DNA of 64,000 nt. Source: a virus. The DNA is taken from IMG/VR virus record IMGVR_UViG_3300045988_175028; one strand, written 5' to 3'. Within the stretch, counting starts at the first letter, position 1, and the number at the start of each line of letters is the position of its first letter. Both the position numbers and the translations under genes were made by a program. The notes beneath the pieces are model-generated. The model saw nothing but the letters and a program-made list of their open reading frames with translations, made no database searches and had not been told where the DNA came from. Shown here piece after piece: positions 1 through 64,000 of this stretch.

Positions 1-400
1 AAGCTTTAGGTTGAGTTAGGTTTTCACAATAAATATTACTAGTGTCAAGGCCCATTCGTTTGAGGTCTCTTACTAAGTTGAACTTTTTTAGTTCATTATA
101 ATAGTAAAGAAAATTACCTGGCTCACTCATAAATTCAGCATCTTGAAGGTATTCAATACCGTTATTTTGAGAAAAAACTAACTGCCCACTTGGGGTACTT
201 TCAAGATAACTTGAAACATCAACGGGAGTAATATGAGAAGCACCACCTCGATACAAATTATCAATTGCTACAAATAAATAACGAGTAAAAGTTGAGGAGA
301 AATCGGTAGGAGTTATTGTATATTTATCTATCTCACTTAGATACTGAGGATGCTTCATTAGACTTCCAATAATTTGGAGTTCTGTATTTCTATCAATCAT
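1..400 (-). CDS. DnaB-like replicative helicase, N-terminal part (gene continues beyond window start)
   Basis: ATG at 400 behind a GGAGGA RBS, with ATGA overlap to the upstream ORF. Translation MIDRNTELQIIGSLMKHPQYL..DFSSTFTRYLFVAIDNLYRGG fits the DnaB N-terminal domain pattern. Frame stays open to position 1. Confidence 0.55.
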   Translation of the reverse strand, partial: MIDRNTELQIIGSLMKHPQYLSEIDKYTITPTDFSSTFTRYLFVAIDNLYRGGASHITPVDVSSYLESTPSGQLVFSQNNGIEYLQDAEFMSEPGNFLYYYNELKKFNLVRDLKRMGLDTSNIYCENLTQPKA

Positions 401-936
401 TCAATGTCCTCCAAATTCCATCGAGACTTTTTCTTTTGGGATGTAGTTTTTGGCTTTTTTAGTAGAACTTTTTGCTGAAACTCTCGTTGCTTGATTTGTT
501 CTTCGATTCCAGCCAAAGTTCCTCGTTCATTGTTCTCTCTTTGTTTCCAATAGGTAGTGGCTTCTTCATAAATAAAGGGAATAATCCCTAACCCCCCATG
601 ACCCTTTGACCAGTCTCCATCTCTAATTTCATAAAAATATTTTAGTGTATAAAAAATACCTTTATAAGTTCCAATTTTATCTTTCTCGACGAATTTTTTC
701 AACTGAGCTTCGCAGAGATGATAGTCATAAGAAACTTTTAAGTCGTGTGCAATAAAATCATAAATACGTTTTTTCCAATCTTTATCTTTTAGAATATTTC
801 CTTTCTTTAGATTTTCATAACAAGATTTATGATAATACCATCCTTTAGATGGCATTACCCACTCTGTATCCGCACCGGCTAATTGAGCGTCAAAACGTTC
901 TTTACAGGCACGGCAGATGACTAAATGTTTTGCCAT
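397..936 (-). CDS. hypothetical protein, N-terminal CxxC/HxxC motif, basic C-terminus
   Basis: 179-aa ORF, RBS present, translationally coupled to the helicase gene. Confidence 0.6.
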   Translation of the reverse strand: MAKHLVICRACKERFDAQLAGADTEWVMPSKGWYYHKSCYENLKKGNILKDKDWKKRIYDFIAHDLKVSYDYHLCEAQLKKFVEKDKIGTYKGIFYTLKYFYEIRDGDWSKGHGGLGIIPFIYEEATTYWKQRENNERGTLAGIEEQIKQREFQQKVLLKKPKTTSQKKKSRWNLEDIE

Positions 937-1031
937 TTATATCCCTCCAATCTTATTATATTATACCATATTTTTCTAAAAATGTCAAAAAAGAGGTAGG
1001 ATTTCTCCTACCTCTAATTTAGTTTTATAGA

Positions 1032-2003
1032 TTACATCGCACGTAAGTCCATGACAGCAAGCTGTAAAAGAGAAACTTGATCCTCAGTAACCTCCGACAG
1101 TTTTAGCTTTCGTCCAAATACCATTTCTACCTTTTTAGACATAGCACGAACTGCTGCTTCCTTATCTTCATCGGTTTGGGCATTATTTACCTTAGTAGTC
1201 CAAATCTCACGAGCTTCAGACATTAAGGCATTGAAGTCGAGTTTTTCTTCCTGGATGATTGGTGCTTCATCAGTTACTAAACCGCCATTTTTTTCTTCCA
1301 TATCAATAGCCTTAGCTACCGCTTGTTCAAGCTCATGGAAGCCGAATGGAATGCGAGGTTCAAGATATTTATAACGAGAACCTGCGGTAATAGTGGGAGT
1401 GGCACGAGTTTGAATCCACCGTTCACTTTCTCCTTTTTCATTCCAGGTTTGAGTAATAACTCCAATAATATCGACAAGACCATTGACAGTTTTTAAACAA
1501 CGATTATTGAGGTCAGGCTTATAACCAATTACCTTACCATCATCATCTGCTGTTTCTTTTAGATGGCAAGTCATAATGAGTCCATAGCCCATCATGGTAA
1601 TTTTACGAAGACAATTTTCAAATTCCTTTGAAGTTTGACTATAGCCCCCGCCATAGGGGATATCTCCGATTTTACTCACTCCGTTTTGCTGACAAATAAA
1701 CTGCTCACAAAGGTCATATAGAATACCAATAGTATCAATACAAATAGTTGAATACATTTGTTTTGCTTCAGGCTTTTCTAACTGACGAAGAACTAGCTTG
1801 AAATCAGCAAACTTCTGAATTGGAAGAGCGCGAACGCCAGATTGAGCATTTGTACCAATCTCAGTTGCAAGAATCAGGGCTTTATCACTTTGGGCACAAA
1901 ATTCAGTCTTTCCAATTTTAGGAGCTCCCGCCAAAAGAATGAATTTAGAACGTAAGTCGCGTGAGATTTTATTGGGTTGGAGGGAAAAAATATCAATAGC
2001 CAT
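1032..2003 (-). CDS. RecA-fold AAA ATPase (Sak4/AAA_24-like recombination mediator)
   Basis: Walker A GAPKIGKT, size about 320 aa, located next to an SSB-like gene. Confidence 0.7.
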   Translation of the reverse strand: MAIDIFSLQPNKISRDLRSKFILLAGAPKIGKTEFCAQSDKALILATEIGTNAQSGVRALPIQKFADFKLVLRQLEKPEAKQMYSTICIDTIGILYDLCEQFICQQNGVSKIGDIPYGGGYSQTSKEFENCLRKITMMGYGLIMTCHLKETADDDGKVIGYKPDLNNRCLKTVNGLVDIIGVITQTWNEKGESERWIQTRATPTITAGSRYKYLEPRIPFGFHELEQAVAKAIDMEEKNGGLVTDEAPIIQEEKLDFNALMSEAREIWTTKVNNAQTDEDKEAAVRAMSKKVEMVFGRKLKLSEVTEDQVSLLQLAVMDLRAM

Positions 2004-2017
2004 AACTATTTACCTCC

Positions 2018-2941
2018 TTAAAATCCCATATCGTCTCCTGCTAAACGAGAAGTAGTTGGTGCAGGAGTCTTCATCTCACCCTTTACTTTGTTCATATCCT
2101 TAACCTTCTGGGCCTCCAAACGAGCCTTACGGGCCTTCATCGCTTGCGCAAGGTCCTCAACATCAAAGGCCTGCTCACCTTCTAGAGCACTCTGAGAACC
2201 ACCGGTAATTAGTAGCTCACTAATACTACGGGTGCGAGTCTTTTCAATGGCTTCACCAAAATCTACATCCTCAATATAAGTCTCAGTAGTAGAGGTAAAG
2301 TTCAAACGACCGTTAGCCTTAAAAGTATAATCGGGCTCCCAATACTGGGTAATAGCATTGATAACATTAGGATTAGAGGCATATAGCTTTACTACCTCAA
2401 CCTGACCATTCCAATTAGGAACAATAGTAGTAACCTCTAGCTTCTTTGGCTCGACTTCAATACCGTCCTTATCAACGACATAATTGATATTAGAAACAGC
2501 AAAAGTCAAAGAGAAACTGGCCTCAGGCTTAAAATCACCAGTAGCCTTACCAACGAAAGAGGCGCTAATGCGGGGAGAACTTACAAAACGACCATCCTTG
2601 GAGAAGAACTCGTTCATCTTGATTTTTGCGCCAGTAATACGAATCTTATCGGCACCTTCGCGCCCACCAGCAGACGCAATGGACATAAACTCTTCCTTGA
2701 CACGCTGAATGCTTTCATAGGAAGGATTCAGGCCTCCATCCTTCTTATACTTTTGACTAAAAAGATGGACAGGGATTTCAAGATGTAGAGGAACGGCATT
2801 TACAACTTGCTCAACAAGTACCTTGATAGTTCCTCCAATTGTCTCGATTGTCTCGCCATTCTTGACAAAAGAACCATACTTTAAATCAGTTTCACTTAGT
2901 AGACCTTCAATACGAACACGGTTTTCGGCTTCATGTAGCAT
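2018..2941 (-). CDS. putative ssDNA-binding protein (gp2.5-like)
   Basis: Position in the replication module. C-terminal acidic tip ends in an aromatic residue (..AGDDMGF), as in SSB tails. Confidence 0.45.
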   Translation of the reverse strand: MLHEAENRVRIEGLLSETDLKYGSFVKNGETIETIGGTIKVLVEQVVNAVPLHLEIPVHLFSQKYKKDGGLNPSYESIQRVKEEFMSIASAGGREGADKIRITGAKIKMNEFFSKDGRFVSSPRISASFVGKATGDFKPEASFSLTFAVSNINYVVDKDGIEVEPKKLEVTTIVPNWNGQVEVVKLYASNPNVINAITQYWEPDYTFKANGRLNFTSTTETYIEDVDFGEAIEKTRTRSISELLITGGSQSALEGEQAFDVEDLAQAMKARKARLEAQKVKDMNKVKGEMKTPAPTTSRLAGDDMGF

Positions 2942-3034
2942 AAAATTTTTCTCCTTTTTACATTTACAATAATTACTTTGGTTCTTTCATAAAAAGGTAG
3001 GAGGAAATTCCTCCTACCAAATTATTAAAATAAA

Positions 3035-3286
3035 TTACTCAGCGTCGTCGCTGGGAACAAAGGTGGTACCGGCATCAGTTAGATTTACATAAACTACGGG
3101 CTTCTCAGTACCCTCAACCTCAACCTTCTCACGCTCAACTAGACCCTTCTTCTGTAGGTCAGTTACATTAGCACCTACAGAACGAGAAGCACGACCAATG
3201 GCATTACAAATCTCATCAATAGAGACATGACCACCATTAGACTTCACATAATCAAATACTTCAGAACTCTTAGCAGTTAGCTTCAT
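3035..3286 (-). CDS. winged-helix DNA-binding protein
   Basis: 83 aa. Motif SIDEICNAIGRASRSVGANVTDLQKKGLVE resembles MarR-type wHTH proteins. Confidence 0.55.
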   Translation of the reverse strand: MKLTAKSSEVFDYVKSNGGHVSIDEICNAIGRASRSVGANVTDLQKKGLVEREKVEVEGTEKPVVYVNLTDAGTTFVPSDDAE

Positions 3287-3410
3287 TTTAGTTTCTCCTT
3301 TTACATATAAAATTATTTTTTTTATTATTAGATGAGTAAAGGTTTCATGCCTCTCTCAACTTTCTATAAATATTATAGCTAAAATTTACAAAACTTTCAA
3401 ACTTTCAAAC

Positions 3411-5753
3411 TTAGAAATTTTGGATTTTTATTACTTTTGAATTTCCCCCCAATTTTAGAGTCTTGACTCCTTGTGTGCCACGACTTAATATAGGAATTTC
3501 CTCAACTTTCACTCGAATCTGAGTAGTAGAAGATACAACTAGAATATCGCTAGAGTCAATAAGTGGTAAAAAATCACAAAGATTACCCGCTCTTTGAATC
3601 TTTACTCCTTTGGTTGCGCGTCCGGTAATTTTGAATTCGTTTATATCGGTTCGTTTTGAATATCCATCTTCACTTACAGAAAGAATTTCTCTTGTTTCTT
3701 TAGGAATGACTCGTCCAGAAACAACTTTATCTCCCTCATTTAGCTTAATACCTACAACCCCTCGAGCTACTCTACCAATAGGTCTAATATCTTTAGTTTC
3801 GATAATAATAAAATTTCCTTCCTCGGTAAGGATGCCGACTCTTTCATTTTTCAAAATGAGAATAGAAGCAATCAAATCATCATCATCTAACTTTAAAGCC
3901 TGAACGCCAGTGTTTCTTCGTAAATTATACTCAGAAAGCGCGGACTTCTTCAAAATTCCCTTCTTTGTAAGAAAAAGAATGTTTGAGGACTCTGTATCTT
4001 TAGAAAGAATCGTAGCTGATTTTATTTCATCGTCTCCATTGATGGGTAGGAATGAATTTAGATATTGTTTTTCTCCAATATTGAATTCTCCCATCTTCAA
4101 ATGATAAAAGGCTCCGCGCTGTGTAAAAAAGAGAACTTCGTCTGTGTTGTTCCCAATTAGAGTATCAACTACAAATTCTCCTTTATCAAGCTTAAACTTT
4201 GAGCCTACACCATTTCTTCGTTGAGAATAAAGTGTAGAGGTTTCGCTAACAAATACAGCTCCTTCATTTGTGAAAGAAAGAGACAGTTGTTTTTGCTCGA
4301 TTGTTTCTTCATCATTTGAAATATTCAAAATTTTTGTTCGGCGTACGTCTCCAAATTTTTCAGCAACTTCGCGTAAACCTTTTTCAATTTCTTTTTTGAG
4401 AAGAGTTTCATCACCTAAAATGGCTTCAATTCTTTCTTTTTCAGTTTCAAGACTGGACCTTTCAGTTTCTAACTTTGTAATATCTAAATGAGTTAAACGA
4501 GAAAGCTTTAGGTCAAGAATAGCCTTAGCCTGAATTTCATCAATACTTAATAGGCGTTGAAGGCCAATTGAAGCATTCTTCGCATCAGCACTCTGTTTGA
4601 TAATCTTAATAACTTCGTCAATCATTGAAATAGCTTTCATCAATCCCTCGATAACGTGAAGACGTGCGAGAATTTTTCTGCGGTCGAATTGAAAACCATT
4701 TATATATACGCTTTTTTCATGTTCCAAATGAGCTTGAAGCATTTCCTTCCAAGTAAAAAGTCTCGGATATCTTCCTTGGTCAAGCATTGTGAAATTGATG
4801 CTATAATAATATTGAAGAGAAGTGTTCTTATATAAATATCGCAGGACTTTATCGGGATTTGCCTTTTTAGATAGATAAATTTTGATAAGAGCAGTTTTTC
4901 CTGTCAAGTCATTGAATCGTTCTATTCCAGGATTCTTCTCGTCTTCAATAATTTGTTCTAACTCTCCACAAATAGTATTAGTATAAACATTATATGGAAT
5001 TTCAGTTATTACAAAACATCTATCTTTTGCATCAAATTCAACCACGCTTCTTAATTTACAGGCAAATCCAGTGCCATTTTTCATGGACTGCTTTACTTCT
5101 TCTTCATTATATAAGATAGCACCAGTAGCAAAGTCAGGGGCACAATAGATTTCTTCAAAATCACAATCTGGATTATACAAAAGATGAATTAGAGCGGTAT
5201 TTAGTTCCTTGAGATTGTATTGTGGAACGCTTGAAGCCATTCCAATGCCTATTCCTTGACAACCGTTTACGATATTATAATACCCTTTTGTTGGGAGAAC
5301 GGCAGGAAATTGTTTGGTATTGTCATAGCTGTCTCGCCATTCAAAGATAGTTTCTTTATCAATATCTTCAAATAAAATATTTGAAAGTTTAGATAGCCGA
5401 GATTCGGTATATCTCATAGAGGCCCAGTTTCCACTTTCAATCAAAGAACCAGCATTACCTTTTACATCTACTAAAGGATACCGCATAGCAAAAGGCTGGC
5501 CTGCGCGCATAATCACAGCTGTGCATGAACTATCTCCGTGAATGTAATAATCGGCCATTGCCATACCTACGGCATTGGCTGTTTTTTTATGGGGGTTAGA
5601 AGATGTTAGCTTGCGAGTAAGCATAGAATAGAAAATCTGGCGCGCAGACGGCTTCAATCCATCTCGCACATCAATTAGTGCTCTTGATTGAAGAACGGCG
5701 CCGGCATACTGAGTAAAACTATCTTTTATAATCGGTGTTAGATTGACTTCCAT
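3411..5753 (-). CDS. type II DNA topoisomerase, A (GyrA/ParC-like) subunit
   Basis: QSRALIDVRDGLKPSARQIFY and the catalytic-Tyr motif MRYTESRL. C-terminal beta-pinwheel-like repeats. Confidence 0.9.
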   Translation of the reverse strand: MEVNLTPIIKDSFTQYAGAVLQSRALIDVRDGLKPSARQIFYSMLTRKLTSSNPHKKTANAVGMAMADYYIHGDSSCTAVIMRAGQPFAMRYPLVDVKGNAGSLIESGNWASMRYTESRLSKLSNILFEDIDKETIFEWRDSYDNTKQFPAVLPTKGYYNIVNGCQGIGIGMASSVPQYNLKELNTALIHLLYNPDCDFEEIYCAPDFATGAILYNEEEVKQSMKNGTGFACKLRSVVEFDAKDRCFVITEIPYNVYTNTICGELEQIIEDEKNPGIERFNDLTGKTALIKIYLSKKANPDKVLRYLYKNTSLQYYYSINFTMLDQGRYPRLFTWKEMLQAHLEHEKSVYINGFQFDRRKILARLHVIEGLMKAISMIDEVIKIIKQSADAKNASIGLQRLLSIDEIQAKAILDLKLSRLTHLDITKLETERSSLETEKERIEAILGDETLLKKEIEKGLREVAEKFGDVRRTKILNISNDEETIEQKQLSLSFTNEGAVFVSETSTLYSQRRNGVGSKFKLDKGEFVVDTLIGNNTDEVLFFTQRGAFYHLKMGEFNIGEKQYLNSFLPINGDDEIKSATILSKDTESSNILFLTKKGILKKSALSEYNLRRNTGVQALKLDDDDLIASILILKNERVGILTEEGNFIIIETKDIRPIGRVARGVVGIKLNEGDKVVSGRVIPKETREILSVSEDGYSKRTDINEFKITGRATKGVKIQRAGNLCDFLPLIDSSDILVVSSTTQIRVKVEEIPILSRGTQGVKTLKLGGNSKVIKIQNF

Positions 5754-5827
5754 CTTACAGCTCCTTTCTTTTCATTATAATACAATTATACAATAAAAAA
5801 GAGAGGAAATCAAATTTCCTCTCCTAA

Positions 5828-7687
5828 TTATTCTCTTATTGTAGAAAAATCAATATTTTCAAAAATAAAGTCTCTTCTTGGTTTTACCTCGTCTCCCATT
5901 AGCTCAAGAAGCAAATCAATAGCTTCTTTACTATAATGTAAAACCTCTAACTGTTGAAATTCAGGGGTAAACATTGAAGCATGAGCAGTTTCCGCAGGAA
6001 GCTCACCCAGTCCTTTCGCACGAGTAACAGTTCCTTTTATACTTTTTCGAGCCTTGGCAAATTCTTCATCAGAAAAATAATAGGTTTCTTTTCCTTTGTT
6101 TTCAACTATATACAGAGGAGACCGAAGCCAGCATAGCCGGCCCTCTTTGATGAACTCTGGAGCCAGGTATAGTAAAGCTGACATAATCAAGAGACCAATA
6201 TGCATTCCATCAGAGTCGGCGTCGCTACAAATTGCGAGTTTGCCATATCTCAGCTTTTTACTATCGTATCGACCAGGGGTAATATTCATCGCGCTAAGAA
6301 TCAGTTTAATTTCTTCATTTTGAAAAATCTTCTCTTCAGAATTAGATAGACAATTAATAATTTTCCCCTTTAGAGTAAGAATGCCATACTTGGTATAGTC
6401 TCTCGCCTGAGACATTCCTCCCATAGCACTGTTACCTTCAACGAGTAAAAGCGTCGAATCCTGTCCCAAAAACTCCGCATCCTTCAACTTATCACTCGCA
6501 AAAACTTTTTTCCGTTGATTCTTTTCAACTTCTTTGCCCGCTTCAAGAACTTGACGGCGCGCTTTTTCGGCCATCATCTCTGCTTTTTTTTCCTTGACTA
6601 ATAAATCAACAACTTTATCAAATTCATCTTTATGTTTTTTTACAAAATCTTTTATAGCATCAGTAAAAACTGTTTGGGTATATCCTCTCAGTTCTGGATT
6701 TTGGATACGAGATTTAGTCTGATTTTGATAAATAGGATGGGGATGGCGTATATTAACAATATAAACAAGTCCCTTTCTTATCATATCGGCAGTAAAATCT
6801 CCCTTAGATAAAGAATTGATAGTTCTTGTAAAAGCAGTTTTTGCACCAGTACTCGGTGTTCCACCATCTATATTTAGCGCGCCATTAGAGAAAATATATT
6901 CTGTTTCCCTCCCGCTTGTCCATTGAGCAAATACTTCAACCTCGACTTCATCATCAAATTCTTTATACCCATAGATAAAAGATTTATGTAGAGGCTTTTC
7001 AATATTGTCTTTGGCAAAATCCTTTAACCCTTGTGAAGAGTAGAATGTATCGCTTTTACCTTTATAAGTAAAAATAAACAAAACTTTTGGAATAAAGTAA
7101 GATGTAAGTCGAAGTTCTTCTCGAATTCGTTCGGGTTCAAAGGTGTTTTCATCTTTTTCAATATTTAATACTTCCTTATTTGGAGTAAATCTAAAAGTTG
7201 AGCCAGTAGAACTAACTTCTCTAATCTTTTCACTTTTATTAGAACATGGAATGCCGTCTTGAAACTTTAGATGATATTCACTACCCTCTCTTCGACTCCA
7301 AACTTCAAATTCACGGGAACACACGCATACTGCCGATGTCCCGATGCCATGACATCCTCGAACTTTTTTATAATTAGAAGTATCAAATTTACCAGAACTG
7401 TGAGCAGAACAAAAAAGTTCAATCAAAACTTCCTCACAATCCTTATTCGGCCCGCGGGGAACTCCAGCCCCATTGTCAATGCAGGTTAGTGTGTTGCAGT
7501 CATCAGACAAAATTATTTCGATTCTATCTCCGCGTCCCATCATAGCTTCGTCACAAGCATTATTTAGTACTTCAAGAAAACAATTGAAGGAGGCATCCTG
7601 TGCAGTTGCTCCTAAATACATTCCAGGAGTGGCTCGACAAGCTGTACGAAAATCTCTTATTTGAATTGAATTAGCATCATAACTCAT
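5828..7687 (-). CDS. type II DNA topoisomerase, B (GyrB/ParE-like) ATPase/Toprim subunit
   Basis: GHKL motifs (EVLNNACDEA, GCHGIG). Toprim motifs LLLVEGNSAMG and SDADSDGMHI. Confidence 0.9.
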   Translation of the reverse strand: MSYDANSIQIRDFRTACRATPGMYLGATAQDASFNCFLEVLNNACDEAMMGRGDRIEIILSDDCNTLTCIDNGAGVPRGPNKDCEEVLIELFCSAHSSGKFDTSNYKKVRGCHGIGTSAVCVCSREFEVWSRREGSEYHLKFQDGIPCSNKSEKIREVSSTGSTFRFTPNKEVLNIEKDENTFEPERIREELRLTSYFIPKVLFIFTYKGKSDTFYSSQGLKDFAKDNIEKPLHKSFIYGYKEFDDEVEVEVFAQWTSGRETEYIFSNGALNIDGGTPSTGAKTAFTRTINSLSKGDFTADMIRKGLVYIVNIRHPHPIYQNQTKSRIQNPELRGYTQTVFTDAIKDFVKKHKDEFDKVVDLLVKEKKAEMMAEKARRQVLEAGKEVEKNQRKKVFASDKLKDAEFLGQDSTLLLVEGNSAMGGMSQARDYTKYGILTLKGKIINCLSNSEEKIFQNEEIKLILSAMNITPGRYDSKKLRYGKLAICSDADSDGMHIGLLIMSALLYLAPEFIKEGRLCWLRSPLYIVENKGKETYYFSDEEFAKARKSIKGTVTRAKGLGELPAETAHASMFTPEFQQLEVLHYSKEAIDLLLELMGDEVKPRRDFIFENIDFSTIRE

Positions 7688-7802
7688 TTTATTCTACTCC
7701 TTTCTACATTTATAATAATATTATACTCTAAAACTCCAAAAATATCAAATTTCCTAAAACTAACTTCCAAAAATCTACTTATAAATACAAAGGAGGGATA
7801 TT

Positions 7803-7946
7803 ATGACATCCAAAGAAGCAATTCAAAGTGTAAAAGACTATGTACTTGCGGGCAATAAAAACCTTCAAGTATTAGATACTTTACTAAATAATGTAGCGAC
7901 CAGCGCCGTTGCAGAAGCTCTACCCACAACTGAAGATAAGAAATAA
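7803..7946 (+). CDS. small hypothetical protein (47 aa)
   Basis: AAGGAGGGA RBS 5 nt upstream of the ATG. Lone plus-strand ORF between minus-strand genes. Confidence 0.4.
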   Translation: MTSKEAIQSVKDYVLAGNKNLQVLDTLLNNVATSAVAEALPTTEDKK

Positions 7947-7957
7947 GAAGGAGAGGC

Positions 7958-8197
7958 TTAAAGCCCCTCCCTTTTTCTTTCATTTTTATACATTCCAATT
8001 ATAGTTGCCATATCCTGGGCACAACTATCACAAAGACAAAACTGTTCTGAAACTATTCCTTTTTCACTAAGAAGACCTGCATCTCCACGTCCTCCACGAA
8101 TAGCTACACCAGTATCCCAAATTGGAAGAAACCAAGTATTATAAGAAGTTGGATTAGGAATATAAGTTTCACAAAAATCACAAAAAGTCTTAGTCAT
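7958..8197 (-). CDS. hypothetical Cys-rich protein
   Basis: 79-aa ORF with CxxC...CxxC, overlapping the neighbouring ORF. Confidence 0.55.
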   Translation of the reverse strand: MTKTFCDFCETYIPNPTSYNTWFLPIWDTGVAIRGGRGDAGLLSEKGIVSEQFCLCDSCAQDMATIIGMYKNERKREGL

Positions 8198-8459
8198 CTT
8201 TTTCCTCCACCCAAGAGAGCCAGCGCATTATTAAATCTTTATTACTAAGAAGATAAAGTCCATAAGGGCAATCATGGTTTATTTCACAAAAACTTACTGA
8301 GCTCCCATCATAATCGTCTGTATCTGAACAATTATTACAAAAAGTATCTGTCATCCACTGGTCATAAATTGTACCTTCAAGCGCCATTTGGTCAGATAGA
8401 AATTCTGCCATTTCTTCCATTGAGAGATTTTTAAGCTTTTCAAAATTTGAAAGATTCAT
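8190..8459 (-). CDS. hypothetical Cys-rich protein
   Basis: ORF track starts at a TTG (8468). An ATG at 8459 overlaps the upstream stop (TAATG). Confidence 0.5.
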   Translation of the reverse strand: MNLSNFEKLKNLSMEEMAEFLSDQMALEGTIYDQWMTDTFCNNCSDTDDYDGSSVSFCEINHDCPYGLYLLSNKDLIMRWLSWVEEKDD

Positions 8460-8632
8460 TACATCCAATCCTCCTCATAAATATCATCGTCTTGAGAGTT
8501 AATATAAAAAGAAGCCATTGTATCGTCTTTTGAGAGAAGATAATCACTTACTCGTTGGAATTGACACCTAAGAGAAATTCCAAGGACGTCATCAAAATTT
8601 TCATAGTGATAAAAAGTAGGCAAATCGTACAT
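8459..8632 (-). CDS. small hypothetical protein (57 aa)
   Basis: ATG at 8632. Its stop overlaps the next start. Below the ORF-track size cut-off. Confidence 0.4.
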   Translation of the reverse strand: MYDLPTFYHYENFDDVLGISLRCQFQRVSDYLLSKDDTMASFYINSQDDDIYEEDWM

Positions 8633-8700
8633 CTATTTAGTTCCCCTTCCATCTTTTTATTATATTATAAAAGAAAAATGAGAGAAAATCAAATTTCCTC

Positions 8701-9429
8701 TCACCCTCCAGCTTTCATATTTAATTGCTTTTGTGTCCCATACAAGTCGATATAAAATTTTTCTCTCTCACTCTGTTTATCTTTCGGAACTTCTTCTAAA
8801 ATTTCAAAACTGTAATTCCAAATTCCATTCCGCGCCATATGCGTATGAAGCGTTGAGCTGGCAACTTTTTCCATACCTAGCGCTGTCTGAATGTGAGCTT
8901 GCCATCTATCTTTAAAATTGACGGTTCGACCTATATAAGCCTCCCCAGTTGGAATATAAGTAATCTTATAAATTCCTCCAACTTTCTGCCCGACAACCCT
9001 CTTTATCATCTCATTTACAGGGCGCCGAGCAATACTCTCCCATATAACCTTAGGAAGAACTTCTTTATGACATAAATGATTTCTCATACTATCTAAAAGC
9101 TTTATATCTTCAATATCATTTTGCGTAAGTTGGATTTTATAGAAATCTTCTTTTTCGATTAGTTCTCGTTCTCGTCGTATCGCTTCATTTATAGCATCGC
9201 GCCGACTACGAAAATCTTCTAATTCTTTTTTAAGATAGGAAAGTTCATTATTATAACTTCTTTGTTTCGCTTGGAATTCTTGTTGGGCGTTTTCTTCTAA
9301 ATTTTTGTATTTTTCTTCTAAAGCCTTTCGATATAATTTATCAGTATCAGATTTTAGTTTTTGAATTTTTCTTTGTTGTTTTAGTAAAAGAAAAATAATT
9401 CCTAAAATCAATAAAACTAAAACTGCCAT
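8701..9429 (-). CDS. membrane-anchored coiled-coil GIY-YIG nuclease-domain protein
   Basis: N-terminal TM helix (AVLVLLILGIIFLLL), about 90-aa coiled coil, then GIYKITYIPTGEAYIGRTVNFKDRWQAH (GIY..YIG..R). Confidence 0.7.
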   Translation of the reverse strand: MAVLVLLILGIIFLLLKQQRKIQKLKSDTDKLYRKALEEKYKNLEENAQQEFQAKQRSYNNELSYLKKELEDFRSRRDAINEAIRRERELIEKEDFYKIQLTQNDIEDIKLLDSMRNHLCHKEVLPKVIWESIARRPVNEMIKRVVGQKVGGIYKITYIPTGEAYIGRTVNFKDRWQAHIQTALGMEKVASSTLHTHMARNGIWNYSFEILEEVPKDKQSEREKFYIDLYGTQKQLNMKAGG

Positions 9430-9436
9430 TATATTC

Positions 9437-10480
9437 TTACTCCCAATTAGTAATTCTTGTACGCTTTTTTCTTTGTGGCGTCATCCATAAAACACCATCT
9501 CGTGCACGAGTAATCCCAACATAGGATACTCTACACTCTTCGGGACTCCAAAGATTCAACCCCACACAGGCTACATAATCCCATTCCAAGCCTTTTGCAC
9601 TATGTACGGTCAAAACTTTTACTGTATTTTCTTCCATTTTTTTATCTAATTCTTCTTTTTTGAGGTCTCCCTGTTTGAAGCTATCACAAGGAATTCCATT
9701 ATCAACTAGATAATCTTTGATAGTATCAACCTGGGCATTGGTTCGTGCTAATACTGCCCATTTATGATATTTTTTACTAATATTTATCATATCTAGAATT
9801 AGCTGTTCATTATAAGGTTTCATTGCCACTGTTCCTCTGACCTGGCGCATAGCAATACTATCATCAGTCATGCTACATTTTTGAAGAGTAGACTTCGCAA
9901 AACGAAGAACATCAGGACAACAGCGATAATTTTCATTCATAGAATAAACTTTTGCCCCAAGCTTTTGCTGATATCTCTTCAAAAGGTCTGGACGACTACC
10001 TGCGAAGCCATATATCGATTGCCGTAAATCAAAAACAATAAAATATTCTTTCGCGTGAAGCATTTCAAAAATAAATTTTAGTTGAATTTCATTACTATCT
10101 TGGGCTTCATCACATAAGCAAATATCAATATTCGGCGTGCATTCTGGATGCTTTTGCATTAGATGAAAAAGTCCATCGAATTTTTCGTCGTTCATATACT
10201 TTATGGCTTCTTTTACACCATTTCTGAGTAGAAGATGCGCGCAATAAGAGTGGATAGTTCCAATAAATAGGTTATCATTATTATCAATTTGAAGACGTTT
10301 TTTCATTTCTCCAGAAGCCATATTTGTAAATGTAAAAGCCACCACACTTTTTCCTTTTTGAATACTTTGACGGACTTTTTCAGTTAAAACTTTCGTTTTT
10401 CCTGAACCAGCACTACTGCTTACAAAAATAATTGGTTCTGTCGCTTCTAATATAGTATTCTGTATATTACTTAACTCCAA
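9437..10480 (-). CDS. short UvrD/Rep-family SF1 helicase
   Basis: Walker A SSAGSGKT, motif II CDEAQD, TVHSAKGLEWDYV, YVGITRAR. Only 347 aa. Confidence 0.75.
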   Translation of the reverse strand: MELSNIQNTILEATEPIIFVSSSAGSGKTKVLTEKVRQSIQKGKSVVAFTFTNMASGEMKKRLQIDNNDNLFIGTIHSYCAHLLLRNGVKEAIKYMNDEKFDGLFHLMQKHPECTPNIDICLCDEAQDSNEIQLKFIFEMLHAKEYFIVFDLRQSIYGFAGSRPDLLKRYQQKLGAKVYSMNENYRCCPDVLRFAKSTLQKCSMTDDSIAMRQVRGTVAMKPYNEQLILDMINISKKYHKWAVLARTNAQVDTIKDYLVDNGIPCDSFKQGDLKKEELDKKMEENTVKVLTVHSAKGLEWDYVACVGLNLWSPEECRVSYVGITRARDGVLWMTPQRKKRTRITNWE

Positions 10481-10596
10481 TTCCTTTCACCTCTTTCTTA
10501 TATTATTATATCATTTATTTTAATAAGTGTCAATTTTTTGGAGAATTTATAAGTGATTTTGACTTATAAGTAGAAAATTATAGGAGGTAAAGAAAA

Positions 10597-10884
10597 ATGG
10601 AGATGCTAACTTTAATTGTTGCGCTATCTGCCGTACTATGGTATGTAATTGACCGTGCGCATCCTCTATGGGAGAATCTTTCTTATGGGAAGTGGATTAC
10701 TCTTGTAGTCGCTGGGATTGGCTCTTTCGGTCTGGTATTTTCTTTCGGTCTAGACCTAATCTTTGCTTGCGGTTTAGTAGATAGTGTAAGTATGGCTGGT
10801 CAAATCCTAACTGGTTTTGTACTCATGTCTGGCTCTAGCGCCATTAGTGAAGTTATTGCTCGTATCAAGGGCGAAGGTAAGTAA
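10597..10884 (+). CDS. small multi-pass membrane protein (holin-like)
   Basis: 95 aa with about 3 TM segments and a charged C-terminus. Followed by a strong terminator. Confidence 0.45.
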   Translation: MEMLTLIVALSAVLWYVIDRAHPLWENLSYGKWITLVVAGIGSFGLVFSFGLDLIFACGLVDSVSMAGQILTGFVLMSGSSAISEVIARIKGEGK

Positions 10885-10928
10885 AATAGAAAATGAAAGG
10901 GAGAGGACTTTTGTCCTCTCCTCTTTTT

Positions 10929-11399
10929 TTATTGATGTAATTCCTCTTCTGTAGAAACAACCAACCAAGTTCGAATTATTTTCATAATTCCATCTATAAA
11001 AGAATTACCACCCTGAGCGTGATAATCTTGATAAACGGCGCAAACAAACTCTTTATCATATTGTAAAATTCTTTGATAGGGTAAATATTTATAGTAAATT
11101 CTTACAATATCTTTCCTAAGCATATCATTAGAAGACTTAATGAGCATTCCTAACTTTTCATCTTGCAGACGATTTTTCTCTTCAAATGTTGCTATAATAG
11201 GAGTCAAAATTTGTTCGGCAACTTTTTCGGTTGTTTTTTGGACAATCTCTTCCTGCCTTTTCTTTTCAGCTTCGATCTTCTTTTTCTTCATCTTTTGAAA
11301 CCATTCAAAATTTCCGCATACTTTTTCTAAAACTTGCCAAAAAAGAAAAATTAGAATGAGGATGCCTCCTAGGCTATTCGCAACTTCTTGGATAGTCAA
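10929..11399 (-). CDS. hypothetical protein with N-terminal TM helix
   Basis: TTG start behind a GGAGGG RBS. Sequence LGGILILIFLFWQVL. Confidence 0.5.
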   Translation of the reverse strand: MTIQEVANSLGGILILIFLFWQVLEKVCGNFEWFQKMKKKKIEAEKKRQEEIVQKTTEKVAEQILTPIIATFEEKNRLQDEKLGMLIKSSNDMLRKDIVRIYYKYLPYQRILQYDKEFVCAVYQDYHAQGGNSFIDGIMKIIRTWLVVSTEEELHQ

Positions 11400-11453
11400 A
11401 AGAAATCCCTCCTCTCTACTTCAAATTATAAGTAGAAACGAGGGACTTCCTCT

Positions 11454-11849
11454 CTATTTTTTTAGATATTCTCGATAAGCATTATCATTATGATAGCGGG
11501 TCCGGGCCAAATAAGCATCATTTAGTAAGTCCTTTACCGAAGAAATTTTATCCATGTCCCACCAAGGGATACAATAAAGAGGAATTTTATGAGAAAGACA
11601 ATAACTTATTTTTTCTCTATCTCTCTCTTGTGCTTTTAGGAAATCAGAGCGATTTTTGTAAAAGATTTTTGTAAATTCCGTATGCTGACGTCCTTGGACT
11701 TCTAAAAGAATATTCTCTTCGGGAAGGAAAAAATCAAATCTATAATATCCATGATGAAGGTCACCAAAAGTTTTTTCCTTTACAAATTTGACTTTTTCCC
11801 TATTGAGAATTTCAATTACTTTTTTCTCGTAAGATGAAACTTTATACAT
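11454..11849 (-). CDS. PD-(D/E)xK (Vsr/DUF559-like) endonuclease-fold protein
   Basis: YRFDFFLPEENILLEVQGRQH motif. The ATG at 11849 overlaps the ligase stop. Confidence 0.5.
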   Translation of the reverse strand: MYKVSSYEKKVIEILNREKVKFVKEKTFGDLHHGYYRFDFFLPEENILLEVQGRQHTEFTKIFYKNRSDFLKAQERDREKISYCLSHKIPLYCIPWWDMDKISSVKDLLNDAYLARTRYHNDNAYREYLKK

Positions 11850-12951
11850 TTCCAAAAATCTGATACCAGTCGCACTCACTCGCCATCTTATCACTTCTTA
11901 GGCGAACAGGGCGCGGATGCCTTAGACCATAACTATCAGCCATAACTTCCATTGCTGTAATCTCAATGACTTTTCCAAGATAAGATTTCCAATTCAATAG
12001 AATTTCCTCTTCAAGTCCGCTAAGATTTCCAACCTGAACCAGCTTCCCATCTTTATAAGCTCCAATTTTTAGAGAGCCAGCGCCACCAAGAAAATACATT
12101 TTTGTAATTGGTTCAATGGGATCTCCATCACTATAATTTTTATATAGAGAGTCCTCGACTTTCTCACCAGTAGATAAGTTCTCCCAGTACTTCCAGCTCA
12201 TAAGCTCTTTTCCATTGTAAAGACGAGTCGGCACGTTTGCTCCCATAATTACCACATCCAGGGTCTCTTGAAGTTCTTTCTTCACTTTGATTGTCATATG
12301 CGCGGGAGTTCGCTTGAAATAAATTGGGCAGTCCTTTCGAGTAATTACTACTCCTTCTCGTCCAGAAGCTAGATAGTCTTGAAGACGATTCCACAATTCT
12401 TTCCCATTATAATATTTAGCCCATTCTACATAAGGAGAACTTAATTGAGTAGAGATTTTTTCCAAAAGAGAAAAGCGCTCTATAGCTTTTGTATCTACTA
12501 GATTTACTCCATTATAGGCACAGATATCAAAAATATAGAAATGAAGCTTCTGGCCACTCTCTTGACGAGCAATGCACTTATCTTTGAGACATCCCAAAAG
12601 AGAGGTAATATTTTTTGAACCTTCATGTCCGGGAAGATAACATTCACTTAGGAGGACGGTCCCATTAGGTAATTGTGCCATAAAATCCTGAAGTTGGGGG
12701 ACCCATTCAATTTTATTTACGGCTTCACCCTTTACATTTTTTTTGCGGGCTACCATAAAACAATTTCCATCCTCATCCTTTATGAGACGCTGATAATAGC
12801 CATCAACTTTCAGAGCGCCATAATAATCTCCACTATAAATAGCATTTACCACTTCTGACTTTCGTTTTTCTTCAGAATAGGATGCGGGAATGCTCCAATA
12901 ACGCATACTTTCTGAATTGACCCAATCAATATCACCAATAAATCCCTTCAC
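11842..12951 (-). CDS. ATP-dependent DNA ligase
   Basis: Nucleotidyltransferase motifs: I LKVDGY, III LLSECY, IIIa FYIFD, IV EGVVIT, V IKVKK. Confidence 0.8.
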   Translation of the reverse strand: MKGFIGDIDWVNSESMRYWSIPASYSEEKRKSEVVNAIYSGDYYGALKVDGYYQRLIKDEDGNCFMVARKKNVKGEAVNKIEWVPQLQDFMAQLPNGTVLLSECYLPGHEGSKNITSLLGCLKDKCIARQESGQKLHFYIFDICAYNGVNLVDTKAIERFSLLEKISTQLSSPYVEWAKYYNGKELWNRLQDYLASGREGVVITRKDCPIYFKRTPAHMTIKVKKELQETLDVVIMGANVPTRLYNGKELMSWKYWENLSTGEKVEDSLYKNYSDGDPIEPITKMYFLGGAGSLKIGAYKDGKLVQVGNLSGLEEEILLNWKSYLGKVIEITAMEVMADSYGLRHPRPVRLRSDKMASECDWYQIFGNV

Positions 12952-13504
12952 AATTTTCTCCTTTCAAAAATAAATCCGTAAATTTATAAGCTATTTTTTC
13001 CAAATCTTCCAAAGTTCCATCATTATGGATATAAGTATTATAAGTATAGTTATGAACGTCAGAATCAGCATGGTTAGATTGAACCTGTTCATCAGTCTCA
13101 ATCCTCTCTACTATCAGAGTCCGCGCGCCAATTCTATCAACAAATTTTTGAATTTCCTTTGGTTCTCGACACATTATAAAGTAAAGGCACTTTTCTTCAT
13201 TATATCCTAGCTGCTTCCAGATTTCTTTACACCCTACATAAGAATTAATAATGTCTTTATAAGGAATATCATCCCATTGAGTCAAAATATCTTTTAGGTC
13301 TGATAGAAATTTTCTATCTTTAGGAGTTTTTTGGCCATTCCAACCACAGAATTTAGCAACCTCTTTTACAAAATCAACTGTAGAAATAATTCTACAACTA
13401 TAAGGGCCGACTCTTTTTTCCATTATTTTTTGAACCATTTCACAAAATGTATCTTTTCCTGACCTAGGTTAAGGAAAGCCGTTGACAACAACGACATTTC
13501 TCAT
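12932..13504 (-). pseudogene. P-loop (..RSGKDT) nucleotide/dNMP-kinase-like gene interrupted by an in-frame TAA
   Basis: Strong RBS (AAGAGGTG) before the ATG at 13504. Reads MRNVVVVNGFP-TAA-PRSGKDTFCEMVQK in one frame, with the stop at 13469-13471. Confidence 0.6.
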
Positions 13505-13671
13505 TCAATCACCTCTTTTATTATTATATGTAATTATATTTCTTACATATGGTCTATATAGGGCTCCCACCTATTTCTTACTCTATATCGTTTTTGTTTC
13601 TTTTTACATAAAAAGAAAATTTTCCTGCTTACAGGTTTATTTATATCATAAATCCAGACAAAAAACAAATT

Positions 13672-14115
13672 TTAGATTGATTTTCGGGCTTCTACGGCTA
13701 ACTTATCGACCTCATCATTCCAATCTTTTGAGCCCGTGTGCCCTTTTACTTTTTCAAAAGAAAACCGTTCATCCTCAAAAAAAGGAATAAGTTGTTGCCA
13801 AAGCTGGTTGTTTGCGACTGGCTCTTTTTTAGAATTTTTCCATCCATTCTTTTGCCAATTGCGAAACCATTTTTGGACATAGCAATTATGGCAATAAGCA
13901 CTATCAGTTCGAATTGTAATTTGGTCAGAGGGGCAGACTTCTTCAGCCCATCTACAAGCTGCAAGAATAGCTAATAACTCACACATATTATTTGTTGCCT
14001 CTGGAATTGGCATTGACCAACGATAAATTTCTTTACTGTCTTCTACCGCAATAAAAGCCGAACCACCAGGTCCAGGATTACCAGAACAAGCGCCGTCAGT
14101 ATAAATATAAATCAT
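13672..14115 (-). CDS. rnhA: ribonuclease H (RNase HI family)
   Basis: IYIYTDGACSGNPGPGG motif, downstream ELLAIL and TDS motifs. Start overlaps the upstream stop. Confidence 0.85.
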   Translation of the reverse strand: MIYIYTDGACSGNPGPGGSAFIAVEDSKEIYRWSMPIPEATNNMCELLAILAACRWAEEVCPSDQITIRTDSAYCHNCYVQKWFRNWQKNGWKNSKKEPVANNQLWQQLIPFFEDERFSFEKVKGHTGSKDWNDEVDKLAVEARKSI

Positions 14116-14459
14116 TTGTAATACTCCTCCCAAATTTCATCCGGAGTAGCTTCAATTTCCGTAAAGGTAAAATTTAGAAACTTCTCGATGTCGATTCCCT
14201 CGGAAAAACTCCTCGCGCGCTTAGTGTGCCGAATATCTTTAGGGGAAAATAAGTGCTTCCAGAATCCCATTCCCAAAATAATCTTTTCACTATTATTGAT
14301 ATTACTTACAAGGCGCGCGACCTCAAAAATGTACATATGAGTATGATTGCTGGGGTCAAAATTTTTGAGTTCGATTTTATTATCATGTCGTTTTGCATAG
14401 GACATTAGGTTTGTAGCTGTTCTGCTCACAGCTAAATCATACATTTGAAAATTTGCCAT
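14112..14459 (-). CDS. hypothetical protein
   Basis: ATG at 14459 behind an AAAGGAGA RBS. Confidence 0.5.
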   Translation of the reverse strand: MANFQMYDLAVSRTATNLMSYAKRHDNKIELKNFDPSNHTHMYIFEVARLVSNINNSEKIILGMGFWKHLFSPKDIRHTKRARSFSEGIDIEKFLNFTFTEIEATPDEIWEEYYK

Positions 14460-14662
14460 AATATTTCTCCTTTTACTTTTTATATTATAATTATATAATA
14501 AAATAGCCAAAAATTCAAATTTATTATATGCTAATTTGACTTTTGAGAAAATTTGTGTTATTTACGGGCGAGCGCGCGTTTTATATAAAGGTATAGGGAA
14601 AAATTTGATTTTTTAGATTTTTTGAGGTATAATTTTTATAGAAATGAAAGGAGTTGAAATAC

Positions 14663-14947
14663 ATGCGAGTTTCACCAGATGATATTATTAGATTCAATAA
14701 TCTATATTTGGAGTTAAAGACTTATGCCGGAGTAGCGAGAGAAACAGGATTTTCTGCTTCGACTGTAAAGAAATATATTATAAAGGATTATGTGCCTGCT
14801 GAAAAGGTAGAGACGCAGAAGTTTAGTGGAGACCTCCCTGAGTTTGTGTCTGAAATTTTTCGCAAACAGGATTGGGCTTCTTTTTTGGACATGACTGAGG
14901 CAGAGTATGATGAAATAAAAGAATTATGGAAGGAGATGTCTCTATGA
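14663..14947 (+). CDS. HTH-domain protein (possible transcription regulator)
   Basis: YAGVARETGFSASTVKKYI HTH motif. First plus-strand gene after the divergent promoter region. Confidence 0.5.
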   Translation: MRVSPDDIIRFNNLYLELKTYAGVARETGFSASTVKKYIIKDYVPAEKVETQKFSGDLPEFVSEIFRKQDWASFLDMTEAEYDEIKELWKEMSL

Positions 14948-15306
14948 AGAAGTATTTTTATCTGGAAGAGAGTCCTTATATGGCGACCTATCAGGCAATT
15001 TATCTCAATCATGGGAGTTTTCCTTTTGAGGGAAAGATTTATGGGTCTTTTAATTTGATGCCGGCACGCCTTTTAGGCTTGACTTATGCTCAATATCTTC
15101 GTTTTTGCAGAGACGTCCTTGGGGCGACTTTGGTGGGGAAAAATAGTAAGTATCCAGTGGCTTATTTCCGTCTTACCCCTGAAGTCCAGCAGTTTGTAAA
15201 GCTTTTGAATAAACGTGCCGAAATGGCCGTTTTTGAGCATGACCATCCCTATGATTTAGAAGTGAAATTGGATGGAACAATCGTAAAGAAAGGAGAAAAT
15301 GAATGA
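14944..15306 (+). CDS. hypothetical protein
   Basis: ATGA overlap with the upstream gene. Confidence 0.5.
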   Translation: MKKYFYLEESPYMATYQAIYLNHGSFPFEGKIYGSFNLMPARLLGLTYAQYLRFCRDVLGATLVGKNSKYPVAYFRLTPEVQQFVKLLNKRAEMAVFEHDHPYDLEVKLDGTIVKKGENE

Positions 15307-16241
15307 TTTTTTCTATTGATAAATTAGCAGGAACTCTTGATTATGAAGTTTATAAGAATTTCATGGAAAAGGTGGGTTTTCCAAAAGAACCAATGGAACT
15401 TATAGATGCTATGGGGTGGGTTCAAAATCACTCTTCGAACAAAGAAAAAGTACTATTTTCAAAGCTTTTTAGTGATTGGCGTACTTTTGTAGGAATGGGG
15501 CCACTTGAAGTAGAAAAATTCGAAGAAGTTTTTGAAATCGTAAATAGCTCTATAATTTTGAGGAGCTTCTATACAGACTCTAGTTCAAGAGTCCGAGACA
15601 GTGAGGACGTATCTAAGTCAAAGTACGTGGCTTTTAGCAAGGACATTAAGAACAGTGAGAAAATCTATTCGTCAGTAAATGTAGAGAATAGTCAATATGT
15701 TAATGCTTCTTCTGATGTTATGAGTAGTGTTGAGGTTGATAATTCCTCAAAGATAGAGCATAGCAAAAAAATTCTTGATAGTAATGAAATTTCAAATTGC
15801 TATGGAGTCTATTCTTGTGAAGAAGTAAAAGATAGTTTAGGGATTTTCAATGTTTCTACTGGAAAAGAGATTTATTTTTCTACTAATTTGAAAGACTGTT
15901 CTTATTGTCTTTTTTGTAGTAGACTAAAAGATAAAAAGTTTTTCCTTTTTAATCAAGAAATTAGCCCAAAGGACTGGTTTGTGATAAAGGAGCTATTATT
16001 GAACGAGTGGTTAGAGGAAGATAAGAATTTTTATAAAGTTATTCCTTTTGAAGATGATGATAAAGAATGGTGTGGCTTTAAAATCTCTTCTAATAATAGT
16101 GTTAGTTTTTCTTATGTAGCTCAGAGAAATTTCTTTCAAGGGCTTTCTTCAAAAATTTTGAAATATATTCGTTCTATGCCTTACTATAATGAATGGCTTC
16201 TTTATCAGATTACCATGAATCCAAAAATTTTAGAAGAATAA
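15303..16241 (+). CDS. hypothetical protein with degenerate Ser/Asn-rich short repeats
   Basis: 312-aa ORF with a run of about 9-10-aa xSxxVxNSx units (beta-helix-like). ATGA overlap with the upstream gene. Confidence 0.55.
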   Translation: MIFSIDKLAGTLDYEVYKNFMEKVGFPKEPMELIDAMGWVQNHSSNKEKVLFSKLFSDWRTFVGMGPLEVEKFEEVFEIVNSSIILRSFYTDSSSRVRDSEDVSKSKYVAFSKDIKNSEKIYSSVNVENSQYVNASSDVMSSVEVDNSSKIEHSKKILDSNEISNCYGVYSCEEVKDSLGIFNVSTGKEIYFSTNLKDCSYCLFCSRLKDKKFFLFNQEISPKDWFVIKELLLNEWLEEDKNFYKVIPFEDDDKEWCGFKISSNNSVSFSYVAQRNFFQGLSSKILKYIRSMPYYNEWLLYQITMNPKILEE

Positions 16242-16245
16242 TAAT

Positions 16246-16274
16246 TTGAAATTTTTTCTAAAATAAAGTATTAT
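16246..16274 (+). promoter_or_regulatory. class-1 promoter copy 1 (TTGAAA-N17-TATTAT), drives a tRNA unit
   Basis: Member of the 15-copy family. Leader is GTAAAGTTTGAGAGGAG. Confidence 0.6.
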
Positions 16275-16377
16275 ATATTTGTAAAGTTTGAGAGGAGAAC
16301 TCACTTAGAAATACTGAAAGATGAAAGCTCTCTTTGGAAACTTCCGGGAGAGGTGGATGCGTCCAAATCTTCCTTAT

Positions 16378-16526
16378 CCCCAACTAGCTCAGTTGGTTAG
16401 AGCACCCAACTTTATCGCATAGTTTAAAAGTAAAATAGCTGTTCTAGTCAGAAGATGCAAGGGCAGGACTTGCTGCGATAGCCAATAATTGGGAGGTCCT
16501 GTGTTCAACTCACAGGTTGGGGACCA
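16378..16526 (+). tRNA. tRNA-Ile(UAU), interrupted after nt 34 by a 72-nt tRNA-like insert
   Basis: Acceptor CCCCAAC/GTTGGGG, then A-CCA. D-arm GCTC-AGTTGGTTA-GAGC. Anticodon stem CCCAA/TTGGG. T-arm CTGTG-TTCAACT-CACAG. Residual loop CTT+ATAA. Confidence 0.7.
16413..16484 (+). ncRNA. nested tRNA-like element A (inside tRNA-Ile)
   Basis: Own acceptor stem TATCGCA/TGCGATA, then G-CCA. T-arm-like GCAAG-GGCAGGA-CTTGC. Weak D-arm and anticodon-arm mimics. Confidence 0.6.
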
Positions 16527-16613
16527 TTTATGTTTCTATATGGATTTGTGCTAAAGATGCTTGTGGGGCCTTTTGCCCTGTATAGAAACAAAAAGTGAGA
16601 TAAATGCAAACAA

Positions 16614-16656
16614 GGGGAGTGCTAAGCTCACGGGTGTTCTAGACGCCTTCTCCCCT
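16614..16656 (+). ncRNA. free-standing tRNA-like minihelix (no CCA)
   Basis: GGGGAG/CTCCCC acceptor-like stem. T-arm GGGTG-TTCTAGA-CGCCT. Confidence 0.35.
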
Positions 16657-16661
16657 AATAT

Positions 16662-16801
16662 GCTGGTGTAGCTCAGAGGCAGAGCGGCGCACTTGGGTAG
16701 TTTCGTCTAAGAAAGACACCTAATAAGGAAATGTGAGTTCAAATCTTACAATTACTACAATAATGCGCAGGTCGAGATTTCGAAATTCTCCATCAGCTCC
16801 A
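16662..16801 (+). tRNA. tRNA-Thr(UGU), interrupted after nt 35 by a 65-nt tRNA-like insert
   Basis: Acceptor GCTGGTG/CATCAGC, then T-CCA. D-arm GCTC..GAGC. Anticodon stem GCGCA/TGCGC. Residual loop CTTG+TAA. T-stem has only 4 bp. Confidence 0.6.
16696..16760 (+). ncRNA. nested tRNA-like element B (inside tRNA-Thr)
   Basis: Acceptor GGTAGTT/AATTACT (two G-U pairs), then A-CAA. D-like GTCT/AGAC. T-arm GTGAG-TTCAAAT-CTTAC. Confidence 0.55.
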
Positions 16802-16893
16802 CTAGGGTGGCAAAACTCAATTGTGGACGGTTCTAATATTGGGACCCAGACGGACAGTGCTGAGCATCACTGTATAAACTGCTCGTAAGATAT

Positions 16894-16979
16894 GCAGAGT
16901 AAACTCAGGAGGTCTGAGGCTCGCCTGCTAAGCGATGCGTACTGAAAAGTATCAGCTTCGAATGCTGTGCTCTGCGCCA
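16894..16979 (+). tRNA. class II tRNA-Ser(GCU), atypical
   Basis: Acceptor GCAGAGT/GCTCTGC, then G-CCA. Loop CTGCTAA. Long variable arm with a GAAA tetraloop. Three-nt acceptor/D connector and a reversed 53-61 pair. Confidence 0.45.
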
Positions 16980-17109
16980 TTTATTTTATAAAGAGGAGGG
17001 ATGTTTATGGATATTGATGATTTGATTTTCGAGTCCGAATATGACCGTAAGAAACACAGTACAAAGTAAAACTTGGATAATACACAAAAGTATTATCCAT
17101 ATTTTATAT

Positions 17110-17185
17110 ACGCCTGTAGCCAAGTGGTGAAGGCATCAGACTTTGACTCTGACATTCGTTCGTTCAAATCGAACCAGGCGTGCCA
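17110..17185 (+). tRNA. tRNA-Gln(UUG)
   Basis: Perfect 7-bp acceptor ACGCCTG/CAGGCGT. Loop CTTTGAC. T-arm GTTCG-TTCAAAT-CGAAC. G-CCA. Confidence 0.85.
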
Positions 17186-17194
17186 CTAAAAAAT

Positions 17195-17223
17195 TTGAAA
17201 TTTCTATAAAAATAATATATACT
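17195..17223 (+). promoter_or_regulatory. class-1 promoter copy 2 (TTGAAA-N17-TATACT)
   Basis: Family member, followed by the leader TAGAAAGTAAGAAAGGAG. Confidence 0.6.
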
Positions 17224-17253
17224 TTTTATAGAAAGTAAGAAAGGAGATACAAA

Positions 17254-17679
17254 ATGTCCCAATATCTAAATATTTTTTTGAAGTCAGATGGAAAGTTTAT
17301 TCCCATTGGAGACTACTCTCGTTCTACTTACCTTTATGATGAATTCCATGCTCCTTTTGAAAAGATTTGTGAATATAAGTCTGAGGGGCTTCGTGATATT
17401 GGTGTTCGCCTTGAAAGTAGAGCCAACGACACTGAGAAGTATATCCAGGAATTGGAGAGTTTGATTACTCTTATTCCTAAGTTCCAGGGGCAGGAGATGG
17501 AGGAGAAAGTTTCTGCTATTTTGGATTATAAGTCTCAAATTGAGGAGGAGAAAGAAGAGTTGAAGACCCTTCATTCTCAAATCTCTGTTTGTTATTTTCT
17601 AGCAAGCGTTGCAGAAGATTATGTTCCTGTTTATGCAGGAGTTGAGATTGCTGACCCGACAGACCAAGATGTAATTTGA
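17254..17679 (+). CDS. hypothetical protein
   Basis: 141-aa ORF behind the class-1 promoter/leader. Confidence 0.6.
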   Translation: MSQYLNIFLKSDGKFIPIGDYSRSTYLYDEFHAPFEKICEYKSEGLRDIGVRLESRANDTEKYIQELESLITLIPKFQGQEMEEKVSAILDYKSQIEEEKEELKTLHSQISVCYFLASVAEDYVPVYAGVEIADPTDQDVI

Positions 17680-17704
17680 AAAAGTTAGAAAAATTATATA
17701 TAAT
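17676..17704 (+). promoter_or_regulatory. class-1 promoter copy 3
   Basis: TTGAAA-N17-TATAAT plus ATATATAGAAAGTTGAGAGGAG. Confidence 0.6.
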
Positions 17705-17734
17705 ATATATAGAAAGTTGAGAGGAGAATAAAAA

Positions 17735-17851
17735 ATGATTCAGAGAGATAAGCTTCATTATGAAAATCGTCTGGCTCGTCTTATGACTAATCCGGTTGAA
17801 AATGCTAATCTTATCCGTAAGGTTCGGCGCCAGCTACGAAAACGGAAGTAA
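17735..17851 (+). CDS. small basic peptide (38 aa)
   Basis: Leader RBS GAGAGGAG. Sequence MIQRDKLHYENRLARLMTNPVENANLIRKVRRQLRKRK. Confidence 0.35.
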   Translation: MIQRDKLHYENRLARLMTNPVENANLIRKVRRQLRKRK

Positions 17852-17859
17852 ATAAATAT

Positions 17860-17950
17860 GCCGGCGTACTCAAGTGGCTGAAGAGAATGGTCTTGAAAAC
17901 CATGAGGGGTGTAAAAGCTCGCGAGCGTTCGAATCGTTCCGCCGGCGCCA
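17860..17950 (+). tRNA. class II tRNA-Ser(UGA)
   Basis: Acceptor GCCGGCG/CGCCGGC, then G-CCA. Loop CTTGAAA. 19-nt variable arm. T-arm GAGCG-TTCGAAT-CGTTC. Confidence 0.8.
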
Positions 17951-18017
17951 GCTACCTTCCCAATGGAGGTAGTATCTGACAGGTTAGCGCTCCTGTCGAA
18001 GTTCAAAGCGCATCATA

Positions 18018-18086
18018 TCCTCTTTTAGTGTAGTGGTTGCACGCTCTCCGTCAAGAGAGAAGAGTGGTTCGAGACCGCGCGGAGGA
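18018..18086 (+). ncRNA. aberrant tRNA-like element (6-nt anticodon loop CGTCAA, no CCA)
   Basis: D-arm GTGT-AGTGGTT-GCAC. Stem CTCTC/GAGAG. T-loop TTCGAGA. Acceptor TCCTCT/GGAGGA. Confidence 0.3.
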
Positions 18087-18255
18087 CGGCTTGACATTGC
18101 CGTAATGTCATTATCATCTGTTGTTCCCAATAACGACTTAGAAGCAATGATATCAATGCTTCATATTGGGTGTCAGTCATCAAGCACTTTGATGACAATT
18201 GTGAAATTCAGGCCTGTCCATGATATCGGGCGGACCGTAAAAGCCGGTGTAATAT

Positions 18256-18332
18256 GGCCCATTGGTGAAGAAGAGTATCACGCTTGCCTGTCACGCAAGA
18301 GGACACCAGTTCAAATCTGGTATGGGTCGCCA
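18256..18332 (+). tRNA. tRNA-Asp(GUC)
   Basis: Acceptor GGCCCAT/ATGGGTC, then G-CCA. Loop CTGTCAC. T-arm ACCAG-TTCAAAT-CTGGT. D-loop lacks GG. Confidence 0.75.
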
Positions 18333-18335
18333 TCT

Positions 18336-18412
18336 GGGAGTATAGCTCAGTTGGTTAGAGTGCATGACTGTTAATCATGATGTCGAAGGTTCAAGTCCTT
18401 CTACTCCCGCCA
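18336..18412 (+). tRNA. tRNA-Asn(GUU)
   Basis: Acceptor GGGAGTA/TACTCCC, then G-CCA. Loop CTGTTAA. T-arm GAAGG-TTCAAGT-CCTTC. Confidence 0.85.
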
Positions 18413-18657
18413 AATGGTAGTAAGTAGTGCAATAAATTCTTCCTAAGCCAAAGTATATAGTAGGCCAATCGAGATAATTAGGGGTAAGTATTTATGGAGT
18501 CATGCACGGCTCCGCTTATTATCATTACCATAAATCCATTGGAATTAGATGGTTGACTTGATAATGCAAAATGAACTATACAAAGCTGAAAGACATGGGC
18601 AAGCAGTCAGCATGGATGGGTGACAAGCTATTCCTATCAATCTATTCCTGTCAATAT

Positions 18658-18734
18658 AGGGGCGAATGTTCCAAGGTTGGCGAGGCGGTCTCCAAAACCG
18701 CTTGGGTGGGTTCGATTCCCAACCGTCCCTGCCA
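18658..18734 (+). tRNA. tRNA-Trp(CCA)-like, atypical D-arm and bulged T-stem
   Basis: Acceptor AGGGGCG/CGTCCCT, then G-CCA. Anticodon arm GCGGT-CTCCAAA-ACCGC. Confidence 0.5.
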
Positions 18735-18737
18735 TAC

Positions 18738-26412: not shown

Positions 26413-26441
26413 TTGAAAAATTCTTATATTTATAATATAAT
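26413..26441 (+). promoter_or_regulatory. class-1 promoter copy 7
   Basis: TTGAAA-N17-TATAAT plus ATATATAGAAAGTGAGAAAGGAG. Confidence 0.65.
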
Positions 26442-26472
26442 ATATATAGAAAGTGAGAAAGGAGTAAATAAA

Positions 26473-27102
26473 ATGGATTTTCCCTCTCGTCAAACTATTC
26501 ATGAGGTAGCGCAAGTTCTAAATGAATGGGGAATTACCGATTTCTTCAAAGGCACCTATAAGCAAAATAGTAATCGTTTCAATGTTTGGTGTTTGGAACT
26601 TTCCAAAAATACTAACCTAAAAGTGTCGAATGGATGCACAAAAATTGTAGTGAAGTTTGGGGATGATGGTTGGGTTATAAAGATTCCTTATAAGACTGAA
26701 ATCAATTATTGTCATCGTGAAGCAGAAAATTACGCACGGGCTCATAAAGCTCATCTTACTAACTTTTTTGCTCCTTGTTATTTCTATGGAGTAATTGATG
26801 AAATTCCAATTTATCTACAAAGACTGGTAGATAAAGAAGATTCAACAATTACTAGTGAATGTTGGAATTTTGCATATAGCAACAATCCCCAGGAAAAGGA
26901 AGAGACTGATGAAGATTATGCTGATAGAATCAGCAGCTATGTTGAAAATGATATGGATGATTATGAAGTAGTTGAGGCCATTATTGGAGAAAATCGAAAA
27001 CTTTTTGATTTTATCTATGAAAATGATATCAATGACCTTCATAAAGGAAATTTTGGATATTTGAATGATGCACCGGTTATTTTTGATTATAGCGGTTTTT
27101 GA
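26473..27102 (+). CDS. hypothetical protein, possible kinase-like fold
   Basis: ATG at 26473 after the leader. INDLHKGNFGY..VIFDYSG resembles the APH/protein-kinase catalytic loop plus a DFG-like motif. Confidence 0.4.
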   Translation: MDFPSRQTIHEVAQVLNEWGITDFFKGTYKQNSNRFNVWCLELSKNTNLKVSNGCTKIVVKFGDDGWVIKIPYKTEINYCHREAENYARAHKAHLTNFFAPCYFYGVIDEIPIYLQRLVDKEDSTITSECWNFAYSNNPQEKEETDEDYADRISSYVENDMDDYEVVEAIIGENRKLFDFIYENDINDLHKGNFGYLNDAPVIFDYSGF

Positions 27103-27122
27103 TAAGAAAGGAGAATAAAAAA

Positions 27123-27566
27123 ATGAATTATGTCTATGTTAAGTTTAGTGGTACGGAGAAGAATTATGTCTATAAGACTAAGTTGAATCTCATTAAGAAC
27201 GCGACCTATAAGATTGTTGCCGATGGGATTACAACCTATGCTAGTCCTGTCAAGGTCTGTTCTATTGTTCCTACTCGGCCTAATTTTGGCGGTATTATTC
27301 GTGAGATTACCACTGCCGAAATTATTACTGCTCCTCCTCGTCCTAAGGTAACGGCGAAGTTTGTTATCAATAAGGAAAAGGGTACGACTGTTGCTCTTTG
27401 GAAAGATGGAACTAAGACTATTGTGAAGTGTCAGACTGGGGATTCTTTTGATGCGGAGAAGGGAATCGCAATGTGTTTTATGAAGCGATACTTCAATAAT
27501 CGTGGATGGTATAATGAGTGGATGCGTGAGGTTCTGAAAGAGAATGGCTTGGCTGAAGAGAAGTGA
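27123..27566 (+). CDS. hypothetical protein
   Basis: ATG at 27123 behind GGAGAA. Confidence 0.5.
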   Translation: MNYVYVKFSGTEKNYVYKTKLNLIKNATYKIVADGITTYASPVKVCSIVPTRPNFGGIIREITTAEIITAPPRPKVTAKFVINKEKGTTVALWKDGTKTIVKCQTGDSFDAEKGIAMCFMKRYFNNRGWYNEWMREVLKENGLAEEK

Positions 27567-27711
27567 GGAAGGTTATTGCCTTCTTCACAACTGTAAGCTC
27601 GGTCGGCGCCAAGTACATGAAAAATGTACGAATCCTCATCGAGTAGGTTGCACAGATGGAAAGAAATGTAAACATTTATTGGTTATAAGAAAGGGGATGA
27701 ACACAAAATAA
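27544..27711 (+). CDS. small Cys/His-rich (zinc-binding-like) protein, 55 aa
   Basis: Below the ORF-track cut-off. C..H..C...H..C...H...C.....C.H pattern. Its stop overlaps the kinase ATG (TAATG). Confidence 0.35.
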   Translation: MAWLKRSEEGYCLLHNCKLGRRQVHEKCTNPHRVGCTDGKKCKHLLVIRKGMNTK

Positions 27712-28634
27712 TGTCAGCATTAATTATGTTGATGGGACTTTCTGGTTCTGGAAAAAGCACTTTGGCAGAAGAATATGCTAAGCTGTCTGGTGGAAAAGTT
27801 TTTTCTTCTGACAAAATTCGAGAAGAACTTTTTGGAAATGAAAACAATCAAACTCATAATGGAGAAGTTTTCAACGAGCTTCATAAACGAATTAAAAAAG
27901 CTTTAAGGAAGAACGAAATTTGTATTTATGATGCTACGAATTTAAACAGAAATAAAAGAATTAGCTTTCTTCGTACTCTTTCAGATATCACTTGTGAAAA
28001 AATTTGCATGATGGTTGCAACTCCAATTGAAATTTGTATTAAAAGAGACCAAAACAGAAGCAGAAAAGTTGGGAAAAAGGTTATTCATCGACAAGCTACT
28101 CAATTTCAAATTCCTTTAGATTATGAAGGCTGGGATAGTATTATGATTTATAACAATCCCAATTTTTCTGCCTCAGATTATAAAAAGCTAATTGATTATT
28201 TTCCAAAAGCAGTTATGCCACATGACTGCACACCATGGCATACAGAGAGCGTACAAGAACATCTTAATAGAACTTTAATGGAGATGTCTTTGCGTACTAA
28301 TGAATATTATTTGCTTCTTGCATCACGATATCATGATATTGGAAAATTCTATACTAAGACTTTTTATGATAGAAGCAAAAAGAAGACTACTGATAAAGCT
28401 CATTACTATGGACATGAAAACTATGGAGCCTATCTTTTTATGACCTCCTATGATTTTGTTACAAGTGGAAGTCTCAAACCAGCTTTTGAACAGGCATTGT
28501 TGCTTATTGCTCTTCATATGGAATTTGGTTCAAGAAAAAGTAAAGTTTTAAAAGAAATTCCAAAAAGTGCTCGTGAAGCCTTAGAGCTTTTAAATGAATG
28601 TGATATGCTTGGAAGTGTGAGAGGAGAGGACTAA
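27711..28634 (+). CDS. polynucleotide-kinase-like P-loop domain fused to an HD phosphohydrolase domain (RNA end-healing candidate)
   Basis: N-terminal GLSGSGKST..SSDKIR. C-terminal H..RYHDIGK..HYYGHENYG..ALHMEF (HD superfamily). Confidence 0.65.
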   Translation: MSALIMLMGLSGSGKSTLAEEYAKLSGGKVFSSDKIREELFGNENNQTHNGEVFNELHKRIKKALRKNEICIYDATNLNRNKRISFLRTLSDITCEKICMMVATPIEICIKRDQNRSRKVGKKVIHRQATQFQIPLDYEGWDSIMIYNNPNFSASDYKKLIDYFPKAVMPHDCTPWHTESVQEHLNRTLMEMSLRTNEYYLLLASRYHDIGKFYTKTFYDRSKKKTTDKAHYYGHENYGAYLFMTSYDFVTSGSLKPAFEQALLLIALHMEFGSRKSKVLKEIPKSAREALELLNECDMLGSVRGED

Positions 28635-28979
28635 ATGAAATTTTTTGGAACTTATGGTTGTAGTATGACCAACTCTATTTATAATATTGCTATTGAAGCA
28701 AGGGATGCTCAAAGCGCGCTAAAGTTTTGTTATGATAGTGCAGTAGAGGATAGAGATAGTTATGAAGGGCTTTATGGAGTTGAAACTTGGGAAGAGATTG
28801 CTGAGAATGAGGGTTTTATTATAGGGGAAATGTCTCAAGCGGAAGAGAACTATATTGATGACTTGTATGTTGACTCTATTGAGAGTGATATTATCTATAA
28901 TATAGAGCCTTTTGACATAAATAATGAGGAGCATCTAGAGATACTGAAAGAACAAGAATGTGAATTTTGGCAGGCGTAG
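28635..28979 (+). CDS. acidic hypothetical protein
   Basis: 114 aa, rich in Asp/Glu. Lies between the kinase-HD and ligase genes. Confidence 0.5.
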   Translation: MKFFGTYGCSMTNSIYNIAIEARDAQSALKFCYDSAVEDRDSYEGLYGVETWEEIAENEGFIIGEMSQAEENYIDDLYVDSIESDIIYNIEPFDINNEEHLEILKEQECEFWQA

Positions 28980-28992
28980 AAAGGAGGCTAAA

Positions 28993-30078
28993 ATGGAACT
29001 TCAAAAGTTTCTAATGGAGTATAAAGACGATTGGGAGGAAATCTTGGATAGAGAGCCTTATTGCCTAAAATGGAACAAGTGGAAAGGTTTCGTAAGTTTC
29101 AAGTATAACCAAATTCAGTCTGATTTTTCTAATCCAATTGTCCGCGAAGCCAGAGGAGCAGTCTTTGTGGAAGAAACTTGGGAGTGTGTATCTAGAGCAT
29201 TTGATAAGTTCTTCAACTATGGGGAACCTAATGCTTCTGCAGTTGATTGGACCACCGCGCGGATTATGGAGAAAATAGACGGGTCGCTGATGCGTCTTTT
29301 CTACTGGAAAGGCGAATGGTATCTAGTTACCAATTCTGGTATCGATGCATATTCTGCACCGACTGGTAATGTGAATTATCCGACTTTTGGGCGTATTTTT
29401 GAGGAAGGTCTTCGGAATTTGGGATATAAAAGTTTAGAGGATTTTTGTAATAAACTAAACAAGTATCGGACTTATATGTTTGAGTTGGTTAGTCCTTATA
29501 CTCGTGTAGTAATTCCCTATGAAAGTATTGGAATTTATTATCTTGGAGAGCGCAGAATGATAGATTATCAGGAGTTTTATTGTCCTCCTGTTTTTCCAGA
29601 GTTTTGTCATCCTAAACTTTATAACTGTTCTAATCTTTTTGATTTGATTAGAATGGCGCAAGAGCTTCCTTGGGATAAAGAGGGCTATGTTGTATGCGAT
29701 AAAAACTTCAATCGTATCAAAGTTAAGTCTCCTCAGTATGTTCTTGCTCACTACGTCCGCAATAATAACGTAATTACAGAAGAGCGCCTAATGGAAGTAA
29801 TCCTAAAAGGAGAAATTGAAGAGTTTTCTTGCTACGCAAGTGAATATCTTCCCAAATTACAGGAACTTCAGAAGAGAAAATCTACTTTACAAGCAGAGGC
29901 TGAACTCCTTCGTTCTCTTCTCCAGTCCCAGTTCCATTTTACCTCCCGAAAGGAGTTCGCCTCTACTGTAAATAAAATTTCTAATCCAGTAATTCGCCAG
30001 TTTTGTTTTAGTGATAAGACTTGGGAAGATATGACCAAAGATTGGTCTGCAAAAAAGTGGGTTGAGAAATTGAAGTAA
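28993..30078 (+). CDS. ATP-dependent RNA ligase (T4 Rnl1-like)
   Basis: Motif I MEKIDGSL (KxDGS), motif III YMFELV, motif IV KEGYVVCD, motif V RIKVKSPQY. 361 aa. Confidence 0.7.
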   Translation: MELQKFLMEYKDDWEEILDREPYCLKWNKWKGFVSFKYNQIQSDFSNPIVREARGAVFVEETWECVSRAFDKFFNYGEPNASAVDWTTARIMEKIDGSLMRLFYWKGEWYLVTNSGIDAYSAPTGNVNYPTFGRIFEEGLRNLGYKSLEDFCNKLNKYRTYMFELVSPYTRVVIPYESIGIYYLGERRMIDYQEFYCPPVFPEFCHPKLYNCSNLFDLIRMAQELPWDKEGYVVCDKNFNRIKVKSPQYVLAHYVRNNNVITEERLMEVILKGEIEEFSCYASEYLPKLQELQKRKSTLQAEAELLRSLLQSQFHFTSRKEFASTVNKISNPVIRQFCFSDKTWEDMTKDWSAKKWVEKLK

Positions 30079-30106
30079 AAGATAAAACTGAAGGAGGATA
30101 AGTCTT

Positions 30107-30649
30107 ATGACACGTAAAAACTTAGTTCTCCTGTTGGCAATTATCTCATTTATCTGCCTGGGTTTTATTGCCCAGGCTAATTTTTTTATTACAAAAATTG
30201 ATGCTATTGAAAGAGAAAATTCTAACTTGTCAGCAGAGAATACTAGTAAAGAGCAACAAATCCAAGAACTTGAGGAACGCAATCGCGCCTTAGAAGAAGA
30301 ACTTCAAACTAAAATAGTTTATTTTGAGGAAGAAGAAATTCTAGCAAAACTTCTATGGTGTGAAGCAGGAAATCAATCTTGGGAAGGGCAGGTATATACT
30401 TGTTCTGCTATTCTAAATTATTGTGAAAGAAACAATACCTCAATTTGGGATAGCGCACATAATATAAATGCTTTTGAGCCTGCACCATATGTTGATGACG
30501 CTGAACCAACAGCGACACAATATGAGGTTATTTATTATGTATTGAATGGAGGGAGAATTCCTGATATTTGTTGGTTTAGAACCGGTCAATATCATGATTT
30601 TGGAACTCCAGTTGCAAAAGTTGGCGACCATTACTTTTCAAAGCCATAA
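30107..30649 (+). CDS. membrane-anchored SleB-type cell-wall hydrolase
   Basis: N-terminal TM helix and coiled coil. C-terminal LLWCEAGNQSWEGQVYTCSAILN (Hydrolase_2/SleB-like). Confidence 0.65.
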   Translation: MTRKNLVLLLAIISFICLGFIAQANFFITKIDAIERENSNLSAENTSKEQQIQELEERNRALEEELQTKIVYFEEEEILAKLLWCEAGNQSWEGQVYTCSAILNYCERNNTSIWDSAHNINAFEPAPYVDDAEPTATQYEVIYYVLNGGRIPDICWFRTGQYHDFGTPVAKVGDHYFSKP

Positions 30650-30654
30650 GAAAA

Positions 30655-30689
30655 GACCCTACACCTTAGAAGTGTAGGGTCTTTTTTTT
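30655..30689. terminator. bidirectional intrinsic terminator
   Basis: GACCCTACAC..GTGTAGGGTC hairpin flanked by A-runs and T-runs, between convergent genes. Confidence 0.7.
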
Positions 30690-30981
30690 ACTTTGTCAGA
30701 AGATTCCAAAGGTCATCTATTGTTTTTAGAGGAATATCATTCCCATTTTCTGTTACAGTGCCTGGCTTCCATTTTTCTCCAAAGTTTAGTTCCCACATCC
30801 AGTAACCAATCCAATCACACTTATCATCAAACTGGGCCTTCAGATATTTTGTAATCTCACTTTCAATTTCCATAACAGGACTATTTACAAAATCAATACC
30901 ATAGTCTTTATATAAATTACAAATATACTCACTATGATTTCTTACTGCATTGATAAGTTCTGAAAAATTCTCTTTGGTCAT
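30688..30981 (-). CDS. hypothetical protein
   Basis: 97-aa ORF, a lone minus-strand gene. Confidence 0.5.
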   Translation of the reverse strand: MTKENFSELINAVRNHSEYICNLYKDYGIDFVNSPVMEIESEITKYLKAQFDDKCDWIGYWMWELNFGEKWKPGTVTENGNDIPLKTIDDLWNLLTK

Positions 30982-31153
30982 AAATAATTCCTCGCTCTTT
31001 ATAAATTCTTTATATATTTATTATAGCAGAAAATTCGACTTTTTCAAGTTTTCACTAAAAAGTGAGGGGAAGAAAGTTTCTTTTCTAAAATCTTGAAAAG
31101 AGGTTGAATAGTTTTTACTTATAATTTGAGGAATGAGTAAGGAGGAATTTTAT

Positions 31154-31693
31154 ATGCGATTACTTGATGAACGCACCTACGCATTCCAATGGGATAGCAA
31201 TATCTATGTTGTTCTACCAAAAGCAAACGTAGGTGACGAAGTCCATTTTGCTCATCGGAAGGATAAAAAATCATTAGTAGTAATAGCAAAAGAGATTGAC
31301 ACAACCGTGGTCGCAATGGTTCCTAACTTGCTGTTACAAAAAGCCGGCTTTATTCAGATTTATCATTTTATAACAGATGAAAAAGGAAATAGAACTGTAA
31401 ATAGAGAAGAATTAAAAGTCCTTGAAAAAGAGAAACCTGATGACTATTTATATGAAGAATCTCAGGTCTTATCTTGGGAATATTTAGATAAAAGAATTAC
31501 GGCTCTTGAAAAAGGTGGCACGGGTTCAGGAGGTATTGGAACAGAAACTACTGTTGGTGGAGTAAAAAGTTCTAATGAACCTAATAAGATAAAAATTCTT
31601 GAAGATGGAACAATGGAAGTCAATCCGATTTCTTTTGAGAAGCTATATACTGAAGAGACAGGTGATGTGGTTATCTCAGGAGGAGGGGCGTAA
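31154..31693 (+). CDS. hypothetical structural protein
   Basis: ATG at 31154 directly after AAGGAGGA. Gly-rich segment. Heads the tail-fibre cluster. Confidence 0.5.
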   Translation: MRLLDERTYAFQWDSNIYVVLPKANVGDEVHFAHRKDKKSLVVIAKEIDTTVVAMVPNLLLQKAGFIQIYHFITDEKGNRTVNREELKVLEKEKPDDYLYEESQVLSWEYLDKRITALEKGGTGSGGIGTETTVGGVKSSNEPNKIKILEDGTMEVNPISFEKLYTEETGDVVISGGGA

Positions 31694-31720
31694 TTTTAGA
31701 AAAGGAGGATAAATGAGTTT

Positions 31721-32962
31721 ATGGCAACTCTAAACATCCGCATCCAACTTCGCAACGATACGGCTGAAAATTGGACTAGTGCTAATCCAGTTTTGCTAAA
31801 AGGCGAAATGGGTGTTGAAATTGATACTGGAAAAACAAAAATTGGTAATGGTACTGATAACTGGAAAACTTTGAAGTATTCTGGTGTAGATGAGGATACC
31901 ATCAAGGGAATTATTGACAATAATCGTAGTGCTTTTACAGAAGTAACTCCTAATGAGGGAGAGACTGATGCCCAAGCACTGGCACGCGTCATTACTAATC
32001 CTAAGAAGGGAGATATGGCAGTTGTAGTAAGAACTTTTGTAGAAGGTAAACAATCTTATACTGCTTATATCCATGATGGTACTGGTTTCAAAGCTATGGA
32101 TGGTAATTATTCTGCGGAGAATGTTTATTTTGATAAAGACCTAAAATTGACGGAAGCATTTGGTCGTTATAAGCCCGATGCATCTGGTTCTGTTAAAGTT
32201 CCATCCACCGGTCAGAGTGTTTATAGTCTAATTGATGATGCTTTCTCTCAGTCTAGAAATCCCACCACTACTCAACCTAGTGCTTCAGTTAGTATTACGG
32301 CCAATAGTGGTACTTTTGAAATAGGTACAAAAAAGAACCTAACTTATAGTGCCTCTTTGAATACTGGGGCTTATTCTTATGGCCCTACTCCTACAGGAGT
32401 TAGTGCTACAACTTATACAGCTACTTGCGACGGAAAGACTCTAACAGGTGCAACTGGTACATTTGAAAATATTGTAGCAGATGGAACAAAAAAGATTAGT
32501 ATTTCTATCGCTCACTCTGCTGGTAGTATTCCTAAAACGAATAAGGGGGCAGATTATGCAGATGGTCAAATTAAAGCTGGCACCAAAACAGCCACTTCTA
32601 GTCAAGCCTTAATTGGCGTCCGTTATATGTTCTGGGGCCCGATGACTGAGGATGTCGCTCTAAATTCTGCAAATATTCGTGCTTTGGCTCATAACAAGGC
32701 AAGTGGCACTGGTAATCTTTCCACTTTCGGAGCTGGTGCGGGAGCCAAAAAGGTAGTGGTAGCTGTCCCTGCTGGCCGGAGAATTACTAAAGTAATAATG
32801 CCCAGCGCGCTAAATGCTGATGTCACTTCTCTATTCGTAAAGCAAGGCACACAAGTTCAGGTTCAAGGTGCTAATGCTTACGCTGCTGCTGCCTATGATG
32901 TATATGTTTATCAACCTGCTTCTATTGATGCTGGTGAAACATATACCGTAACTATTGGTTGA
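31721..32962 (+). CDS. tail fibre / receptor-binding protein with Mtd-N/hyaluronidase-type N-terminal module
   Basis: RNDTAENWTSANPVLLKGEMGVEIDTGKTKIGNGTDNWKTLKY. Confidence 0.65.
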   Translation: MATLNIRIQLRNDTAENWTSANPVLLKGEMGVEIDTGKTKIGNGTDNWKTLKYSGVDEDTIKGIIDNNRSAFTEVTPNEGETDAQALARVITNPKKGDMAVVVRTFVEGKQSYTAYIHDGTGFKAMDGNYSAENVYFDKDLKLTEAFGRYKPDASGSVKVPSTGQSVYSLIDDAFSQSRNPTTTQPSASVSITANSGTFEIGTKKNLTYSASLNTGAYSYGPTPTGVSATTYTATCDGKTLTGATGTFENIVADGTKKISISIAHSAGSIPKTNKGADYADGQIKAGTKTATSSQALIGVRYMFWGPMTEDVALNSANIRALAHNKASGTGNLSTFGAGAGAKKVVVAVPAGRRITKVIMPSALNADVTSLFVKQGTQVQVQGANAYAAAAYDVYVYQPASIDAGETYTVTIG

Positions 32963-32980
32963 TAAGGAGGGAAATAGACA

Positions 32981-35701
32981 ATGGCTGTTATTATGAATGA
33001 TGCCGCTTATATGGGTTTCCCTCTTAGTATAAAGCGTGGAAACCCTGCACCTGTTGATACAACTGCTGTTTGGTATAGTAAGACTGAACTAGAAGCTTAT
33101 GCAAAATCTGGTGCTACTGCTTATGTTGGTCAAATTTTGACCTTAGTTGCTGACAATAAGTGTGAAGCCTTCATGATTTCTAATGAGGCTGGTACGCTTA
33201 TCAAGTTAGCTCAAACCACTGCTTCTGGCGACCTCGCGCATGATGTCGCTACGCTACAAGGCCAAGTTGCAGACCTAATTTCTAAGGTTGGTGCTGAGGC
33301 AGGTACTGATACCGAAGCTACTGGTCTTTATAAAGAAATTGCTGATGTTCTTGCTGTTGCTAATGGAAAGGTTGGTAGTGTCAAGGCTACTGATGCTTCT
33401 GTAGTAATTGGCGGAACTCCTACTGCTCCCACTGTTGGCATTCAGGTATCAAAGGGTGAGGGCAATGCACTTACTCTTGAGGCCGACGGTCTCAAGGTTT
33501 TGGTTCCTGATGTAATCCATCCTGAGTATTCTGTTGTTGCCGATAAGAATCCTGGGAGCTTCTCTGCGGTTTATCATCTAACCAAGGATGGAGCGAACGT
33601 TGGTGCCGCAATCAATATCCCCAAGGATATGGTTGTGAGTTCTGGTTCTGTAGAAACATATAATACTGGTAATCTACCTACTGGCGTAACCGTGGCTGGT
33701 ACTTATATTGTTCTCACTCTTGCCAATGCTACGAGTGATAAGCTTTACATCAAAGTTGATGACCTAATTGAGTATGTAACGGGTGGTTCTGGTGAAAACG
33801 ATGCCATCCAAATCAATGTTACTTCTGATACTCATAAGGTTTCTGCATCCGTCAAAAATGGCTCTCTAACCCTAGCAATGCTAAGCTCCGCTGTTCAGGC
33901 TTCTCTAAAGAAAGCAGACAGTGCAGTTCAAAGTGTTGCCGAAGGTACTACTAATGGTACTATTTCTGTAGATGGTACTGATGTTGCTGTTCATGGTTTA
34001 CAGAATGGCGCTTATGCCACTGTAAAGTCCTTGAATGATACAGCTCAAGGCTATGCTACCGCCGTAAAGACCGAACTAGTCGGTGCTGATTCTGATGAAG
34101 CTTCTGCTTCCACAATTGCTGGGGCAAAGAAATATGCTGATAGTGTTTCTGCTACTGCTAAATCTGAGGCTATTGCCGGTGCCCAAGCTAAGATTGAGAC
34201 GCTAGATGTACCTGATAAAGCCGTTGCCAAAAAGTTCGTTAGCGCAGTTAGTGAGACCGACGGTAAGATTACGGTTAGCCGTCGCGAGCTAGTTGCAGAC
34301 GATGTACCCACCTTGGGTATTTCCAAGATTGACGGACTACAGACTGCACTAGACGCCAAGCAAAATGAACTAGTATTCAATACTGCTTATGATAGTTCTA
34401 CTAATAAAGTAGCTACCATGACAGATGTTGGAAATGCTAAAGATGCTTTAGTCGGAACTGATGCTGATACCAAAGCTTCTAATACCATCAAAGGTGCTAA
34501 GCTTTATGCTGATGACAAGGCCTCTTCTACTCTAGCTGATGCCAAGGCTTACGCCGATGGTCTTGTTGCTGGCGATTCTGGTATTACTAAGCGAGTAGAT
34601 GCCCTTGAAGCAAAGGTAGATACTACTGGTAAAGTTTCTAAAGCGATTGCCACTGCAAAGACTGAAGCTATTACTACGGCTGGAACTAATGCTGATACAA
34701 AGATTTCTGCCACTAAGACCGAAATTCTTGGTGAAGAAGGATATCAGCAAACTGTAAAGTCTGCCTATGAACTAGCTGAAACAAAAGCCACCTTAGCAGA
34801 AGCCGTGGCAGAAATCGAAAAGAAAAATTATGCTACTAAGGCTGAGGCCCAAGGTTATGCCAATGCCAAAGACACAGCTATCGCCAATGCTAAGAAAGCT
34901 GGTACTGATGCTCAGGGTGCAGTAGATGCTCTTTCTAAGAAAGTTGGCTCCATTCCCGAAGGCTCAAAAGCCACTACGGTAGTTGGTTATGTCGATGAAA
35001 AGATTGGTGCTATTCCTGCCCAAACTGATTATACCGTAACGGTTACTCCTTCTACTGTTGAAGGTCTAGCAAAGCGCTATACAGTCCATCAGGAAGCCAC
35101 TGGCCTCGATGTGAATATTGATATTCCTACCGATATGGTAGTGAAGTCTGGTGCGGTTGTCACTAATCCTGCTGGTCAAACCGCTGGCACTTATCTGGTC
35201 CTAACTCTCGCGAATGCTACTAATGATAAAGTTTATATCAATGTTGGTAATTTGATTGAGTATGTGACTAGTGGTTCTAGCGCTACCGATATGGTAAAAA
35301 TCGCAGTCAGCGCTGACCACAAGGTAACTGCTTCTATTACTGATGGAAGTATTACTAAGGCTAAGTTAGCTACTGCGGTACAGGGTAGTCTTGATAAAGC
35401 CGATAGCGCTATTCAGCAAGCCGGTCTAACTACCGCTCTTGAGCCTTATGCTAAGACGGCTGACGTAGCCAAAGGCTATGTTGCCAAGGAGATTGGTAAG
35501 CGTCTAATGAGTGATGCCGAAGGCACTAAGCTTGAAGGTATTGAAACTGGCGCGCAGGTCAATAAAATTGAAAGCATCAAGGTAGGCGGAACTGCTTTGA
35601 AGATTACTGAGAAAGCAGTAAATATCTCCCAGATTTCTACCGATCTTTTGATAAATGGTACTGAGACTTTGATTCTAAATTGCGGAAACGCTAACGAGTA
35701 A
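32981..35701 (+). CDS. long Ala/Thr-rich fibrous protein (tail or side fibre) with internal duplicated module
   Basis: 906 aa, coiled/fibrous composition. About 105-aa module present twice. Confidence 0.65.
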   Translation: MAVIMNDAAYMGFPLSIKRGNPAPVDTTAVWYSKTELEAYAKSGATAYVGQILTLVADNKCEAFMISNEAGTLIKLAQTTASGDLAHDVATLQGQVADLISKVGAEAGTDTEATGLYKEIADVLAVANGKVGSVKATDASVVIGGTPTAPTVGIQVSKGEGNALTLEADGLKVLVPDVIHPEYSVVADKNPGSFSAVYHLTKDGANVGAAINIPKDMVVSSGSVETYNTGNLPTGVTVAGTYIVLTLANATSDKLYIKVDDLIEYVTGGSGENDAIQINVTSDTHKVSASVKNGSLTLAMLSSAVQASLKKADSAVQSVAEGTTNGTISVDGTDVAVHGLQNGAYATVKSLNDTAQGYATAVKTELVGADSDEASASTIAGAKKYADSVSATAKSEAIAGAQAKIETLDVPDKAVAKKFVSAVSETDGKITVSRRELVADDVPTLGISKIDGLQTALDAKQNELVFNTAYDSSTNKVATMTDVGNAKDALVGTDADTKASNTIKGAKLYADDKASSTLADAKAYADGLVAGDSGITKRVDALEAKVDTTGKVSKAIATAKTEAITTAGTNADTKISATKTEILGEEGYQQTVKSAYELAETKATLAEAVAEIEKKNYATKAEAQGYANAKDTAIANAKKAGTDAQGAVDALSKKVGSIPEGSKATTVVGYVDEKIGAIPAQTDYTVTVTPSTVEGLAKRYTVHQEATGLDVNIDIPTDMVVKSGAVVTNPAGQTAGTYLVLTLANATNDKVYINVGNLIEYVTSGSSATDMVKIAVSADHKVTASITDGSITKAKLATAVQGSLDKADSAIQQAGLTTALEPYAKTADVAKGYVAKEIGKRLMSDAEGTKLEGIETGAQVNKIESIKVGGTALKITEKAVNISQISTDLLINGTETLILNCGNANE

Positions 35702-35710
35702 ATGTATAGG

Positions 35711-35730
35711 TGGGGAGTTTCGGCTCCCCA
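35711..35730 (+). terminator. hairpin after the fibre gene
   Basis: TGGGGAG-TTTCGG-CTCCCCA. Confidence 0.4.
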
Positions 35731-35741
35731 CATCTTAAAAC

Positions 35742-35770
35742 TTGAAATTTTACAAAATTTACGATATAAT
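35742..35770 (+). promoter_or_regulatory. class-1 promoter copy 8 (divergent leader)
   Basis: TTGAAA-N17-TATAAT. About 140-nt leader. Confidence 0.55.
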
Positions 35771-35854
35771 ATAATAAAGTAGGGAGATAATTCCCAACTG
35801 GTTTGAAAGCGATAGCCGGTATTTATTGCCTTGAAATGATAGGTTAGAAAGAAG

Positions 35855-35892
35855 CAGACTTCAGGCCAGTTTAGGTGAGGTCTGTTTATTTT
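35855..35892 (+). terminator. leader terminator/attenuator-like hairpin
   Basis: 9-bp stem CAGACTTCA/TGAGGTCTG followed by TTTATTTTA, 20 nt before the ATG at 35913. Confidence 0.4.
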
Positions 35893-35912
35893 ATGCCTAT
35901 AAGGAGGTAAGA

Positions 35913-36164
35913 ATGGCGAATAAGGAAATAAAAACCAGGATTCAGAACAAAAATGATACCTCTGAAAACTGGGCAAAAGCGGTAAATTTCGTCCCTCTAA
36001 AGGGAGAAATCATTATTTATAATGATACTTTACAATTTAAAATTGGGGATGGAACGACTTTACTTTCTCAGTTAGAATTTACAGATAAAGAATTTACTTC
36101 TGAAGAAATTAGTACCTTATATGGAAGTAGTAGCGTTGAACTATCTGAGGAAGTCACGCTATGA
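35913..36164 (+). CDS. small protein carrying only the Mtd-N-type fibre N-terminal module
   Basis: KNDTSENWAKAVNFVPLKGEIIIYNDTLQFKIGDGTT. Confidence 0.55.
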   Translation: MANKEIKTRIQNKNDTSENWAKAVNFVPLKGEIIIYNDTLQFKIGDGTTLLSQLEFTDKEFTSEEISTLYGSSSVELSEEVTL

Positions 36165-37317
36165 GTAAAGTTTTATGTGAAAAAAGTGATTTGGTTGCTA
36201 TTGTTGATTCAGTTAGAAATAAAACTGGAACTACTGATGGAATGAGAGTAAGTGAAATCCCTCAGAAGATTGAAGCGATAGAGACTGGGAGCAATATAAA
36301 TCTTCAAGAAAAAGCTCTTACTATTACCTCTAATGGTATCACCACTGTCACTCCGGACACCAGCTATGATGCGCTAAGCAAAGTGGATGTAACAGTAAGC
36401 GTGGTTGGCGACGGAGGTCCGCCGACAGGCCCTTATATAGAGTATACATCCCTCAACAGTTCTGGTAGAGTGTTTACTGCTAAATTTCGAGGAACCATTG
36501 TTCCAGAGTATGCATTCGCTTATTTGGCGGAATTGACATCAGTAGATATGCCAGACAATGTAATTGCAATTAGTGATAATGGTTTTTATCGCTGCCCAAA
36601 GCTCCAATTAACAAGTCTCCCACCCAGAATTACCTCACTCGGAGATTTTGCATTCTCTGATTGTTCAAAGCTAGCGTTAACAAGCCTCCCTTCTGGAATC
36701 ACCTCAATAGGAGACCAGGCATTTAGGGATTGCTTTAGTCTCGCATTGACAGGTCTTCCTTCTAGAATTACCTCAATCGGAGATTACACATTTAGGAATT
36801 GTTCAAAGATGGTACTAACAAGTCTCCCTTCTGGGATTACTTCAATCGGAGATTTTGCGTTTCTAAATTGTTACCAACTATCATTGACGGTCCTACCCTC
36901 TGGAATTACCTCGATCGGACAGTATGCATTCAACAACTGCCCAAAGCTCGCATTGACGACCCTGCCCTCTGGGATTACTTCATTGCCAACAGCCGCATTT
37001 CAGTACTGCCCAAAGCTCGCATTGACGACCTTCCCGTCTGGAATGACCTCGATTGGAGCTTATGCATTTAGGCAGGGTACAGGTCTCGCATCAATAACCC
37101 TTCCCCCGCACTCACTACAATCGGAGATTTTGCATTTGCCAATTGTACTGGGTTAGAAACGGTTAGATTTACGAGCACGGTATCCTCAATCCCAAATGGA
37201 GTATTTTCCGGATGCCCAAAACTGTCTACCATTTATGTTCCGTGGTCGCAGGGGCAAGTAGCAAATGCTCCTTGGGGTGCGAGCAATGCCACCATTATTT
37301 ACGATTATACTGATTGA
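36161..37317 (+). CDS. BspA-type leucine-rich-repeat receptor-binding protein (needs a frame change at the C5 run, 37103-37107)
   Basis: Repeats LTSLPSGITSIGDxAFxxC. The ORF stops at 37156, but the repeat and the C-terminus continue in the -1 frame to 37317. Confidence 0.6.
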
Positions 37318-37423
37318 GAGCAACACCCAGATACTGAGTAATTCATTACCAAATAAAGTTAAAAAATTCTTCGAACAATAAAAAATGATTATTTTAGTAT
37401 TTTATAAATAGGAGAGAAGAAAA

Positions 37424-37591
37424 ATGAAAATTTTAGGAGAGAACTCTCTCAAAACTCTTATCTCTTTAATTAGAGGAGAAGTAGCCCTAAAACAAGACAA
37501 AATTATGTCAACCGTAACCTCCGTCCCTACAACAAAACAAACCCCCATTATCTATAATAGTAGTGATGGAAAATACTACTTATGGAGGTAA
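37424..37591 (+). CDS. small hypothetical protein (55 aa)
   Basis: RBS GGAGAGAAG. Sequence MKILGENSLKTLISLIRGEVALKQDK. Confidence 0.4.
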   Translation: MKILGENSLKTLISLIRGEVALKQDKIMSTVTSVPTTKQTPIIYNSSDGKYYLWR

Positions 37592-37595
37592 GATA

Positions 37596-38516
37596 ATGGC
37601 ATATGAGGAAATTTTGACAGTGAATAGTTCTATTCAATCAAAGCGAACTACGAAAGTAATAGCTAATAGTAGTACAGAAACCCTAAAAGATGGAGAACTT
37701 CTAATTGTTAGAGATGGAAACAATCCTCCTAATTTACGCGCGGGAGATGGCACTACTCAAATCAAGAACCTGAAAGATATGGTTCCAGGAGTAGCTTCTA
37801 CTTCAACTCCAGGTCTTATGAGCGCTTCGGACAAAACGAAGTTAGACGGAATTGCCACTGGGGCAAATAAAACAATAGTAGACGGCGAGCTGTCTGCTTC
37901 ATCAACTAATCCCGTTCAAAATAAAGTTATAAATGCTGAATTAGGAAAGAAGTTATCTCTCTCCGGTGGGACTATGACAGGTGCACTGACTACAAAGGGT
38001 ATCAAGCTCACTTCGGGGACAGATTATGGTGCTACTTTACCCAGTAGCCCAGTAACCAACCAATTATTCTTTCAGACAGCCGAAACTAATTTTGTCTTGG
38101 ATAATGTCTATCCAATCGGTTCTATTTATATGAATGTAAATAGTACAAATCCTGGGACGCTCTTTGGAGGAACTTGGGAGCAGATTCAAGGCAAATTCTT
38201 ACTTGGAATGAGTAGTAGCTATCCTGCGGGGAGCCAAGGCGGCGAAGCCAGTCATACCCTGACGACAGAGGAGATGCCCAGCCATGGACACAACCCGGCT
38301 AACCAGTCAGGATATTTTGGCTTTATTACCAATAGTAAGAAGGCGTTCGAAGTGGGTGATATGGGCGTTCAGAGTGGTAGTGGAAGATATTATCCCTATT
38401 CCACAGTAGCGTTTGATATCAGCCGTAACTCTTTGACCGGTACTACTGGTGGAGGAAAATCCCACAACAATATGCCTCCTTATCTAAGTATATATATTTG
38501 GAAGAGAACTGCGTAA
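37596..38516 (+). CDS. tail fibre protein with tail-collar-type C-terminal domain
   Basis: N-terminal GELLIVRDGNNPPNLRAGDGTT. C-terminal GGEASHTLTTEEMPSHGHN (collar motif). Confidence 0.65.
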   Translation: MAYEEILTVNSSIQSKRTTKVIANSSTETLKDGELLIVRDGNNPPNLRAGDGTTQIKNLKDMVPGVASTSTPGLMSASDKTKLDGIATGANKTIVDGELSASSTNPVQNKVINAELGKKLSLSGGTMTGALTTKGIKLTSGTDYGATLPSSPVTNQLFFQTAETNFVLDNVYPIGSIYMNVNSTNPGTLFGGTWEQIQGKFLLGMSSSYPAGSQGGEASHTLTTEEMPSHGHNPANQSGYFGFITNSKKAFEVGDMGVQSGSGRYYPYSTVAFDISRNSLTGTTGGGKSHNNMPPYLSIYIWKRTA

Positions 38517-38527
38517 GGGGTGAGTAA

Positions 38528-39304
38528 ATGGCTTATTTTGATGGTCCAAAATCCTCAAAAAATTGGTATGCAAGGCTTGAATATTCATATAGTCAATCAG
38601 CCTCAGCTACTACAATTACTTTGACCCTAAAAGTATATGATGCAACAGGATACTCTTACAATGGAGATACAAATAGCGCTTATTACGTTATTCAAGGAGA
38701 AAAAGTTTATCAAGCATATAATTTTGGCTCAGCTGGTTGGTACACCATTGGAAGTAAAACTGTAAAAGTAACCGATACTTCTGCTACTTCTCTTAGAGTA
38801 TCAGCTATGTGGTGTTCTAATAATGAGACTACTTATACCCCATACTCTCTTTCAGTATCAGGAACAATAACCTTCCCTCAAATTGCCCCACCTCCTCCAA
38901 GCGTAAATATTATATCTGTTCAGCCTATTCCAGAATTCATAGCTGGTTATGATGGAGACAGCTTTACGCTAACTTGTAATCCTTCAGGAGGAACTGGATA
39001 TACCTACAAATGGTATAAAGGAACTACAATTGTTGGAACCTCTAAGAGTTTGACAGGAACACTTTCCCATAGTGCTTATGACAATACCTATGCTTATTGT
39101 ATTGTTAATGACTCAACAGGTGGAAAAGCAACAACTAATAAGTGTGAATTTCGAGTAGGAACTTCGGCTAGTCAAACACAAGTTTCAACTAAGCATACCG
39201 AATTAGCTAGGATTTATAACGGAAGTAAGTTTTTATATGGGATTCCATTCATCTATAAAAGCGGATGGAAATATAGTGCTTGGAATGTAACAGCACAGAT
39301 ATAG
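38528..39304 (+). CDS. Ig-like-domain tail-associated protein
   Basis: FTLTCNPSGG..YKWYKG..YAYCIV, an Ig-like pattern. Confidence 0.5.
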   Translation: MAYFDGPKSSKNWYARLEYSYSQSASATTITLTLKVYDATGYSYNGDTNSAYYVIQGEKVYQAYNFGSAGWYTIGSKTVKVTDTSATSLRVSAMWCSNNETTYTPYSLSVSGTITFPQIAPPPPSVNIISVQPIPEFIAGYDGDSFTLTCNPSGGTGYTYKWYKGTTIVGTSKSLTGTLSHSAYDNTYAYCIVNDSTGGKATTNKCEFRVGTSASQTQVSTKHTELARIYNGSKFLYGIPFIYKSGWKYSAWNVTAQI

Positions 39305-39363
39305 CTATTGCAAATAATAAATCAAAATCGATAATTAACTTCAAATAAAAAGGAGGACTCAAA

Positions 39364-40218
39364 ATGTCTAAAAAAGTATTTCTAAGCCCCTCAAACCAGT
39401 ATGATAATCATTATGCCTATGGCAACACCACCGAGGCTGTTCAGTGTGGTAAGATTGCGGAGGCTTGTAAGGCGGCTCTAATCCGTAATGGTATTGACGT
39501 TATGCTAATGCACGATGAGTCAATGCAGGAGAAATGCCAGAAGTCTAATGCTTTTGGTGCCGACCTTCATGTGCCTATCCATACTAATGCCTTCAATGGC
39601 TCCGTAAGCGGAACTCGTATGTTCTACTACGCCGATGGTGGTGAGGGCCACAAAGCTTGTAAGGCTATTTTTGCTCAGCTCGCACCTGTGACACCTGGTA
39701 ATAGTGAAAGCATCCGCGCAGATGCTTCTCTTTATGAAGTAAGGGTTCCTTCTGCTCCTACTGCCTATTGTGAGTGTGAGTTCCATGATAATGCGAATAC
39801 GGCAAAGTGGATTGTTGAGAACACAACTTTGATTGGTGAGACGATTGCTCATGGCATTTGTGATTACTTTGGGATTAGTTTTAATGATGGTAAGGCTCCT
39901 GAAGTGGTACCTACTCCCGCTCCTTCTAAGAAGTCAATTGACGAATTGGCCAGAGAGGTAATTCGTGGAGACTGGGGTAATGGTTCCGACCGTCGCGTCC
40001 GTTTAGAGCGCGCTGGTTACGATTATGATGCCGTACAGAATCGCGTAAATGAAATTTTAGAGGGCGTGCCTTCTACTCCTAAGAAGTCAATTGACGAATT
40101 GGCCAGAGAGGTAATTCGTGGAGACTGGGGTAATGGTTCTGCTCGTCGTAAGGCTCTTGAAAATGCTGGATATGATTATGATGCTGTTCAGGACCGTGTA
40201 AATGAAATTCTAGAATAA
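39364..40218 (+). CDS. endolysin: N-acetylmuramoyl-L-alanine amidase plus two CW_7 (Cpl-7-like) repeats
   Basis: LSPSNQ..GADLHVPIHTNAFNG, then twice KKSIDELAREVIRGDWGNGS.RR..LE.AGYDYDAVQ.RVNEILE. Confidence 0.8.
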   Translation: MSKKVFLSPSNQYDNHYAYGNTTEAVQCGKIAEACKAALIRNGIDVMLMHDESMQEKCQKSNAFGADLHVPIHTNAFNGSVSGTRMFYYADGGEGHKACKAIFAQLAPVTPGNSESIRADASLYEVRVPSAPTAYCECEFHDNANTAKWIVENTTLIGETIAHGICDYFGISFNDGKAPEVVPTPAPSKKSIDELAREVIRGDWGNGSDRRVRLERAGYDYDAVQNRVNEILEGVPSTPKKSIDELAREVIRGDWGNGSARRKALENAGYDYDAVQDRVNEILE

Positions 40219-40224
40219 AATCTT

Positions 40225-40257
40225 CTCCCCAGGTTCAAAACCTGGGGAGTTTTTTAT
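40225..40257 (+). terminator. intrinsic terminator
   Basis: CTCCCCAGG..CCTGGGGAG hairpin followed by a T-run. Confidence 0.7.
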
Positions 40258-40285
40258 TTGAAATTTTTTAAATTTTTGATATAAT
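40258..40285 (+). promoter_or_regulatory. class-1 promoter copy 9
   Basis: TTGAAA-N16-TATAAT plus ATATATAGAAAATGAGAAAGGAG. Confidence 0.65.
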
Positions 40286-40315
40286 ATATATAGAAAATGA
40301 GAAAGGAGACTTATA

Positions 40316-40486
40316 ATGATTTGTGATGATTGCCTGCTGAGGGATTGTTGCTACTGGAGTAGCAAAGTTGATTTCATCGGTTGTGAGATGAAGCGAATCA
40401 GTAATGTCGATACCTGTGTAGCTTGCGGGGCTCCTGTTCCAGAAGGAACCCAAGCTTGTAAGGAGTGTGGAGGGCACAATGAGTAA
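40316..40486 (+). CDS. small Cys-rich zinc-ribbon-like protein (56 aa)
   Basis: Sits behind the leader. Contains CDDC..C..C.ACG..CKEC. Confidence 0.4.
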   Translation: MICDDCLLRDCCYWSSKVDFIGCEMKRISNVDTCVACGAPVPEGTQACKECGGHNE

Positions 40487-40898
40487 GCAAAAAATAACGA
40501 GTCCCTTTTATGGACTTTTTCGAGGTTGCCTTCGATTCAAAATTAGAGACATAAAGTACATTCCTTCTCGTCTCCATTATTTCTTCAAATATGGTTTTTC
40601 TCAAACCGCGCGGTGGTCATTCGATAGTTATTTTATTGAAATGATGAAACAGATTTTAGTAGAATTTAGAGACAATAGTTGGGGTTATCCTATTCTCAAT
40701 GCAGACCTAACTAATGAAGAAAACCAGCGAGAATGGCGCCGAATTCTCAATCGAATGTTAATGCTTCTCAATTTTATGGATGAAGATGATAAGATGTATG
40801 ATAACATAAGTTTTGAGGAACAGCGCGCGATGATGGATAACGCGAAAGAAGAATTTTTCGATTTATTCTGTAGAAACTTTTATCACTTTTGGGACTAA
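40479..40898 (+). CDS. hypothetical protein
   Basis: ATG at 40479 overlaps the upstream stop. RBS GTGGAGGG. Confidence 0.5.
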   Translation: MSKQKITSPFYGLFRGCLRFKIRDIKYIPSRLHYFFKYGFSQTARWSFDSYFIEMMKQILVEFRDNSWGYPILNADLTNEENQREWRRILNRMLMLLNFMDEDDKMYDNISFEEQRAMMDNAKEEFFDLFCRNFYHFWD

Positions 40899-40910
40899 GG
40901 AGAATGGGAA

Positions 40911-41120
40911 ATGAGTGAAATAACTTTTGATAAGACCGAGTACGAATCCGAAAAAGAAATGTGGGAGGACATTACCTCTCTAATAAAAATTCTGACGCGC
41001 GCGGGGTATGTAATGAAGTTTTGGTGTGATGAAAAGACTCTTGGTATTTATTGCTTGGAATTTGACTATGCCGATCCCGTGCTAGCGAAGAAAGAGCTTG
41101 TATGGGAGGATAATGAGTAA
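40911..41120 (+). CDS. hypothetical protein
   Basis: ORF with an RBS. Confidence 0.5.
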   Translation: MSEITFDKTEYESEKEMWEDITSLIKILTRAGYVMKFWCDEKTLGIYCLEFDYADPVLAKKELVWEDNE

Positions 41121-41356
41121 TGGCTAAGGTATATAAGTTGACCTTTTATGCTGTGGACCCTCATGACTACTATGATAATGCTTTTCATTTGTTCTCCCAA
41201 ATGACTGGTAGAGAAAATCGGAGCGGAGTTTTCTTTAAGGCAAAAGAAAGTGAGCTTATGACTTCGGAAGAGTTTCAATGGAAGAATTCCTGTCCACTAA
41301 ACTATTCTGATGCTTCTCAGGAAGATTTTGAACAGTATTTTCAAAAGAGAACTTGA
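41120..41356 (+). CDS. hypothetical protein
   Basis: TAATG coupling to the upstream gene. Confidence 0.5.
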   Translation: MAKVYKLTFYAVDPHDYYDNAFHLFSQMTGRENRSGVFFKAKESELMTSEEFQWKNSCPLNYSDASQEDFEQYFQKRT

Positions 41357-41381
41357 AAATTTTCTAAATATAGGATATAAT
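41353..41381 (+). promoter_or_regulatory. class-1 promoter copy 10
   Basis: TTGAAA-N17-TATAAT plus ATATATAGAAAATGAGAAAGGGG. Confidence 0.65.
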
Positions 41382-41412
41382 ATATATAGAAAATGAGAAA
41401 GGGGATTTAAGT

Positions 41413-41637
41413 ATGAAAGAGGTATTTGTGCTTCGATATAAAGGTCTGAATGTAGTCGAGGTTTTTGAAAGTCACGATGATGCAGTAGATGCTGGAGTAG
41501 AACACATAGCTGAGCTGGGAGCGTGTGATGGTTGGTCGGGAGACGAAATCAATGATGAGATTTCTACATTTATTAGATATAAAGTTTGTGAAGTAGTAGA
41601 GCTTTATTGTTGTGGGGTAAAGGAGGCTTGTCAATAA
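41413..41637 (+). CDS. hypothetical protein
   Basis: Sits behind the leader. Confidence 0.5.
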   Translation: MKEVFVLRYKGLNVVEVFESHDDAVDAGVEHIAELGACDGWSGDEINDEISTFIRYKVCEVVELYCCGVKEACQ

Positions 41638-41921
41638 TGTCTTATACTCGTTCTAAATATAGCAAAGAGCTAACTCAGCGCTGGACCACAGAAGCAATGA
41701 TTGTGTTGGCGGAAGCACAGAGAGATATGACAAGCAAAGAAATCCAACAAGGAAATTTGGATTTAGTTGAAGTTACTCCTCAAAAGATGGCTCGAATTTT
41801 GAACGAGCTAGTTGATAAGGGTCTTGTGGTGAAGAGCAAGGGCAAGTCGGGCCTTATGCATTATAAGGCAATGGGAACAATTCTCAAAGAGGGCTACGTA
41901 CCTGCTGAGATGGTTTATTAA
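41637..41921 (+). CDS. winged-helix DNA-binding protein
   Basis: TAATG coupling. Sequence TPQKMARILNELVDKGLVVKSKGKSG. Confidence 0.5.
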   Translation: MSYTRSKYSKELTQRWTTEAMIVLAEAQRDMTSKEIQQGNLDLVEVTPQKMARILNELVDKGLVVKSKGKSGLMHYKAMGTILKEGYVPAEMVY

Positions 41922-41937
41922 GAAAGGAGAAAATTAT

Positions 41938-42162
41938 ATGGTTCGTTATAAGGTAGTCTATTGGGATGATGATGAAAAAAAGGAGCGTACTTATAAAGGT
42001 TGGGCGAATGGTTCAACTTTCGCAGAGGGCGCGCAGGTTGTTGAGAAGTATTATGGTAATGACATTCTGAATATGACTATCGCGCTCTATGAAAATTATG
42101 AGGATGAATTGATTGAGGACGGGTATTTTAAGGGCTATGGTTGTGACCAGGAGGATATTTGA
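41938..42162 (+). CDS. hypothetical protein
   Basis: ORF with an RBS. Confidence 0.5.
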   Translation: MVRYKVVYWDDDEKKERTYKGWANGSTFAEGAQVVEKYYGNDILNMTIALYENYEDELIEDGYFKGYGCDQEDI

Positions 42163-42374
42163 TGACTCTTCAAGAATTTTTCAATACTGACTATTTCAAG
42201 GGTATTGTATTTGAGGCTGCTTGCTATTGTGCTCTTGAGCGGGGCGGAGTAGATAATTGGAGCTGGTATGGCCAGAGTTATGAAGATTATTGTAATGACC
42301 TTGGTGTCGATTCTATTGATGAAATGGTTGACAAGGAAATTCGATTTTTGAGGAGAAAATATACGAATGACTAA
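42162..42374 (+). CDS. hypothetical protein
   Basis: ATG overlaps the upstream stop. Confidence 0.5.
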   Translation: MTLQEFFNTDYFKGIVFEAACYCALERGGVDNWSWYGQSYEDYCNDLGVDSIDEMVDKEIRFLRRKYTND

Positions 42375-42579
42375 GCAAGAAGTTATTGTTGGTGTTTTGG
42401 AAAGACTTAGTTGCCAGACAGCGGAACGAATCGCTGGAATGGCGATGCAGATGTATCAATTCAAAATGACTCCAGCTCAGGTCTCAGGTACAATGCGTGC
42501 AATGGTCGCAAGAGGTCAGGCAGGCTCCTCAAAGAATGAGCATGAGAAAACAGTTTATTGGTTGAATAAGGAGAAGTAA
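42367..42579 (+). CDS. winged-helix-like protein
   Basis: Overlapping start. Sequence AQVSGTMRAMVARGQA. Confidence 0.45.
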   Translation: MTKQEVIVGVLERLSCQTAERIAGMAMQMYQFKMTPAQVSGTMRAMVARGQAGSSKNEHEKTVYWLNKEK

Positions 42580-42584
42580 GATAG

Positions 42585-42833
42585 ATGAATACTAAGCTGA
42601 TTTGTGATACTTTGGAATATTGTGCGAATAGAAATGAGTGTCAGTTTTGTCCTTGCGGTGGGTCATTGGAGGAGTGTAATACTATTCTGCTTGAGGGAGC
42701 CCGACAGCTACGCACTTTGCAGGCAACCATTAAAAGTCTTCTAAAGGCGACTGAACATCACCGGCAAATGAATGGAGTTCTTCTAAAGACGGTAGATGAA
42801 CTCACAGAGGCAAGTGCATTTGGAGAGGTCTAA
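42585..42833 (+). CDS. hypothetical Cys-containing protein
   Basis: ORF with an RBS. Confidence 0.5.
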   Translation: MNTKLICDTLEYCANRNECQFCPCGGSLEECNTILLEGARQLRTLQATIKSLLKATEHHRQMNGVLLKTVDELTEASAFGEV

Positions 42834-42834
42834 G

Positions 42835-43011
42835 ATGGAAGAAATTGGAAGAGACCTTTTGAGATATGGGCGTCTGGTAATTTCCAAGGAACTTTTTGAT
42901 AATGATGGAACGCCTATTAGAGTTAGAATTTTTTACCATAGCGACCAGTATTGGTATACCGAGATGAAGAATGGAAAGTTTATCGAGATTTATGGACTAA
43001 AAAATATTTGA
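42835..43011 (+). CDS. hypothetical protein
   Basis: ATG at 42835, just after the upstream stop. Confidence 0.45.
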   Translation: MEEIGRDLLRYGRLVISKELFDNDGTPIRVRIFYHSDQYWYTEMKNGKFIEIYGLKNI

Positions 43012-43025
43012 AAGGATTCGAAGAT

Positions 43026-43415
43026 ATGAAGAAGATTGTTAGTATGGTCCTGACACTTATGATGATTGTAGTAATGGTAGGTTGCGGGTCAAAGGAAATT
43101 ACCGAAGTCGCTCCGCCTATTGAGACAGATACTACCGCTGTAATGGTACAGAAGTGCGACGAGCTTCTAGAAGAGACTTATGGAAATCGAGTTCTAACTG
43201 AGATTGCTGATGGTAGATATCAAGTAGTAATTCTCGAACCTGGACTAACCACTGAAACAATTTATCTTATTGGACTAGATGAGGGGTATAACGATTTGAG
43301 TGTTGCTTGTAAAGAGGCCGTTGGTATGGATGCAGTAGTTGGAATTTGTGATGCTACTGGAACTTTGATTTATGTAAGTTTGAATGGCGTGGATGTGACG
43401 GGTAGTATTCAGTAG
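43026..43415 (+). CDS. lipoprotein
   Basis: Signal peptide plus lipobox: MKKIVSMVLTLMMIVVMVGC. Confidence 0.6.
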   Translation: MKKIVSMVLTLMMIVVMVGCGSKEITEVAPPIETDTTAVMVQKCDELLEETYGNRVLTEIADGRYQVVILEPGLTTETIYLIGLDEGYNDLSVACKEAVGMDAVVGICDATGTLIYVSLNGVDVTGSIQ

Positions 43416-43419
43416 AAAG

Positions 43420-43450
43420 AGGACAGGGCGTGAGTCCTGTCTTTTCTTTT
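43420..43450 (+). terminator. intrinsic terminator
   Basis: GGACAGG..CCTGTC hairpin followed by a T-run. Confidence 0.6.
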
Positions 43451-43520
43451 AGGACAAAAGGTACCAAATTATAGGACGTCGGACAGAATAAGTCTACTTA
43501 TAATTGGGAGGTGAGAAAAA

Positions 43521-43673
43521 ATGAAGATTAGATATGATAATATGATAAAGACCTATCTTGATGATAGGATGGATGATAAGCTTCGGGGTTATTGTAGAGA
43601 AAAGGGAATTACAATTAGTGATTTTTTGAGAGAGTTAATTGATAATTTTTTCAATCAGCAGGAGGATAATTGA
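43521..43673 (+). CDS. ribbon-helix-helix (CopG/MetJ-like) protein, 50 aa
   Basis: RBS GGGAGGTGA. Sequence IKTYLDDRMDDKLRGYCREKGITISDFLRELI. Confidence 0.5.
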   Translation: MKIRYDNMIKTYLDDRMDDKLRGYCREKGITISDFLRELIDNFFNQQEDN

Positions 43674-43846
43674 TGAAAACAATTCGCATATACAGCCGGC
43701 GTTTGGCAGAAAGAATAACAGAGAATGGTATTGAATTTATTCGTGTAGTTCCAGATGTCGCCCATCCAAAATTTGTGAATTGGATATTTGAAGATACACC
43801 AGAGCTTCGACAAGAAATGGAGAAGTACTCTAAGGAGCGGAGGTAA
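43673..43846 (+). CDS. small protein (57 aa, DUF5659-like pattern)
   Basis: ATGA overlap. Sequence IYSRRLAERITENGIEFIRVVPDVAHPKFVNWIFEDT. Confidence 0.4.
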   Translation: MKTIRIYSRRLAERITENGIEFIRVVPDVAHPKFVNWIFEDTPELRQEMEKYSKERR

Positions 43847-43851
43847 GTCGA

Positions 43852-44214
43852 ATGTCCAATCAAAATCAAAATGGGAAATTTTTCCCTAATCAAAAAAGAA
43901 TAACAACCCACAAAGAGTTTAGTAATGGAAAACTGGTCGGCGCGGGAGGCTCAATGATTGTGGCTTATTGGAGTGATGTCTGCGCGGTAGCTAAAAGGAC
44001 TGGAAATCCAGTATGTGCTATTCTTTGGGAGTACATTTTTAAGAATGAGAACGAATATATAGTAGGTTTAAGTCAAGAAGATTTCAAAAATATGACTGGA
44101 ATTGGAAAGACTGCCTATGATAAAGCTGTCAAAGCTCTTGTCGATTACGGATATTTAAAACTTAGAGAGGGGAGTAAGGTTCATTATGATTTTATCCCAT
44201 ATCCAAAAGACTGA
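43852..44214 (+). CDS. winged-helix protein (replication-initiator/DnaD-like candidate)
   Basis: GLSQEDFKNMTGIGKTAYDKAVKALVDYGYLKL. Followed by an AT-rich repeat region. Confidence 0.45.
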   Translation: MSNQNQNGKFFPNQKRITTHKEFSNGKLVGAGGSMIVAYWSDVCAVAKRTGNPVCAILWEYIFKNENEYIVGLSQEDFKNMTGIGKTAYDKAVKALVDYGYLKLREGSKVHYDFIPYPKD

Positions 44215-44239
44215 AGAGAGCGAAAGCTCTCTTTCTTTC

Positions 44240-44440
44240 GTTCCTTTTCTTTTTATATATTTCTTTTATTTATTTTTCTCATATTATTTTATTATTTTTT
44301 AGCGTCATAATTTATGATTTTTATGGTCGATTATAAAAATTATATTTTACTATTTTTATAAAAATAATAAAGTGTGATTTTTATAGTCAAAAAGTTAGTT
44401 TTTATTATTTTTAGACAGTTTTAGCGCGATGGACAAAACT
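44240..44440. repeat. AT-rich repeat region (origin-like)
   Basis: TGATTTTTATGGTC at 44314 and TGATTTTTATAGTC at 44375, multiple TATTTTTAT copies, GGACA x3. No ORF. Confidence 0.4.
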
Positions 44441-44635
44441 GGACAGGACAGGAAGTCAAAAAGTCAGAACCCTATATAGATATATATAAAGATATAAAAC
44501 CTTTGTCTCTTGAAGCCAAGAGACAAAGCTCACCGCCCTTAGAACCAAAATGGAAGATTGAAGATTTAGAAGAATGAAAGAGGAGTTCTTTCCTCTTTCT
44601 TTTTTACCTTCCTCCATTCCTCTGGAAAAATAAAT

Positions 44636-44664
44636 TTGAAATTTTCCTAAAAAAGCTATATAAT
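44636..44664 (+). promoter_or_regulatory. class-1 promoter copy 11
   Basis: TTGAAA-N17-TATAAT plus ATATATAGAAAATGAGAAAGGAA. Confidence 0.65.
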
Positions 44665-44696
44665 ATATATAGAAAATGAGAAAGGAATGAAGAAAA

Positions 44697-45020
44697 ATGC
44701 GGAATAATAATCATGTAAAGTTTGTTTCCTATACGGGTAATTATCCTAATTTGTGCCGTGGGGATCTCACTTTGAAAATTGACGGTGAGATTGTTACTTT
44801 TGGCTACGGGTTTGATTCTGATGACAAACCCAAGTACGACATCTTTTGGAGTAGCGGAGGATTTGTTTTTTTCGATGAACAGTTGAATGATGACATTGGT
44901 ACAGGTGAGTGGGAAATTGATGTAGATAGGCTTCCTGAGCAGTTCCGCAAGTATGCTGAGGAAATTGGTAAAGTATTTAACGAGAATGTGGAATATGGAT
45001 GCTGTGGTGGATGTATTTAA
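44697..45020 (+). CDS. hypothetical protein
   Basis: Sits behind the leader. C-terminus YGCCGGCI. Confidence 0.5.
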   Translation: MRNNNHVKFVSYTGNYPNLCRGDLTLKIDGEIVTFGYGFDSDDKPKYDIFWSSGGFVFFDEQLNDDIGTGEWEIDVDRLPEQFRKYAEEIGKVFNENVEYGCCGGCI

Positions 45021-45032
45021 AAGGAGTTAAAA

Positions 45033-45245
45033 ATGTATATTGTTGAATTCGAGAATACATATGGCGAACGGAGATGGATTGGTTCCGCCGCGACCAAACC
45101 CAAAGCTAGCAAAATCATCCAAAAATTCCTTAATTCCCATAAATACAAAGCTCCTTATTGGCGTATTATCTCCCTAGAAGATAATATAGAACAAATTGAT
45201 GTAGGTAGCCATACTGAATTTTTCTATATTAGAAAGGAGAACTAA
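45033..45245 (+). CDS. hypothetical protein
   Basis: ORF with RBS AAGGAG. Confidence 0.5.
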   Translation: MYIVEFENTYGERRWIGSAATKPKASKIIQKFLNSHKYKAPYWRIISLEDNIEQIDVGSHTEFFYIRKEN

Positions 45246-45295
45246 ATGAATACTATCAAAAGCTTTATCACCTGCTATGATTCTAGTAAAAAAAC

Positions 45296-45324
45296 TTGAA
45301 AATTTCATATTTTTCTGCTATAAT
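45296..45324 (+). promoter_or_regulatory. class-1 promoter copy 12
   Basis: TTGAAA-N17-TATAAT plus ATATATAGAAAGTGAGAGAGAAAGGAG. Confidence 0.65.
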
Positions 45325-45359
45325 ATATATAGAAAGTGAGAGAGAAAGGAGTTTCAAAA

Positions 45360-45656
45360 ATGATTAAGGCTATTATTCTTGACAATGGTTATAGCCCCAA
45401 AGATGTGGTGGTAAAGTTTGGGAAGAATTATATGAGTGTTTCTCTTAGCTATTTCCTGAATTCGCTTTGTAAGCGCCATGATTCTGATTATGAGGTAAAG
45501 ACCGCTTTTCTTGAGGATATTGAGAGTGATGTAGTAGCAGGGTGGTTTGAAACTCTAAGTAATATGAGTTGCCATACGCCTGCGATTCAGTCCTGTGAGG
45601 AATTTGAGAATCTTTGGGCATCTGATGAAATTGTAGATGGAATTGACTTGTATTGA
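45360..45656 (+). CDS. hypothetical protein
   Basis: ATG at 45360 after the leader. Confidence 0.5.
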   Translation: MIKAIILDNGYSPKDVVVKFGKNYMSVSLSYFLNSLCKRHDSDYEVKTAFLEDIESDVVAGWFETLSNMSCHTPAIQSCEEFENLWASDEIVDGIDLY

Positions 45657-45672
45657 GAAAGGAGACCTTACT

Positions 45673-45903
45673 ATGAAGTATAACTATTTTGAGGTTCCTA
45701 CCCAGGTAAAGTTTTGGGATTATACTAACGGGCGTTATCATGGCGGTATTGCTTATAGAAATGAAATTATTTGTGGGTGCTGCGGAGGCATCTTCGATAT
45801 CAGCGAAATTTATGAGTTCGCGCCGGATACGCTCGAGGACCCTATCGTTATCTATGATAATTGGGTAGATATTAACTACGATATTTGTGGAGATGATAAC
45901 TAA
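45673..45903 (+). CDS. hypothetical protein
   Basis: ATG at 45673 behind GAAAGGAG. Confidence 0.5.
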   Translation: MKYNYFEVPTQVKFWDYTNGRYHGGIAYRNEIICGCCGGIFDISEIYEFAPDTLEDPIVIYDNWVDINYDICGDDN

Positions 45904-45918
45904 GAAAGGAGAATCCCA

Positions 45919-46098
45919 ATGGTAGATACTCAAAGAGTTCATAATACTTGGCTTCATAAGGCGGATTTTTCTGCTGAAGGCTGGGCCAAGCTTCTTGATA
46001 ATTTTGATATAGATGAGGATATTCGGGACAGAGCTTTTGCGATTGATGTGTGGGACGCTGATGTTATTGCGAAGCCAGCACGAGAGGAGGATTATTGA
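45919..46098 (+). CDS. small hypothetical protein (59 aa)
   Basis: RBS AAAGGAGA. Its stop overlaps the next ATG. Confidence 0.4.
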   Translation: MVDTQRVHNTWLHKADFSAEGWAKLLDNFDIDEDIRDRAFAIDVWDADVIAKPAREEDY

Positions 46099-46433
46099 TG
46101 TACCTTTGGGTTGATGATATTAGAACTCCGCCCTGTAATGATTGGCTGTGGGCGCGTTCTACGAATGAAGCCATTACTGCTATTAAGTCCTATGAGAGAA
46201 GTTTTGCTACTGATACTATCTACATCAGTCTTGACCATGATGCGGGCGACTTTGCAGGAGGTGGAGGAGATTATATTCGCGTTTTGGACTGGCTCGAGCA
46301 GGCAGGAATTGTAGATACTGGATATTTTTTTCATCTTCATACTATGAATCCTGTGGGAAGAGAAAACATGGAGAGAATTATCAGAAAAAATGGATGGAGA
46401 TTAGTAGAGGGAGGAAATAATGGACGCTGTTAA
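46098..46433 (+). CDS. hypothetical protein (LWVDDIR..SLDHDAG family common in phages)
   Basis: MYLWVDDIRTPP...ISLDHDAGD...HLHTMNPVG. Confidence 0.5.
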   Translation: MYLWVDDIRTPPCNDWLWARSTNEAITAIKSYERSFATDTIYISLDHDAGDFAGGGGDYIRVLDWLEQAGIVDTGYFFHLHTMNPVGRENMERIIRKNGWRLVEGGNNGRC

Positions 46434-46734
46434 ATTTTTGGAAGAACGGAAGAGAATGTTTAAGGAGGGCAGCCTTATGCCATGCCTTGATGGTGATATC
46501 GGCTACAATTCCGAGAAAGCAGTTAAGATCGTCGAGGAATGGTCTGCTGCACACCCGCGTAAGACACGGCAGAGTGTGCTTTTTGAACAATATCCCTATG
46601 CAAAATGCGTTGATGGTATTTCGGTACTTTGTCCTAGATGGATTAATACTTGTTTTTCTTGTCCTGTTGATGGTAATAATAATGTTAATTGTAATACTTG
46701 TAGACACGAATTCTGGATGCAAGAAGTTCTATGA
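46420..46734 (+). CDS. hypothetical Cys-rich protein (C-terminal CxxCRHEFW)
   Basis: 104-aa ORF. Shares the CxxCRxEFW motif with 56065..56259. Confidence 0.5.
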   Translation: MDAVKFLEERKRMFKEGSLMPCLDGDIGYNSEKAVKIVEEWSAAHPRKTRQSVLFEQYPYAKCVDGISVLCPRWINTCFSCPVDGNNNVNCNTCRHEFWMQEVL

Positions 46735-46818
46735 GGTTTATTTTGCTTACAACGAAAAGAACGGTTGGATTACCATTCCTGATTATTACAACAACGTGTA
46801 CGTTAAGGAGGTAGCATA

Positions 46819-47022
46819 ATGATAAATCTTATTGAGAGAATCTATCGTATCCTGAATGCCTGCAAAGGTTTTGATGTGGGTTACAGCTCAGGCACAGTTT
46901 CCGATGGTTATTTCTACATTGAGTACGAAGGCAAGGCTTACGCCGTGAAGATAGCAGAAATGCCGATGAAGGAGAATGAGAACATTTTTTCTCGTGTTGG
47001 TAAGGTACAGTATTACATTTAA
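46819..47022 (+). CDS. hypothetical protein
   Basis: ORF with RBS AAGGAGG. Confidence 0.5.
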   Translation: MINLIERIYRILNACKGFDVGYSSGTVSDGYFYIEYEGKAYAVKIAEMPMKENENIFSRVGKVQYYI

Positions 47023-47024
47023 GG

Positions 47025-47309
47025 ATGGATAGTAAAATGAATAAAGTAGAACTGACGAATTTGGTAGAAGTGACCTATTTCACTGAAAGAGATAAGAATA
47101 ATATTCCAAAGAATCTGCTGACTGCTATGGTCAGTGTACCTGAAGAGTCTCTACCTCCTATGAGTGAGGAAGAAAAGAAATATGGCCGTCTTCTTGATGT
47201 ATACTTTAAGAAAGCTTCCGATATTCTGGAAAATGAAATTGGGCCAGTTGAAATTTACCCAGGTTCCGATTGTTTTCGTTTCATGGGGCAAGTAACCGTG
47301 GTGTATTAA
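47025..47309 (+). CDS. hypothetical protein (alternative start 47037)
   Basis: Open reading frame; start position is uncertain. Confidence 0.45.
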   Translation: MDSKMNKVELTNLVEVTYFTERDKNNIPKNLLTAMVSVPEESLPPMSEEEKKYGRLLDVYFKKASDILENEIGPVEIYPGSDCFRFMGQVTVVY

Positions 47310-47361
47310 AATATTTCAGCTACTTAGTTAAGCTGTGGCATGAATAACGCAAGGAGGAGTT

Positions 47362-47532
47362 ATGGTAAAGAATGCAAGGTACATTATGCTGGCAACAAAT
47401 GCAATGATCAATGATTTTCAGAGTTGTGAAAACGAAGTATTTGTTGATATGATTAAGAATCATATTATAGACGGTGTACCTTTTGAGGAAGAAGACATTA
47501 TGCAGTGGGATAAGGAGGAGGAGGTTGAATAA
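47362..47532 (+). CDS. small acidic protein (56 aa)
   Basis: RBS AAGGAGGAG. TAATG coupling to the next gene. Confidence 0.4.
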   Translation: MVKNARYIMLATNAMINDFQSCENEVFVDMIKNHIIDGVPFEEEDIMQWDKEEEVE

Positions 47533-47867
47533 TGGCTGAATACATCAGGCAGGAAGCTATAATCAACCGAATTAAGGAATACGCGTTAGATGTGTATGGT
47601 ATTGATTTAGATAACTCATTACGAATTGCTGGAAAAAGCGTGGACGATAGAATTTGTGAGGGGCTGTATGAAGCAATAGAATTGATTAATGAAATTCCCT
47701 CTGAAGACGTGGTCCTAGAGATGCGTGGACGGTGGGTACATCTTGGTGGGGATGAGTGGTGTTGCTCTGCGTGTGGCTTTGTCATTACCACTGAGGGAAG
47801 CTGGGATAAGCCTACTAAAAAATACTGCGAGGATTGTGGAGCAAAAATGGAACAGGAGGTCAGGTGA
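47532..47867 (+). CDS. zinc-ribbon protein
   Basis: CCSACG...CEDCG. Confidence 0.5.
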   Translation: MAEYIRQEAIINRIKEYALDVYGIDLDNSLRIAGKSVDDRICEGLYEAIELINEIPSEDVVLEMRGRWVHLGGDEWCCSACGFVITTEGSWDKPTKKYCEDCGAKMEQEVR

Positions 47868-48104
47868 ATGATTAGTCTTGAGAATTATGGCCTATCTGAT
47901 TACGAGCTTGGTGTATATTCTGACCTGTTGGAGAATTTCCCTCAACTAAATAATATGGCAATAGACCAAATGAAAGTTTTTGCTGATAGTCTTTATGTTG
48001 AAGCGTGTGGGCTTCGAAGTGAAGCAGAAGATATTGATAACTGGATGCATGTTCTTGAGAATTTTATTGGAACGATTCAAGAAAGAGAGGAATATAATGA
48101 TTGA
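47868..48104 (+). CDS. hypothetical protein
   Basis: ORF with an RBS. Confidence 0.5.
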   Translation: MISLENYGLSDYELGVYSDLLENFPQLNNMAIDQMKVFADSLYVEACGLRSEAEDIDNWMHVLENFIGTIQEREEYND

Positions 48105-48840
48105 TAGTCTATATAAACCATTTCAAAAATGGAGCGAAAAGGGTACAATTTGGATTTTTAGCGACCCTCATTTTGAGGATGAAGACCTCGTAAATGCCTA
48201 TGATGACAGGCCCTCTGCAGATGAACTTGTACGCCGTATCAATTCTAAAGTTGGAAAGTGTGATACGCTTATTTGTCTTGGCGATGTTGGCGCGCTCTCT
48301 TATGCCCCTTTTTTGAGAGGATATAAGGTTTTGGTTATGGGCAATCATGATGCAGGTAGGACTTTATATGAAAGACAGAAAGTGTGGAGAAAGTTTGATA
48401 AAGATAAATATACAAAAACCGAAGCCCTTAGTGAGATGAAACGCCGTCATCCCGACTGTGAGTGTAGTATCAAAAGAGGGAATGAGCCCAATTCTCTTTT
48501 TGACTACTGGGAAGTTTGTGCGGACAATAGGCTCTTTGATGAAGTGTATGAAGGTCCTGTTATGATTTCTCCAAAGCTTGTGTTGTCTCATGAGCCTATT
48601 GATTGTGCTGGTTGGGCTTTCAATCTTCATGGTCATATTCATGCCCGCTCTCATAAAAATGACGAATGCCATTATAATGTTTGTGCTGATTGCCACAATT
48701 ATCTTCCTTTGAATCTAAATCGGTTTTTGAAGTCAGGAGCCCTCTCCAAGATTTCTTCTATCCATCGTCAGACGATTGACGAGGCAACCGCGCGACGTAA
48801 GAAGCGAGGTTATCGTTTAACCAGTCCCAAAAATAAGTAA
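48097..48840 (+). CDS. calcineurin-like metallophosphoesterase
   Basis: SDPHF, LGDVG, GNHD and GHIH motifs. ATG at 48097. Confidence 0.7.
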   Translation: MIDSLYKPFQKWSEKGTIWIFSDPHFEDEDLVNAYDDRPSADELVRRINSKVGKCDTLICLGDVGALSYAPFLRGYKVLVMGNHDAGRTLYERQKVWRKFDKDKYTKTEALSEMKRRHPDCECSIKRGNEPNSLFDYWEVCADNRLFDEVYEGPVMISPKLVLSHEPIDCAGWAFNLHGHIHARSHKNDECHYNVCADCHNYLPLNLNRFLKSGALSKISSIHRQTIDEATARRKKRGYRLTSPKNK

Positions 48841-48847
48841 AAGAAAC

Positions 48848-48878
48848 GACTACGCAGATACCTGCGTAGTCTATTTTT
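48848..48878 (+). terminator. intrinsic terminator
   Basis: GACTACGCAG..TGCGTAGTC hairpin followed by a T-run. Confidence 0.65.
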
Positions 48879-48883
48879 ATAAT

Positions 48884-48912
48884 TTGAAATTTTCCTGTAT
48901 TTATAGTATACT
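48884..48912 (+). promoter_or_regulatory. class-1 promoter copy 13
   Basis: TTGAAA-N17-TATACT plus ATATATAGAAAGTAAGAAAGGAA. Confidence 0.65.
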
Positions 48913-48945
48913 ATATATAGAAAGTAAGAAAGGAAGATAAAAAAT

Positions 48946-49182
48946 ATGACTCGTTATCATTATATCAAGAAAATGACTTATTTTCGTTATCGTCTTCATA
49001 TGCTCCCTTGCAACAAATCTACAAAGATGGCTGATTGCTATCTCTCGGATTTTAAGAAGAACGTCTCATTTCCTCCTTTTAAGTATCCTGACGGTAGAAT
49101 TATGGCTTACACTTATGCTGAAGCATGGGAGAATATTTGTAAGGCTATGAGAACGATTGAAGGCTTGGAGGATTTGAAATAA
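48946..49182 (+). CDS. hypothetical protein
   Basis: Sits behind the leader. Confidence 0.5.
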   Translation: MTRYHYIKKMTYFRYRLHMLPCNKSTKMADCYLSDFKKNVSFPPFKYPDGRIMAYTYAEAWENICKAMRTIEGLEDLK

Positions 49183-49364
49183 ATGAATATTGGAGTAAAC
49201 AAAGATGAAGCTCAACTTATTTATGATTCAATTATTTATGCTCTAAAGATGGGTATGGAACGATATATAGATTTTTGTTATCCAAAAACTGAAATTCCTC
49301 AACTATTGACTTAATTGGAGCTTGCTATACAGATAGAGGATTAAAATAAGAAAGGAGAACTTCG

Positions 49365-49574
49365 ATGAACGAAACCGTAAAGATTTGGTTGGAAAATTTT
49401 ATCAATAAAGAGATAGATGATGTTCTAGATGATATCGAGAGTAGAAAGACTTGGTGTCTTGGAATTAGTAATAAGGAATTTCTTCAGATACAATTAGATA
49501 GACTATCTTTGTGTAATGAGTATCTTACTGCGTTAAAGATTCTCAAGAATCGTATTGAGAGAGGAGACCTCTAA
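49365..49574 (+). CDS. hypothetical protein
   Basis: RBS AAAGGAGA. Confidence 0.5.
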   Translation: MNETVKIWLENFINKEIDDVLDDIESRKTWCLGISNKEFLQIQLDRLSLCNEYLTALKILKNRIERGDL

Positions 49575-49682
49575 TTCCATTGGAAAATCTTTACAAGAAA
49601 CCTCGATAGAATTTAGAGAGATTAGATATTCAGAAGGAGGAAATAATTAGAGTCTGAAAGAGAAATCAAAAGTTCTAATTTA

Positions 49683-50189
49683 TTGAAGAATAGAAAGGAG
49701 ATTTGTTTGAATATTATTTTATTTTTGATTTTGCTGGCGATTGTTTTTGCTGTTATTTTTGTCTTTCGCGGATGGCCCTTTTCTAGCTGGAGAGATGGTT
49801 ATAAGAACGCGGGTGTGAGAATGTCTTTTGTAGAGTTCCGACGGATTTATGAGCTCGCGCCGAGTAAGTGGAGGAGGTATGGGGACTATACTTATCGTCG
49901 AGATGAGTGGATTCCGAACCCTGAAAGTGGTTTTCCTGAAACCAATATCTCTACGAGTATTGCAATGAAAACACTTTTTGACTTTTTGAGACTTCTTCTT
50001 TGGTTGAAAAGGTGTGTAAGACAGTGTGAGCGAGAGAAGCGTTTTAAAGAGGAAAATATCTGTCTCAAAAATTTAAGTATTATGATTGAAAAAGATGCAG
50101 AGAATATTCGTAAAGAAATAGAAAAAAAGGAGCAGGAAGCCGAGGAACTTCGGCAGAAAATCATTGATAGATTAGGAGGCAACAAGTAA
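49683..50189 (+). CDS. membrane protein (start uncertain, TTG 49683 or 49707)
   Basis: TM helix ILFLILLAIVFAVIFVF. C-terminal coiled coil. Confidence 0.5.
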   Translation: MKNRKEICLNIILFLILLAIVFAVIFVFRGWPFSSWRDGYKNAGVRMSFVEFRRIYELAPSKWRRYGDYTYRRDEWIPNPESGFPETNISTSIAMKTLFDFLRLLLWLKRCVRQCEREKRFKEENICLKNLSIMIEKDAENIRKEIEKKEQEAEELRQKIIDRLGGNK

Positions 50190-50395
50190 TGACTGAACGC
50201 CAGATTGTACTTTTGAATAAAATGATTGAGGCTTGTATCAACTGTGGAGGAGATCCTGGTGGGCCTTACTGGATTGATGTAGGAGAAACCTTTGAAGCTA
50301 TTTTGGATTTCGCTTCTTCTTTTCATGATAATTTAGCAGTACAGTACATTCCTCATAAGGAGTTTAGAATTTATAAAGTAGAAAGGGAGGAATAA
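50189..50395 (+). CDS. hypothetical protein
   Basis: TAATG coupling to the upstream gene. Confidence 0.5.
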   Translation: MTERQIVLLNKMIEACINCGGDPGGPYWIDVGETFEAILDFASSFHDNLAVQYIPHKEFRIYKVEREE

Positions 50396-50396
50396 G

Positions 50397-50951
50397 ATGG
50401 CTATTTTCATCGTGAGCGACCTCCATTTAGGTCATGACAAACCCTTCATCTACGGCGCGAGAGGCTTTGAGAATGTTGAAGATATGAATGAGACTATCAT
50501 TCGTAAGTGGAATGAGATTGTAAATGAAGAAGATGATGTCTATGTGTTGGGAGATTTGGTGATGGGGCCAGAGATGAATCTCCAAATGCTCCGTAGGCTT
50601 AGAGGCTGGCTTCATATTGTGCGAGGGAACCATGATAGTGATACTCGATGGGGCTTCTATCAGGGACTTCCTAATGTAGTAGAGGTAGATAATAGTCTTT
50701 ATTTTTCCTCTGACGGCTATAAGTTCTATTTGTCTCACTATCCAACAATTACAACGCGCGCTGATGTTAAGAGGCCGTTGAAGAAGTGTTTGGTGAATTT
50801 GTGCGGGCATACACATACGAAAGACCCATTCGAAGATTGGGGAATTGGGATGATTTACCATTGCGAGGTAGATGCGCATGACTGCGCGCCAGTTCGGATT
50901 GAAGATATTATTACGGATTTGAAACAAAAGATGAACGACCGCGCCGATTAA
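50397..50951 (+). CDS. calcineurin-like metallophosphoesterase
   Basis: SDLHLGHD, LGDL, GNHD and GHTH motifs. Confidence 0.7.
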   Translation: MAIFIVSDLHLGHDKPFIYGARGFENVEDMNETIIRKWNEIVNEEDDVYVLGDLVMGPEMNLQMLRRLRGWLHIVRGNHDSDTRWGFYQGLPNVVEVDNSLYFSSDGYKFYLSHYPTITTRADVKRPLKKCLVNLCGHTHTKDPFEDWGIGMIYHCEVDAHDCAPVRIEDIITDLKQKMNDRAD

Positions 50952-50968
50952 GCGTGGTCGTTTTCTTT
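50936..50968 (+). terminator. intrinsic terminator
   Basis: CGACCGCGC..GCGTGGTCG hairpin followed by a T-run. Confidence 0.6.
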
Positions 50969-50975
50969 TTTAGAT

Positions 50976-51004
50976 TTGAAATTTTTTGGAATTTAGTATA
51001 TAAT
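50976..51004 (+). promoter_or_regulatory. class-1 promoter copy 14
   Basis: TTGAAA-N17-TATAAT plus ATATATAGAAAATAAGAAAGGAA. Confidence 0.65.
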
Positions 51005-51034
51005 ATATATAGAAAATAAGAAAGGAATGGTTTT

Positions 51035-51190
51035 ATGAAAGTTATTGCTCGCTACTCTGGTTTTAAGGTTGTTGATATTCCGAATAACCTTTCTCTTACC
51101 GAGGACGACATTATGGACTACCTGTATGGACTGGATGTTCAGTGTGATGACGTAGATTATGAAGTTTTGGAGGAGGAAACAGGAGAATGA
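51035..51190 (+). CDS. small acidic protein (51 aa)
   Basis: Sits behind the leader. Similar to the C-terminus of the next gene (V.DIP.N....I.DYL.G). Confidence 0.4.
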   Translation: MKVIARYSGFKVVDIPNNLSLTEDDIMDYLYGLDVQCDDVDYEVLEEETGE

Positions 51191-51609
51191 ATTATAACTG
51201 GCTTAATAATTTCAAGGGAGTTAAAGTTGATTTTACTCCAGATTTTTCTGATTATGGTTATTGGGCTTTTCTTGATAATGAGGGTATGCTTGTAATTGGG
51301 GAAGAGCGAGGGCGTGATGGAGGACGACTCTATCGAGGTCCTTGGAAGGGAGAAAATACTCCTTATCTTTCGGATATAAAGAAAGAACAACCCAAACTTT
51401 TTTCTAGAATAACGAACTTTTATGAAAGAGAGTTTGAAAATTTGACTTTGGAGAAAGAGAAAATGATGAAGACGGTTTATGTATCTTATTCTGTACTGAA
51501 GATTGTTGATGTTCCAGATAATTGGAACGATAGAGAAATTAAAGACTACCTTGAGGGTATTGCTCCTGAAGATTATAATGATATGGTATACGATATTAAG
51601 GAGGATTAA
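51187..51609 (+). CDS. hypothetical protein
   Basis: ATGA overlap with the upstream gene. Confidence 0.5.
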   Translation: MNYNWLNNFKGVKVDFTPDFSDYGYWAFLDNEGMLVIGEERGRDGGRLYRGPWKGENTPYLSDIKKEQPKLFSRITNFYEREFENLTLEKEKMMKTVYVSYSVLKIVDVPDNWNDREIKDYLEGIAPEDYNDMVYDIKED

Positions 51610-51612
51610 GAT

Positions 51613-51882
51613 ATGATTATTTGTTCTGCGTTGAAAGATAGAGATACTAATGTTATTTTTTCTGGTATTCGACACGCGGATATTTATGAAATGCTTTATA
51701 ACTTGGGTTATAAAATTGATGCTATCAATGTTATTGAAGGCTTTGTAGATAATAGAAATACTTTTTATAATCGTCATGAAGCCTTTATGTGGGCACAGCA
51801 GATTGGTCAGCTTCCAGAAACTGTGCTTGAATACAAAAAGGAACATATGGAAAATGAATTATATTCGGAGGATTTGTACTAA
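51613..51882 (+). CDS. hypothetical protein
   Basis: RBS AAGGAGGA. Confidence 0.5.
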   Translation: MIICSALKDRDTNVIFSGIRHADIYEMLYNLGYKIDAINVIEGFVDNRNTFYNRHEAFMWAQQIGQLPETVLEYKKEHMENELYSEDLY

Positions 51883-52388
51883 TGGCAAATATGAAGTTGG
51901 AGATTGATGGGAAGGTTTATGATTTTGTTCCCGAGAGTTTTGCAATTGATAATGAAGGGAATATTATTTTGAAGTCAAAGCAGGAAAAGAGGAATCCTTT
52001 TGAAAGAGTCAAAGAGGGAGAAGGGTTTTATTATATTAGTGGAGACGAACGGATAATGACAAATAAGGAATATCCCTGGCATTGTGTTGATGGATATTAT
52101 GACTGTGCTAATTATTGTACTGATGCGGAACTTCTTAGACAGCGCGCCCTCTATGAAAAGCTTGAACGGTGTTTGTGGCGTTTTTCTATGGAGAATGGTG
52201 GGAGTGGAGACTATTACCCTATTTTGAACAGAGTAACTCGTAGATGGTCTACTACTTGTGTGGAAATTCAAAGATTCGGACCTTCTTTCAAGACTCGTGA
52301 GGTTTGCGAGCGTGCAATTAAGGAAGTAATAAAGCCGATGTTGGATGGAATTGCTGAGGAGGAAATCTTTTCGTGGAGAGGAGTATAA
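51882..52388 (+). CDS. hypothetical protein
   Basis: TAATG coupling to the upstream gene. Confidence 0.5.
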   Translation: MANMKLEIDGKVYDFVPESFAIDNEGNIILKSKQEKRNPFERVKEGEGFYYISGDERIMTNKEYPWHCVDGYYDCANYCTDAELLRQRALYEKLERCLWRFSMENGGSGDYYPILNRVTRRWSTTCVEIQRFGPSFKTREVCERAIKEVIKPMLDGIAEEEIFSWRGV

Positions 52389-52444
52389 TTCCTAAAAAAT
52401 TATAGTAATGAAGATTGTCAATAGATTAGAAGGAGAGAATAATT

Positions 52445-52615
52445 ATGGAAGATAAAAAATTTTGTCCATTGTGTTATTGTCTTAGTAATACAGCACTGTC
52501 TTTAGGAGCATTGATGTGTGAAAAAGAGAAGTGTATGTGGTGGCAGGATGGAGATTGTATTTGTAATATAGTAGGAAGAGCTCTAGTCATATTGTCAAAT
52601 ATTAGACAGCCGTGA
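52445..52615 (+). CDS. small Cys-rich protein (56 aa)
   Basis: RBS AAGGAGAGA. Contains CPLCYC..C..C..C.C. Confidence 0.4.
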   Translation: MEDKKFCPLCYCLSNTALSLGALMCEKEKCMWWQDGDCICNIVGRALVILSNIRQP

Positions 52616-52751
52616 TAAGCTATTGACAAATATAAATTGTGTGGTAATAATAGTACAAAATTGGATCATTAAAAAGGCGAGATACGTCGTTGTTGGGTTG
52701 GATATTTAATAATTTGAGAATATATGCCACGGTGAATATAGGGTGAGAATT

Positions 52752-53006
52752 ATGATGGGAACAATAAATTGTGTGTATGAAACTCCTTGTGGATGGTGCT
52801 CAAAGTGGGATAAAAAGTGTAACCAAAAGACACCAGAGCAAAAACAAGGAAAGATTAATTCTGTAGATACTGCCACTAATAAGACGTGCCAATCAGAATC
52901 CGACCATGATTGGGAATGTATTGGAATGTCCACAATAGGAGCAGATTGTATATGTAGAAAATGCTGTGCTCGAAAAACCGTCCCATGGGAGAAAATATTA
53001 GGTTAA
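52752..53006 (+). CDS. Cys-rich hypothetical protein
   Basis: Open reading frame; ATG at 52752. Confidence 0.45.
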   Translation: MMGTINCVYETPCGWCSKWDKKCNQKTPEQKQGKINSVDTATNKTCQSESDHDWECIGMSTIGADCICRKCCARKTVPWEKILG

Positions 53007-53026
53007 AAATAGAGGAGGTCAGACGA

Positions 53027-53176
53027 ATGACAAGACTTGATTGTGTAATTAGATTGCTCCGGTGTCTTAGATCTTTTGATAATTGTGATAGTAGAGACGT
53101 TGAAGCTTTTGCAAGAGCTATTATGGAGCTTGGAAGAAATGAAATGAAGGAAGTGGTGCGGAGTGAGAAAATGTAG
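53027..53176 (+). CDS. small hypothetical protein
   Basis: ATG at 53027 behind AGAGGAGG. Confidence 0.45.
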   Translation: MTRLDCVIRLLRCLRSFDNCDSRDVEAFARAIMELGRNEMKEVVRSEKM

Positions 53177-53457
53177 CAGAGAATGTATTCCTTTTTTGCG
53201 ACTATGGATATGGGTACTGTATTGCTCCTGATACAATTTGTCCTCATTGGCAAGGTACTTTTTGTGAGTTGGATTTGAGTATGGTGCAGTTGGCTTCTCA
53301 TTATACTCCCAAAGCTAAGCCGAATTTTATTATTTGTGATGAAGTTGAGACAAAGAGAAATTGCCATAAATGTGTCTACGAAGTTGGATGTACCGATAAC
53401 CCAGTAGGTTGTAAGCGATATAAAAGAGATGCGCCGGATGGAGGTTATTATGGATAA
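53163..53457 (+). pseudogene. Cys-rich protein gene split by a frame change at the T6 run (53192-53197)
   Basis: GTG at 53163 reads MRKCSRECIPF. The frame carrying ..CDYGYGYCIAPDTICPHWQGTFCE.. is open from 53167 but has no start until the TTG at 53269. Confidence 0.4.
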
Positions 53458-54043
53458 AAACTTTATATGGGTTTTGATGCTAAAAAATATTGTGGTAGTA
53501 CTTGTTTGGGGAGCACTTGCAGTATTATTTGATAAATGGTGGATAGCTCTTTTTGCTATACTTTTTATGAGTTATGTAAAAGTAAAAACTACGTTTTATA
53601 GAATTTGTGATGGATGTGGTAAACATGGTCCATATGCAAATAGCTATAATAAGGCTCTTGATAAAGCAAAAGAAGCAGGGTGGGTTCACTATGTAGATGG
53701 TAATAAGGATTACTGTCCAGAGTGCGCTGAGAAGGAGAGAGCTATTATGGATAAACCCCTACTAGCACAAAACCTATATGATGCTATCATAGCGGATAAT
53801 AGTAAATTCAAAGCGTATTGGAATACCCATCCAGAAGAAGTTGAAGAAATTTGTCGTAAGTTTTCTGAAAAGTATGTGGATGAAAGATGTAAGTATTTGA
53901 AGGTGGAGAGAGCGCCTTTGAGTTGTGAGAAAGGTTTTGTCTATCCAGGAGATCGAACTTTTTGTTTGAAAAAGGATAGGGAGTTATTGGACCTTTTTGA
54001 ATGTAAAGATTGTGAATATAAGAAAAGACCTACTTCGGATTGA
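53450..54043 (+). CDS. membrane protein with zinc-ribbon motifs
   Basis: Two TM helices, then CDGCGK and CPEC. Confidence 0.5.
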   Translation: MDKNFIWVLMLKNIVVVLVWGALAVLFDKWWIALFAILFMSYVKVKTTFYRICDGCGKHGPYANSYNKALDKAKEAGWVHYVDGNKDYCPECAEKERAIMDKPLLAQNLYDAIIADNSKFKAYWNTHPEEVEEICRKFSEKYVDERCKYLKVERAPLSCEKGFVYPGDRTFCLKKDRELLDLFECKDCEYKKRPTSD

Positions 54044-54055
54044 GGCAGGTCTTTT

Positions 54056-54403
54056 TTAAAAGTCTTGAGTTATAATTAGGTTTAGTTGGCGCGAGAGCCA
54101 TTCGGGAGATATAAGGGAGGAGTCTGTGTCCCAGATTAGGAGTAGAGGAATTTTATGGGAAGAGGCGTAGTTATCTTTTATAGCGTTGACTTGTCGTAGA
54201 CGTTGGGGATTAGGAACGCGCGAAATATCATGGTACCGTTCTTCAATTAAAACGATGGACCCGCGCCAAGTAAGCCTTAGCTTCCACAGTAATGGATATC
54301 CCAAAGGAGATAGACAATCTCGATAGGATACATTCAGAGAGTAGGAGACTCCTAATTCCTCCAAAGTCGTAGTAATTTTTTTCATTAGTTTTGATTGTTT
54401 CAT
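54056..54403 (-). CDS. degenerate paralogue of the 11454..11849 endonuclease-fold protein
   Basis: Shared ..LIEERYH.. and SHKIPLLLIWDTD segments (compare EVQGRQH and SHKIPLYCIPWWDMD). Confidence 0.5.
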   Translation of the reverse strand: MKQSKLMKKITTTLEELGVSYSLNVSYRDCLSPLGYPLLWKLRLTWRGSIVLIEERYHDISRVPNPQRLRQVNAIKDNYASSHKIPLLLIWDTDSSLISPEWLSRQLNLIITQDF

Positions 54404-54519
54404 AAAGCCTCCAAAATTTAGTGTTCAAAATTTTATAGAAAGAATAGCTAGAATTTACTTTCCTATTGAAGAGTAAAGGGAAGGAGTAATTATAATAAGT
54501 AAAAATTTTGGGAAAATTT

Positions 54520-55080
54520 TTTGAGTACGCTTAGGCGTACTTATTTTTTTGGAAAAAATTTTGAGGAAAAAGGCGTACATATTATGTGTACATATTATAT
54601 GTATATATAGAGGGAGAGAGTAATAGGAAGTAGGAAGAAAGGGAGTAAGAATAAAGGCGTACAAATATAAGTACGAATAAAGGCGTACTTATAGAGGGAG
54701 TAGATAAGAGGGGTATAGGTAAAAGGGGTAGAATTAAAGGAGTAAGAAAAGAGCGTACTTATTAGGTAAGCAAAAAGGCGTACTTATAGAGCGTATTAGT
54801 CTTTCGTAGTTATAGGAAGAGACTAGCTATATAAAAACGGTACTGCTAAGGGACATCCAAGAACGACATATAGGGATAGGTAGGGGTAGATTGGTATATG
54901 TAAAAGGAATTTTGTGTCTTTGAAAGTGAAGATGTGTCTAGCGCAAATTTTATTGGTAAGCAAATTTTATAAGTATAATAAATAATAAATATGTATTTAT
55001 AATGTGTACGCATTATGTGTACGCCTTATGTGTACTTATAATGTGTACTTATAATGCGTACTTATAGAGCGTATTTAGCG
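54520..55080. repeat. iteron-like repeat block (GCGTAC/GTACGC core, at least 10 copies; ATGTGTAC at least 5 copies)
   Basis: AAAGGCGTACTTATAGAG-type units at 54534, 54573, 54657, 54683, 54753, 54778 and 55056. Inverted copies at 54525, 55006 and 55019. No ORF. Confidence 0.6.
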
Positions 55081-55153
55081 CGGTGTCAAATTTTTCTTTG
55101 ATTCTATTCTACCAAAATTTCAGAGCGTTGTCAAATTTTCAAGATATAAAAAT

Positions 55154-55184
55154 AAAAAAAGAGGTAAGAATTTCTTCTTACCTC
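55154..55184 (-). terminator. intrinsic terminator of the 55193 gene
   Basis: GAGGTAAGAA..TTCTTACCTC hairpin followed by a T-run on the minus strand. Confidence 0.65.
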
Positions 55185-55192
55185 TTTTCTTC

Positions 55193-55561
55193 TTAGTTGA
55201 CCTTGATGTAGCCGCGCTGAGCACTCTTCTTGCCCTCGACCTTCACATCGACCTTCTCCACAGTGCCATCCAGCACGAAGGGCTTCAGGAGAGAGGGAAC
55301 AGAGGCTACCTTTACTTCATCAGTAAGGCCAGCTGCCTCAATAAGCTGGGCGGCAGTCATGCCCTCCTCATTCATTGCGTTCAGAAGAGCCTCACGGATG
55401 GGAGCCTTCTCATCCTCAGCGGCCTGCTTCTTTTCCAGAACCTTCTGGGCTCGCTTTGCATTAGCTTCATCCATCTTCTCGATAAGCTCAGTGGCCTTAG
55501 CCATCAGCTCGTCATTCATCTCACCGTTGGAAATAGCAGTATAGAACTCACGATTGGTCAT
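55193..55561 (-). CDS. hypothetical protein, paralogue of 58567..58914 (MTNREF.. family, wHTH-like C-terminus)
   Basis: ATG at 55561. GC-richer than its surroundings. Confidence 0.55.
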   Translation of the reverse strand: MTNREFYTAISNGEMNDELMAKATELIEKMDEANAKRAQKVLEKKQAAEDEKAPIREALLNAMNEEGMTAAQLIEAAGLTDEVKVASVPSLLKPFVLDGTVEKVDVKVEGKKSAQRGYIKVN

Positions 55562-55720
55562 AAAATACCTCTTTCTGCTCCTCATTGCTTTATAAAGACA
55601 GAAGAATTTACGGCCTAAAATTTGACAGGTGGCTTGATGTGCCGTAGCCGTTTTCTTTTGGAGCTTATTCCCAGCTTAGGAGCGTTTTATTTTTTTAGTC
55701 TTCCTTGACTTTCTATATAT

Positions 55721-55749
55721 ATTATAGCGTAAAAATAGAAAGTTTTCAA
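55721..55749 (-). promoter_or_regulatory. class-1 promoter copy 15 (only minus-strand copy)
   Basis: Reverse complement reads TTGAAA-N17-TATAAT plus ATATATAGAAAGTCAAGGAAG. Confidence 0.6.
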
Positions 55750-56004
55750 ATTTTATAAGTAAGAAAAATAGGTCACTAAAAATGCGTTTTTTTCAAAAGT
55801 GGAATTCCAGCTTTTCTTTTCTAAAAATTTGGAGCTTATTTGCAGCTTATAAGTCGTAGCTTATTTGCATGCTCAAAATTTGACAAGGGGTAGAATTTGA
55901 CAGTGGCCGGCGCGAATAAGAATTAGGAGTGAGAAGTTGACTTTAACGATTTAGTGTGTTAAAGTGAGAAAATTTTTTCGTAGAAAATTTGAAAAAAATA
56001 AAAT

Positions 56005-56023
56005 TTAGACGATATTCGTCTAA
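56005..56023. repeat. cassette palindrome TTAGACGA-N3-TCGTCTAA, copy 1
   Basis: ttagacgatattcgtctaa. Confidence 0.8.
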
Positions 56024-56041
56024 TTATTTTTTCTAAAAAGA

Positions 56042-56063
56042 AACGGCGCACTCAGCGCCGTTA
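56042..56063 (-). terminator. hairpin after the 56065 gene
   Basis: AACGGCGC-actca-GCGCCGTT. Confidence 0.5.
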
Positions 56064-56064
56064 T

Positions 56065-56259
56065 TTAAAAATTCATGAGGGGTTCTTCTTCATTAAGTTC
56101 ATGATTCCAAAATTCCCTTCTGCAAAGAAAACAAGAGATATCGCTACAATAATCTCCTTCAATTCTCATATTTAATTGACAAGGGCTAATACTTGGAATA
56201 TTATCATCAGTCCGACTTGCTTCAGGAAACATTTCAAAAAACTTTTCTTTTCTTGTCAT
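56065..56259 (-). CDS. small Cys-rich protein (CxxCRREFW motif)
   Basis: ORF with RBS AAAGGAGA. Confidence 0.55.
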   Translation of the reverse strand: MTRKEKFFEMFPEASRTDDNIPSISPCQLNMRIEGDYCSDISCFLCRREFWNHELNEEEPLMNF

Positions 56260-56287
56260 TTTATTTCTCCTTTCTTTTTATAAATAA

Positions 56288-56316
56288 AGTATAACACAAA
56301 TCTTCTAACTTGTCAA
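56288..56316 (-). promoter_or_regulatory. early-type promoter TTGACA-N17-TATACT
   Basis: Minus-strand reading; located 12 nt from palindrome copy 2. Confidence 0.6.
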
Positions 56317-56328
56317 GTACAAAATTTA

Positions 56329-56347
56329 TTAGACGAAATTCGTCTAA
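56329..56347. repeat. cassette palindrome, copy 2
   Basis: ttagacgaaattcgtctaa. Confidence 0.8.
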
Positions 56348-56399
56348 ATTTTTCTCCGAAAAAAACTTCACCGCATTAAAGCGGTGAAGTCCTCTAAAT

Positions 56400-57146
56400 T
56401 TAACGAATCTTGAAAATATTTTTTGTTTTGTAGTAAGTTGCGCTTTCGCCCTCAATGGTAAATTTCCCGCCTTTGGTGTCAATCGTGAAAATCTTTTTGA
56501 CTTTTCGAGGAATGGAACGGCGGGCAGTATAGTCTCCGTTGATATCTGCCCCTTTTTCTAAACAATGGAACAGAATTTCGGTTTCAATCAATGCATCAGA
56601 AAGGGCGGTGTGGTCTTCGGAAAAATCGGGATTGTTTCGGATGTATTGTGTAATGGTTTCGGCGGTGGTGGAATAGTTTCCGCTTTCGGTAAATGCTTCG
56701 TGTTTCTCTGCCCATTTGAAAAACTTTTCATCCATCATGAAATGATGAACAAAACCCCGAATATCGGAAATAGGAACGGTGTCAAAGGGATTTATACACT
56801 TGAACCAATCACAGTTAAAATTGAATACTTTTTCATCAAAAAATGAATTGTAAGCAAAAGCCCGTTCGATGTTGAACGCCTTAAAGTCTCGTGCCATTGT
56901 CTGCGTAATATATCCGAATTTGTCCATAGCGATTGCACGGGAACGCATAGCCTTTACATAAATAGGACGCTTGTCTGCATAATAAGCAGACGCAAAAATC
57001 ATTGAATTGTGCCACACCTGCTCCACGACAAATTCCCGCTTAACAAGCGTTTCTCCGCTTTCGCTATCGGCGATAAGATAGCCGATATTATAGCAAAAAG
57101 GTTTTTCCAGGGAAGTCGTCTCCGTGTCGAAAATACAAATATTCAT
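56400..57146 (-). CDS. DEDD-family (DnaQ-like) 3'-5' exonuclease
   Basis: Exo I FDTETT and Exo III HTALSDA. Confidence 0.75.
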   Translation of the reverse strand: MNICIFDTETTSLEKPFCYNIGYLIADSESGETLVKREFVVEQVWHNSMIFASAYYADKRPIYVKAMRSRAIAMDKFGYITQTMARDFKAFNIERAFAYNSFFDEKVFNFNCDWFKCINPFDTVPISDIRGFVHHFMMDEKFFKWAEKHEAFTESGNYSTTAETITQYIRNNPDFSEDHTALSDALIETEILFHCLEKGADINGDYTARRSIPRKVKKIFTIDTKGGKFTIEGESATYYKTKNIFKIR

Positions 57147-57205
57147 TTTTCAATCTCCAATCAAAATTATTATAAGGGTTTACCATCGTTCTCCTTACAT
57201 TATCT

Positions 57206-57233
57206 ATTATATCAGATTTTCCGGAAATGTCAA
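57206..57233 (-). promoter_or_regulatory. early-type promoter TTGACA-N16-TATAAT
   Basis: Minus-strand reading. Confidence 0.6.
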
Positions 57234-57255
57234 GAACTTTTTCAAAAAATAAAAA

Positions 57256-57274
57256 TTAGACGAATTTCGTCTAA
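57256..57274. repeat. cassette palindrome, copy 3
   Basis: ttagacgaatttcgtctaa. Confidence 0.8.
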
Positions 57275-57326
57275 AAATAAAAAGAAGGGAGAAATATTTC
57301 TCCCGTAATTTACTTTTTATAAAAAT

Positions 57327-57500
57327 TCAACGATATTCTTCTTCCAATCTAAAAAGAAGTTCTTCCAAAATATCCTTTCGGACAATGTAAAGTTTTTCTC
57401 TCTCAGGCATGGGAACATATGGTAAATAAAAAAGATTAGAGATTTCTTCATAGTTGTGGAGCAATTCTTCTGTTGTAAGATTTTTGTGGTTGATATTCAT
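57327..57500 (-). CDS. small hypothetical protein (57 aa)
   Basis: RBS AAAGGAGA. Below the ORF-track cut-off. Confidence 0.45.
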   Translation of the reverse strand: MNINHKNLTTEELLHNYEEISNLFYLPYVPMPEREKLYIVRKDILEELLFRLEEEYR

Positions 57501-57530
57501 TATAGTTCTCCTTTCTTTTACTATATCTAA

Positions 57531-57559
57531 ATTGTAACAAAGATTTTTGTAATTGTCAA
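57531..57559 (-). promoter_or_regulatory. early-type promoter TTGACA-N17-TACAAT
   Basis: Minus-strand reading. Confidence 0.6.
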
Positions 57560-57571
57560 GTATAAAATTTC

Positions 57572-57590
57572 TTAGACGAACTTCGTCTAA
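57572..57590. repeat. cassette palindrome, copy 4
   Basis: ttagacgaacttcgtctaa. Confidence 0.8.
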
Positions 57591-57629
57591 AAAAGAAAGG
57601 AGTAATATAAAATATTACTCCTAATGATT

Positions 57630-57842
57630 TTATTCGACAACCACTTTTGCCTTTAAGATATAAACTCCGCTATTTTGGTCTTGGTCTTCTCCCCACGTCC
57701 AAAGCTCACCTGTTTCAAGATTTACGGCTGTTTGGCCTTCACACATAAGATTTATAGTTTCATCTGCTGCATCTTTAAAAGCCTCTCCGGGACTGACTTC
57801 ATGATACTGATACAAATTATTACTTTCATATCTAATCAACAT
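57630..57842 (-). CDS. hypothetical protein
   Basis: ORF with an RBS. Confidence 0.55.
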   Translation of the reverse strand: MLIRYESNNLYQYHEVSPGEAFKDAADETINLMCEGQTAVNLETGELWTWGEDQDQNSGVYILKAKVVVE

Positions 57843-57873
57843 TTTTATTTTCTCCTTTCTTTACTGTAATTAT

Positions 57874-57901
57874 AGTATAACAGATTTTCTTTATTTGTCA
57901 A
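57874..57901 (-). promoter_or_regulatory. early-type promoter TTGACA-N16-TATACT
   Basis: Minus-strand reading. Confidence 0.6.
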
Positions 57902-57913
57902 GTATAAAATTAT

Positions 57914-57932
57914 TTAGACGAATTTCGTCTAA
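57914..57932. repeat. cassette palindrome, copy 5
   Basis: ttagacgaatttcgtctaa. Confidence 0.8.
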
Positions 57933-57979
57933 ATTTTTCTACAAAAGAAAAAGGTGACGATTTCTCGCCACCCTTTCGA

Positions 57980-58336
57980 TTACTCGTTATTTACGTTTTC
58001 TCGTTCAGTTTTCTTTGCCCTTGCCTTTTCTCGTGCGAGGCGGTCTTTCTCCATTTTCTTTTGCTTCTTCTCCTCTCGTTCTGCCTTGGCCTTGGCTTTG
58101 GCTTCGCTTTCAAGGCGATAATTTTCAGCTTCTTCATAGCCATCAAAGAGGTCACCGTCCCTCGTTCCCTTGGGAACGCTAAAGGTGAGGTTTAGATAGC
58201 CTTCATCGTCATCCAGCGCCCACGGAATCGAATAAGTTCCGCTCTTAATCTGAAGAACAGTTTCTCCCTCACTTTCGAGAAAATTCTTGACTTTCTGCAT
58301 AAAGTCCATTTTTACGACTTCACTTTTCTTTGCCAT
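57980..58336 (-). CDS. hypothetical protein with Lys/Glu-rich C-terminal tail
   Basis: ORF with an RBS. Confidence 0.55.
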   Translation of the reverse strand: MAKKSEVVKMDFMQKVKNFLESEGETVLQIKSGTYSIPWALDDDEGYLNLTFSVPKGTRDGDLFDGYEEAENYRLESEAKAKAKAEREEKKQKKMEKDRLAREKARAKKTERENVNNE

Positions 58337-58367
58337 TCAAAGCACTTCCTTTCTTTACTGTACTTAA

Positions 58368-58396
58368 AGTATAGCACAACTTTCTTTTTTTGTCAA
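58368..58396 (-). promoter_or_regulatory. early-type promoter TTGACA-N17-TATACT
   Basis: Minus-strand reading. A second TTGAAA-N17-TATAAT lies about 45 nt upstream. Confidence 0.6.
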
Positions 58397-58498
58397 TACT
58401 TCTTTTCTTATTTTCTAAAATTATTATAACAAAAATTTTTTTGAATTTCAAATTTTCTTTAATACTTTAGTATGGTAAAGCACCGAGATCGATTTTAT

Positions 58499-58517
58499 TT
58501 AGACGAAGTTCGTCTAA
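58499..58517. repeat. cassette palindrome, copy 6
   Basis: ttagacgaagttcgtctaa. Confidence 0.8.
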
Positions 58518-58566
58518 ATAATTTTTCCCCAAAAAAGGACGGTGATTTCTCACCGCCCATTTTTTC

Positions 58567-58914
58567 TTACTCGGTCACAAGACTGTACTGCTTCTGCTTA
58601 CCCTTCTTGGGAATCTTCACTTCCTCAACTGCCAGCTTGCCAGCTTCCACAAGCTGGCGGCACAGAGAACTAATCTTCTGCGTGGAGAGGTCTGCGTCTG
58701 CCTCATGGATTTCGCTTGCTGTCATAGGCTTGACGGCCAGAATCTCCAGCAGATGGGCCTTGATAGGCTCGTTCGCAAGCTGGGTCTTGCTGGGCTTGGA
58801 ACTCCGCTGGGCGTTCCGCTTGTCCAGCTTCTCCAACTCGGCGGTGGCGTGGCTGGTCAGCTCGTCATTCACGTTAGCATTGATAATGGCATTGAAGAAC
58901 TCACGATTGGTCAT
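58567..58914 (-). CDS. hypothetical protein, paralogue of 55193..55561
   Basis: MTNREFFNAIINANVNDEL.. with a wHTH-like C-terminus. GC-richer than neighbouring genes. Confidence 0.55.
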   Translation of the reverse strand: MTNREFFNAIINANVNDELTSHATAELEKLDKRNAQRSSKPSKTQLANEPIKAHLLEILAVKPMTASEIHEADADLSTQKISSLCRQLVEAGKLAVEEVKIPKKGKQKQYSLVTE

Positions 58915-58994
58915 AATTTTCTCCTTTCATCGGCGGATAGGTCGCCACCCATTTTTATATTCAAAAGAGGCGTTCCTCTCTTGATTACATATTT

Positions 58995-59023
58995 ATTATA
59001 TCAAAGGTGCGGGGATTTGTCAA
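58995..59023 (-). promoter_or_regulatory. early-type promoter TTGACA-N17-TATAAT
   Basis: Minus-strand reading. Confidence 0.6.
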
Positions 59024-59105
59024 GAGGGAATTTCAATTTCTTGAAATTTTTTCGGCTTAATCCTGATGGGAGCGACCCACCATTGAGCTGCTCTTGACAT
59101 TACCC

Positions 59106-59134
59106 ATTATAGCACCTTTGATAGAGTTTGTCAA
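59106..59134 (-). promoter_or_regulatory. early-type promoter TTGACA-N17-TATAAT (no ORF downstream)
   Basis: Minus-strand reading. Confidence 0.55.
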
Positions 59135-59280
59135 GAGGTTTTTCAACTTTTTTATTTCTTCGGGTGATGACTCCGCAGAAATTGATTGAAAAGATGGGCA
59201 ACTTTTCTTCAGCCATCTATGAGGGCCATCAGTTTCTCATTTCGCTGACTACTCATTTGCTTTCCCTCTTGACATTATCT

Positions 59281-59308
59281 ATTATATCAGATTTCTTGAA
59301 AATGTCAA
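59281..59308 (-). promoter_or_regulatory. early-type promoter TTGACA-N16-TATAAT (only a 15-codon ORF downstream)
   Basis: Minus-strand reading. Confidence 0.55.
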
Positions 59309-59341
59309 TACTTTTTTCAAAAAAATTTTGAAAAATATTTT

Positions 59342-59360
59342 TTAGACGAAGTTCGTCTAA
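59342..59360. repeat. cassette palindrome, copy 7
   Basis: ttagacgaagttcgtctaa. Confidence 0.8.
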
Positions 59361-59422
59361 ATAAAAAGTGAAAAAGAACGGTGCATTTAGCGCCGTTCCT
59401 ATTATCTGTCATAAAACAATCT

Positions 59423-59743
59423 TTACTTGATTCTCACCAAAAACCAATGATTGTGGATTTTTTTTGCCTTCTTATCATGCAGAAGGCAGACATTTTTAGA
59501 TAATTTATAAATAGTTTCTTTATCTGTCTCTGTGGTGATTGCTTCTTCAAATCGTTGCTGTGTTACTGGAATGAAAAAGTTTCTAAAAAAGACATAAGGA
59601 AAACTTCCTATCCAGATAAAGGGATAAAACAAAGCAAACAAAAAAACTTCCCAAAGGTTCTCAAAATCGATTTTGTAGGACAAAAGAACCGTCAAGAAAT
59701 TTGATACTACGACAGAAATCAAAATCCAGTACCAAGCAACCAT
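59423..59743 (-). CDS. membrane protein
   Basis: Two TM helices (WYWILISVVVSNFLTVLL; FLFALFYPFIWIGSFPYVFF). Confidence 0.55.
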   Translation of the reverse strand: MVAWYWILISVVVSNFLTVLLSYKIDFENLWEVFLFALFYPFIWIGSFPYVFFRNFFIPVTQQRFEEAITTETDKETIYKLSKNVCLLHDKKAKKIHNHWFLVRIK

Positions 59744-59774
59744 TTTTATTTTCTCCTTTCTTTACTGTAATTAT

Positions 59775-59803
59775 AGTATAACAGAAATTCTCTAACTTGT
59801 CAA
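59775..59803 (-). promoter_or_regulatory. early-type promoter TTGACA-N17-TATACT
   Basis: Minus-strand reading. Confidence 0.6.
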
Positions 59804-59815
59804 ATACAAAATTTA

Positions 59816-59834
59816 TTAGACGAATTTCGTCTAA
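59816..59834. repeat. cassette palindrome, copy 8
   Basis: ttagacgaatttcgtctaa. Confidence 0.8.
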
Positions 59835-59882
59835 ATAGAAAGATAGGAACGATGTAAAACACCGTTCCTTTTGACATTTCTC

Positions 59883-60113
59883 TTATTTAGCGATTTCCAG
59901 TTTGTTAGTAGAAGCAAACGTCCGGAGGATGTTAGCCGCAAGTGCGATGTCATGTCTATCATAGCTTTCACCCGTCAAGGTGTTGGAGGCCTGTTCATAG
60001 TCATTCTCTTCGATGATTCCATACAATTCGTCAAGAATGTTAAAGGCATCGTACAGAGTTTTCGGTTCGGTTCCGGTTAACTCGATATGCCTAACAGTAT
60101 TGATAACTTTCAT
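59883..60113 (-). CDS. hypothetical protein
   Basis: ORF with an RBS. Confidence 0.55.
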   Translation of the reverse strand: MKVINTVRHIELTGTEPKTLYDAFNILDELYGIIEENDYEQASNTLTGESYDRHDIALAANILRTFASTNKLEIAK

Positions 60114-60162
60114 TCTTTATTGTCTCCTTTTTTAAAATTTGGTTGCTCTTTACTGTAAATCT

Positions 60163-60191
60163 ATATTATCATATTTAATTAAATTTGTCAA
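60163..60191 (-). promoter_or_regulatory. early-type promoter TTGACA-N17-TAATAT
   Basis: Minus-strand reading. Confidence 0.55.
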
Positions 60192-60214
60192 TACTTATTT
60201 TTTTTATTTTTATT

Positions 60215-60233
60215 TTAGACGATATTCGTCTAA
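60215..60233. repeat. cassette palindrome, copy 9
   Basis: ttagacgatattcgtctaa. Confidence 0.8.
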
Positions 60234-60284
60234 AAATTTTTTCTAAAAAGAAGGAACAGTTTCTTTCCTTCTTTTTAGAACTTT

Positions 60285-60614
60285 TTAACCGACCGTCTCT
60301 ATCTGATGAATAATCTCTTCCGCAGTTAAAAAACCGACAACATCTTCTTCATCATCAAACGGATAACCCATTACTTCGATTAAACCTTCTTGATGCCCAT
60401 AACTTCCAAAATGACAAACGGCATCCCCGATTCTTTCGTCAGTTTGCGGTCTTAAAAAAATAATCTGCGGCCGGCCATATAGCTCTTCGACCTTCCAATC
60501 TATCGGACAGCAAACTCCTTGAGTAGTAAGAATTTTAATAAGTTTGTCGATTTCGGTTTCTTCGGGAATCCCACCAAACATGGACTCATAGGACTTATAA
60601 TCAATAGTATTCAT
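60285..60614 (-). CDS. hypothetical protein
   Basis: ORF with an RBS. Confidence 0.55.
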   Translation of the reverse strand: MNTIDYKSYESMFGGIPEETEIDKLIKILTTQGVCCPIDWKVEELYGRPQIIFLRPQTDERIGDAVCHFGSYGHQEGLIEVMGYPFDDEEDVVGFLTAEEIIHQIETVG

Positions 60615-60643
60615 AAAAATTTCTCCTTTCTTTACTATATCTA

Positions 60644-60673
60644 TATATTACTATATTTAATTAGATTTGTCAA
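60644..60673 (-). promoter_or_regulatory. early-type promoter TTGACA-N18-TAATAT
   Basis: Minus-strand reading. Confidence 0.5.
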
Positions 60674-60696
60674 GTAAAATTATAAAAAATTTTATT

Positions 60697-60715
60697 TTAG
60701 ACGAAATTCGTCTAA
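60697..60715. repeat. cassette palindrome, copy 10
   Basis: ttagacgaaattcgtctaa. Confidence 0.8.
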
Positions 60716-60753
60716 ATTTTTCTTTGGAGAAAAAGGGAATTTGCTTTCCCCTT

Positions 60754-61194
60754 TTATCTCGCCAAAACTTTTAAAACGCTTTCCATTGCATCAGGATGAA
60801 ATCCACCCATTCCCCAGTCAATTAGATTTCTTGTTTCATCATCAAACAGAATATCGTCAGAGGAAGAACGGAAACTCGTCTTCTTTGTCCCATATTCTAC
60901 AATATGAATTTCATCAAAGGAAACACTTCTCAAATGCTGACGCAACCAGCGTATTTTTTCAGCCTTTACGGCTTCAAGAAAAGCGGGGTTTTTGTCTTTA
61001 CTTCCCCATGAAATCACGCCAATCTTTACACCCTTTCGCTGAACCCGGTTCAGCTTGCGTGCCAGCGTATTCATATTGCAGAGGGGGCGAGCCTCTGCGT
61101 AGACTTTTGCGTCATAGGCCCGCAAGCGAGGCAACCAGTCTTTTGTGCTGTACAAGTCGGCAATCGTGCCGTCCATATCAAGAAAAATAGTCAT
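60754..61194 (-). CDS. HAD-superfamily phosphatase (5'-deoxynucleotidase-like)
   Basis: FLDMDGTIADL (DxDxT motif). About 145 aa. Confidence 0.65.
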   Translation of the reverse strand: MTIFLDMDGTIADLYSTKDWLPRLRAYDAKVYAEARPLCNMNTLARKLNRVQRKGVKIGVISWGSKDKNPAFLEAVKAEKIRWLRQHLRSVSFDEIHIVEYGTKKTSFRSSSDDILFDDETRNLIDWGMGGFHPDAMESVLKVLAR

Positions 61195-61225
61195 AAATTT
61201 AATTCCTTTCCTTTATTGTAATTAA

Positions 61226-61254
61226 ATTATAACAGAAATTTTCTTATTTGTCAA
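61226..61254 (-). promoter_or_regulatory. early-type promoter TTGACA-N17-TATAAT
   Basis: Minus-strand reading. Confidence 0.6.
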
Positions 61255-61266
61255 GTATAAAATTAT

Positions 61267-61285
61267 TTAGACGAATTTCGTCTAA
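61267..61285. repeat. cassette palindrome, copy 11
   Basis: ttagacgaatttcgtctaa. Confidence 0.8.
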
Positions 61286-61328
61286 AAAAATTCTATAAAA
61301 AAGGCGGGATTTCTCCCGCCAATTTCAA

Positions 61329-61616
61329 TCAGACAAAAATTTCTTTTAGTTTTTCCTCTACCTCTGCTTGAAGTTCAGAAACCATTGTCCTCATACGGAA
61401 ACCACCTTCTTCTTCTGCAAAATCGGCCAAATCCCTGAAAGCATCATAAACTTTTTCAAGTTTATTGGTGGTGTATTTCTTGAAACAAACACCATCTTCA
61501 TATAGGAAAATTTCCAGAGGGTCGCCCTCTCGAATACCAACGCTCCGCCGAATTTCTTTAGGAATAACGACACGCCCTAAATCATCAACTCTGCGAATAA
61601 TACCTGTTGCTTTCAT
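61329..61616 (-). CDS. AbrB/SpoVT-family (swapped-hairpin) DNA-binding regulator
   Basis: MKATGIIRRVDDLGRVVIPKEIRRSVGIREGDPLEIF. ATG at 61616. Confidence 0.75.
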   Translation of the reverse strand: MKATGIIRRVDDLGRVVIPKEIRRSVGIREGDPLEIFLYEDGVCFKKYTTNKLEKVYDAFRDLADFAEEEGGFRMRTMVSELQAEVEEKLKEIFV

Positions 61617-61651
61617 TTTTTTTACTACTTCCTTTCTTATTTTGTAATTAC

Positions 61652-61680
61652 AGTATAGCATACAAAAGTGTAAATGTCAA
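61652..61680 (-). promoter_or_regulatory. early-type promoter TTGACA-N17-TATACT
   Basis: Minus-strand reading. Confidence 0.6.
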
Positions 61681-61692
61681 GAGGAATATTTT

Positions 61693-61711
61693 TTAGACGA
61701 TATTCGTCTAA
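61693..61711. repeat. cassette palindrome, copy 12
   Basis: ttagacgatattcgtctaa. Confidence 0.8.
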
Positions 61712-61772
61712 TTTTTATTTTTTTGAAAAAATAGCGCCGAAGCACTATTTTTTCAACTGAAGCGCTATTTTT

Positions 61773-61877
61773 TCAACCGAAAGTAATGAAATTTTTATCC
61801 CCACTTGCTTTCCAAGGGTGATTGATTCCAAGATTTTTCAGGAAAAAATAAATCTTGATTCTCTTAAAAATTTTCAT
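61773..61877 (-). CDS. 34-aa peptide
   Basis: RBS AAAGGAGAAAACT before the ATG at 61877. Confidence 0.35.
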   Translation of the reverse strand: MKIFKRIKIYFFLKNLGINHPWKASGDKNFITFG

Positions 61878-61891
61878 AGTTTTCTCCTTTC

Positions 61892-62068
61892 TTACCAGCC
61901 CATAGAAAAAATCCAGCCAATGAAAAACACAGCTCCCAGCGCATACAGCCCAGCTCCCACGCCATAATGCCAATCGTGGCTTTTTACGAACGAATACGCA
62001 CCCATAAAGGACATACCAGCACACGCAAGCCCAGCGGACAGAATACACAGCACAGCGACAACAACCAT
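61892..62068 (-). CDS. 58-aa hydrophobic membrane peptide
   Basis: RBS GGGAGG before the ATG at 62068. Sequence MVVVAVLCILSAGLACAGMSFMGAY...GLYALGAVFFIGWIFSMGW. Confidence 0.5.
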   Translation of the reverse strand: MVVVAVLCILSAGLACAGMSFMGAYSFVKSHDWHYGVGAGLYALGAVFFIGWIFSMGW

Positions 62069-62097
62069 TTCAGAAACCTCCCTTTCAGTATATCTAA

Positions 62098-62126
62098 ATT
62101 ATACACCAAATTTCGGAAAATGTCAA
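62098..62126 (-). promoter_or_regulatory. early-type promoter TTGACA-N17-TATAAT
   Basis: Minus-strand reading. Confidence 0.6.
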
Positions 62127-62138
62127 GAAAAATATTTT

Positions 62139-62157
62139 TTAGACGAATGTCGTCTAA
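62139..62157. repeat. cassette palindrome, copy 13
   Basis: ttagacgaatgtcgtctaa. Confidence 0.75.
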
Positions 62158-62162
62158 ATTTT

Positions 62163-62180
62163 TTGTGAAATCTTTCACAA
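62163..62180. promoter_or_regulatory. perfect TTGTGAA-N4-TTCACAA palindrome (Rex / CRP-FNR-type operator), site 1
   Basis: ttgtgaaatctttcacaa. Confidence 0.5.
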
Positions 62181-62200
62181 GCACTGTTCGTCTAAATTTT

Positions 62201-62218
62201 TTGTGAAAATATTCACAA
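62201..62218. promoter_or_regulatory. perfect TTGTGAA-N4-TTCACAA palindrome, site 2
   Basis: ttgtgaaaatattcacaa. Confidence 0.5.
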
Positions 62219-62280
62219 ACTTTTTCAAAAAAAGAAAAGAGGGAAAAATTCCCCTCTTTTCAATTATACATACCTTTTTG

Positions 62281-62508
62281 TTATTCGTCCCAGTTATCAT
62301 TTTTCCATCGACCTACATCGCCGTAATGGTCAATGGTTTCAATTCCTCTAAAATAGCCTCTCTGCTGGATTTCATAGGTAAGCCGGGCGCCGTTCTCTAC
62401 GGTATTATCCAGATAGCCGATGATAGTGTAGATTGTGCGTAAATCTGCGAATTGCTGGATGGTGACAACGCCGGTATCCTCATAGTGAACGATAAGACGA
62501 TAATTCAT
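62281..62508 (-). CDS. hypothetical protein, tandem paralogue A
   Basis: MNYRLIVHYEDTG.. with the ATG at 62508. The 5' UTR is duplicated along with the gene. Confidence 0.55.
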   Translation of the reverse strand: MNYRLIVHYEDTGVVTIQQFADLRTIYTIIGYLDNTVENGARLTYEIQQRGYFRGIETIDHYGDVGRWKNDNWDE

Positions 62509-62552
62509 AATGTTTCCTTTCTGCCCGTCATGCCGATAGCCCAGCCTCTTTT

Positions 62553-62780
62553 TTAGCCCCAGCGGACGTTTGTCCATTCTCCAATAGGTTCCCCAGCATA
62601 GTTGATAACTTCAATGTCTCCATTCTCATTCCGATATTGAAGCTCGTACCCCACCTCTGCGCCATTCTCCATAGCACAGTCCAAGCAATGCATGAGGTTC
62701 CATGCATCGTCAGCGTCATTGAATGGGACAGTGTTCACTTCACAGGTTCTTTGCCACCGGATAACCAAGCGATAGTTCAT
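62553..62780 (-). CDS. hypothetical protein, tandem paralogue B
   Basis: MNYRLVIRWQRTC.. Confidence 0.55.
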   Translation of the reverse strand: MNYRLVIRWQRTCEVNTVPFNDADDAWNLMHCLDCAMENGAEVGYELQYRNENGDIEVINYAGEPIGEWTNVRWG

Positions 62781-62823
62781 AGCGTTTCCCTTCTCCCCGT
62801 CTCGCCGTTAGGTCAGCGTTCTC

Positions 62824-63069
62824 TTATTGCTGGGTCAGTTCCGCATGATAGGCTTGTAGGAACAGGTCTCTATAAGTGTCATCCCACAGCACTTCAATCT
62901 CTTTGCCCAGCTCCCCATTGCCATGTTCGTAGGCGATACACGCTGCCATGTGTGCCATACCGAAAGCCACATTGTAGCAGTCTCTGGCCTTGAATCCGTT
63001 GTCCGGAGCTTTCGCATAGTTTAAATAGCGATTGAGGCTCTTCTTCACGAAGTCGATAGTCATAGTCAT
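62824..63069 (-). CDS. hypothetical protein
   Basis: ORF with an RBS, in a GC-richer segment. Confidence 0.55.
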   Translation of the reverse strand: MTMTIDFVKKSLNRYLNYAKAPDNGFKARDCYNVAFGMAHMAACIAYEHGNGELGKEIEVLWDDTYRDLFLQAYHAELTQQ

Positions 63070-63122
63070 GTTCCTTTCTCTGGTGGGCTGGGCTTGATAA
63101 GCCCAGCCCTATTGATTGATAC

Positions 63123-63671
63123 TTACAGGGTCAGCCCCTCAAAGTCTGCACTTGTGTAATCTCTTGTACGGTCAAACGCAACTGGCCATTGCAACAGTCG
63201 TTGATACAGCTTTTTAGAACTAACTTGAATTCCCAGCCCGTCATACTCACCATGCTTGTTCACTGTCTTTATGGCGTTCACTTCCTGAACACAATTCAGG
63301 AACAGGGCAGTTGGAATAATAAGCGGGCCAATAGAACGATGTTCCTCCCATGCTTCTGTCTTTTTCCCGGCTTTATGGCGTTGAACATATTCCATAACAT
63401 AGATAACGAATTTACTTTTGTTCGTCCCATCAATGAGGCTATCAATGCGTCCGCCGTTCGTCTTAACCTCTGCTGGGATGTAGCGTCCGTTGTACTTGAT
63501 ATGAACGTCAGCCCGTCCAGCAGAGCTTACACACTTCTTTCGGCTCTTTGGCCTTGCACACTGATTTTCAGTGATACGTCCAAAATAACCGCTATCAATG
63601 GCGGGATTATAGCGTGCAGAATCCAGCGCCCGCACTGCGTCCTCTTTGGTTAAAATAGTAAAGTCTTTCAT
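63123..63671 (-). CDS. hypothetical protein, possible PD-(D/E)xK nuclease fold
   Basis: GRADVHIKYNGRYIPAEVKTNGG (D...E.K pattern). Confidence 0.4.
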   Translation of the reverse strand: MKDFTILTKEDAVRALDSARYNPAIDSGYFGRITENQCARPKSRKKCVSSAGRADVHIKYNGRYIPAEVKTNGGRIDSLIDGTNKSKFVIYVMEYVQRHKAGKKTEAWEEHRSIGPLIIPTALFLNCVQEVNAIKTVNKHGEYDGLGIQVSSKKLYQRLLQWPVAFDRTRDYTSADFEGLTL

Positions 63672-63809
63672 AGTAAAAAATCCTTTCTTTTGATTTTGTG
63701 GTTTTCAGTTTTCAAGATACACGCTGTATTAGGCATCAGCACCGCCCCGCTCTATTGTTCCCTTGTGTCTATTATACTACCATACCCCGCCCCGAAAGTC
63801 AATAGTTTT

Positions 63810-63828
63810 TTAGACGACTTCAGGCTAA
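63810..63828. repeat. degenerate cassette palindrome (copy 14)
   Basis: ttagacgacttcaggctaa. Confidence 0.5.
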
Positions 63829-63905
63829 AAACTGCACAAAAAGAGGAGGGGGATGTTTTGTAAAATTGTGCATTTTGCCATCCCTCGCCCGAATCGGGTC
63901 TGGAA

Positions 63906-64000
63906 AATTTTCTCACCGAGATTAAAAATCAAAAACAAAACTTACAAATTTTCTCACCGAGATTAAAAATCAAAAACAAAACTTACAAATTTTCTCACCG
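63906..64000. repeat. perfect 41-bp tandem direct repeat, at least 2.2 copies, truncated by the window end
   Basis: tctcaccgag.. recurs at 63911, 63952 and 63993. Confidence 0.85.

What the first reader, a model, noticed from the sequence alone, without database searches (positions are those of the whole stretch)
27544..30078. RNA end-healing and sealing module (P-loop kinase fused to HD phosphohydrolase, plus Rnl1-like ligase) in the same genome as the anticodon-split tRNAs
**Seen directly**
- 27711-28634 combines GLSGSGKST (polynucleotide-kinase-type P-loop) with a C-terminal HD-domain signature (RYHDIGK...HYYGHENYG).
- 28993-30078 carries ligase motifs I (KIDGS), III, IV (EGYVV) and V (IKVKSPQY), close to the T4 Rnl1 pattern.
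- A 55-aa Cys/His peptide (27544-27711) is translationally coupled upstream (TAATG overlap).
- An acidic 114-aa protein sits between the two enzymes.

**Established knowledge**
- T4 Pnkp plus Rnl1 repair tRNA-Lys cleaved in the anticodon loop by PrrC.
- Fungal and plant tRNA splicing uses ligase, kinase and cyclic-phosphodiesterase activities (Trl1).

**Inference**
- Replacing the T4 HAD-type phosphatase with an HD domain gives a kinase/CPDase/ligase set in trans.
- That set could either counter host anticodon nucleases or complete splicing of the three interrupted tRNAs. This is a functional link that has not been described for a phage.
Basis: partly seen in the sequence, partly recalled or inferred. 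Interest (0 to 1): 0.75.

Follow-up and report, generated by a model that had tools for sequence, protein, structure and literature searches.

The report
Phage RNA repair operon: kinase-HD plus ligase
A ~118-kb gut phage carries an RNA repair kit, an end-healing kinase fused to an HD phosphatase next to a T4-type RNA ligase, that most likely mends tRNAs cut by host defences; a role in splicing the tRNA-like inserts found in three of the phage's own tRNA genes is possible but not shown.

Summary
ORF 27711-28634 is a 5'-OH polynucleotide kinase fused to a C-terminal HD phosphohydrolase. All catalytic and metal-binding residues are invariant across 33-35 homologues, and the structure model has pLDDT 95. 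ORF 28993-30078 is a T4 Rnl1-family RNA ligase; the best fold match is T4 Rnl1 (1.4e-14), and DNA ligases and capping enzymes score far lower. The 55-aa Cys/His ORF and the acidic 114-aa ORF are real genes under purifying selection.

The kind is known. T4 Pnkp/Rnl1 and Runella HD-Pnk with its ligase are the precedents. PHROG 6931 has the same two domains in the opposite order. Bacillus phage Tsamsa has the same Pnk-HD next to an Rnl1-type ligase. Of 80 viral Pnk-HD loci, 57 have an RNA ligase gene nearby.

The proposed link to the split tRNAs is not supported by comparison. All 11 sibling genomes that cover the site carry the module, and three of them show no split tRNA in the sequence examined.

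The split tRNAs are real. Each carries a precise insertion of a tRNA-like minihelix ending in NCCA or NCAA, and sibling phages hold filled and empty alleles. They resemble the "enigmatic introns" reported in Lak megaphages in 2019. RNase P/Z-type excision followed by Rnl1 sealing remains an untested possibility.

The parts
26413..26441 (+). Promoter-like site (TTGAAA-17-TATAAT) just after a terminator-like hairpin (26376-26399). Probable start of the operon.
   Evidence: consensus scan only, 11 of 12 hexamer positions match.
26473..27102 (+). ORF of unknown function, 209 aa as called in relatives (the longest ORF starts at 26365, 245 aa). First gene of the conserved block.
   Evidence: phrog_4301 of unknown function.
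27099..27566 (+). ORF of unknown function (155 aa; 147 aa as called in relatives). It overlaps both neighbouring genes.
   Evidence: pN/pS 0.09-0.26; no family match.
27544..27711 (+). 55-aa Cys/His-rich protein (C12, H15, C17, H25, C28, H32, C36, C42, H44), possibly metal-binding. Its stop overlaps the start of the kinase gene.
   Evidence: Intact in 9 siblings with pN/pS 0.14-0.42; all Cys and His are kept in L004.
27711..28151 (+). 5'-OH polynucleotide kinase domain of Pnk-HD (residues 1-147).
   Evidence: AAA_33 2.3e-23; C. thermocellum Pnkp kinase 4gp7 6.9e-18; TIGR04075 1.5e-21; Foldseek 4gp6 2.4e-10, target-normalised TM 0.78; invariant K15, D34, R37, R116, with R118 near-invariant.
28239..28619 (+). 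HD phosphohydrolase domain of Pnk-HD (residues 177-303). Predicted 2',3'-cyclic phosphodiesterase / 3'-phosphatase.
   Evidence: Invariant H177, H184, H208-D209, H235, H269, D298. An HD-domain profile best matches the HD region of PDB 3wfo-3wfs at 2.8e-6. Matches phrog_6931 profile positions 39-156.
28635..28979 (+). 114-aa strongly acidic protein found only in this clade, lying between the healing and sealing genes.
28993..30078 (+). T4 Rnl1-family ATP-dependent RNA ligase.
30107..30649 (+). 180-aa ORF of unknown function and last gene of the block. My reading of the sequence: a hydrophobic N-terminus followed by a coiled-coil-like stretch. Probably not part of RNA repair.
30648..30688 (+). 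Strong terminator-like hairpin (17 pairs followed by a T run) closing the block.
16378..16526 (+). tRNA-Ile(UAU) gene interrupted between nucleotides 34 and 35 by a 72-nt tRNA-like minihelix (16413-16484; 7-bp stem, hairpin, then GCCA). Possible substrate of the ligase.
   Evidence: The empty allele in L021 and L014 is identical to the exons.
16662..16801 (+). tRNA-Thr(UGU) gene interrupted between nucleotides 35 and 36 by a 65-nt tRNA-like unit (16696-16760, ending ACAA).
18738..18873 (+). tRNA-Lys(UUU) gene interrupted between nucleotides 35 and 36 by a 61-nt tRNA-like unit (18772-18832, ending ACCA).

Best explanation
The block at about 26.4-30.7 kb is a phage RNA repair operon.

Proposed mechanism:
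1. [quoted passage not shown]
2. The HD domain of the 307-aa Pnk-HD protein opens and removes the 2',3'/3' phosphate.
3. Its N-terminal P-loop kinase phosphorylates the 5'-OH.
4. The Rnl1-type ligase then seals the 3'-OH/5'-PO4 nick through a lysyl-AMP intermediate at K94.

What is shown: the identity of the folds, conservation of every catalytic and metal-binding residue, and recurrent gene linkage between Pnk-HD and RNA ligases.

What is inferred: the substrate (tRNA), the trigger (a host nuclease), the exact chemistry of the HD domain, and any role for the 55-aa Cys/His protein and the acidic 114-aa protein. Those two could be a cofactor and a nucleic-acid mimic or regulator.
For: Kinase:
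- The best sequence and fold matches are the kinase domain of C. thermocellum Pnkp, an RNA repair enzyme (6.9e-18; 2.4e-10). Mammalian PNKP, fungal Trl1 kinase and T4 Pnk follow.
- The P-loop, the SSDxxR Asp/Arg motif and the lid arginines are conserved.

HD domain:
- The full H..H..HD..H..H..D set is invariant.
- A profile of the HD domain best matches the HD region of PDB 3wfo-3wfs (2.8e-6).

Structure: the model has pLDDT 95 and pTM 0.92.

Ligase:
- PF09511 scores above its cut-off; the hit to TIGR02308 (T4 RnlA family) is below its cut-off.
- The top fold match is T4 Rnl1 (1.4e-14).
- The phage has a separate ATP-dependent DNA ligase at 11842-12951.

Linkage:
- The gene order is conserved in every relative examined.
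- Of 80 IMG/VR Pnk-HD loci, 57 have an RNA ligase gene nearby: 22 Rnl1-type and 35 PF09414 with a PHA02142 OB domain. 29 also carry the RNA-repair nucleotidyltransferase RlaP.
- Bacillus phage Tsamsa has its Rnl1-type gene overlapping a Pnk-HD gene.

Precedent: T4 Pnkp/Rnl1 and Runella HD-Pnk with its ligase.

Operon signals: a promoter-like site at 26413 and a strong terminator at 30648.
Against: - No anticodon nuclease or host is known for this uncultured phage.
- No activity has been measured.
- Runella HD-Pnk also heals DNA ends (paper title quoted), so RNA specificity rests on the ligase partner.
- The whole-protein Pfam HD score is just under the cut-off (21.0 against 22).
- The ligase scores far below the NCBIfam equivalog cut-off (57.9 against 242), so it is a distant family member and its substrate preference could differ from that of T4 Rnl1.
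- The operon also holds four proteins of unknown function.
Confidence: 0.66

Rival explanations
1. The module, or at least its ligase, completes splicing of the phage's own interrupted tRNAs. The tRNA-like insert would be cut out at its 5' end by RNase P and just after its NCCA by an RNase Z/BN-type endonuclease. The Rnl1-type ligase would then join the two tRNA halves in the anticodon loop. Pnk-HD would be needed only if one of the cuts leaves 5'-OH or cyclic-phosphate ends.
For: - Three tRNA genes in the window carry precise inserts.
- Every insert class spans exactly a 7-bp acceptor-like stem, a hairpin, a discriminator base and CCA (CAA in one class). That matches the known requirements of RNase P and 3'-end processing.
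- The minihelix is under selection: 12 of 12 pairs are formed and 3 show compensatory changes.
- The exons of the filled tRNA-Ile allele are identical to the empty allele in siblings.
- No intact Ile(UAU), Thr(UGU) or Lys(UUU) gene is present in the window, although AAA, ACA and ATA codons are used. The interrupted genes are therefore probably still needed.
- A break in the anticodon loop is the classic substrate of T4 Rnl1.
- Lak megaphages, the other lineage reported with tRNA-like introns, also encode an RNA ligase (Rnl2).
Against: - The module is present in all 11 siblings that cover the site. Three of them (contigs 179000, 177369, 180318) show no split tRNA in the sequence examined, which is the tRNA array near the anchor gene and not the whole genome.
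- Pnk-HD/ligase pairs occur widely in phages where no such inserts are known.
- Co-occurrence has no statistical power here because the module is universal in the clade.
- No endonuclease that cuts after CCA has been identified, and there is no RNA evidence of splicing.
- RNase P/Z-type ends would leave the kinase and HD domains with nothing to do.
Confidence: 0.2
2. The ligase mainly acts as a tail-fibre attachment factor, the second function of T4 gp63 (Rnl1). It is placed here because the tail-fibre and baseplate genes lie next door.
For: - phrog_562 is annotated 'RNA ligase and tail fiber protein attachment catalyst'.
- Genes with Mtd_N, Gp10_C baseplate and BspA-repeat domains follow at 31.7-38.5 kb.
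Against: - All nucleotidyl-transferase motifs are invariant.
- The gene is tightly linked to an end-healing enzyme in many unrelated phages, in either order.
- A strong terminator separates it from the tail genes.
Confidence: 0.06
3. The healing enzyme works on DNA ends, or on the phage's own ribozyme-cleaved transcripts, rather than on host-damaged tRNA. The tRNA array contains a twister-like self-cleaving ribozyme, which would leave 5'-OH and cyclic-phosphate ends.
For: - Runella HD-Pnk is described as a DNA/RNA end-healing enzyme.
- The twister-P1-like element at 19256-19344 has its conserved core intact apart from one substitution and two single-base gaps.
- RAGATH-33 lies at 20165-20277.
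Against: - The linked ligase is an RNA ligase, and the phage has its own DNA ligase elsewhere.
- Ribozyme-cleaved leader sequences do not need rejoining.
- The twister hit is below the Rfam threshold (43 bits against 67).
Confidence: 0.06

Closest known systems
Bacteriophage T4 Pnkp + Rnl1 (tRNA restriction-repair against PrrC)
   Same: A phage-encoded 5'-kinase, a 3'-end phosphoesterase and an Rnl1-family ligase on separate polypeptides. The ligase's best sequence and fold match is T4 Rnl1.
   Different: The phosphatase is an HD metal-dependent domain, not the HAD (DxDxT) domain. The kinase is closer to bacterial Pnkp than to T4 Pnk. The ligase is only about 18% identical to T4 Rnl1 and falls below the NCBIfam equivalog cut-off. 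Two small conserved proteins are interleaved with the enzymes.
Runella slithyformis HD-Pnk and its adjacent ligase (Munir & Shuman 2017, as described in PMC6097658)
   Same: An HD phosphoesterase fused to a P-loop polynucleotide kinase, encoded next to (there, overlapping) an ATP-dependent ligase gene.
   Different: The domain order is reversed: HD is N-terminal in Runella and C-terminal here. The Runella system is bacterial, not phage. Its cluster also has Tpt1 and a methyltransferase-HIT protein, and its ligase did not seal standard substrates. I could not obtain the Runella sequence to measure similarity directly.
PHROG family 6931 (phage HD-Pnk, listed as 'unknown function')
   Same: Both domains are homologous. 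The kinase matches profile positions 186-339 (6.3e-34) and the HD domain matches positions 39-156 (5.5e-9).
   Different: The two domains are in the opposite order along the polypeptide.
Bacillus phage Tsamsa gp174 (Rnl1-type) / gp175 (Pnk-HD) and related large Bacillus and Lysinibacillus phages
   Same: The same Pnk-HD architecture over the full length (31-36% identity, 96-99% coverage), directly next to an Rnl1-type ligase.
   Different: The gene order is ligase then Pnk-HD, with overlapping genes. There is no 55-aa or 114-aa partner. The genes are annotated only as hypothetical, polynucleotide kinase or HD-domain protein, and I found no study of them in the library searched.
Bacterial Pnkp/Hen1 (Clostridium thermocellum Pnkp)
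   Same: The closest solved kinase domain (about 30% identity, 6.9e-18), from a dedicated RNA repair enzyme.
   Different: There the phosphatase is a calcineurin-type metallophosphoesterase, the ligase domain is on the same polypeptide, and Hen1 adds a 2'-O-methyl mark.
Fungal and plant Trl1 tRNA splicing ligase
   Same: The same three activities (ligase of the Rnl1 superfamily, P-loop kinase, cyclic phosphodiesterase), used for tRNA splicing. The Trl1 ligase and kinase domains appear among the fold matches.
   Different: Trl1 is one polypeptide with a 2H-type phosphodiesterase. It requires a 2'-PO4 at the junction and then needs Tpt1. No Tpt1 was seen among the window ORFs scanned (not exhaustive).
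Lak megaphage 'enigmatic' tRNA introns (Devoto et al. 2019, PMC6784885)
   Same: Phage tRNA genes with inserts in the anticodon loop that themselves look like a tRNA. The inserts are identical across samples, occur as presence/absence alleles, and the predicted intron is offset by one base. The genome also encodes an RNA ligase.
   Different: The phage lineage is unrelated (about 540 kb, Prevotella host). The Lak introns are longer (79-114 nt), carry an extra 5' segment and end in CTA, ACA or GCA rather than NCCA. The Lak ligase is Rnl2-type. No mechanism was proposed there.

Membership tests
5'-OH polynucleotide kinase (P-loop, T4 Pnk / bacterial Pnkp type) | Walker A P-loop GxxxxGK(S/T) | tested here: met
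   GLSGSGKST; G9, G14 and K15 are invariant.
5'-OH polynucleotide kinase (P-loop, T4 Pnk / bacterial Pnkp type) | Catalytic Asp and 5'-OH-site Arg just after strand 2 (SSDxxR), plus lid arginines | tested here: met
   S32, S33, D34 and R37 are invariant and align with 'SSDfcR' of C. thermocellum Pnk. R116 is invariant and R118 near-invariant; they align with its 'RtdR'.
5'-OH polynucleotide kinase (P-loop, T4 Pnk / bacterial Pnkp type) | Fold matches solved polynucleotide kinases better than other P-loop kinases | tested here: met
   Foldseek ranks 1-6 are C. thermocellum Pnk (2.4e-10, target-normalised TM 0.78). Mammalian PNKP, fungal Trl1 kinase and T4 Pnk follow. Gluconate, shikimate and APS kinases rank lower.
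5'-OH polynucleotide kinase (P-loop, T4 Pnk / bacterial Pnkp type) | Transfers phosphate from NTP to a 5'-OH polynucleotide end | not testable with these tools
   Needs an enzyme assay.
HD phosphohydrolase superfamily | H...HD...D metal-binding residues | tested here: met
   H177, H184, H208-D209, H235, H269 and D298 are invariant in 33-35 sequences.
HD phosphohydrolase superfamily | Pfam PF01966 at or above its gathering score | tested here: inconclusive
   21.0 bits against 22 for the whole protein. 22.2 bits for the domain alone, and 22 of 24 family members match, best 1.6e-7.
HD phosphohydrolase superfamily | 2',3'-cyclic phosphodiesterase / 3'-phosphatase activity on RNA ends | not testable with these tools
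   Inferred only from architecture (Runella HD-Pnk) and from the nearest solved relative, the HD region of PDB 3wfo-3wfs.
HD-Pnk bifunctional end-healing enzymes (Runella type) | HD and Pnk domains on one polypeptide | tested here: met
   a single confident two-domain model with pTM 0.92.
HD-Pnk bifunctional end-healing enzymes (Runella type) | N-terminal HD, C-terminal kinase | tested here: not met
   Here the kinase is residues 1-147 and the HD domain residues 177-303. phrog_6931 has the opposite order. The protein works like an HD-Pnk but is a separate, swapped-order family.
HD-Pnk bifunctional end-healing enzymes (Runella type) | Encoded next to an ATP-dependent polynucleotide ligase | tested here: met
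   The ligase lies 359 bases downstream in the window. 57 of 80 related loci have a ligase gene nearby.
Rnl1 (T4 RnlA) family of ATP-dependent RNA ligases | Nucleotidyl-transferase motifs I (KxDG), III, IV and V | tested here: met
   K94/D96/G97, F163-E164-L165, E230-G231-Y232-V233 and K243/K245 are invariant in 32 sequences. They align to T4 'KEDGS', 'FEFV', 'EGYV' and 'KIKS'.
Rnl1 (T4 RnlA) family of ATP-dependent RNA ligases | Family profile above the curated cut-off | tested here: inconclusive
   Pfam PF09511 scores 57 bits against 28.3, which passes. NCBIfam TIGR02308, an equivalog model, scores 57.9 against 242.25, which fails. It is a family member but not a close equivalent of T4 RnlA.
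Rnl1 (T4 RnlA) family of ATP-dependent RNA ligases | Fold closest to Rnl1 rather than to Rnl2, Rnl3, Rnl5, DNA ligase or capping enzyme | tested here: met
   T4 Rnl1 1.4e-14; archaeal Rnl3 and the Trl1 ligase domain about 3e-8; Naegleria Rnl about 4e-5; DNA ligases and capping enzymes 1.6e-4 or weaker.
Rnl1 (T4 RnlA) family of ATP-dependent RNA ligases | C-terminal helical domain that gives tRNA specificity | tested here: inconclusive
   The model has an all-helical C-terminal region (residues 247-360). Foldseek aligns the whole length to T4 Rnl1, but with rmsd 18 and query-normalised TM 0.51. Sequence alignment stops at residue 283.
Rnl1 (T4 RnlA) family of ATP-dependent RNA ligases | Seals 3'-OH/5'-PO4 breaks in tRNA anticodon loops | not testable with these tools
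   Needs an enzyme assay.
Trl1-type healing-and-sealing tRNA splicing pathway | 2H-type cyclic phosphodiesterase and a Tpt1 2'-phosphotransferase partner | tested here: not met
   The phosphoesterase is HD-type, not 2H. No Tpt1/KptA match appeared among the 38 window ORFs scanned against Pfam. The scan was not exhaustive.
Trl1-type healing-and-sealing tRNA splicing pathway | Intron bounded by a bulge-helix-bulge motif cut by a splicing endonuclease | tested here: not met
   Read from the sequences. The junctions lie in an internal loop of 3-4 nt on one side and 7-8 nt on the other, between the anticodon stem and the insert's 7-bp stem. The insertion sites are 34/35 and 35/36, not 37/38. No endonuclease of that family was seen.

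The most novel reading that the evidence does not exclude
The Rnl1-type ligase, with Pnk-HD as a back-up healer, could be the joining enzyme of a protein-dependent tRNA splicing pathway in a bacteriophage.

In this reading, mobile tRNA-like 'minihelix-CCA' inserts sit inside the anticodons of phage tRNA-Ile, tRNA-Thr and tRNA-Lys. Host RNase P and a 3'-end endonuclease excise them, and the phage ligase rejoins the halves.

A variant of the same idea: the inserts arose when the ligase stitched processed mini-tRNAs into nuclease-cut anticodon loops. This would explain the 'enigmatic' tRNA introns first seen in Lak megaphages.
Probability: 0.2. Interest if true: 0.85.

Novelty: new member of a known kind. 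Interest (0 to 1): 0.42.

Why it matters
As a repair kit, this module adds a widespread, unstudied enzyme family to the known phage counter-measures against tRNA-cleaving defences. The family is Pnk-HD, with at least 290 clusters at E<1e-5 and 581 viral loci. It pairs with interchangeable ligases of the Rnl1 or PF09414 type, often together with RlaP.

Cultured Bacillus phages of the Tsamsa group carry the same pair, so the biochemistry and genetics can be tested directly.

The larger prize is indirect. The same phage clade carries precise, structurally conserved tRNA-like inserts in anticodon loops, with filled and empty alleles among siblings. If the ligase joins the halves, that would be a protein-dependent tRNA splicing route in a bacterial virus. 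It would also answer a question left open since 2019.

Tried and rejected
- **DNA similarity to GenBank phages.** No match for 27000-30700 or for the four insert sequences. The clade is uncultured.
- **DNA ligase or capping enzyme for 28993-30078.** Rejected. A separate DNA ligase exists at 11842-12951.
- **The 55-aa ORF as a chance ORF.** Rejected. It is intact with pN/pS about 0.25 in nine siblings. In some relatives it overlaps a 15-aa N-terminal extension of Pnk-HD; in the window that extension is closed by TAA at its second codon.
- **ARAGORN's anticodon calls (Lys, Pro, Gln, and Arg in siblings).** Rejected after comparing filled and empty alleles.
- **Bulge-helix-bulge or group I intron models for the inserts.** Rejected. 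The inserts are 56-72 nt, Rfam gives no intron or ribozyme match, and the geometry is wrong.
- **Co-occurrence of the module with split tRNAs.** Uninformative, because the module is universal in the clade.
- **Free-standing donor copies of the inserts.** None found in the sequence held.
- **A splicing endonuclease among neighbouring ORFs.** Only an HNH homing-type endonuclease at 19620-20117 was found.
- **Distant homologues of the acidic 114-aa protein.** None outside the clade.
- **Full text of Munir & Shuman 2017 and Burroughs & Aravind 2016.** Not held in the library.
- **Scan of the Tsamsa genome for split tRNAs.** Started and abandoned after the first 50 kb showed no tRNA features.
- **Fold search for the HD domain alone.** Not possible.

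Full report
**1. The observation**

The 307-aa product of 27711-28634 has a P-loop, GLSGSGKST.
- It matches Pfam AAA_33 (2.3e-23, residues 4-134) and, weakly, Pfam HD (residues 177-276; 21.0 bits against a cut-off of 22).
- The 361-aa product of 28993-30078 matches Pfam RNA_lig_T4_1 (57 bits against a cut-off of 28.3) and phrog_562, the T4 RnlA family (6.4e-45).
- The TAA stop of the 55-aa ORF (27544-27711) shares one base with the ATG of the kinase gene.
- The 114-aa ORF (28635-28979) has 28 acidic and 5 basic residues by my count.

**2. The healing enzyme**

The kinase half is best matched, among solved proteins, by the kinase domain of Clostridium thermocellum Pnkp, a dedicated RNA repair enzyme.
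- The sequence match is 6.9e-18.
- The NCBIfam 'bacterial Pnkp' model matches at 1.5e-21.

A search of 5.8 billion proteins gave 290 relatives at E<1e-5.
- Nearly all are 290-330 aa and align over the full length.
- They come mostly from 100-175 kb metagenomic contigs.

In alignments of 33-35 of them the invariant residues fall into two groups:
- **Kinase:** G9, G14 and K15 (P-loop); S32, S33, D34 and R37 (aligned with the SSDxxR catalytic Asp/Arg of C. thermocellum Pnk); and R116. R118 is invariant in the 33-sequence alignment and at least 90% conserved in the 35-sequence one.
- **HD domain:** H177, H184, H208, D209, G211, K212, H235, H269 and D298, which is a complete set of metal ligands.

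The AlphaFold model is confident (pLDDT 95, pTM 0.92).
- Its best matches in the PDB are C. thermocellum Pnk (2.4e-10), then mammalian PNKP, fungal Trl1-type kinases and T4 Pnk.

A profile of the HD half alone gives further matches.
- Its best solved match is the HD region of PDB 3wfo-3wfs (2.8e-6). The depositors named that protein 'Poly A polymerase'. To my knowledge it is a bacterial class II tRNA nucleotidyltransferase, but I did not verify this.
- Cas3 HD and PhnZ follow.
- 22 of 24 family members hit Pfam HD.

The two halves match PHROG 6931 (343 positions, 'unknown function') in swapped order.
- The kinase matches profile positions 186-339.
- The HD domain matches positions 39-156.

Phages therefore carry both an HD-Pnk and a Pnk-HD arrangement of the same two domains. 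The window protein is the Pnk-HD form.

**3. The ligase**

- Sequence search of the PDB finds only T4 Rnl1 (1e-8).
- Motifs I, III, IV and V are invariant in 32 homologues.
- The model (pLDDT 91) matches T4 Rnl1 best (1.4e-14). Archaeal Rnl3 and the ligase domain of fungal Trl1 follow at about 3e-8. DNA ligases and capping enzymes score 1.6e-4 or weaker.
- The score against the NCBIfam 'T4 RnlA' equivalog model is far below its cut-off (57.9 against 242). This is a distant Rnl1-family member, not a close T4 orthologue.
- The phage has a separate ATP-dependent DNA ligase at 11842-12951.

**4. The gene block and its conservation**

Close and distant relatives keep the same order: ClpP, PhoH, a 560-aa ORF, a 209-aa ORF, a 147-aa ORF, the 55-aa ORF, Pnk-HD, the 114-aa ORF, Rnl1, a 180-aa ORF.

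Consensus scans suggest one transcription unit (no more than that):
- a terminator-like hairpin and a promoter-like site at 26376-26441;
- a 17-pair terminator at 30648-30688.

The two small ORFs behave as genes.
- The 55-aa ORF is intact in nine siblings, down to 77% nucleotide identity, with pN/pS 0.14-0.42.
- The 114-aa ORF has pN/pS 0.10-0.29.
- The 114-aa protein has no relative outside this clade.

Pnk-HD itself occurs as sharply different alleles, 92-97% or 48-54% identical to the window protein. These sit between flanking genes that stay 82-100% identical, so the gene is exchanged by recombination.

**5. How general the pairing is**

Among cultured phages, the large Bacillus and Lysinibacillus siphoviruses have full-length Pnk-HD homologues.
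- Examples are Tsamsa, Nate, Chewbecca, Izhevsk and LC76P1, at 29-36% identity.
- In Tsamsa the gene overlaps the end of an Rnl1-type ligase gene.

Of 80 IMG/VR loci that encode a Pnk-HD, 57 have an RNA ligase gene nearby.
- 22 have an Rnl1-type ligase within 4 kb, on either side.
- 35 others have a PF09414 RNA ligase with a PHA02142 OB domain within about 2.5 kb on the same strand.
- 29 have the RNA-repair nucleotidyltransferase RlaP.

The stable partner of Pnk-HD is therefore 'an RNA ligase', not one ligase family. This is what an end-healing enzyme should look like.

The literature agrees.
- HD-Pnk next to a ligase was characterised in Runella (quoted in PMC6097658).
- A survey of jumbo phages states that polynucleotide kinases and phosphoesterases accompany ATP-dependent RNA ligases, and that in a few phages the phosphatase is calcineurin-like or HD-like (PMC7824862).

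**6. The split tRNAs**

Intron-aware ARAGORN finds three interrupted tRNA genes in the window. The same kinds occur in 9 of 12 informative sibling loci (the 13th locus fetched lacks the tRNA region).

Comparing filled and empty alleles corrects both the boundaries and the anticodons.
- **tRNA-Ile(UAU), 16378-16526.** Its exons are identical to the intact gene in L021 and L014. It carries a 72-nt insert (16413-16484) between nucleotides 34 and 35.
- **tRNA-Thr(UGU), 16662-16801.** It carries a 65-nt insert (16696-16760) between nucleotides 35 and 36.
- **tRNA-Lys(UUU), 18738-18873.** It carries a 61-nt insert (18772-18832) between nucleotides 35 and 36. This insert is 100% identical in two clearly different tRNA-Lys bodies.
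- **A fourth class** (56 nt) occurs in siblings.

Every insert is exactly one tRNA-like unit: a 7-bp acceptor-like stem, internal hairpins including a T-arm-like hairpin, a discriminator base, and CCA (CAA in the 65-nt class).
- Rfam scores two of them as tRNA (37-38 bits).
- In the 72-nt class all 12 pairs of the minihelix are formed in every sequence, and 3 pairs show compensatory double changes. Six of the eight variable columns lie in those pairs.

This phenomenon has been reported once. [quoted passage not shown]
- The Lak introns are identical across cohorts and show presence/absence alleles.
- No mechanism was given.
- The Lak genomes also encode an RNA ligase, read there as a repair enzyme (PMC6784885).

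**7. Does the module serve the split tRNAs?**

The comparative test has no power in favour of a link and gives some weight against a dedicated one.
- All 11 sibling genomes that cover the site carry Pnk-HD and, wherever the downstream sequence was examined, the ligase.
- That includes three genomes with no split tRNA in the sequence examined, which is the tRNA array near the anchor gene and not the whole genome.
- The Pnk-HD/ligase pair is widespread well beyond this clade.

Chemistry also matters.
- An insert shaped like a pre-tRNA should be cut by RNase P at its 5' end.
- It would then need an endonuclease that cuts after CCA. From memory, E. coli RNase BN/Z and Thermotoga RNase Z do this.
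- Both reactions leave 3'-OH and 5'-PO4 ends, which need only the ligase.

Several facts still argue that the interrupted genes must be expressed.
- The window has no intact Ile(UAU), Thr(UGU) or Lys(UUU) gene.
- The exons show no decay.
- AAA makes up 57% of Lys codons, ACA 22% of Thr codons and ATA 14% of Ile codons.

An anticodon-loop break is the classic Rnl1 substrate. I therefore keep the splicing role as a live minority hypothesis at about 0.2.

**8. Verdict**

The finding is a correct identification of an RNA end-healing and sealing operon.
- It is a new member of a known kind, with a swapped-order Pnk-HD healing enzyme and two clade-specific small partners.
- Its most likely role is counter-defence repair of nuclease-broken tRNA.
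- The claimed novelty, a link to tRNA splicing, is neither shown nor excluded.
- The most interesting object nearby is the family of tRNA-like inserts, which deserves its own experimental follow-up.

Noticed in passing
window 16413-16484, 16696-16760, 18772-18832; siblings L010, L012-L014, L016, L017, L020-L022: The inserts in the three split tRNAs are precise tRNA-like minihelix units ending in NCCA (NCAA in one class). Sibling phages hold filled and empty alleles. One 61-nt insert is 100% identical in two different tRNA-Lys genes, which suggests it is mobile. ARAGORN mis-assigns the anticodons: the genes are Ile(UAU), Thr(UGU) and Lys(UUU).
   Followed up: partly
window 19256-19344 (+): Twister-P1-like self-cleaving ribozyme inside the tRNA array. 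It scores 43 bits, below the Rfam threshold of 67, but the conserved core (UAA.GC, CGGUCCCAAG.CCG, GC.GAGGG) is intact apart from one substitution and two single-base gaps. One loop holds 28 nt where the model has 6.
   Followed up: partly
window 22094-22688 (+) and 20165-20277 (+): A full-length ROOL RNA (302 bits) and a RAGATH-33 RNA (139 bits) lie in and just after the tRNA array.
   Followed up: no
window 27666-27710; L004 2518-2562: Many relatives start Pnk-HD 15 codons earlier (MYSFVSYKKGDEDKI...), overlapping the 3' end of the 55-aa ORF in another frame. In the window this extension is closed by TAA at its second codon, so the gene starts at 27711.
   Followed up: partly
L103-L110 around 13020-13940 (equivalent to window 27711-28634): Pnk-HD occurs as very divergent alleles (92-97% or 48-54% amino-acid identity) between flanking genes that stay 82-100% identical. 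This indicates allele replacement by recombination, as expected for a gene involved in an arms race.
   Followed up: partly
window 19620-20117 (+); L005 1331-1951: Homing-type endonuclease genes sit inside the tRNA arrays: HNH in the window and GIY-YIG in L005. The tRNA content of the arrays is highly mosaic, even between phages whose flanking gene is 100% identical (L021 against the window).
   Followed up: no
window 8701-10480 (-): A 347-aa UvrD-type helicase ORF lies directly next to a GIY-YIG endonuclease ORF. The helicase gene may be interrupted by a mobile element.
   Followed up: no
window 31721-32962 (+); L006 14047-15297 and 18243-18518: Tail-fibre-region proteins have an Mtd_N domain (major tropism determinant), which hints at a diversity-generating retroelement. 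Neither a reverse transcriptase nor template/variable repeats were looked for.
   Followed up: no
L045-L102 (IMG/VR loci with Pnk-HD): In other phage groups Pnk-HD sits beside an RlaP nucleotidyltransferase, a PF09414 RNA ligase with a PHA02142 OB domain, and in seven loci a protein with DUF2828, DUF7788 and VWA-like domains. These look like larger RNA repair islands.
   Followed up: partly
window 47980-48840 (+): A calcineurin-like metallophosphoesterase ORF (286 aa) lies elsewhere in the window. Any relation to RNA or DNA end processing is unknown.
   Followed up: no

Follow-up and report, generated by a model that had tools for sequence, protein, structure and literature searches.

MrpR of SPbeta, a protein with an enzyme fold, binds the repeated SPBRE element at about 10 early promoters (PMC10516654), and shuffling is known to take place at PeSL elements (PMC2839356, PMC4122927). 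The locus considered here belongs to an uncultured phage of ~100 kb, of which a stretch of 64,000 nucleotides (IMG/VR record IMGVR_UViG_3300045988_175028; hereafter the window) was analysed. It consists of about a dozen early units of one gene each, arranged in a row, at the borders of which the 19-bp palindrome TTAGACGANNNTCGTCTAA (TTAGACGA-N3-TCGTCTAA) recurs. We propose, with about even confidence, that this palindrome is the cognate operator and boundary site of the leader protein of the array, and that it doubles as the point at which cassettes cross over.

Architecture of the array

The palindrome has 13 exact matches in the window, against 0.03 expected by chance, and none of 100 shuffles reached this number. 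A preliminary description had listed 13 near-identical copies and one degenerate copy; all 13 were recovered at the same starts and proved to be exact (Table 1), and the degenerate copy, TTAGACGACTTCAGGCTAA, was found with three mismatches. One of the two half-sites listed there lies at 21141 on the plus strand as reported, the other had to be shifted from 62187 to 62188 on the minus strand, and a further one was found at 16703 on the minus strand. With ~1.8 octamers expected per window, the two half-sites outside the array (21141 and 16703) do not exceed chance.

Read along the minus strand, each gene ends in a GC-rich terminator, behind which comes the palindrome; an AT-rich spacer then leads to a near-consensus sigma-A promoter, an RBS and the next gene. 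The array had been counted as about 14 single-gene cassettes, but resolves into 12 palindrome-led units and one four-gene leader operon, and several of the palindrome-led units contain more than one ORF or promoter. The distance of about 12 nt between palindrome and -35 hexamer, first described for every full copy, holds for seven of them, while it is 22–23 nt in three cases, 33 nt in one and 47 nt in one; no promoter is present behind the last copy (56005). Among nine complete arrays of relatives, eight likewise close with a promoter-less site, and n cassettes thus go with n+1 sites in the arrays. Individual genes have GC contents between 0.32 and 0.54, in agreement with the differences between neighbouring cassettes noted before. 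As for the predicted payloads, the nucleotidase could be confirmed as NT5C-type and the AbrB-like protein as having a MazE/AbrB fold, and the exonuclease, with weak PHROG matches, stays a tentative assignment.

A separate hairpin with a T-run lies ~10–25 nt before each palindrome copy (13/13), and when the 70 nt preceding a copy, which include this hairpin, are folded as RNA, the best structure has a dG of -13.7 to -22.7 kcal/mol, compared with -7.4 kcal/mol for the palindrome. Since each copy is preceded by its own GC-rich terminator, the palindrome is not the terminator; and since it is located downstream of a much stronger one in all cases, it is mostly untranscribed.

Table 1. Features of the array in window coordinates, listed from the leader end.
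Feature	Position	Strand	Distance to -35	Associated gene or remark
Degenerate palindrome	63810-63828			just upstream of leader promoter; one intact half-site only
Leader promoter	63774..63828	-		TTGACT-17-TAGTAT at 63802-63774
Leader gene	63123..63671	-		182-aa PD-(D/E)xK-like (restriction-endonuclease-like) protein; proposed palindrome partner
Rest of leader operon	62281..63069	-		three small genes: 62824-63069, 62553-62780, 62281-62508; no internal palindrome
Leader-operon terminator	62261-62234			follows the three small genes
Extra half-site	62188-62195			near palindrome 1
Palindrome 1	62139..62157		12 nt (62126)	membrane peptide 61892-62068 and small ORF
Palindrome 2	61693..61711		12 nt (61680)	MazE/AbrB-fold gene 61329-61616; terminator 61320-61303
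Palindrome 3	61267..61285		12 nt (61254)	NT5C-like 5'-nucleotidase 60754-61194
Palindrome 4	60697..60715		23 nt (60673)	109-aa gene 60285-60614; terminator 60280-60241
Palindrome 5	60215..60233		23 nt (60191)	76-aa gene 59883-60113; terminator 59869-59845
Palindrome 6	59816..59834		12 nt (59803)	membrane protein gene 59423-59743
Palindrome 7	59342..59360		33 nt (59308)	wHTH-like gene 58567-58914; terminator 58558-58537; further consensus promoters at 59134 and 59023
Palindrome 8	58499..58517		47 nt (58451)	118-aa gene 57980-58336; terminator 57977-57948; second promoter at 58396
Palindrome 9	57914..57932		12 nt (57901)	70-aa gene 57630-57842; terminator 57622-57598
Palindrome 10	57572..57590		12 nt (57559)	57-aa gene 57327-57500; terminator 57304-57287
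Palindrome 11	57256..57274		22 nt (57233)	exonuclease-like gene 56400-57146
Palindrome 12	56329..56347		12 nt (56316)	64-aa gene 56065-56259; terminator 56062-56042
Palindrome 13	56005..56023			terminal copy, closes array

Co-variation of the palindrome with the leader protein

In the leader protein the residues E35, D55 and E68-x-K70 (E..D..ExK, resembling PD-(D/E)xK) as well as a KTNGGR motif are invariant among homologues of 31–98% identity. The AF2 model (pLDDT 92) has an alpha-beta-beta-alpha-beta core, and its best and only significant match in BFVD is annotated as 'Restriction endonuclease' (E 2e-6, TM 0.5); the Pfam family PDDEXK_9 matches weakly, below threshold (E 0.029), and the search against the PDB gave no significant match. 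The leader may be a small PD-(D/E)xK-fold, restriction-endonuclease-like protein, the fold assignment being a weak one.

The leader gene is present in 10 of 11 type-A loci but in none of the seven type-B loci, and represents the sole gene family found throughout these arrays but not in those of type B; genes 2 and 4 of the leader operon are type-A specific in near relatives, but not conserved in distant arrays. Among 24 IMG/VR loci with a leader-A homologue (32–98% identity), 23 contain an array of a cognate 19–21 bp palindrome, the arms of which are TTAGACGA, TTAGACGT, TTAGACTA or TTCGTACGT and shift with the divergence of the protein. Contigs from other collections likewise combine the leader with cognate sites (10 sites in L103, 15 in L104). 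All full sites lie downstream of the leader in 15 of 16 arrays checked (the exception being L130), and the leader's own promoter has half-sites only, which recur at the leader promoters of independent arrays and are placed inside the -35/-10 spacer in L098, L125 and L130. The exception to the co-occurrence is L131 (contig 3300028797_000140), which has 33 exact sites and for which neither the 20 kb surrounding the array head nor a scan of the collection yielded a leader homologue. Part of the co-occurrence could also reflect common ancestry.

Site and protein are exchanged together in sister phages. L091 and L093 have orthologous cassettes (80–88% nucleotide identity), yet every junction is GCCCGGGC, and the swap of the palindrome coincides with replacement of the leader gene by an unrelated one. 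A 47%-identical member of this second leader family is paired with GGCCGGCC, and both sister-phage palindromes occupy the same inter-cassette position as that of the window.

Furthermore, the palindromes keep helical phase with the -35 hexamer and lie on the same helix face, with spacings of 12/23/32–33 nt in the clade of the window (R 0.81–0.83) and of 8/18/28/39 nt in distant arrays (122 non-redundant sites; Rayleigh R 0.91 at 10 bp). The information content of the palindrome exceeds that of the hexamer itself. Since the second-family sites show no promoter phasing (R 0.07–0.11), a promoter-coupled role may not be general. The earlier suggestion of an operator for a dimeric regulator agrees in principle with the phasing, although it is the leader that co-varies with the site, and not the AbrB-like or wHTH protein.

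If the palindrome is the operator of the leader, host sigma-A RNA polymerase would transcribe the leader operon from its half-site promoter, and its first product, presumably in dimeric form, would occupy the full palindrome, which has the terminator of the preceding unit on one side and the promoter of the following unit on the other. With the palindrome centre near -57, -68 or -78, on the helix face of the -35 hexamer, the protein could contact RNA polymerase and thereby join the dozen single-gene early units into one regulon, while the half-site would permit autoregulation. We lean slightly toward recruitment or activation over shut-off. However, near-consensus promoters should need no activator, and the promoter-less closing site would be superfluous for a pure operator. 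Likewise, an invariant E..D..ExK is what an active nuclease would be expected to keep, whereas a pure regulator need not, and the many sites of L131 stand without a detected leader.

Cassette exchange at the junctions

The palindromes sit at inter-cassette positions also in related phages, where cassette content differs, and the change between homologous and non-homologous sequence falls within the palindrome, which lends comparative support to the recombination scaffold considered in the preliminary description. Where two junctions share the downstream cassette only, identity stays at background as far as -1 and is 0.87–0.98 at +19 to +23; where they share the upstream cassette only, the pattern is mirrored. 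Unrelated cassettes have no perfectly conserved block between them other than the palindrome, which lies in the one untranscribed gap; it is therefore likely to be the cassette exchange point. For the leader operator proposed here this would be a second role, as the place where related phages gain, lose and exchange cassettes.

A tentative alternative, which we consider possible but doubtful, is that the leader has site-specific endonuclease or nickase activity and cuts the DNA at the palindromes. Recombination or religation, involving the Sak4-like annealase and the DNA ligase that are encoded in the window, would mend the breaks, and cassettes would be excised, inserted and reassorted between co-infecting relatives, with promoter phasing being secondary. 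In addition to the invariant E35, D55, E68 and K70 and the homology switch, the n+1 sites with a promoter-less closing copy would fit such a mechanism, as would the second-family sites, which correspond exactly to 8-bp recognition sites of rare-cutter restriction enzymes and are unphased. The central base of the palindrome is only 48% identical between orthologous junctions despite flanks of 85–100% identity, which points in the same direction. A one-cassette indel delimited exactly by two GCCCGGGC sites, which are too short for ordinary homologous recombination, also favours nuclease-driven exchange. By contrast, a phage that cut its own genome at 13 or more sites early in the infection would seem to pay a high price, and a scan of the 20 larger ORFs revealed no methyltransferase. 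The -35 phasing and the half-sites at the leader promoter are hallmarks of a transcription factor, a perfectly conserved 19-bp block would be a recombinase crossover hotspot even without cleavage, and the weakness of the fold assignment also speaks against a nuclease.

Host factors, RNA hairpins and regulators within the array

It is improbable that the palindrome serves a regulator of a Gram-positive host, with the match between leader and array due to their shared ancestry. Other look-alikes of host-type operators do exist in these arrays, Rex-box-like ones in the window and LexA-box-like ones in L100 and L101, and a host factor would accommodate the leader-less L131. However, a scan of 185,579 species genomes yielded 48 isolated single matches in unrelated taxa, and no bacterial genome among them had more than one isolated copy. 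The joint replacement of all sites and the leader in close relatives, and the four arm variants that follow leader divergence, also argue against a host protein.

Very unlikely is a role at the RNA level, as a second weak terminator or as a stabilising or processing hairpin at transcript 3' ends. An 8-bp hairpin flanked by A/T runs could form, and the succession of terminator and second hairpin resembles Rfam cow-rumen-4, below its gathering threshold (31 vs 48.5 bits). But the palindrome is constrained in sequence and not in structure: in 225 kb of the window and relatives 164 copies are exact, eight have one mismatch, none has two and two have three, amounting to just 10 degenerate copies in the analysed stretches of about a dozen 90–120 kb IMG/VR phage genomes. 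No compensatory stem change was seen in the 174 copies, including the eight one-mismatch variants, so that the letters of the stem and not their pairing are conserved. The stronger terminator before every copy, the phasing with the downstream promoter and the equivalent GCCCGGGC and GGCCGGCC sites, which are unable to form a hairpin, are further arguments against it, and the weak intrinsic terminator of the preliminary description is not upheld.

Just as unlikely is an operator for the AbrB/MazE-like (61329-61616) or wHTH (58567-58914) protein, both of which are encoded in the array and have plausible DNA-binding folds (MazE_antitoxin, E 1.7e-11; weak HTH PHROG matches), the wHTH cassette being kept in nearly all relatives and carrying three tandem promoters: the AbrB-like cassette is missing from many palindrome-bearing arrays (e.g. 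L006, L012, L007 and L023), and the wHTH protein is equally frequent in type-A and type-B phages and is found at 88% identity, its putative recognition helix unchanged, in L091, of which the 20-kb stretch analysed contains no copy of the palindrome.

For a leader protein acting as regulator, SPbeta MrpR and SPBRE provide the precedent of an enzyme-fold protein with a repeated early-promoter site. If the leader were to act as a nuclease, the array would instead parallel integrons or PeSL mini-circles, with a restriction enzyme as its basis.

Anatomy of the palindrome-led units

The 19-bp palindrome TTAGACGA-N3-TCGTCTAA is present in 13 copies in the window, where 0.03 would be expected by chance, all of them confined to the array as the preliminary description had counted them, and its octamer arm occurs 30 times against 1.8 expected. 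On the minus strand every unit has the same order, in which a small gene is followed by a GC-rich hairpin with a T-run, the palindrome, an AT-rich spacer, a promoter, an RBS (AAAGGAG) and the next gene. Folding of the 70 nt that precede the palindrome gives a best dG of −13.7 to −22.7 kcal/mol, and the palindrome itself, which sits about 10-25 nt beyond this terminator hairpin, has a dG of −7.4 as RNA. The cassette promoters are near-consensus (TTGACA-16/17-TATAAT) and often TG-extended, and 12 of the 13 copies are followed by a promoter of this kind and an RBS. A promoter had been described about 12 nt after each copy, which holds for seven copies, but not for the three with a spacer of 22-23 nt to the −35 element, the one with 33 nt and the one with 47 nt, nor for the last copy, which has no promoter behind it. 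Such a promoter-less closing site ends the complete arrays of the window and of eight of nine relatives, so that each cassette is flanked by a palindrome on both sides. The 12 palindrome-led units are headed by a leader operon, whose promoter carries only a degenerate copy of the palindrome (see table). Overall, the early region of the phage itself shows a 13-33 fold enrichment of the palindrome.

Positions of features in the window and, where named, in related loci
Feature	Position	Strand	Remark
GIY-YIG domain protein	8701-9429	-	between topoisomerase and helicase genes; probable free-standing homing endonuclease
Array of about 11-13 tRNA genes	16.7-21.9 kb	+	surrounds ROOL and RAGATH-33 RNAs
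RAGATH-33 RNA	20165-20277	+	inside tRNA array with ROOL RNA
ROOL RNA, full length	22094-22688	+	302 bits
Kinase/HD-domain protein (AAA_33 + HD)	27711-28634	+	adjoins RNA ligase; suggests a tRNA-repair pair
RNA ligase	28960-30078	+	
wHTH-like paralogue	55193-55561	-	just past the closing site
Exact palindrome copies (13)	56005-62157		promoter-less copy at 56005
Exonuclease-like gene	56400-57146	-	
118-aa gene	57980-58336	-	
wHTH gene	58567-58914	-	within the array
Three successive consensus promoters	58915-59340	-	−35 at 59308, 59134 and 59023
Terminator hairpin plus palindrome	60216-60280	-	Rfam cow-rumen-4 (RF02948), 31.1 bits against a gathering threshold of 48.5
NT5C-type nucleotidase gene	60754-61194	-	
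AbrB/MazE-like gene	61329-61616	-	
TTGTGAA-N4-TTCACAA palindromes	62163-62180 and 62201-62218		both perfect
Isolated half-site	62188		
Leader operon	63671-62281	-	four genes
Leader gene	63123-63671	-	182 aa
Degenerate palindrome copy	63810		3 mismatches
Tandem copies of about 40 bp (..aatctcggtgagaaaat..)	63900-64000; L091 6690-6800		in the window, at its end
Lone type-A palindrome	L093 8437-8457		contig 3300045988_180318
CGAACAT(A/G)(T/C)GTTCG	L101 5.7-12.8 kb; L100 3.2-4.3 kb		second palindrome
TTGTATACAA iterons	L131 3830-3945		

The exact palindrome was found in 34 IMG/VR stretches, nearly all of which derive from about a dozen contigs of 90-120 kb. In the window and related stretches (225 kb) there are 164 exact copies, eight with one mismatch, none with two and two with three, and no compensatory pair change is seen among these 174. 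The central base is the sole freely varying position, and in an alignment of 52 non-redundant junctions the information content of the palindrome exceeds that of the −35 hexamer. A purely structural role, be it as terminator or RNA hairpin, is excluded because the sequence itself is constrained and compensatory pairs are absent, and the stronger terminator upstream of every copy also argues against it. The earlier suggestion of a weak intrinsic terminator is therefore abandoned, since a better, separate GC-rich terminator precedes each copy and it is the sequence of the stem, invariant in 164 of the 174 copies, rather than its structure that is conserved; an explanation as RNA hairpin is unlikely. 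Against Rfam, the terminator-plus-palindrome unit showed a resemblance to the cow-rumen-4 motif alone; the score is below the threshold for membership, and the second stem and its loop are of another sequence and another length. In other rumen phages, this orphan motif may be the counterpart of the element between the cassettes.

Several further elements lie in or next to the array. Two TTGTGAA-N4-TTCACAA palindromes, conserved in nearly all close relatives in one to three copies each, flank the extra half-site just upstream of palindrome 1; they match the consensus of the redox repressor Rex of Gram-positive bacteria, and may place the membrane-peptide cassette under the influence of Rex of the host. 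Ahead of the wHTH gene there are three successive consensus promoters with no convincing ORF in between, and a conserved ..GTCAAGAG.. motif follows a few bases past the −10 element of each, as it does after promoters in the distant relatives L091, L099, L100 and L101. This stretch, which had no Rfam match, may correspond to a leader element or a small RNA. Finally, where the leader promoter and a gene cluster of opposite orientation diverge, tandem copies of about 40 bp occupy the region between them, and the related locus L131 has iterons at the equivalent place; these may represent an origin or a genome-end feature.

Candidate protein partners of the palindrome

A scan of one genome per species across 185,579 bacterial and archaeal species yielded 48 single scattered matches to the palindrome and no array, from which it follows that the palindrome is not a host regulon site and that these genomes hold no prophage of this kind; recognition by a host factor is accordingly unlikely. 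There is no sign of lysogeny, neither as a type-A array (one carrying the palindrome) in bacterial genomes nor as an integrase among the 20 larger ORFs scanned. The array had no megablast match among 50,697 GenBank phages and the topoisomerase is at most 31% identical to that of any cultured phage, so that no cultured relative is available. Likewise, tblastn of both leader proteins against the same phages returned nothing useful. Besides the array, the window holds genes for a two-subunit topoisomerase II, for helicases, for ligases of DNA and of RNA and for a Sak4-like annealase, as well as tail fibre genes, an endolysin gene (Amidase_3/CW_7), a ROOL RNA and a tRNA array. This inventory suggests a large virulent phage that infects a Gram-positive host and is probably of rumen or gut origin.

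Two regulators encoded within the array, an AbrB/MazE-like and a wHTH protein, had been put forward as binders of the palindrome. In the 20-kb loci fetched around homologues of the wHTH gene, L091 and L093 are close relatives of the window with orthologous cassettes (nucleotidase, wHTH, 118-aa gene and others) at 80-88% nucleotide identity. These two loci are type-B, that is, they have a different palindrome: apart from one orphan copy in L093, the palindrome of the window is absent and GCCCGGGC is found in every gap between a terminator and the next promoter. Farther relatives also carry GCCCGGGC, and L100 carries GGCCGGCC. The wHTH protein of L091 is 88% identical, with its putative recognition helix unchanged, in the absence of the palindrome, and the AbrB/MazE-like cassette is missing from many palindrome-carrying arrays, so that both proteins are rejected as binders. 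The wHTH gene has a paralogue just outside the array, also starting MTNREF.., and the two have the highest GC content of the region (0.54 and 0.52) and are conserved in type-A and type-B phages. Among the type-B arrays, L101 and L100 contain a second palindrome, located 5-10 nt upstream of the GC palindrome and far from the promoter, which by its sequence resembles the LexA (Cheo) box of Gram-positive bacteria; L101 has 16 GAAC-N4-GTTC copies.

To search for the partner, all ORF families of these loci were tabulated by presence and absence, and the first gene of the array stood out. Its product, the 182-aa leader protein, is present in 10 of 11 type-A loci and in none of the seven type-B loci. 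In L091 and L093 the array is headed by an unrelated protein of 155-175 aa, the second leader family, with homologues in the remaining type-B loci except L101. The exonuclease, nucleotidase, wHTH and 118-aa cassettes are found with both palindrome types. A profile of the leader family of the window, leader-A, detected 24 loci in IMG/VR, of which 23 have a cognate palindrome array, and the contig of the 24th ends right after the gene. The arm of the palindrome varies with the leader, being TTAGACGA at 90% or more identity to the window protein, TTAGACGT at 33-52%, TTAGACTA at 34% (L127) and TTCGTACGT at 32-34% (L126 and L129), always with the same 3-bp centre geometry, and two more contigs from other collections show the same pairing. 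The one exception is contig 3300028797_000140 (L131), which carries 33 exact sites in 16 kb and for which neither the collection scan nor the 20 kb examined revealed a leader homologue.

The leader-A family is large (172 matches) and unannotated, and a cluster look-up of homologues returned "hypothetical protein" only. E35, D55, E68-x-K70 and the following TNGGR are invariant across 31-98% identity. In the AlphaFold model, which is confident (pLDDT 92), these residues are placed on one helix and two adjacent strands in the order of a PD-(D/E)xK nuclease core. Neither Foldseek nor a sequence profile search found a significant match in the PDB, and PHROGs gave none; the sole significant viral match in BFVD is annotated "Restriction endonuclease" (E 2e-6, TM about 0.5), and in Pfam only PDDEXK_9 was hit, below the cut-off. 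On this evidence, the leader is PD-(D/E)xK-like, a putative rather than a proven nuclease. For the second leader family, inspection of the motif by eye (E..D..QxK) suggests the same reading; profile-profile comparison detected no homology between the two families. The sites of the second family are the recognition sequences of the 8-bp rare-cutter restriction enzymes SrfI and FseI.

Promoter phasing and cassette junctions

In distant leader-A arrays with unrelated spacers, the distance from the palindrome to the −35 element is 8-9, 18-19, 27-30 or 39 nt, which at a 10-bp period gives a Rayleigh R of 0.91 for 122 non-redundant sites, and in the clade of the window it is 12, 22-23 or 31-33 nt (R 0.81-0.83). 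Such phasing is a signature of a protein that would need a fixed helix face relative to RNA polymerase; the site centres in the window lie near −57, −68 and −78 if a standard start site is assumed, and 18-nt spacers have an A-tract at the place of a proximal UP element. The GCCCGGGC and GGCCGGCC sites show no promoter phasing (R 0.07-0.11, p about 0.6-0.8). Full sites are all located downstream of the leader gene in 15 of 16 arrays checked, the exception being L130. The promoter region of the leader itself contains half-sites, TTAGACG or CGTCTAA, in most independent arrays, where about 0.02 such heptamers are expected per region, and in L098, L125 and L130 they lie inside the −35/−10 spacer, the classical place for autorepression. 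Together, the co-variation of site and leader, the phasing and the half-sites in the leader promoter are indirect evidence that the leader may bind the palindrome as a regulator.

The palindrome had also been proposed as a recombination scaffold, with cassette order in relatives as a comparison to be made, and here the data agree. In blastn comparisons of the array with its relatives, cassette-sized blocks, which occur in different orders and combinations, end at palindrome/promoter motifs. When 149 distinct type-A junctions were anchored on the palindrome, pairs sharing the downstream cassette only were 0.87-0.98 identical at +19 to +23 and at background upstream (0.43-0.51 at −5 to −2, compared with 0.41-0.68 for unrelated pairs), and pairs sharing the upstream cassette only were 0.83-0.91 identical at −5 to −1 and at background from +19. 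These mirror-image profiles place the switch of homology inside the 19-bp palindrome. The central base is only 48% identical between orthologous junctions with 85-100% identical flanks, as would fit a site that is often exchanged, or broken and repaired. In type-B arrays, a one-cassette indel between L091 and L093 is bounded exactly by two copies of GCCCGGGC. The lone type-A palindrome of L093, in an otherwise GCCCGGGC-type array with a type-B leader, is carried inside a cassette block imported from a type-A phage, and this hybrid array shows that exchange takes place between the two types. A core of exonuclease-like, nucleotidase, 118-aa and wHTH genes is conserved in 12-13 of 14 distant arrays; the exonuclease-like and 5'-nucleotidase pair resembles the pre-early host-DNA degradation genes of phage T5.

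The data are best fitted by a single protein-site pair with two consequences. In the reading ranked first, the palindrome serves the leader protein as both operator and boundary site. By contacting RNA polymerase in a phase-dependent manner, the protein would join all early units in one regulon, and through the half-site it would regulate its own synthesis. Crossovers would concentrate in the palindrome because it is the sole perfectly shared block and lies in the sole untranscribed gap. Ranked second is an active nuclease, whose breaks at the sites would drive cassette exchange. The catalytic-type residues invariant in the leader speak for it, as do the second family, with sites that resemble restriction sites and lack phasing, the indels bounded to the base pair by 8-bp sites, the hypervariability of the palindrome centre and the promoter-less closing site. 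The operator and the nuclease are not mutually exclusive. A combination of both, which we consider rather unlikely, would be a self-contained cassette-exchange system of large Gram-positive phages, in which the leader, as a restriction-endonuclease-like enzyme, introduces cuts or nicks into the phage genome exactly between transcription units, early genes that are ready for expression are then shuffled among co-infecting phages by rejoining or recombination, interchangeable enzyme/site specificities act as compatibility groups, and the same protein also reads the sites as operators. No fewer than two unrelated protein families and six types of site occur in these phages. If true, such a system would add a third route of modular gene exchange to integrons and the promoter-early stem-loop (PeSL) elements of T4-like phages; the arrays would be categorically new only if nuclease-driven exchange were demonstrated.

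Should the pairing of leader and palindrome be confirmed, one early protein reading one palindrome at every early promoter would provide a simple, tractable wiring rule for the host-takeover genes of a clade of uncultured 90-120 kb phages, probably from rumen and gut, and would explain how their early region evolves by gain and loss of whole cassettes at base-pair-precise junctions. The matched series TTAGACGA, TTAGACGT, TTAGACTA and TTCGTACGT is a ready data set for protein-DNA specificity in an unannotated PD-(D/E)xK-like family, extended by GCCCGGGC and GGCCGGCC with an unrelated protein, and if the leader cuts, a new kind of gene-cassette system would be at hand. In metagenomic phage contigs, the palindrome is also of practical use for marking out early transcription units and candidate genes for anti-defence or takeover.

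Comparison with known systems

As regards type II restriction-modification, the motif and topology of the leader fit a PD-(D/E)xK endonuclease, with one match in BFVD, none in the PDB, and PDDEXK_9 below the cut-off. The sites are enriched rather than avoided in the own genome, and no methyltransferase was found among the 20 larger ORFs of the window that were scanned. The stoperators of cluster A mycobacteriophages are asymmetric 13-bp sites that are oriented with transcription and block elongation in lysogens. They are similar in that tens of copies of one short repressor site are spread across the intergenic regions of one phage genome, whereas the sites described here are palindromic, restricted to the early array and phased with promoters. 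Integrons share the single-gene cassettes with a palindromic site at each boundary (n cassettes and n+1 sites), the content that varies between close relatives, and the lineage-specific homogeneous sites seen in chromosomal integrons. However, integron cassettes are promoterless, whereas each cassette here has its own promoter and terminator; attC sites are 60-120 bp and conserved in structure, in contrast to a short sequence-invariant palindrome of 19 bp; and no tyrosine recombinase was seen among the genes called next to arrays or the window proteins scanned, the candidate enzyme being restriction-endonuclease-like.

The transcriptional regulator p4 of Bacillus phage phi29 has an inverted-repeat site that lies upstream and faces the same side of the helix as the promoter, and p4 touches the alpha-CTD of RNA polymerase. 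It can activate one promoter and repress a strong one by over-stabilising the polymerase, and it shuts down the promoter from which p4 itself is made. The upstream inverted repeat on the helical face of the promoter is alike, but the protein fold and the site are unrelated, p4 serves a few promoters of a 19-kb genome compared with a dozen cassette junctions here, and it has no link to cassette exchange. In the Bacillus prophage SPbeta, the short conserved element SPBRE recurs at many early promoters of one genome (about 10 early operons) and is bound by one phage-encoded regulator with a DNA-enzyme fold, the master repressor MrpR (YopR) (Kohm et al., 2023; PMC10516654); for the leader, an equivalent role is indirectly suggested by co-variation, phasing and the half-sites in its promoter. 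Furthermore, array-neighbour genes in distant relatives match the YonB, YonD and YonG Pfam families. MrpR differs in its tyrosine-recombinase fold, which has lost the catalytic residues, and in maintaining lysogeny, whereas the leader is PD-(D/E)xK-like, has kept catalytic-type residues and is found in a lytic context, and, unlike SPBRE, the element here is a perfect palindrome at every cassette junction.

A literature search for GCCCGGGC in phage intergenic regions, or for similar arrays, returned only the papers on PeSL elements, which belong to T4-like myoviruses of Gram-negative hosts and for which mini-circles arising from recombination between copies have been shown experimentally (Arbiol et al., 2010, PMC2839356; Comeau et al., 2014, PMC4122927). 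Both systems have a composite of terminator, stem-loop and sigma-70-type early promoter between the small genes of a hyperplastic early region, with the stem-loop of the intergenic repeat directly upstream of the promoter, which is followed by Shine-Dalgarno sequence and start codon, and both show insertion, deletion and replacement of single ORFs between close relatives. The stem-loop of PeSLs is itself terminator-like and variable in sequence, whereas here a separate terminator and an invariant 19-bp palindrome are found, crossovers map within the palindrome and not at any point of the promoter motif, and the palindrome has a dedicated phage protein with which it co-varies, as well as a helical phase that relates it to the promoter. 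In addition, sigma-A-type promoters, the Amidase_3 and CW_7 endolysin, and the SPbeta-like Yon neighbours in distant relatives set the phage apart from the T4-like ones and indicate a Gram-positive host. The architecture works like that of PeSLs, but its stem-loop is neither a terminator nor variable in sequence, and it has a dedicated protein partner.
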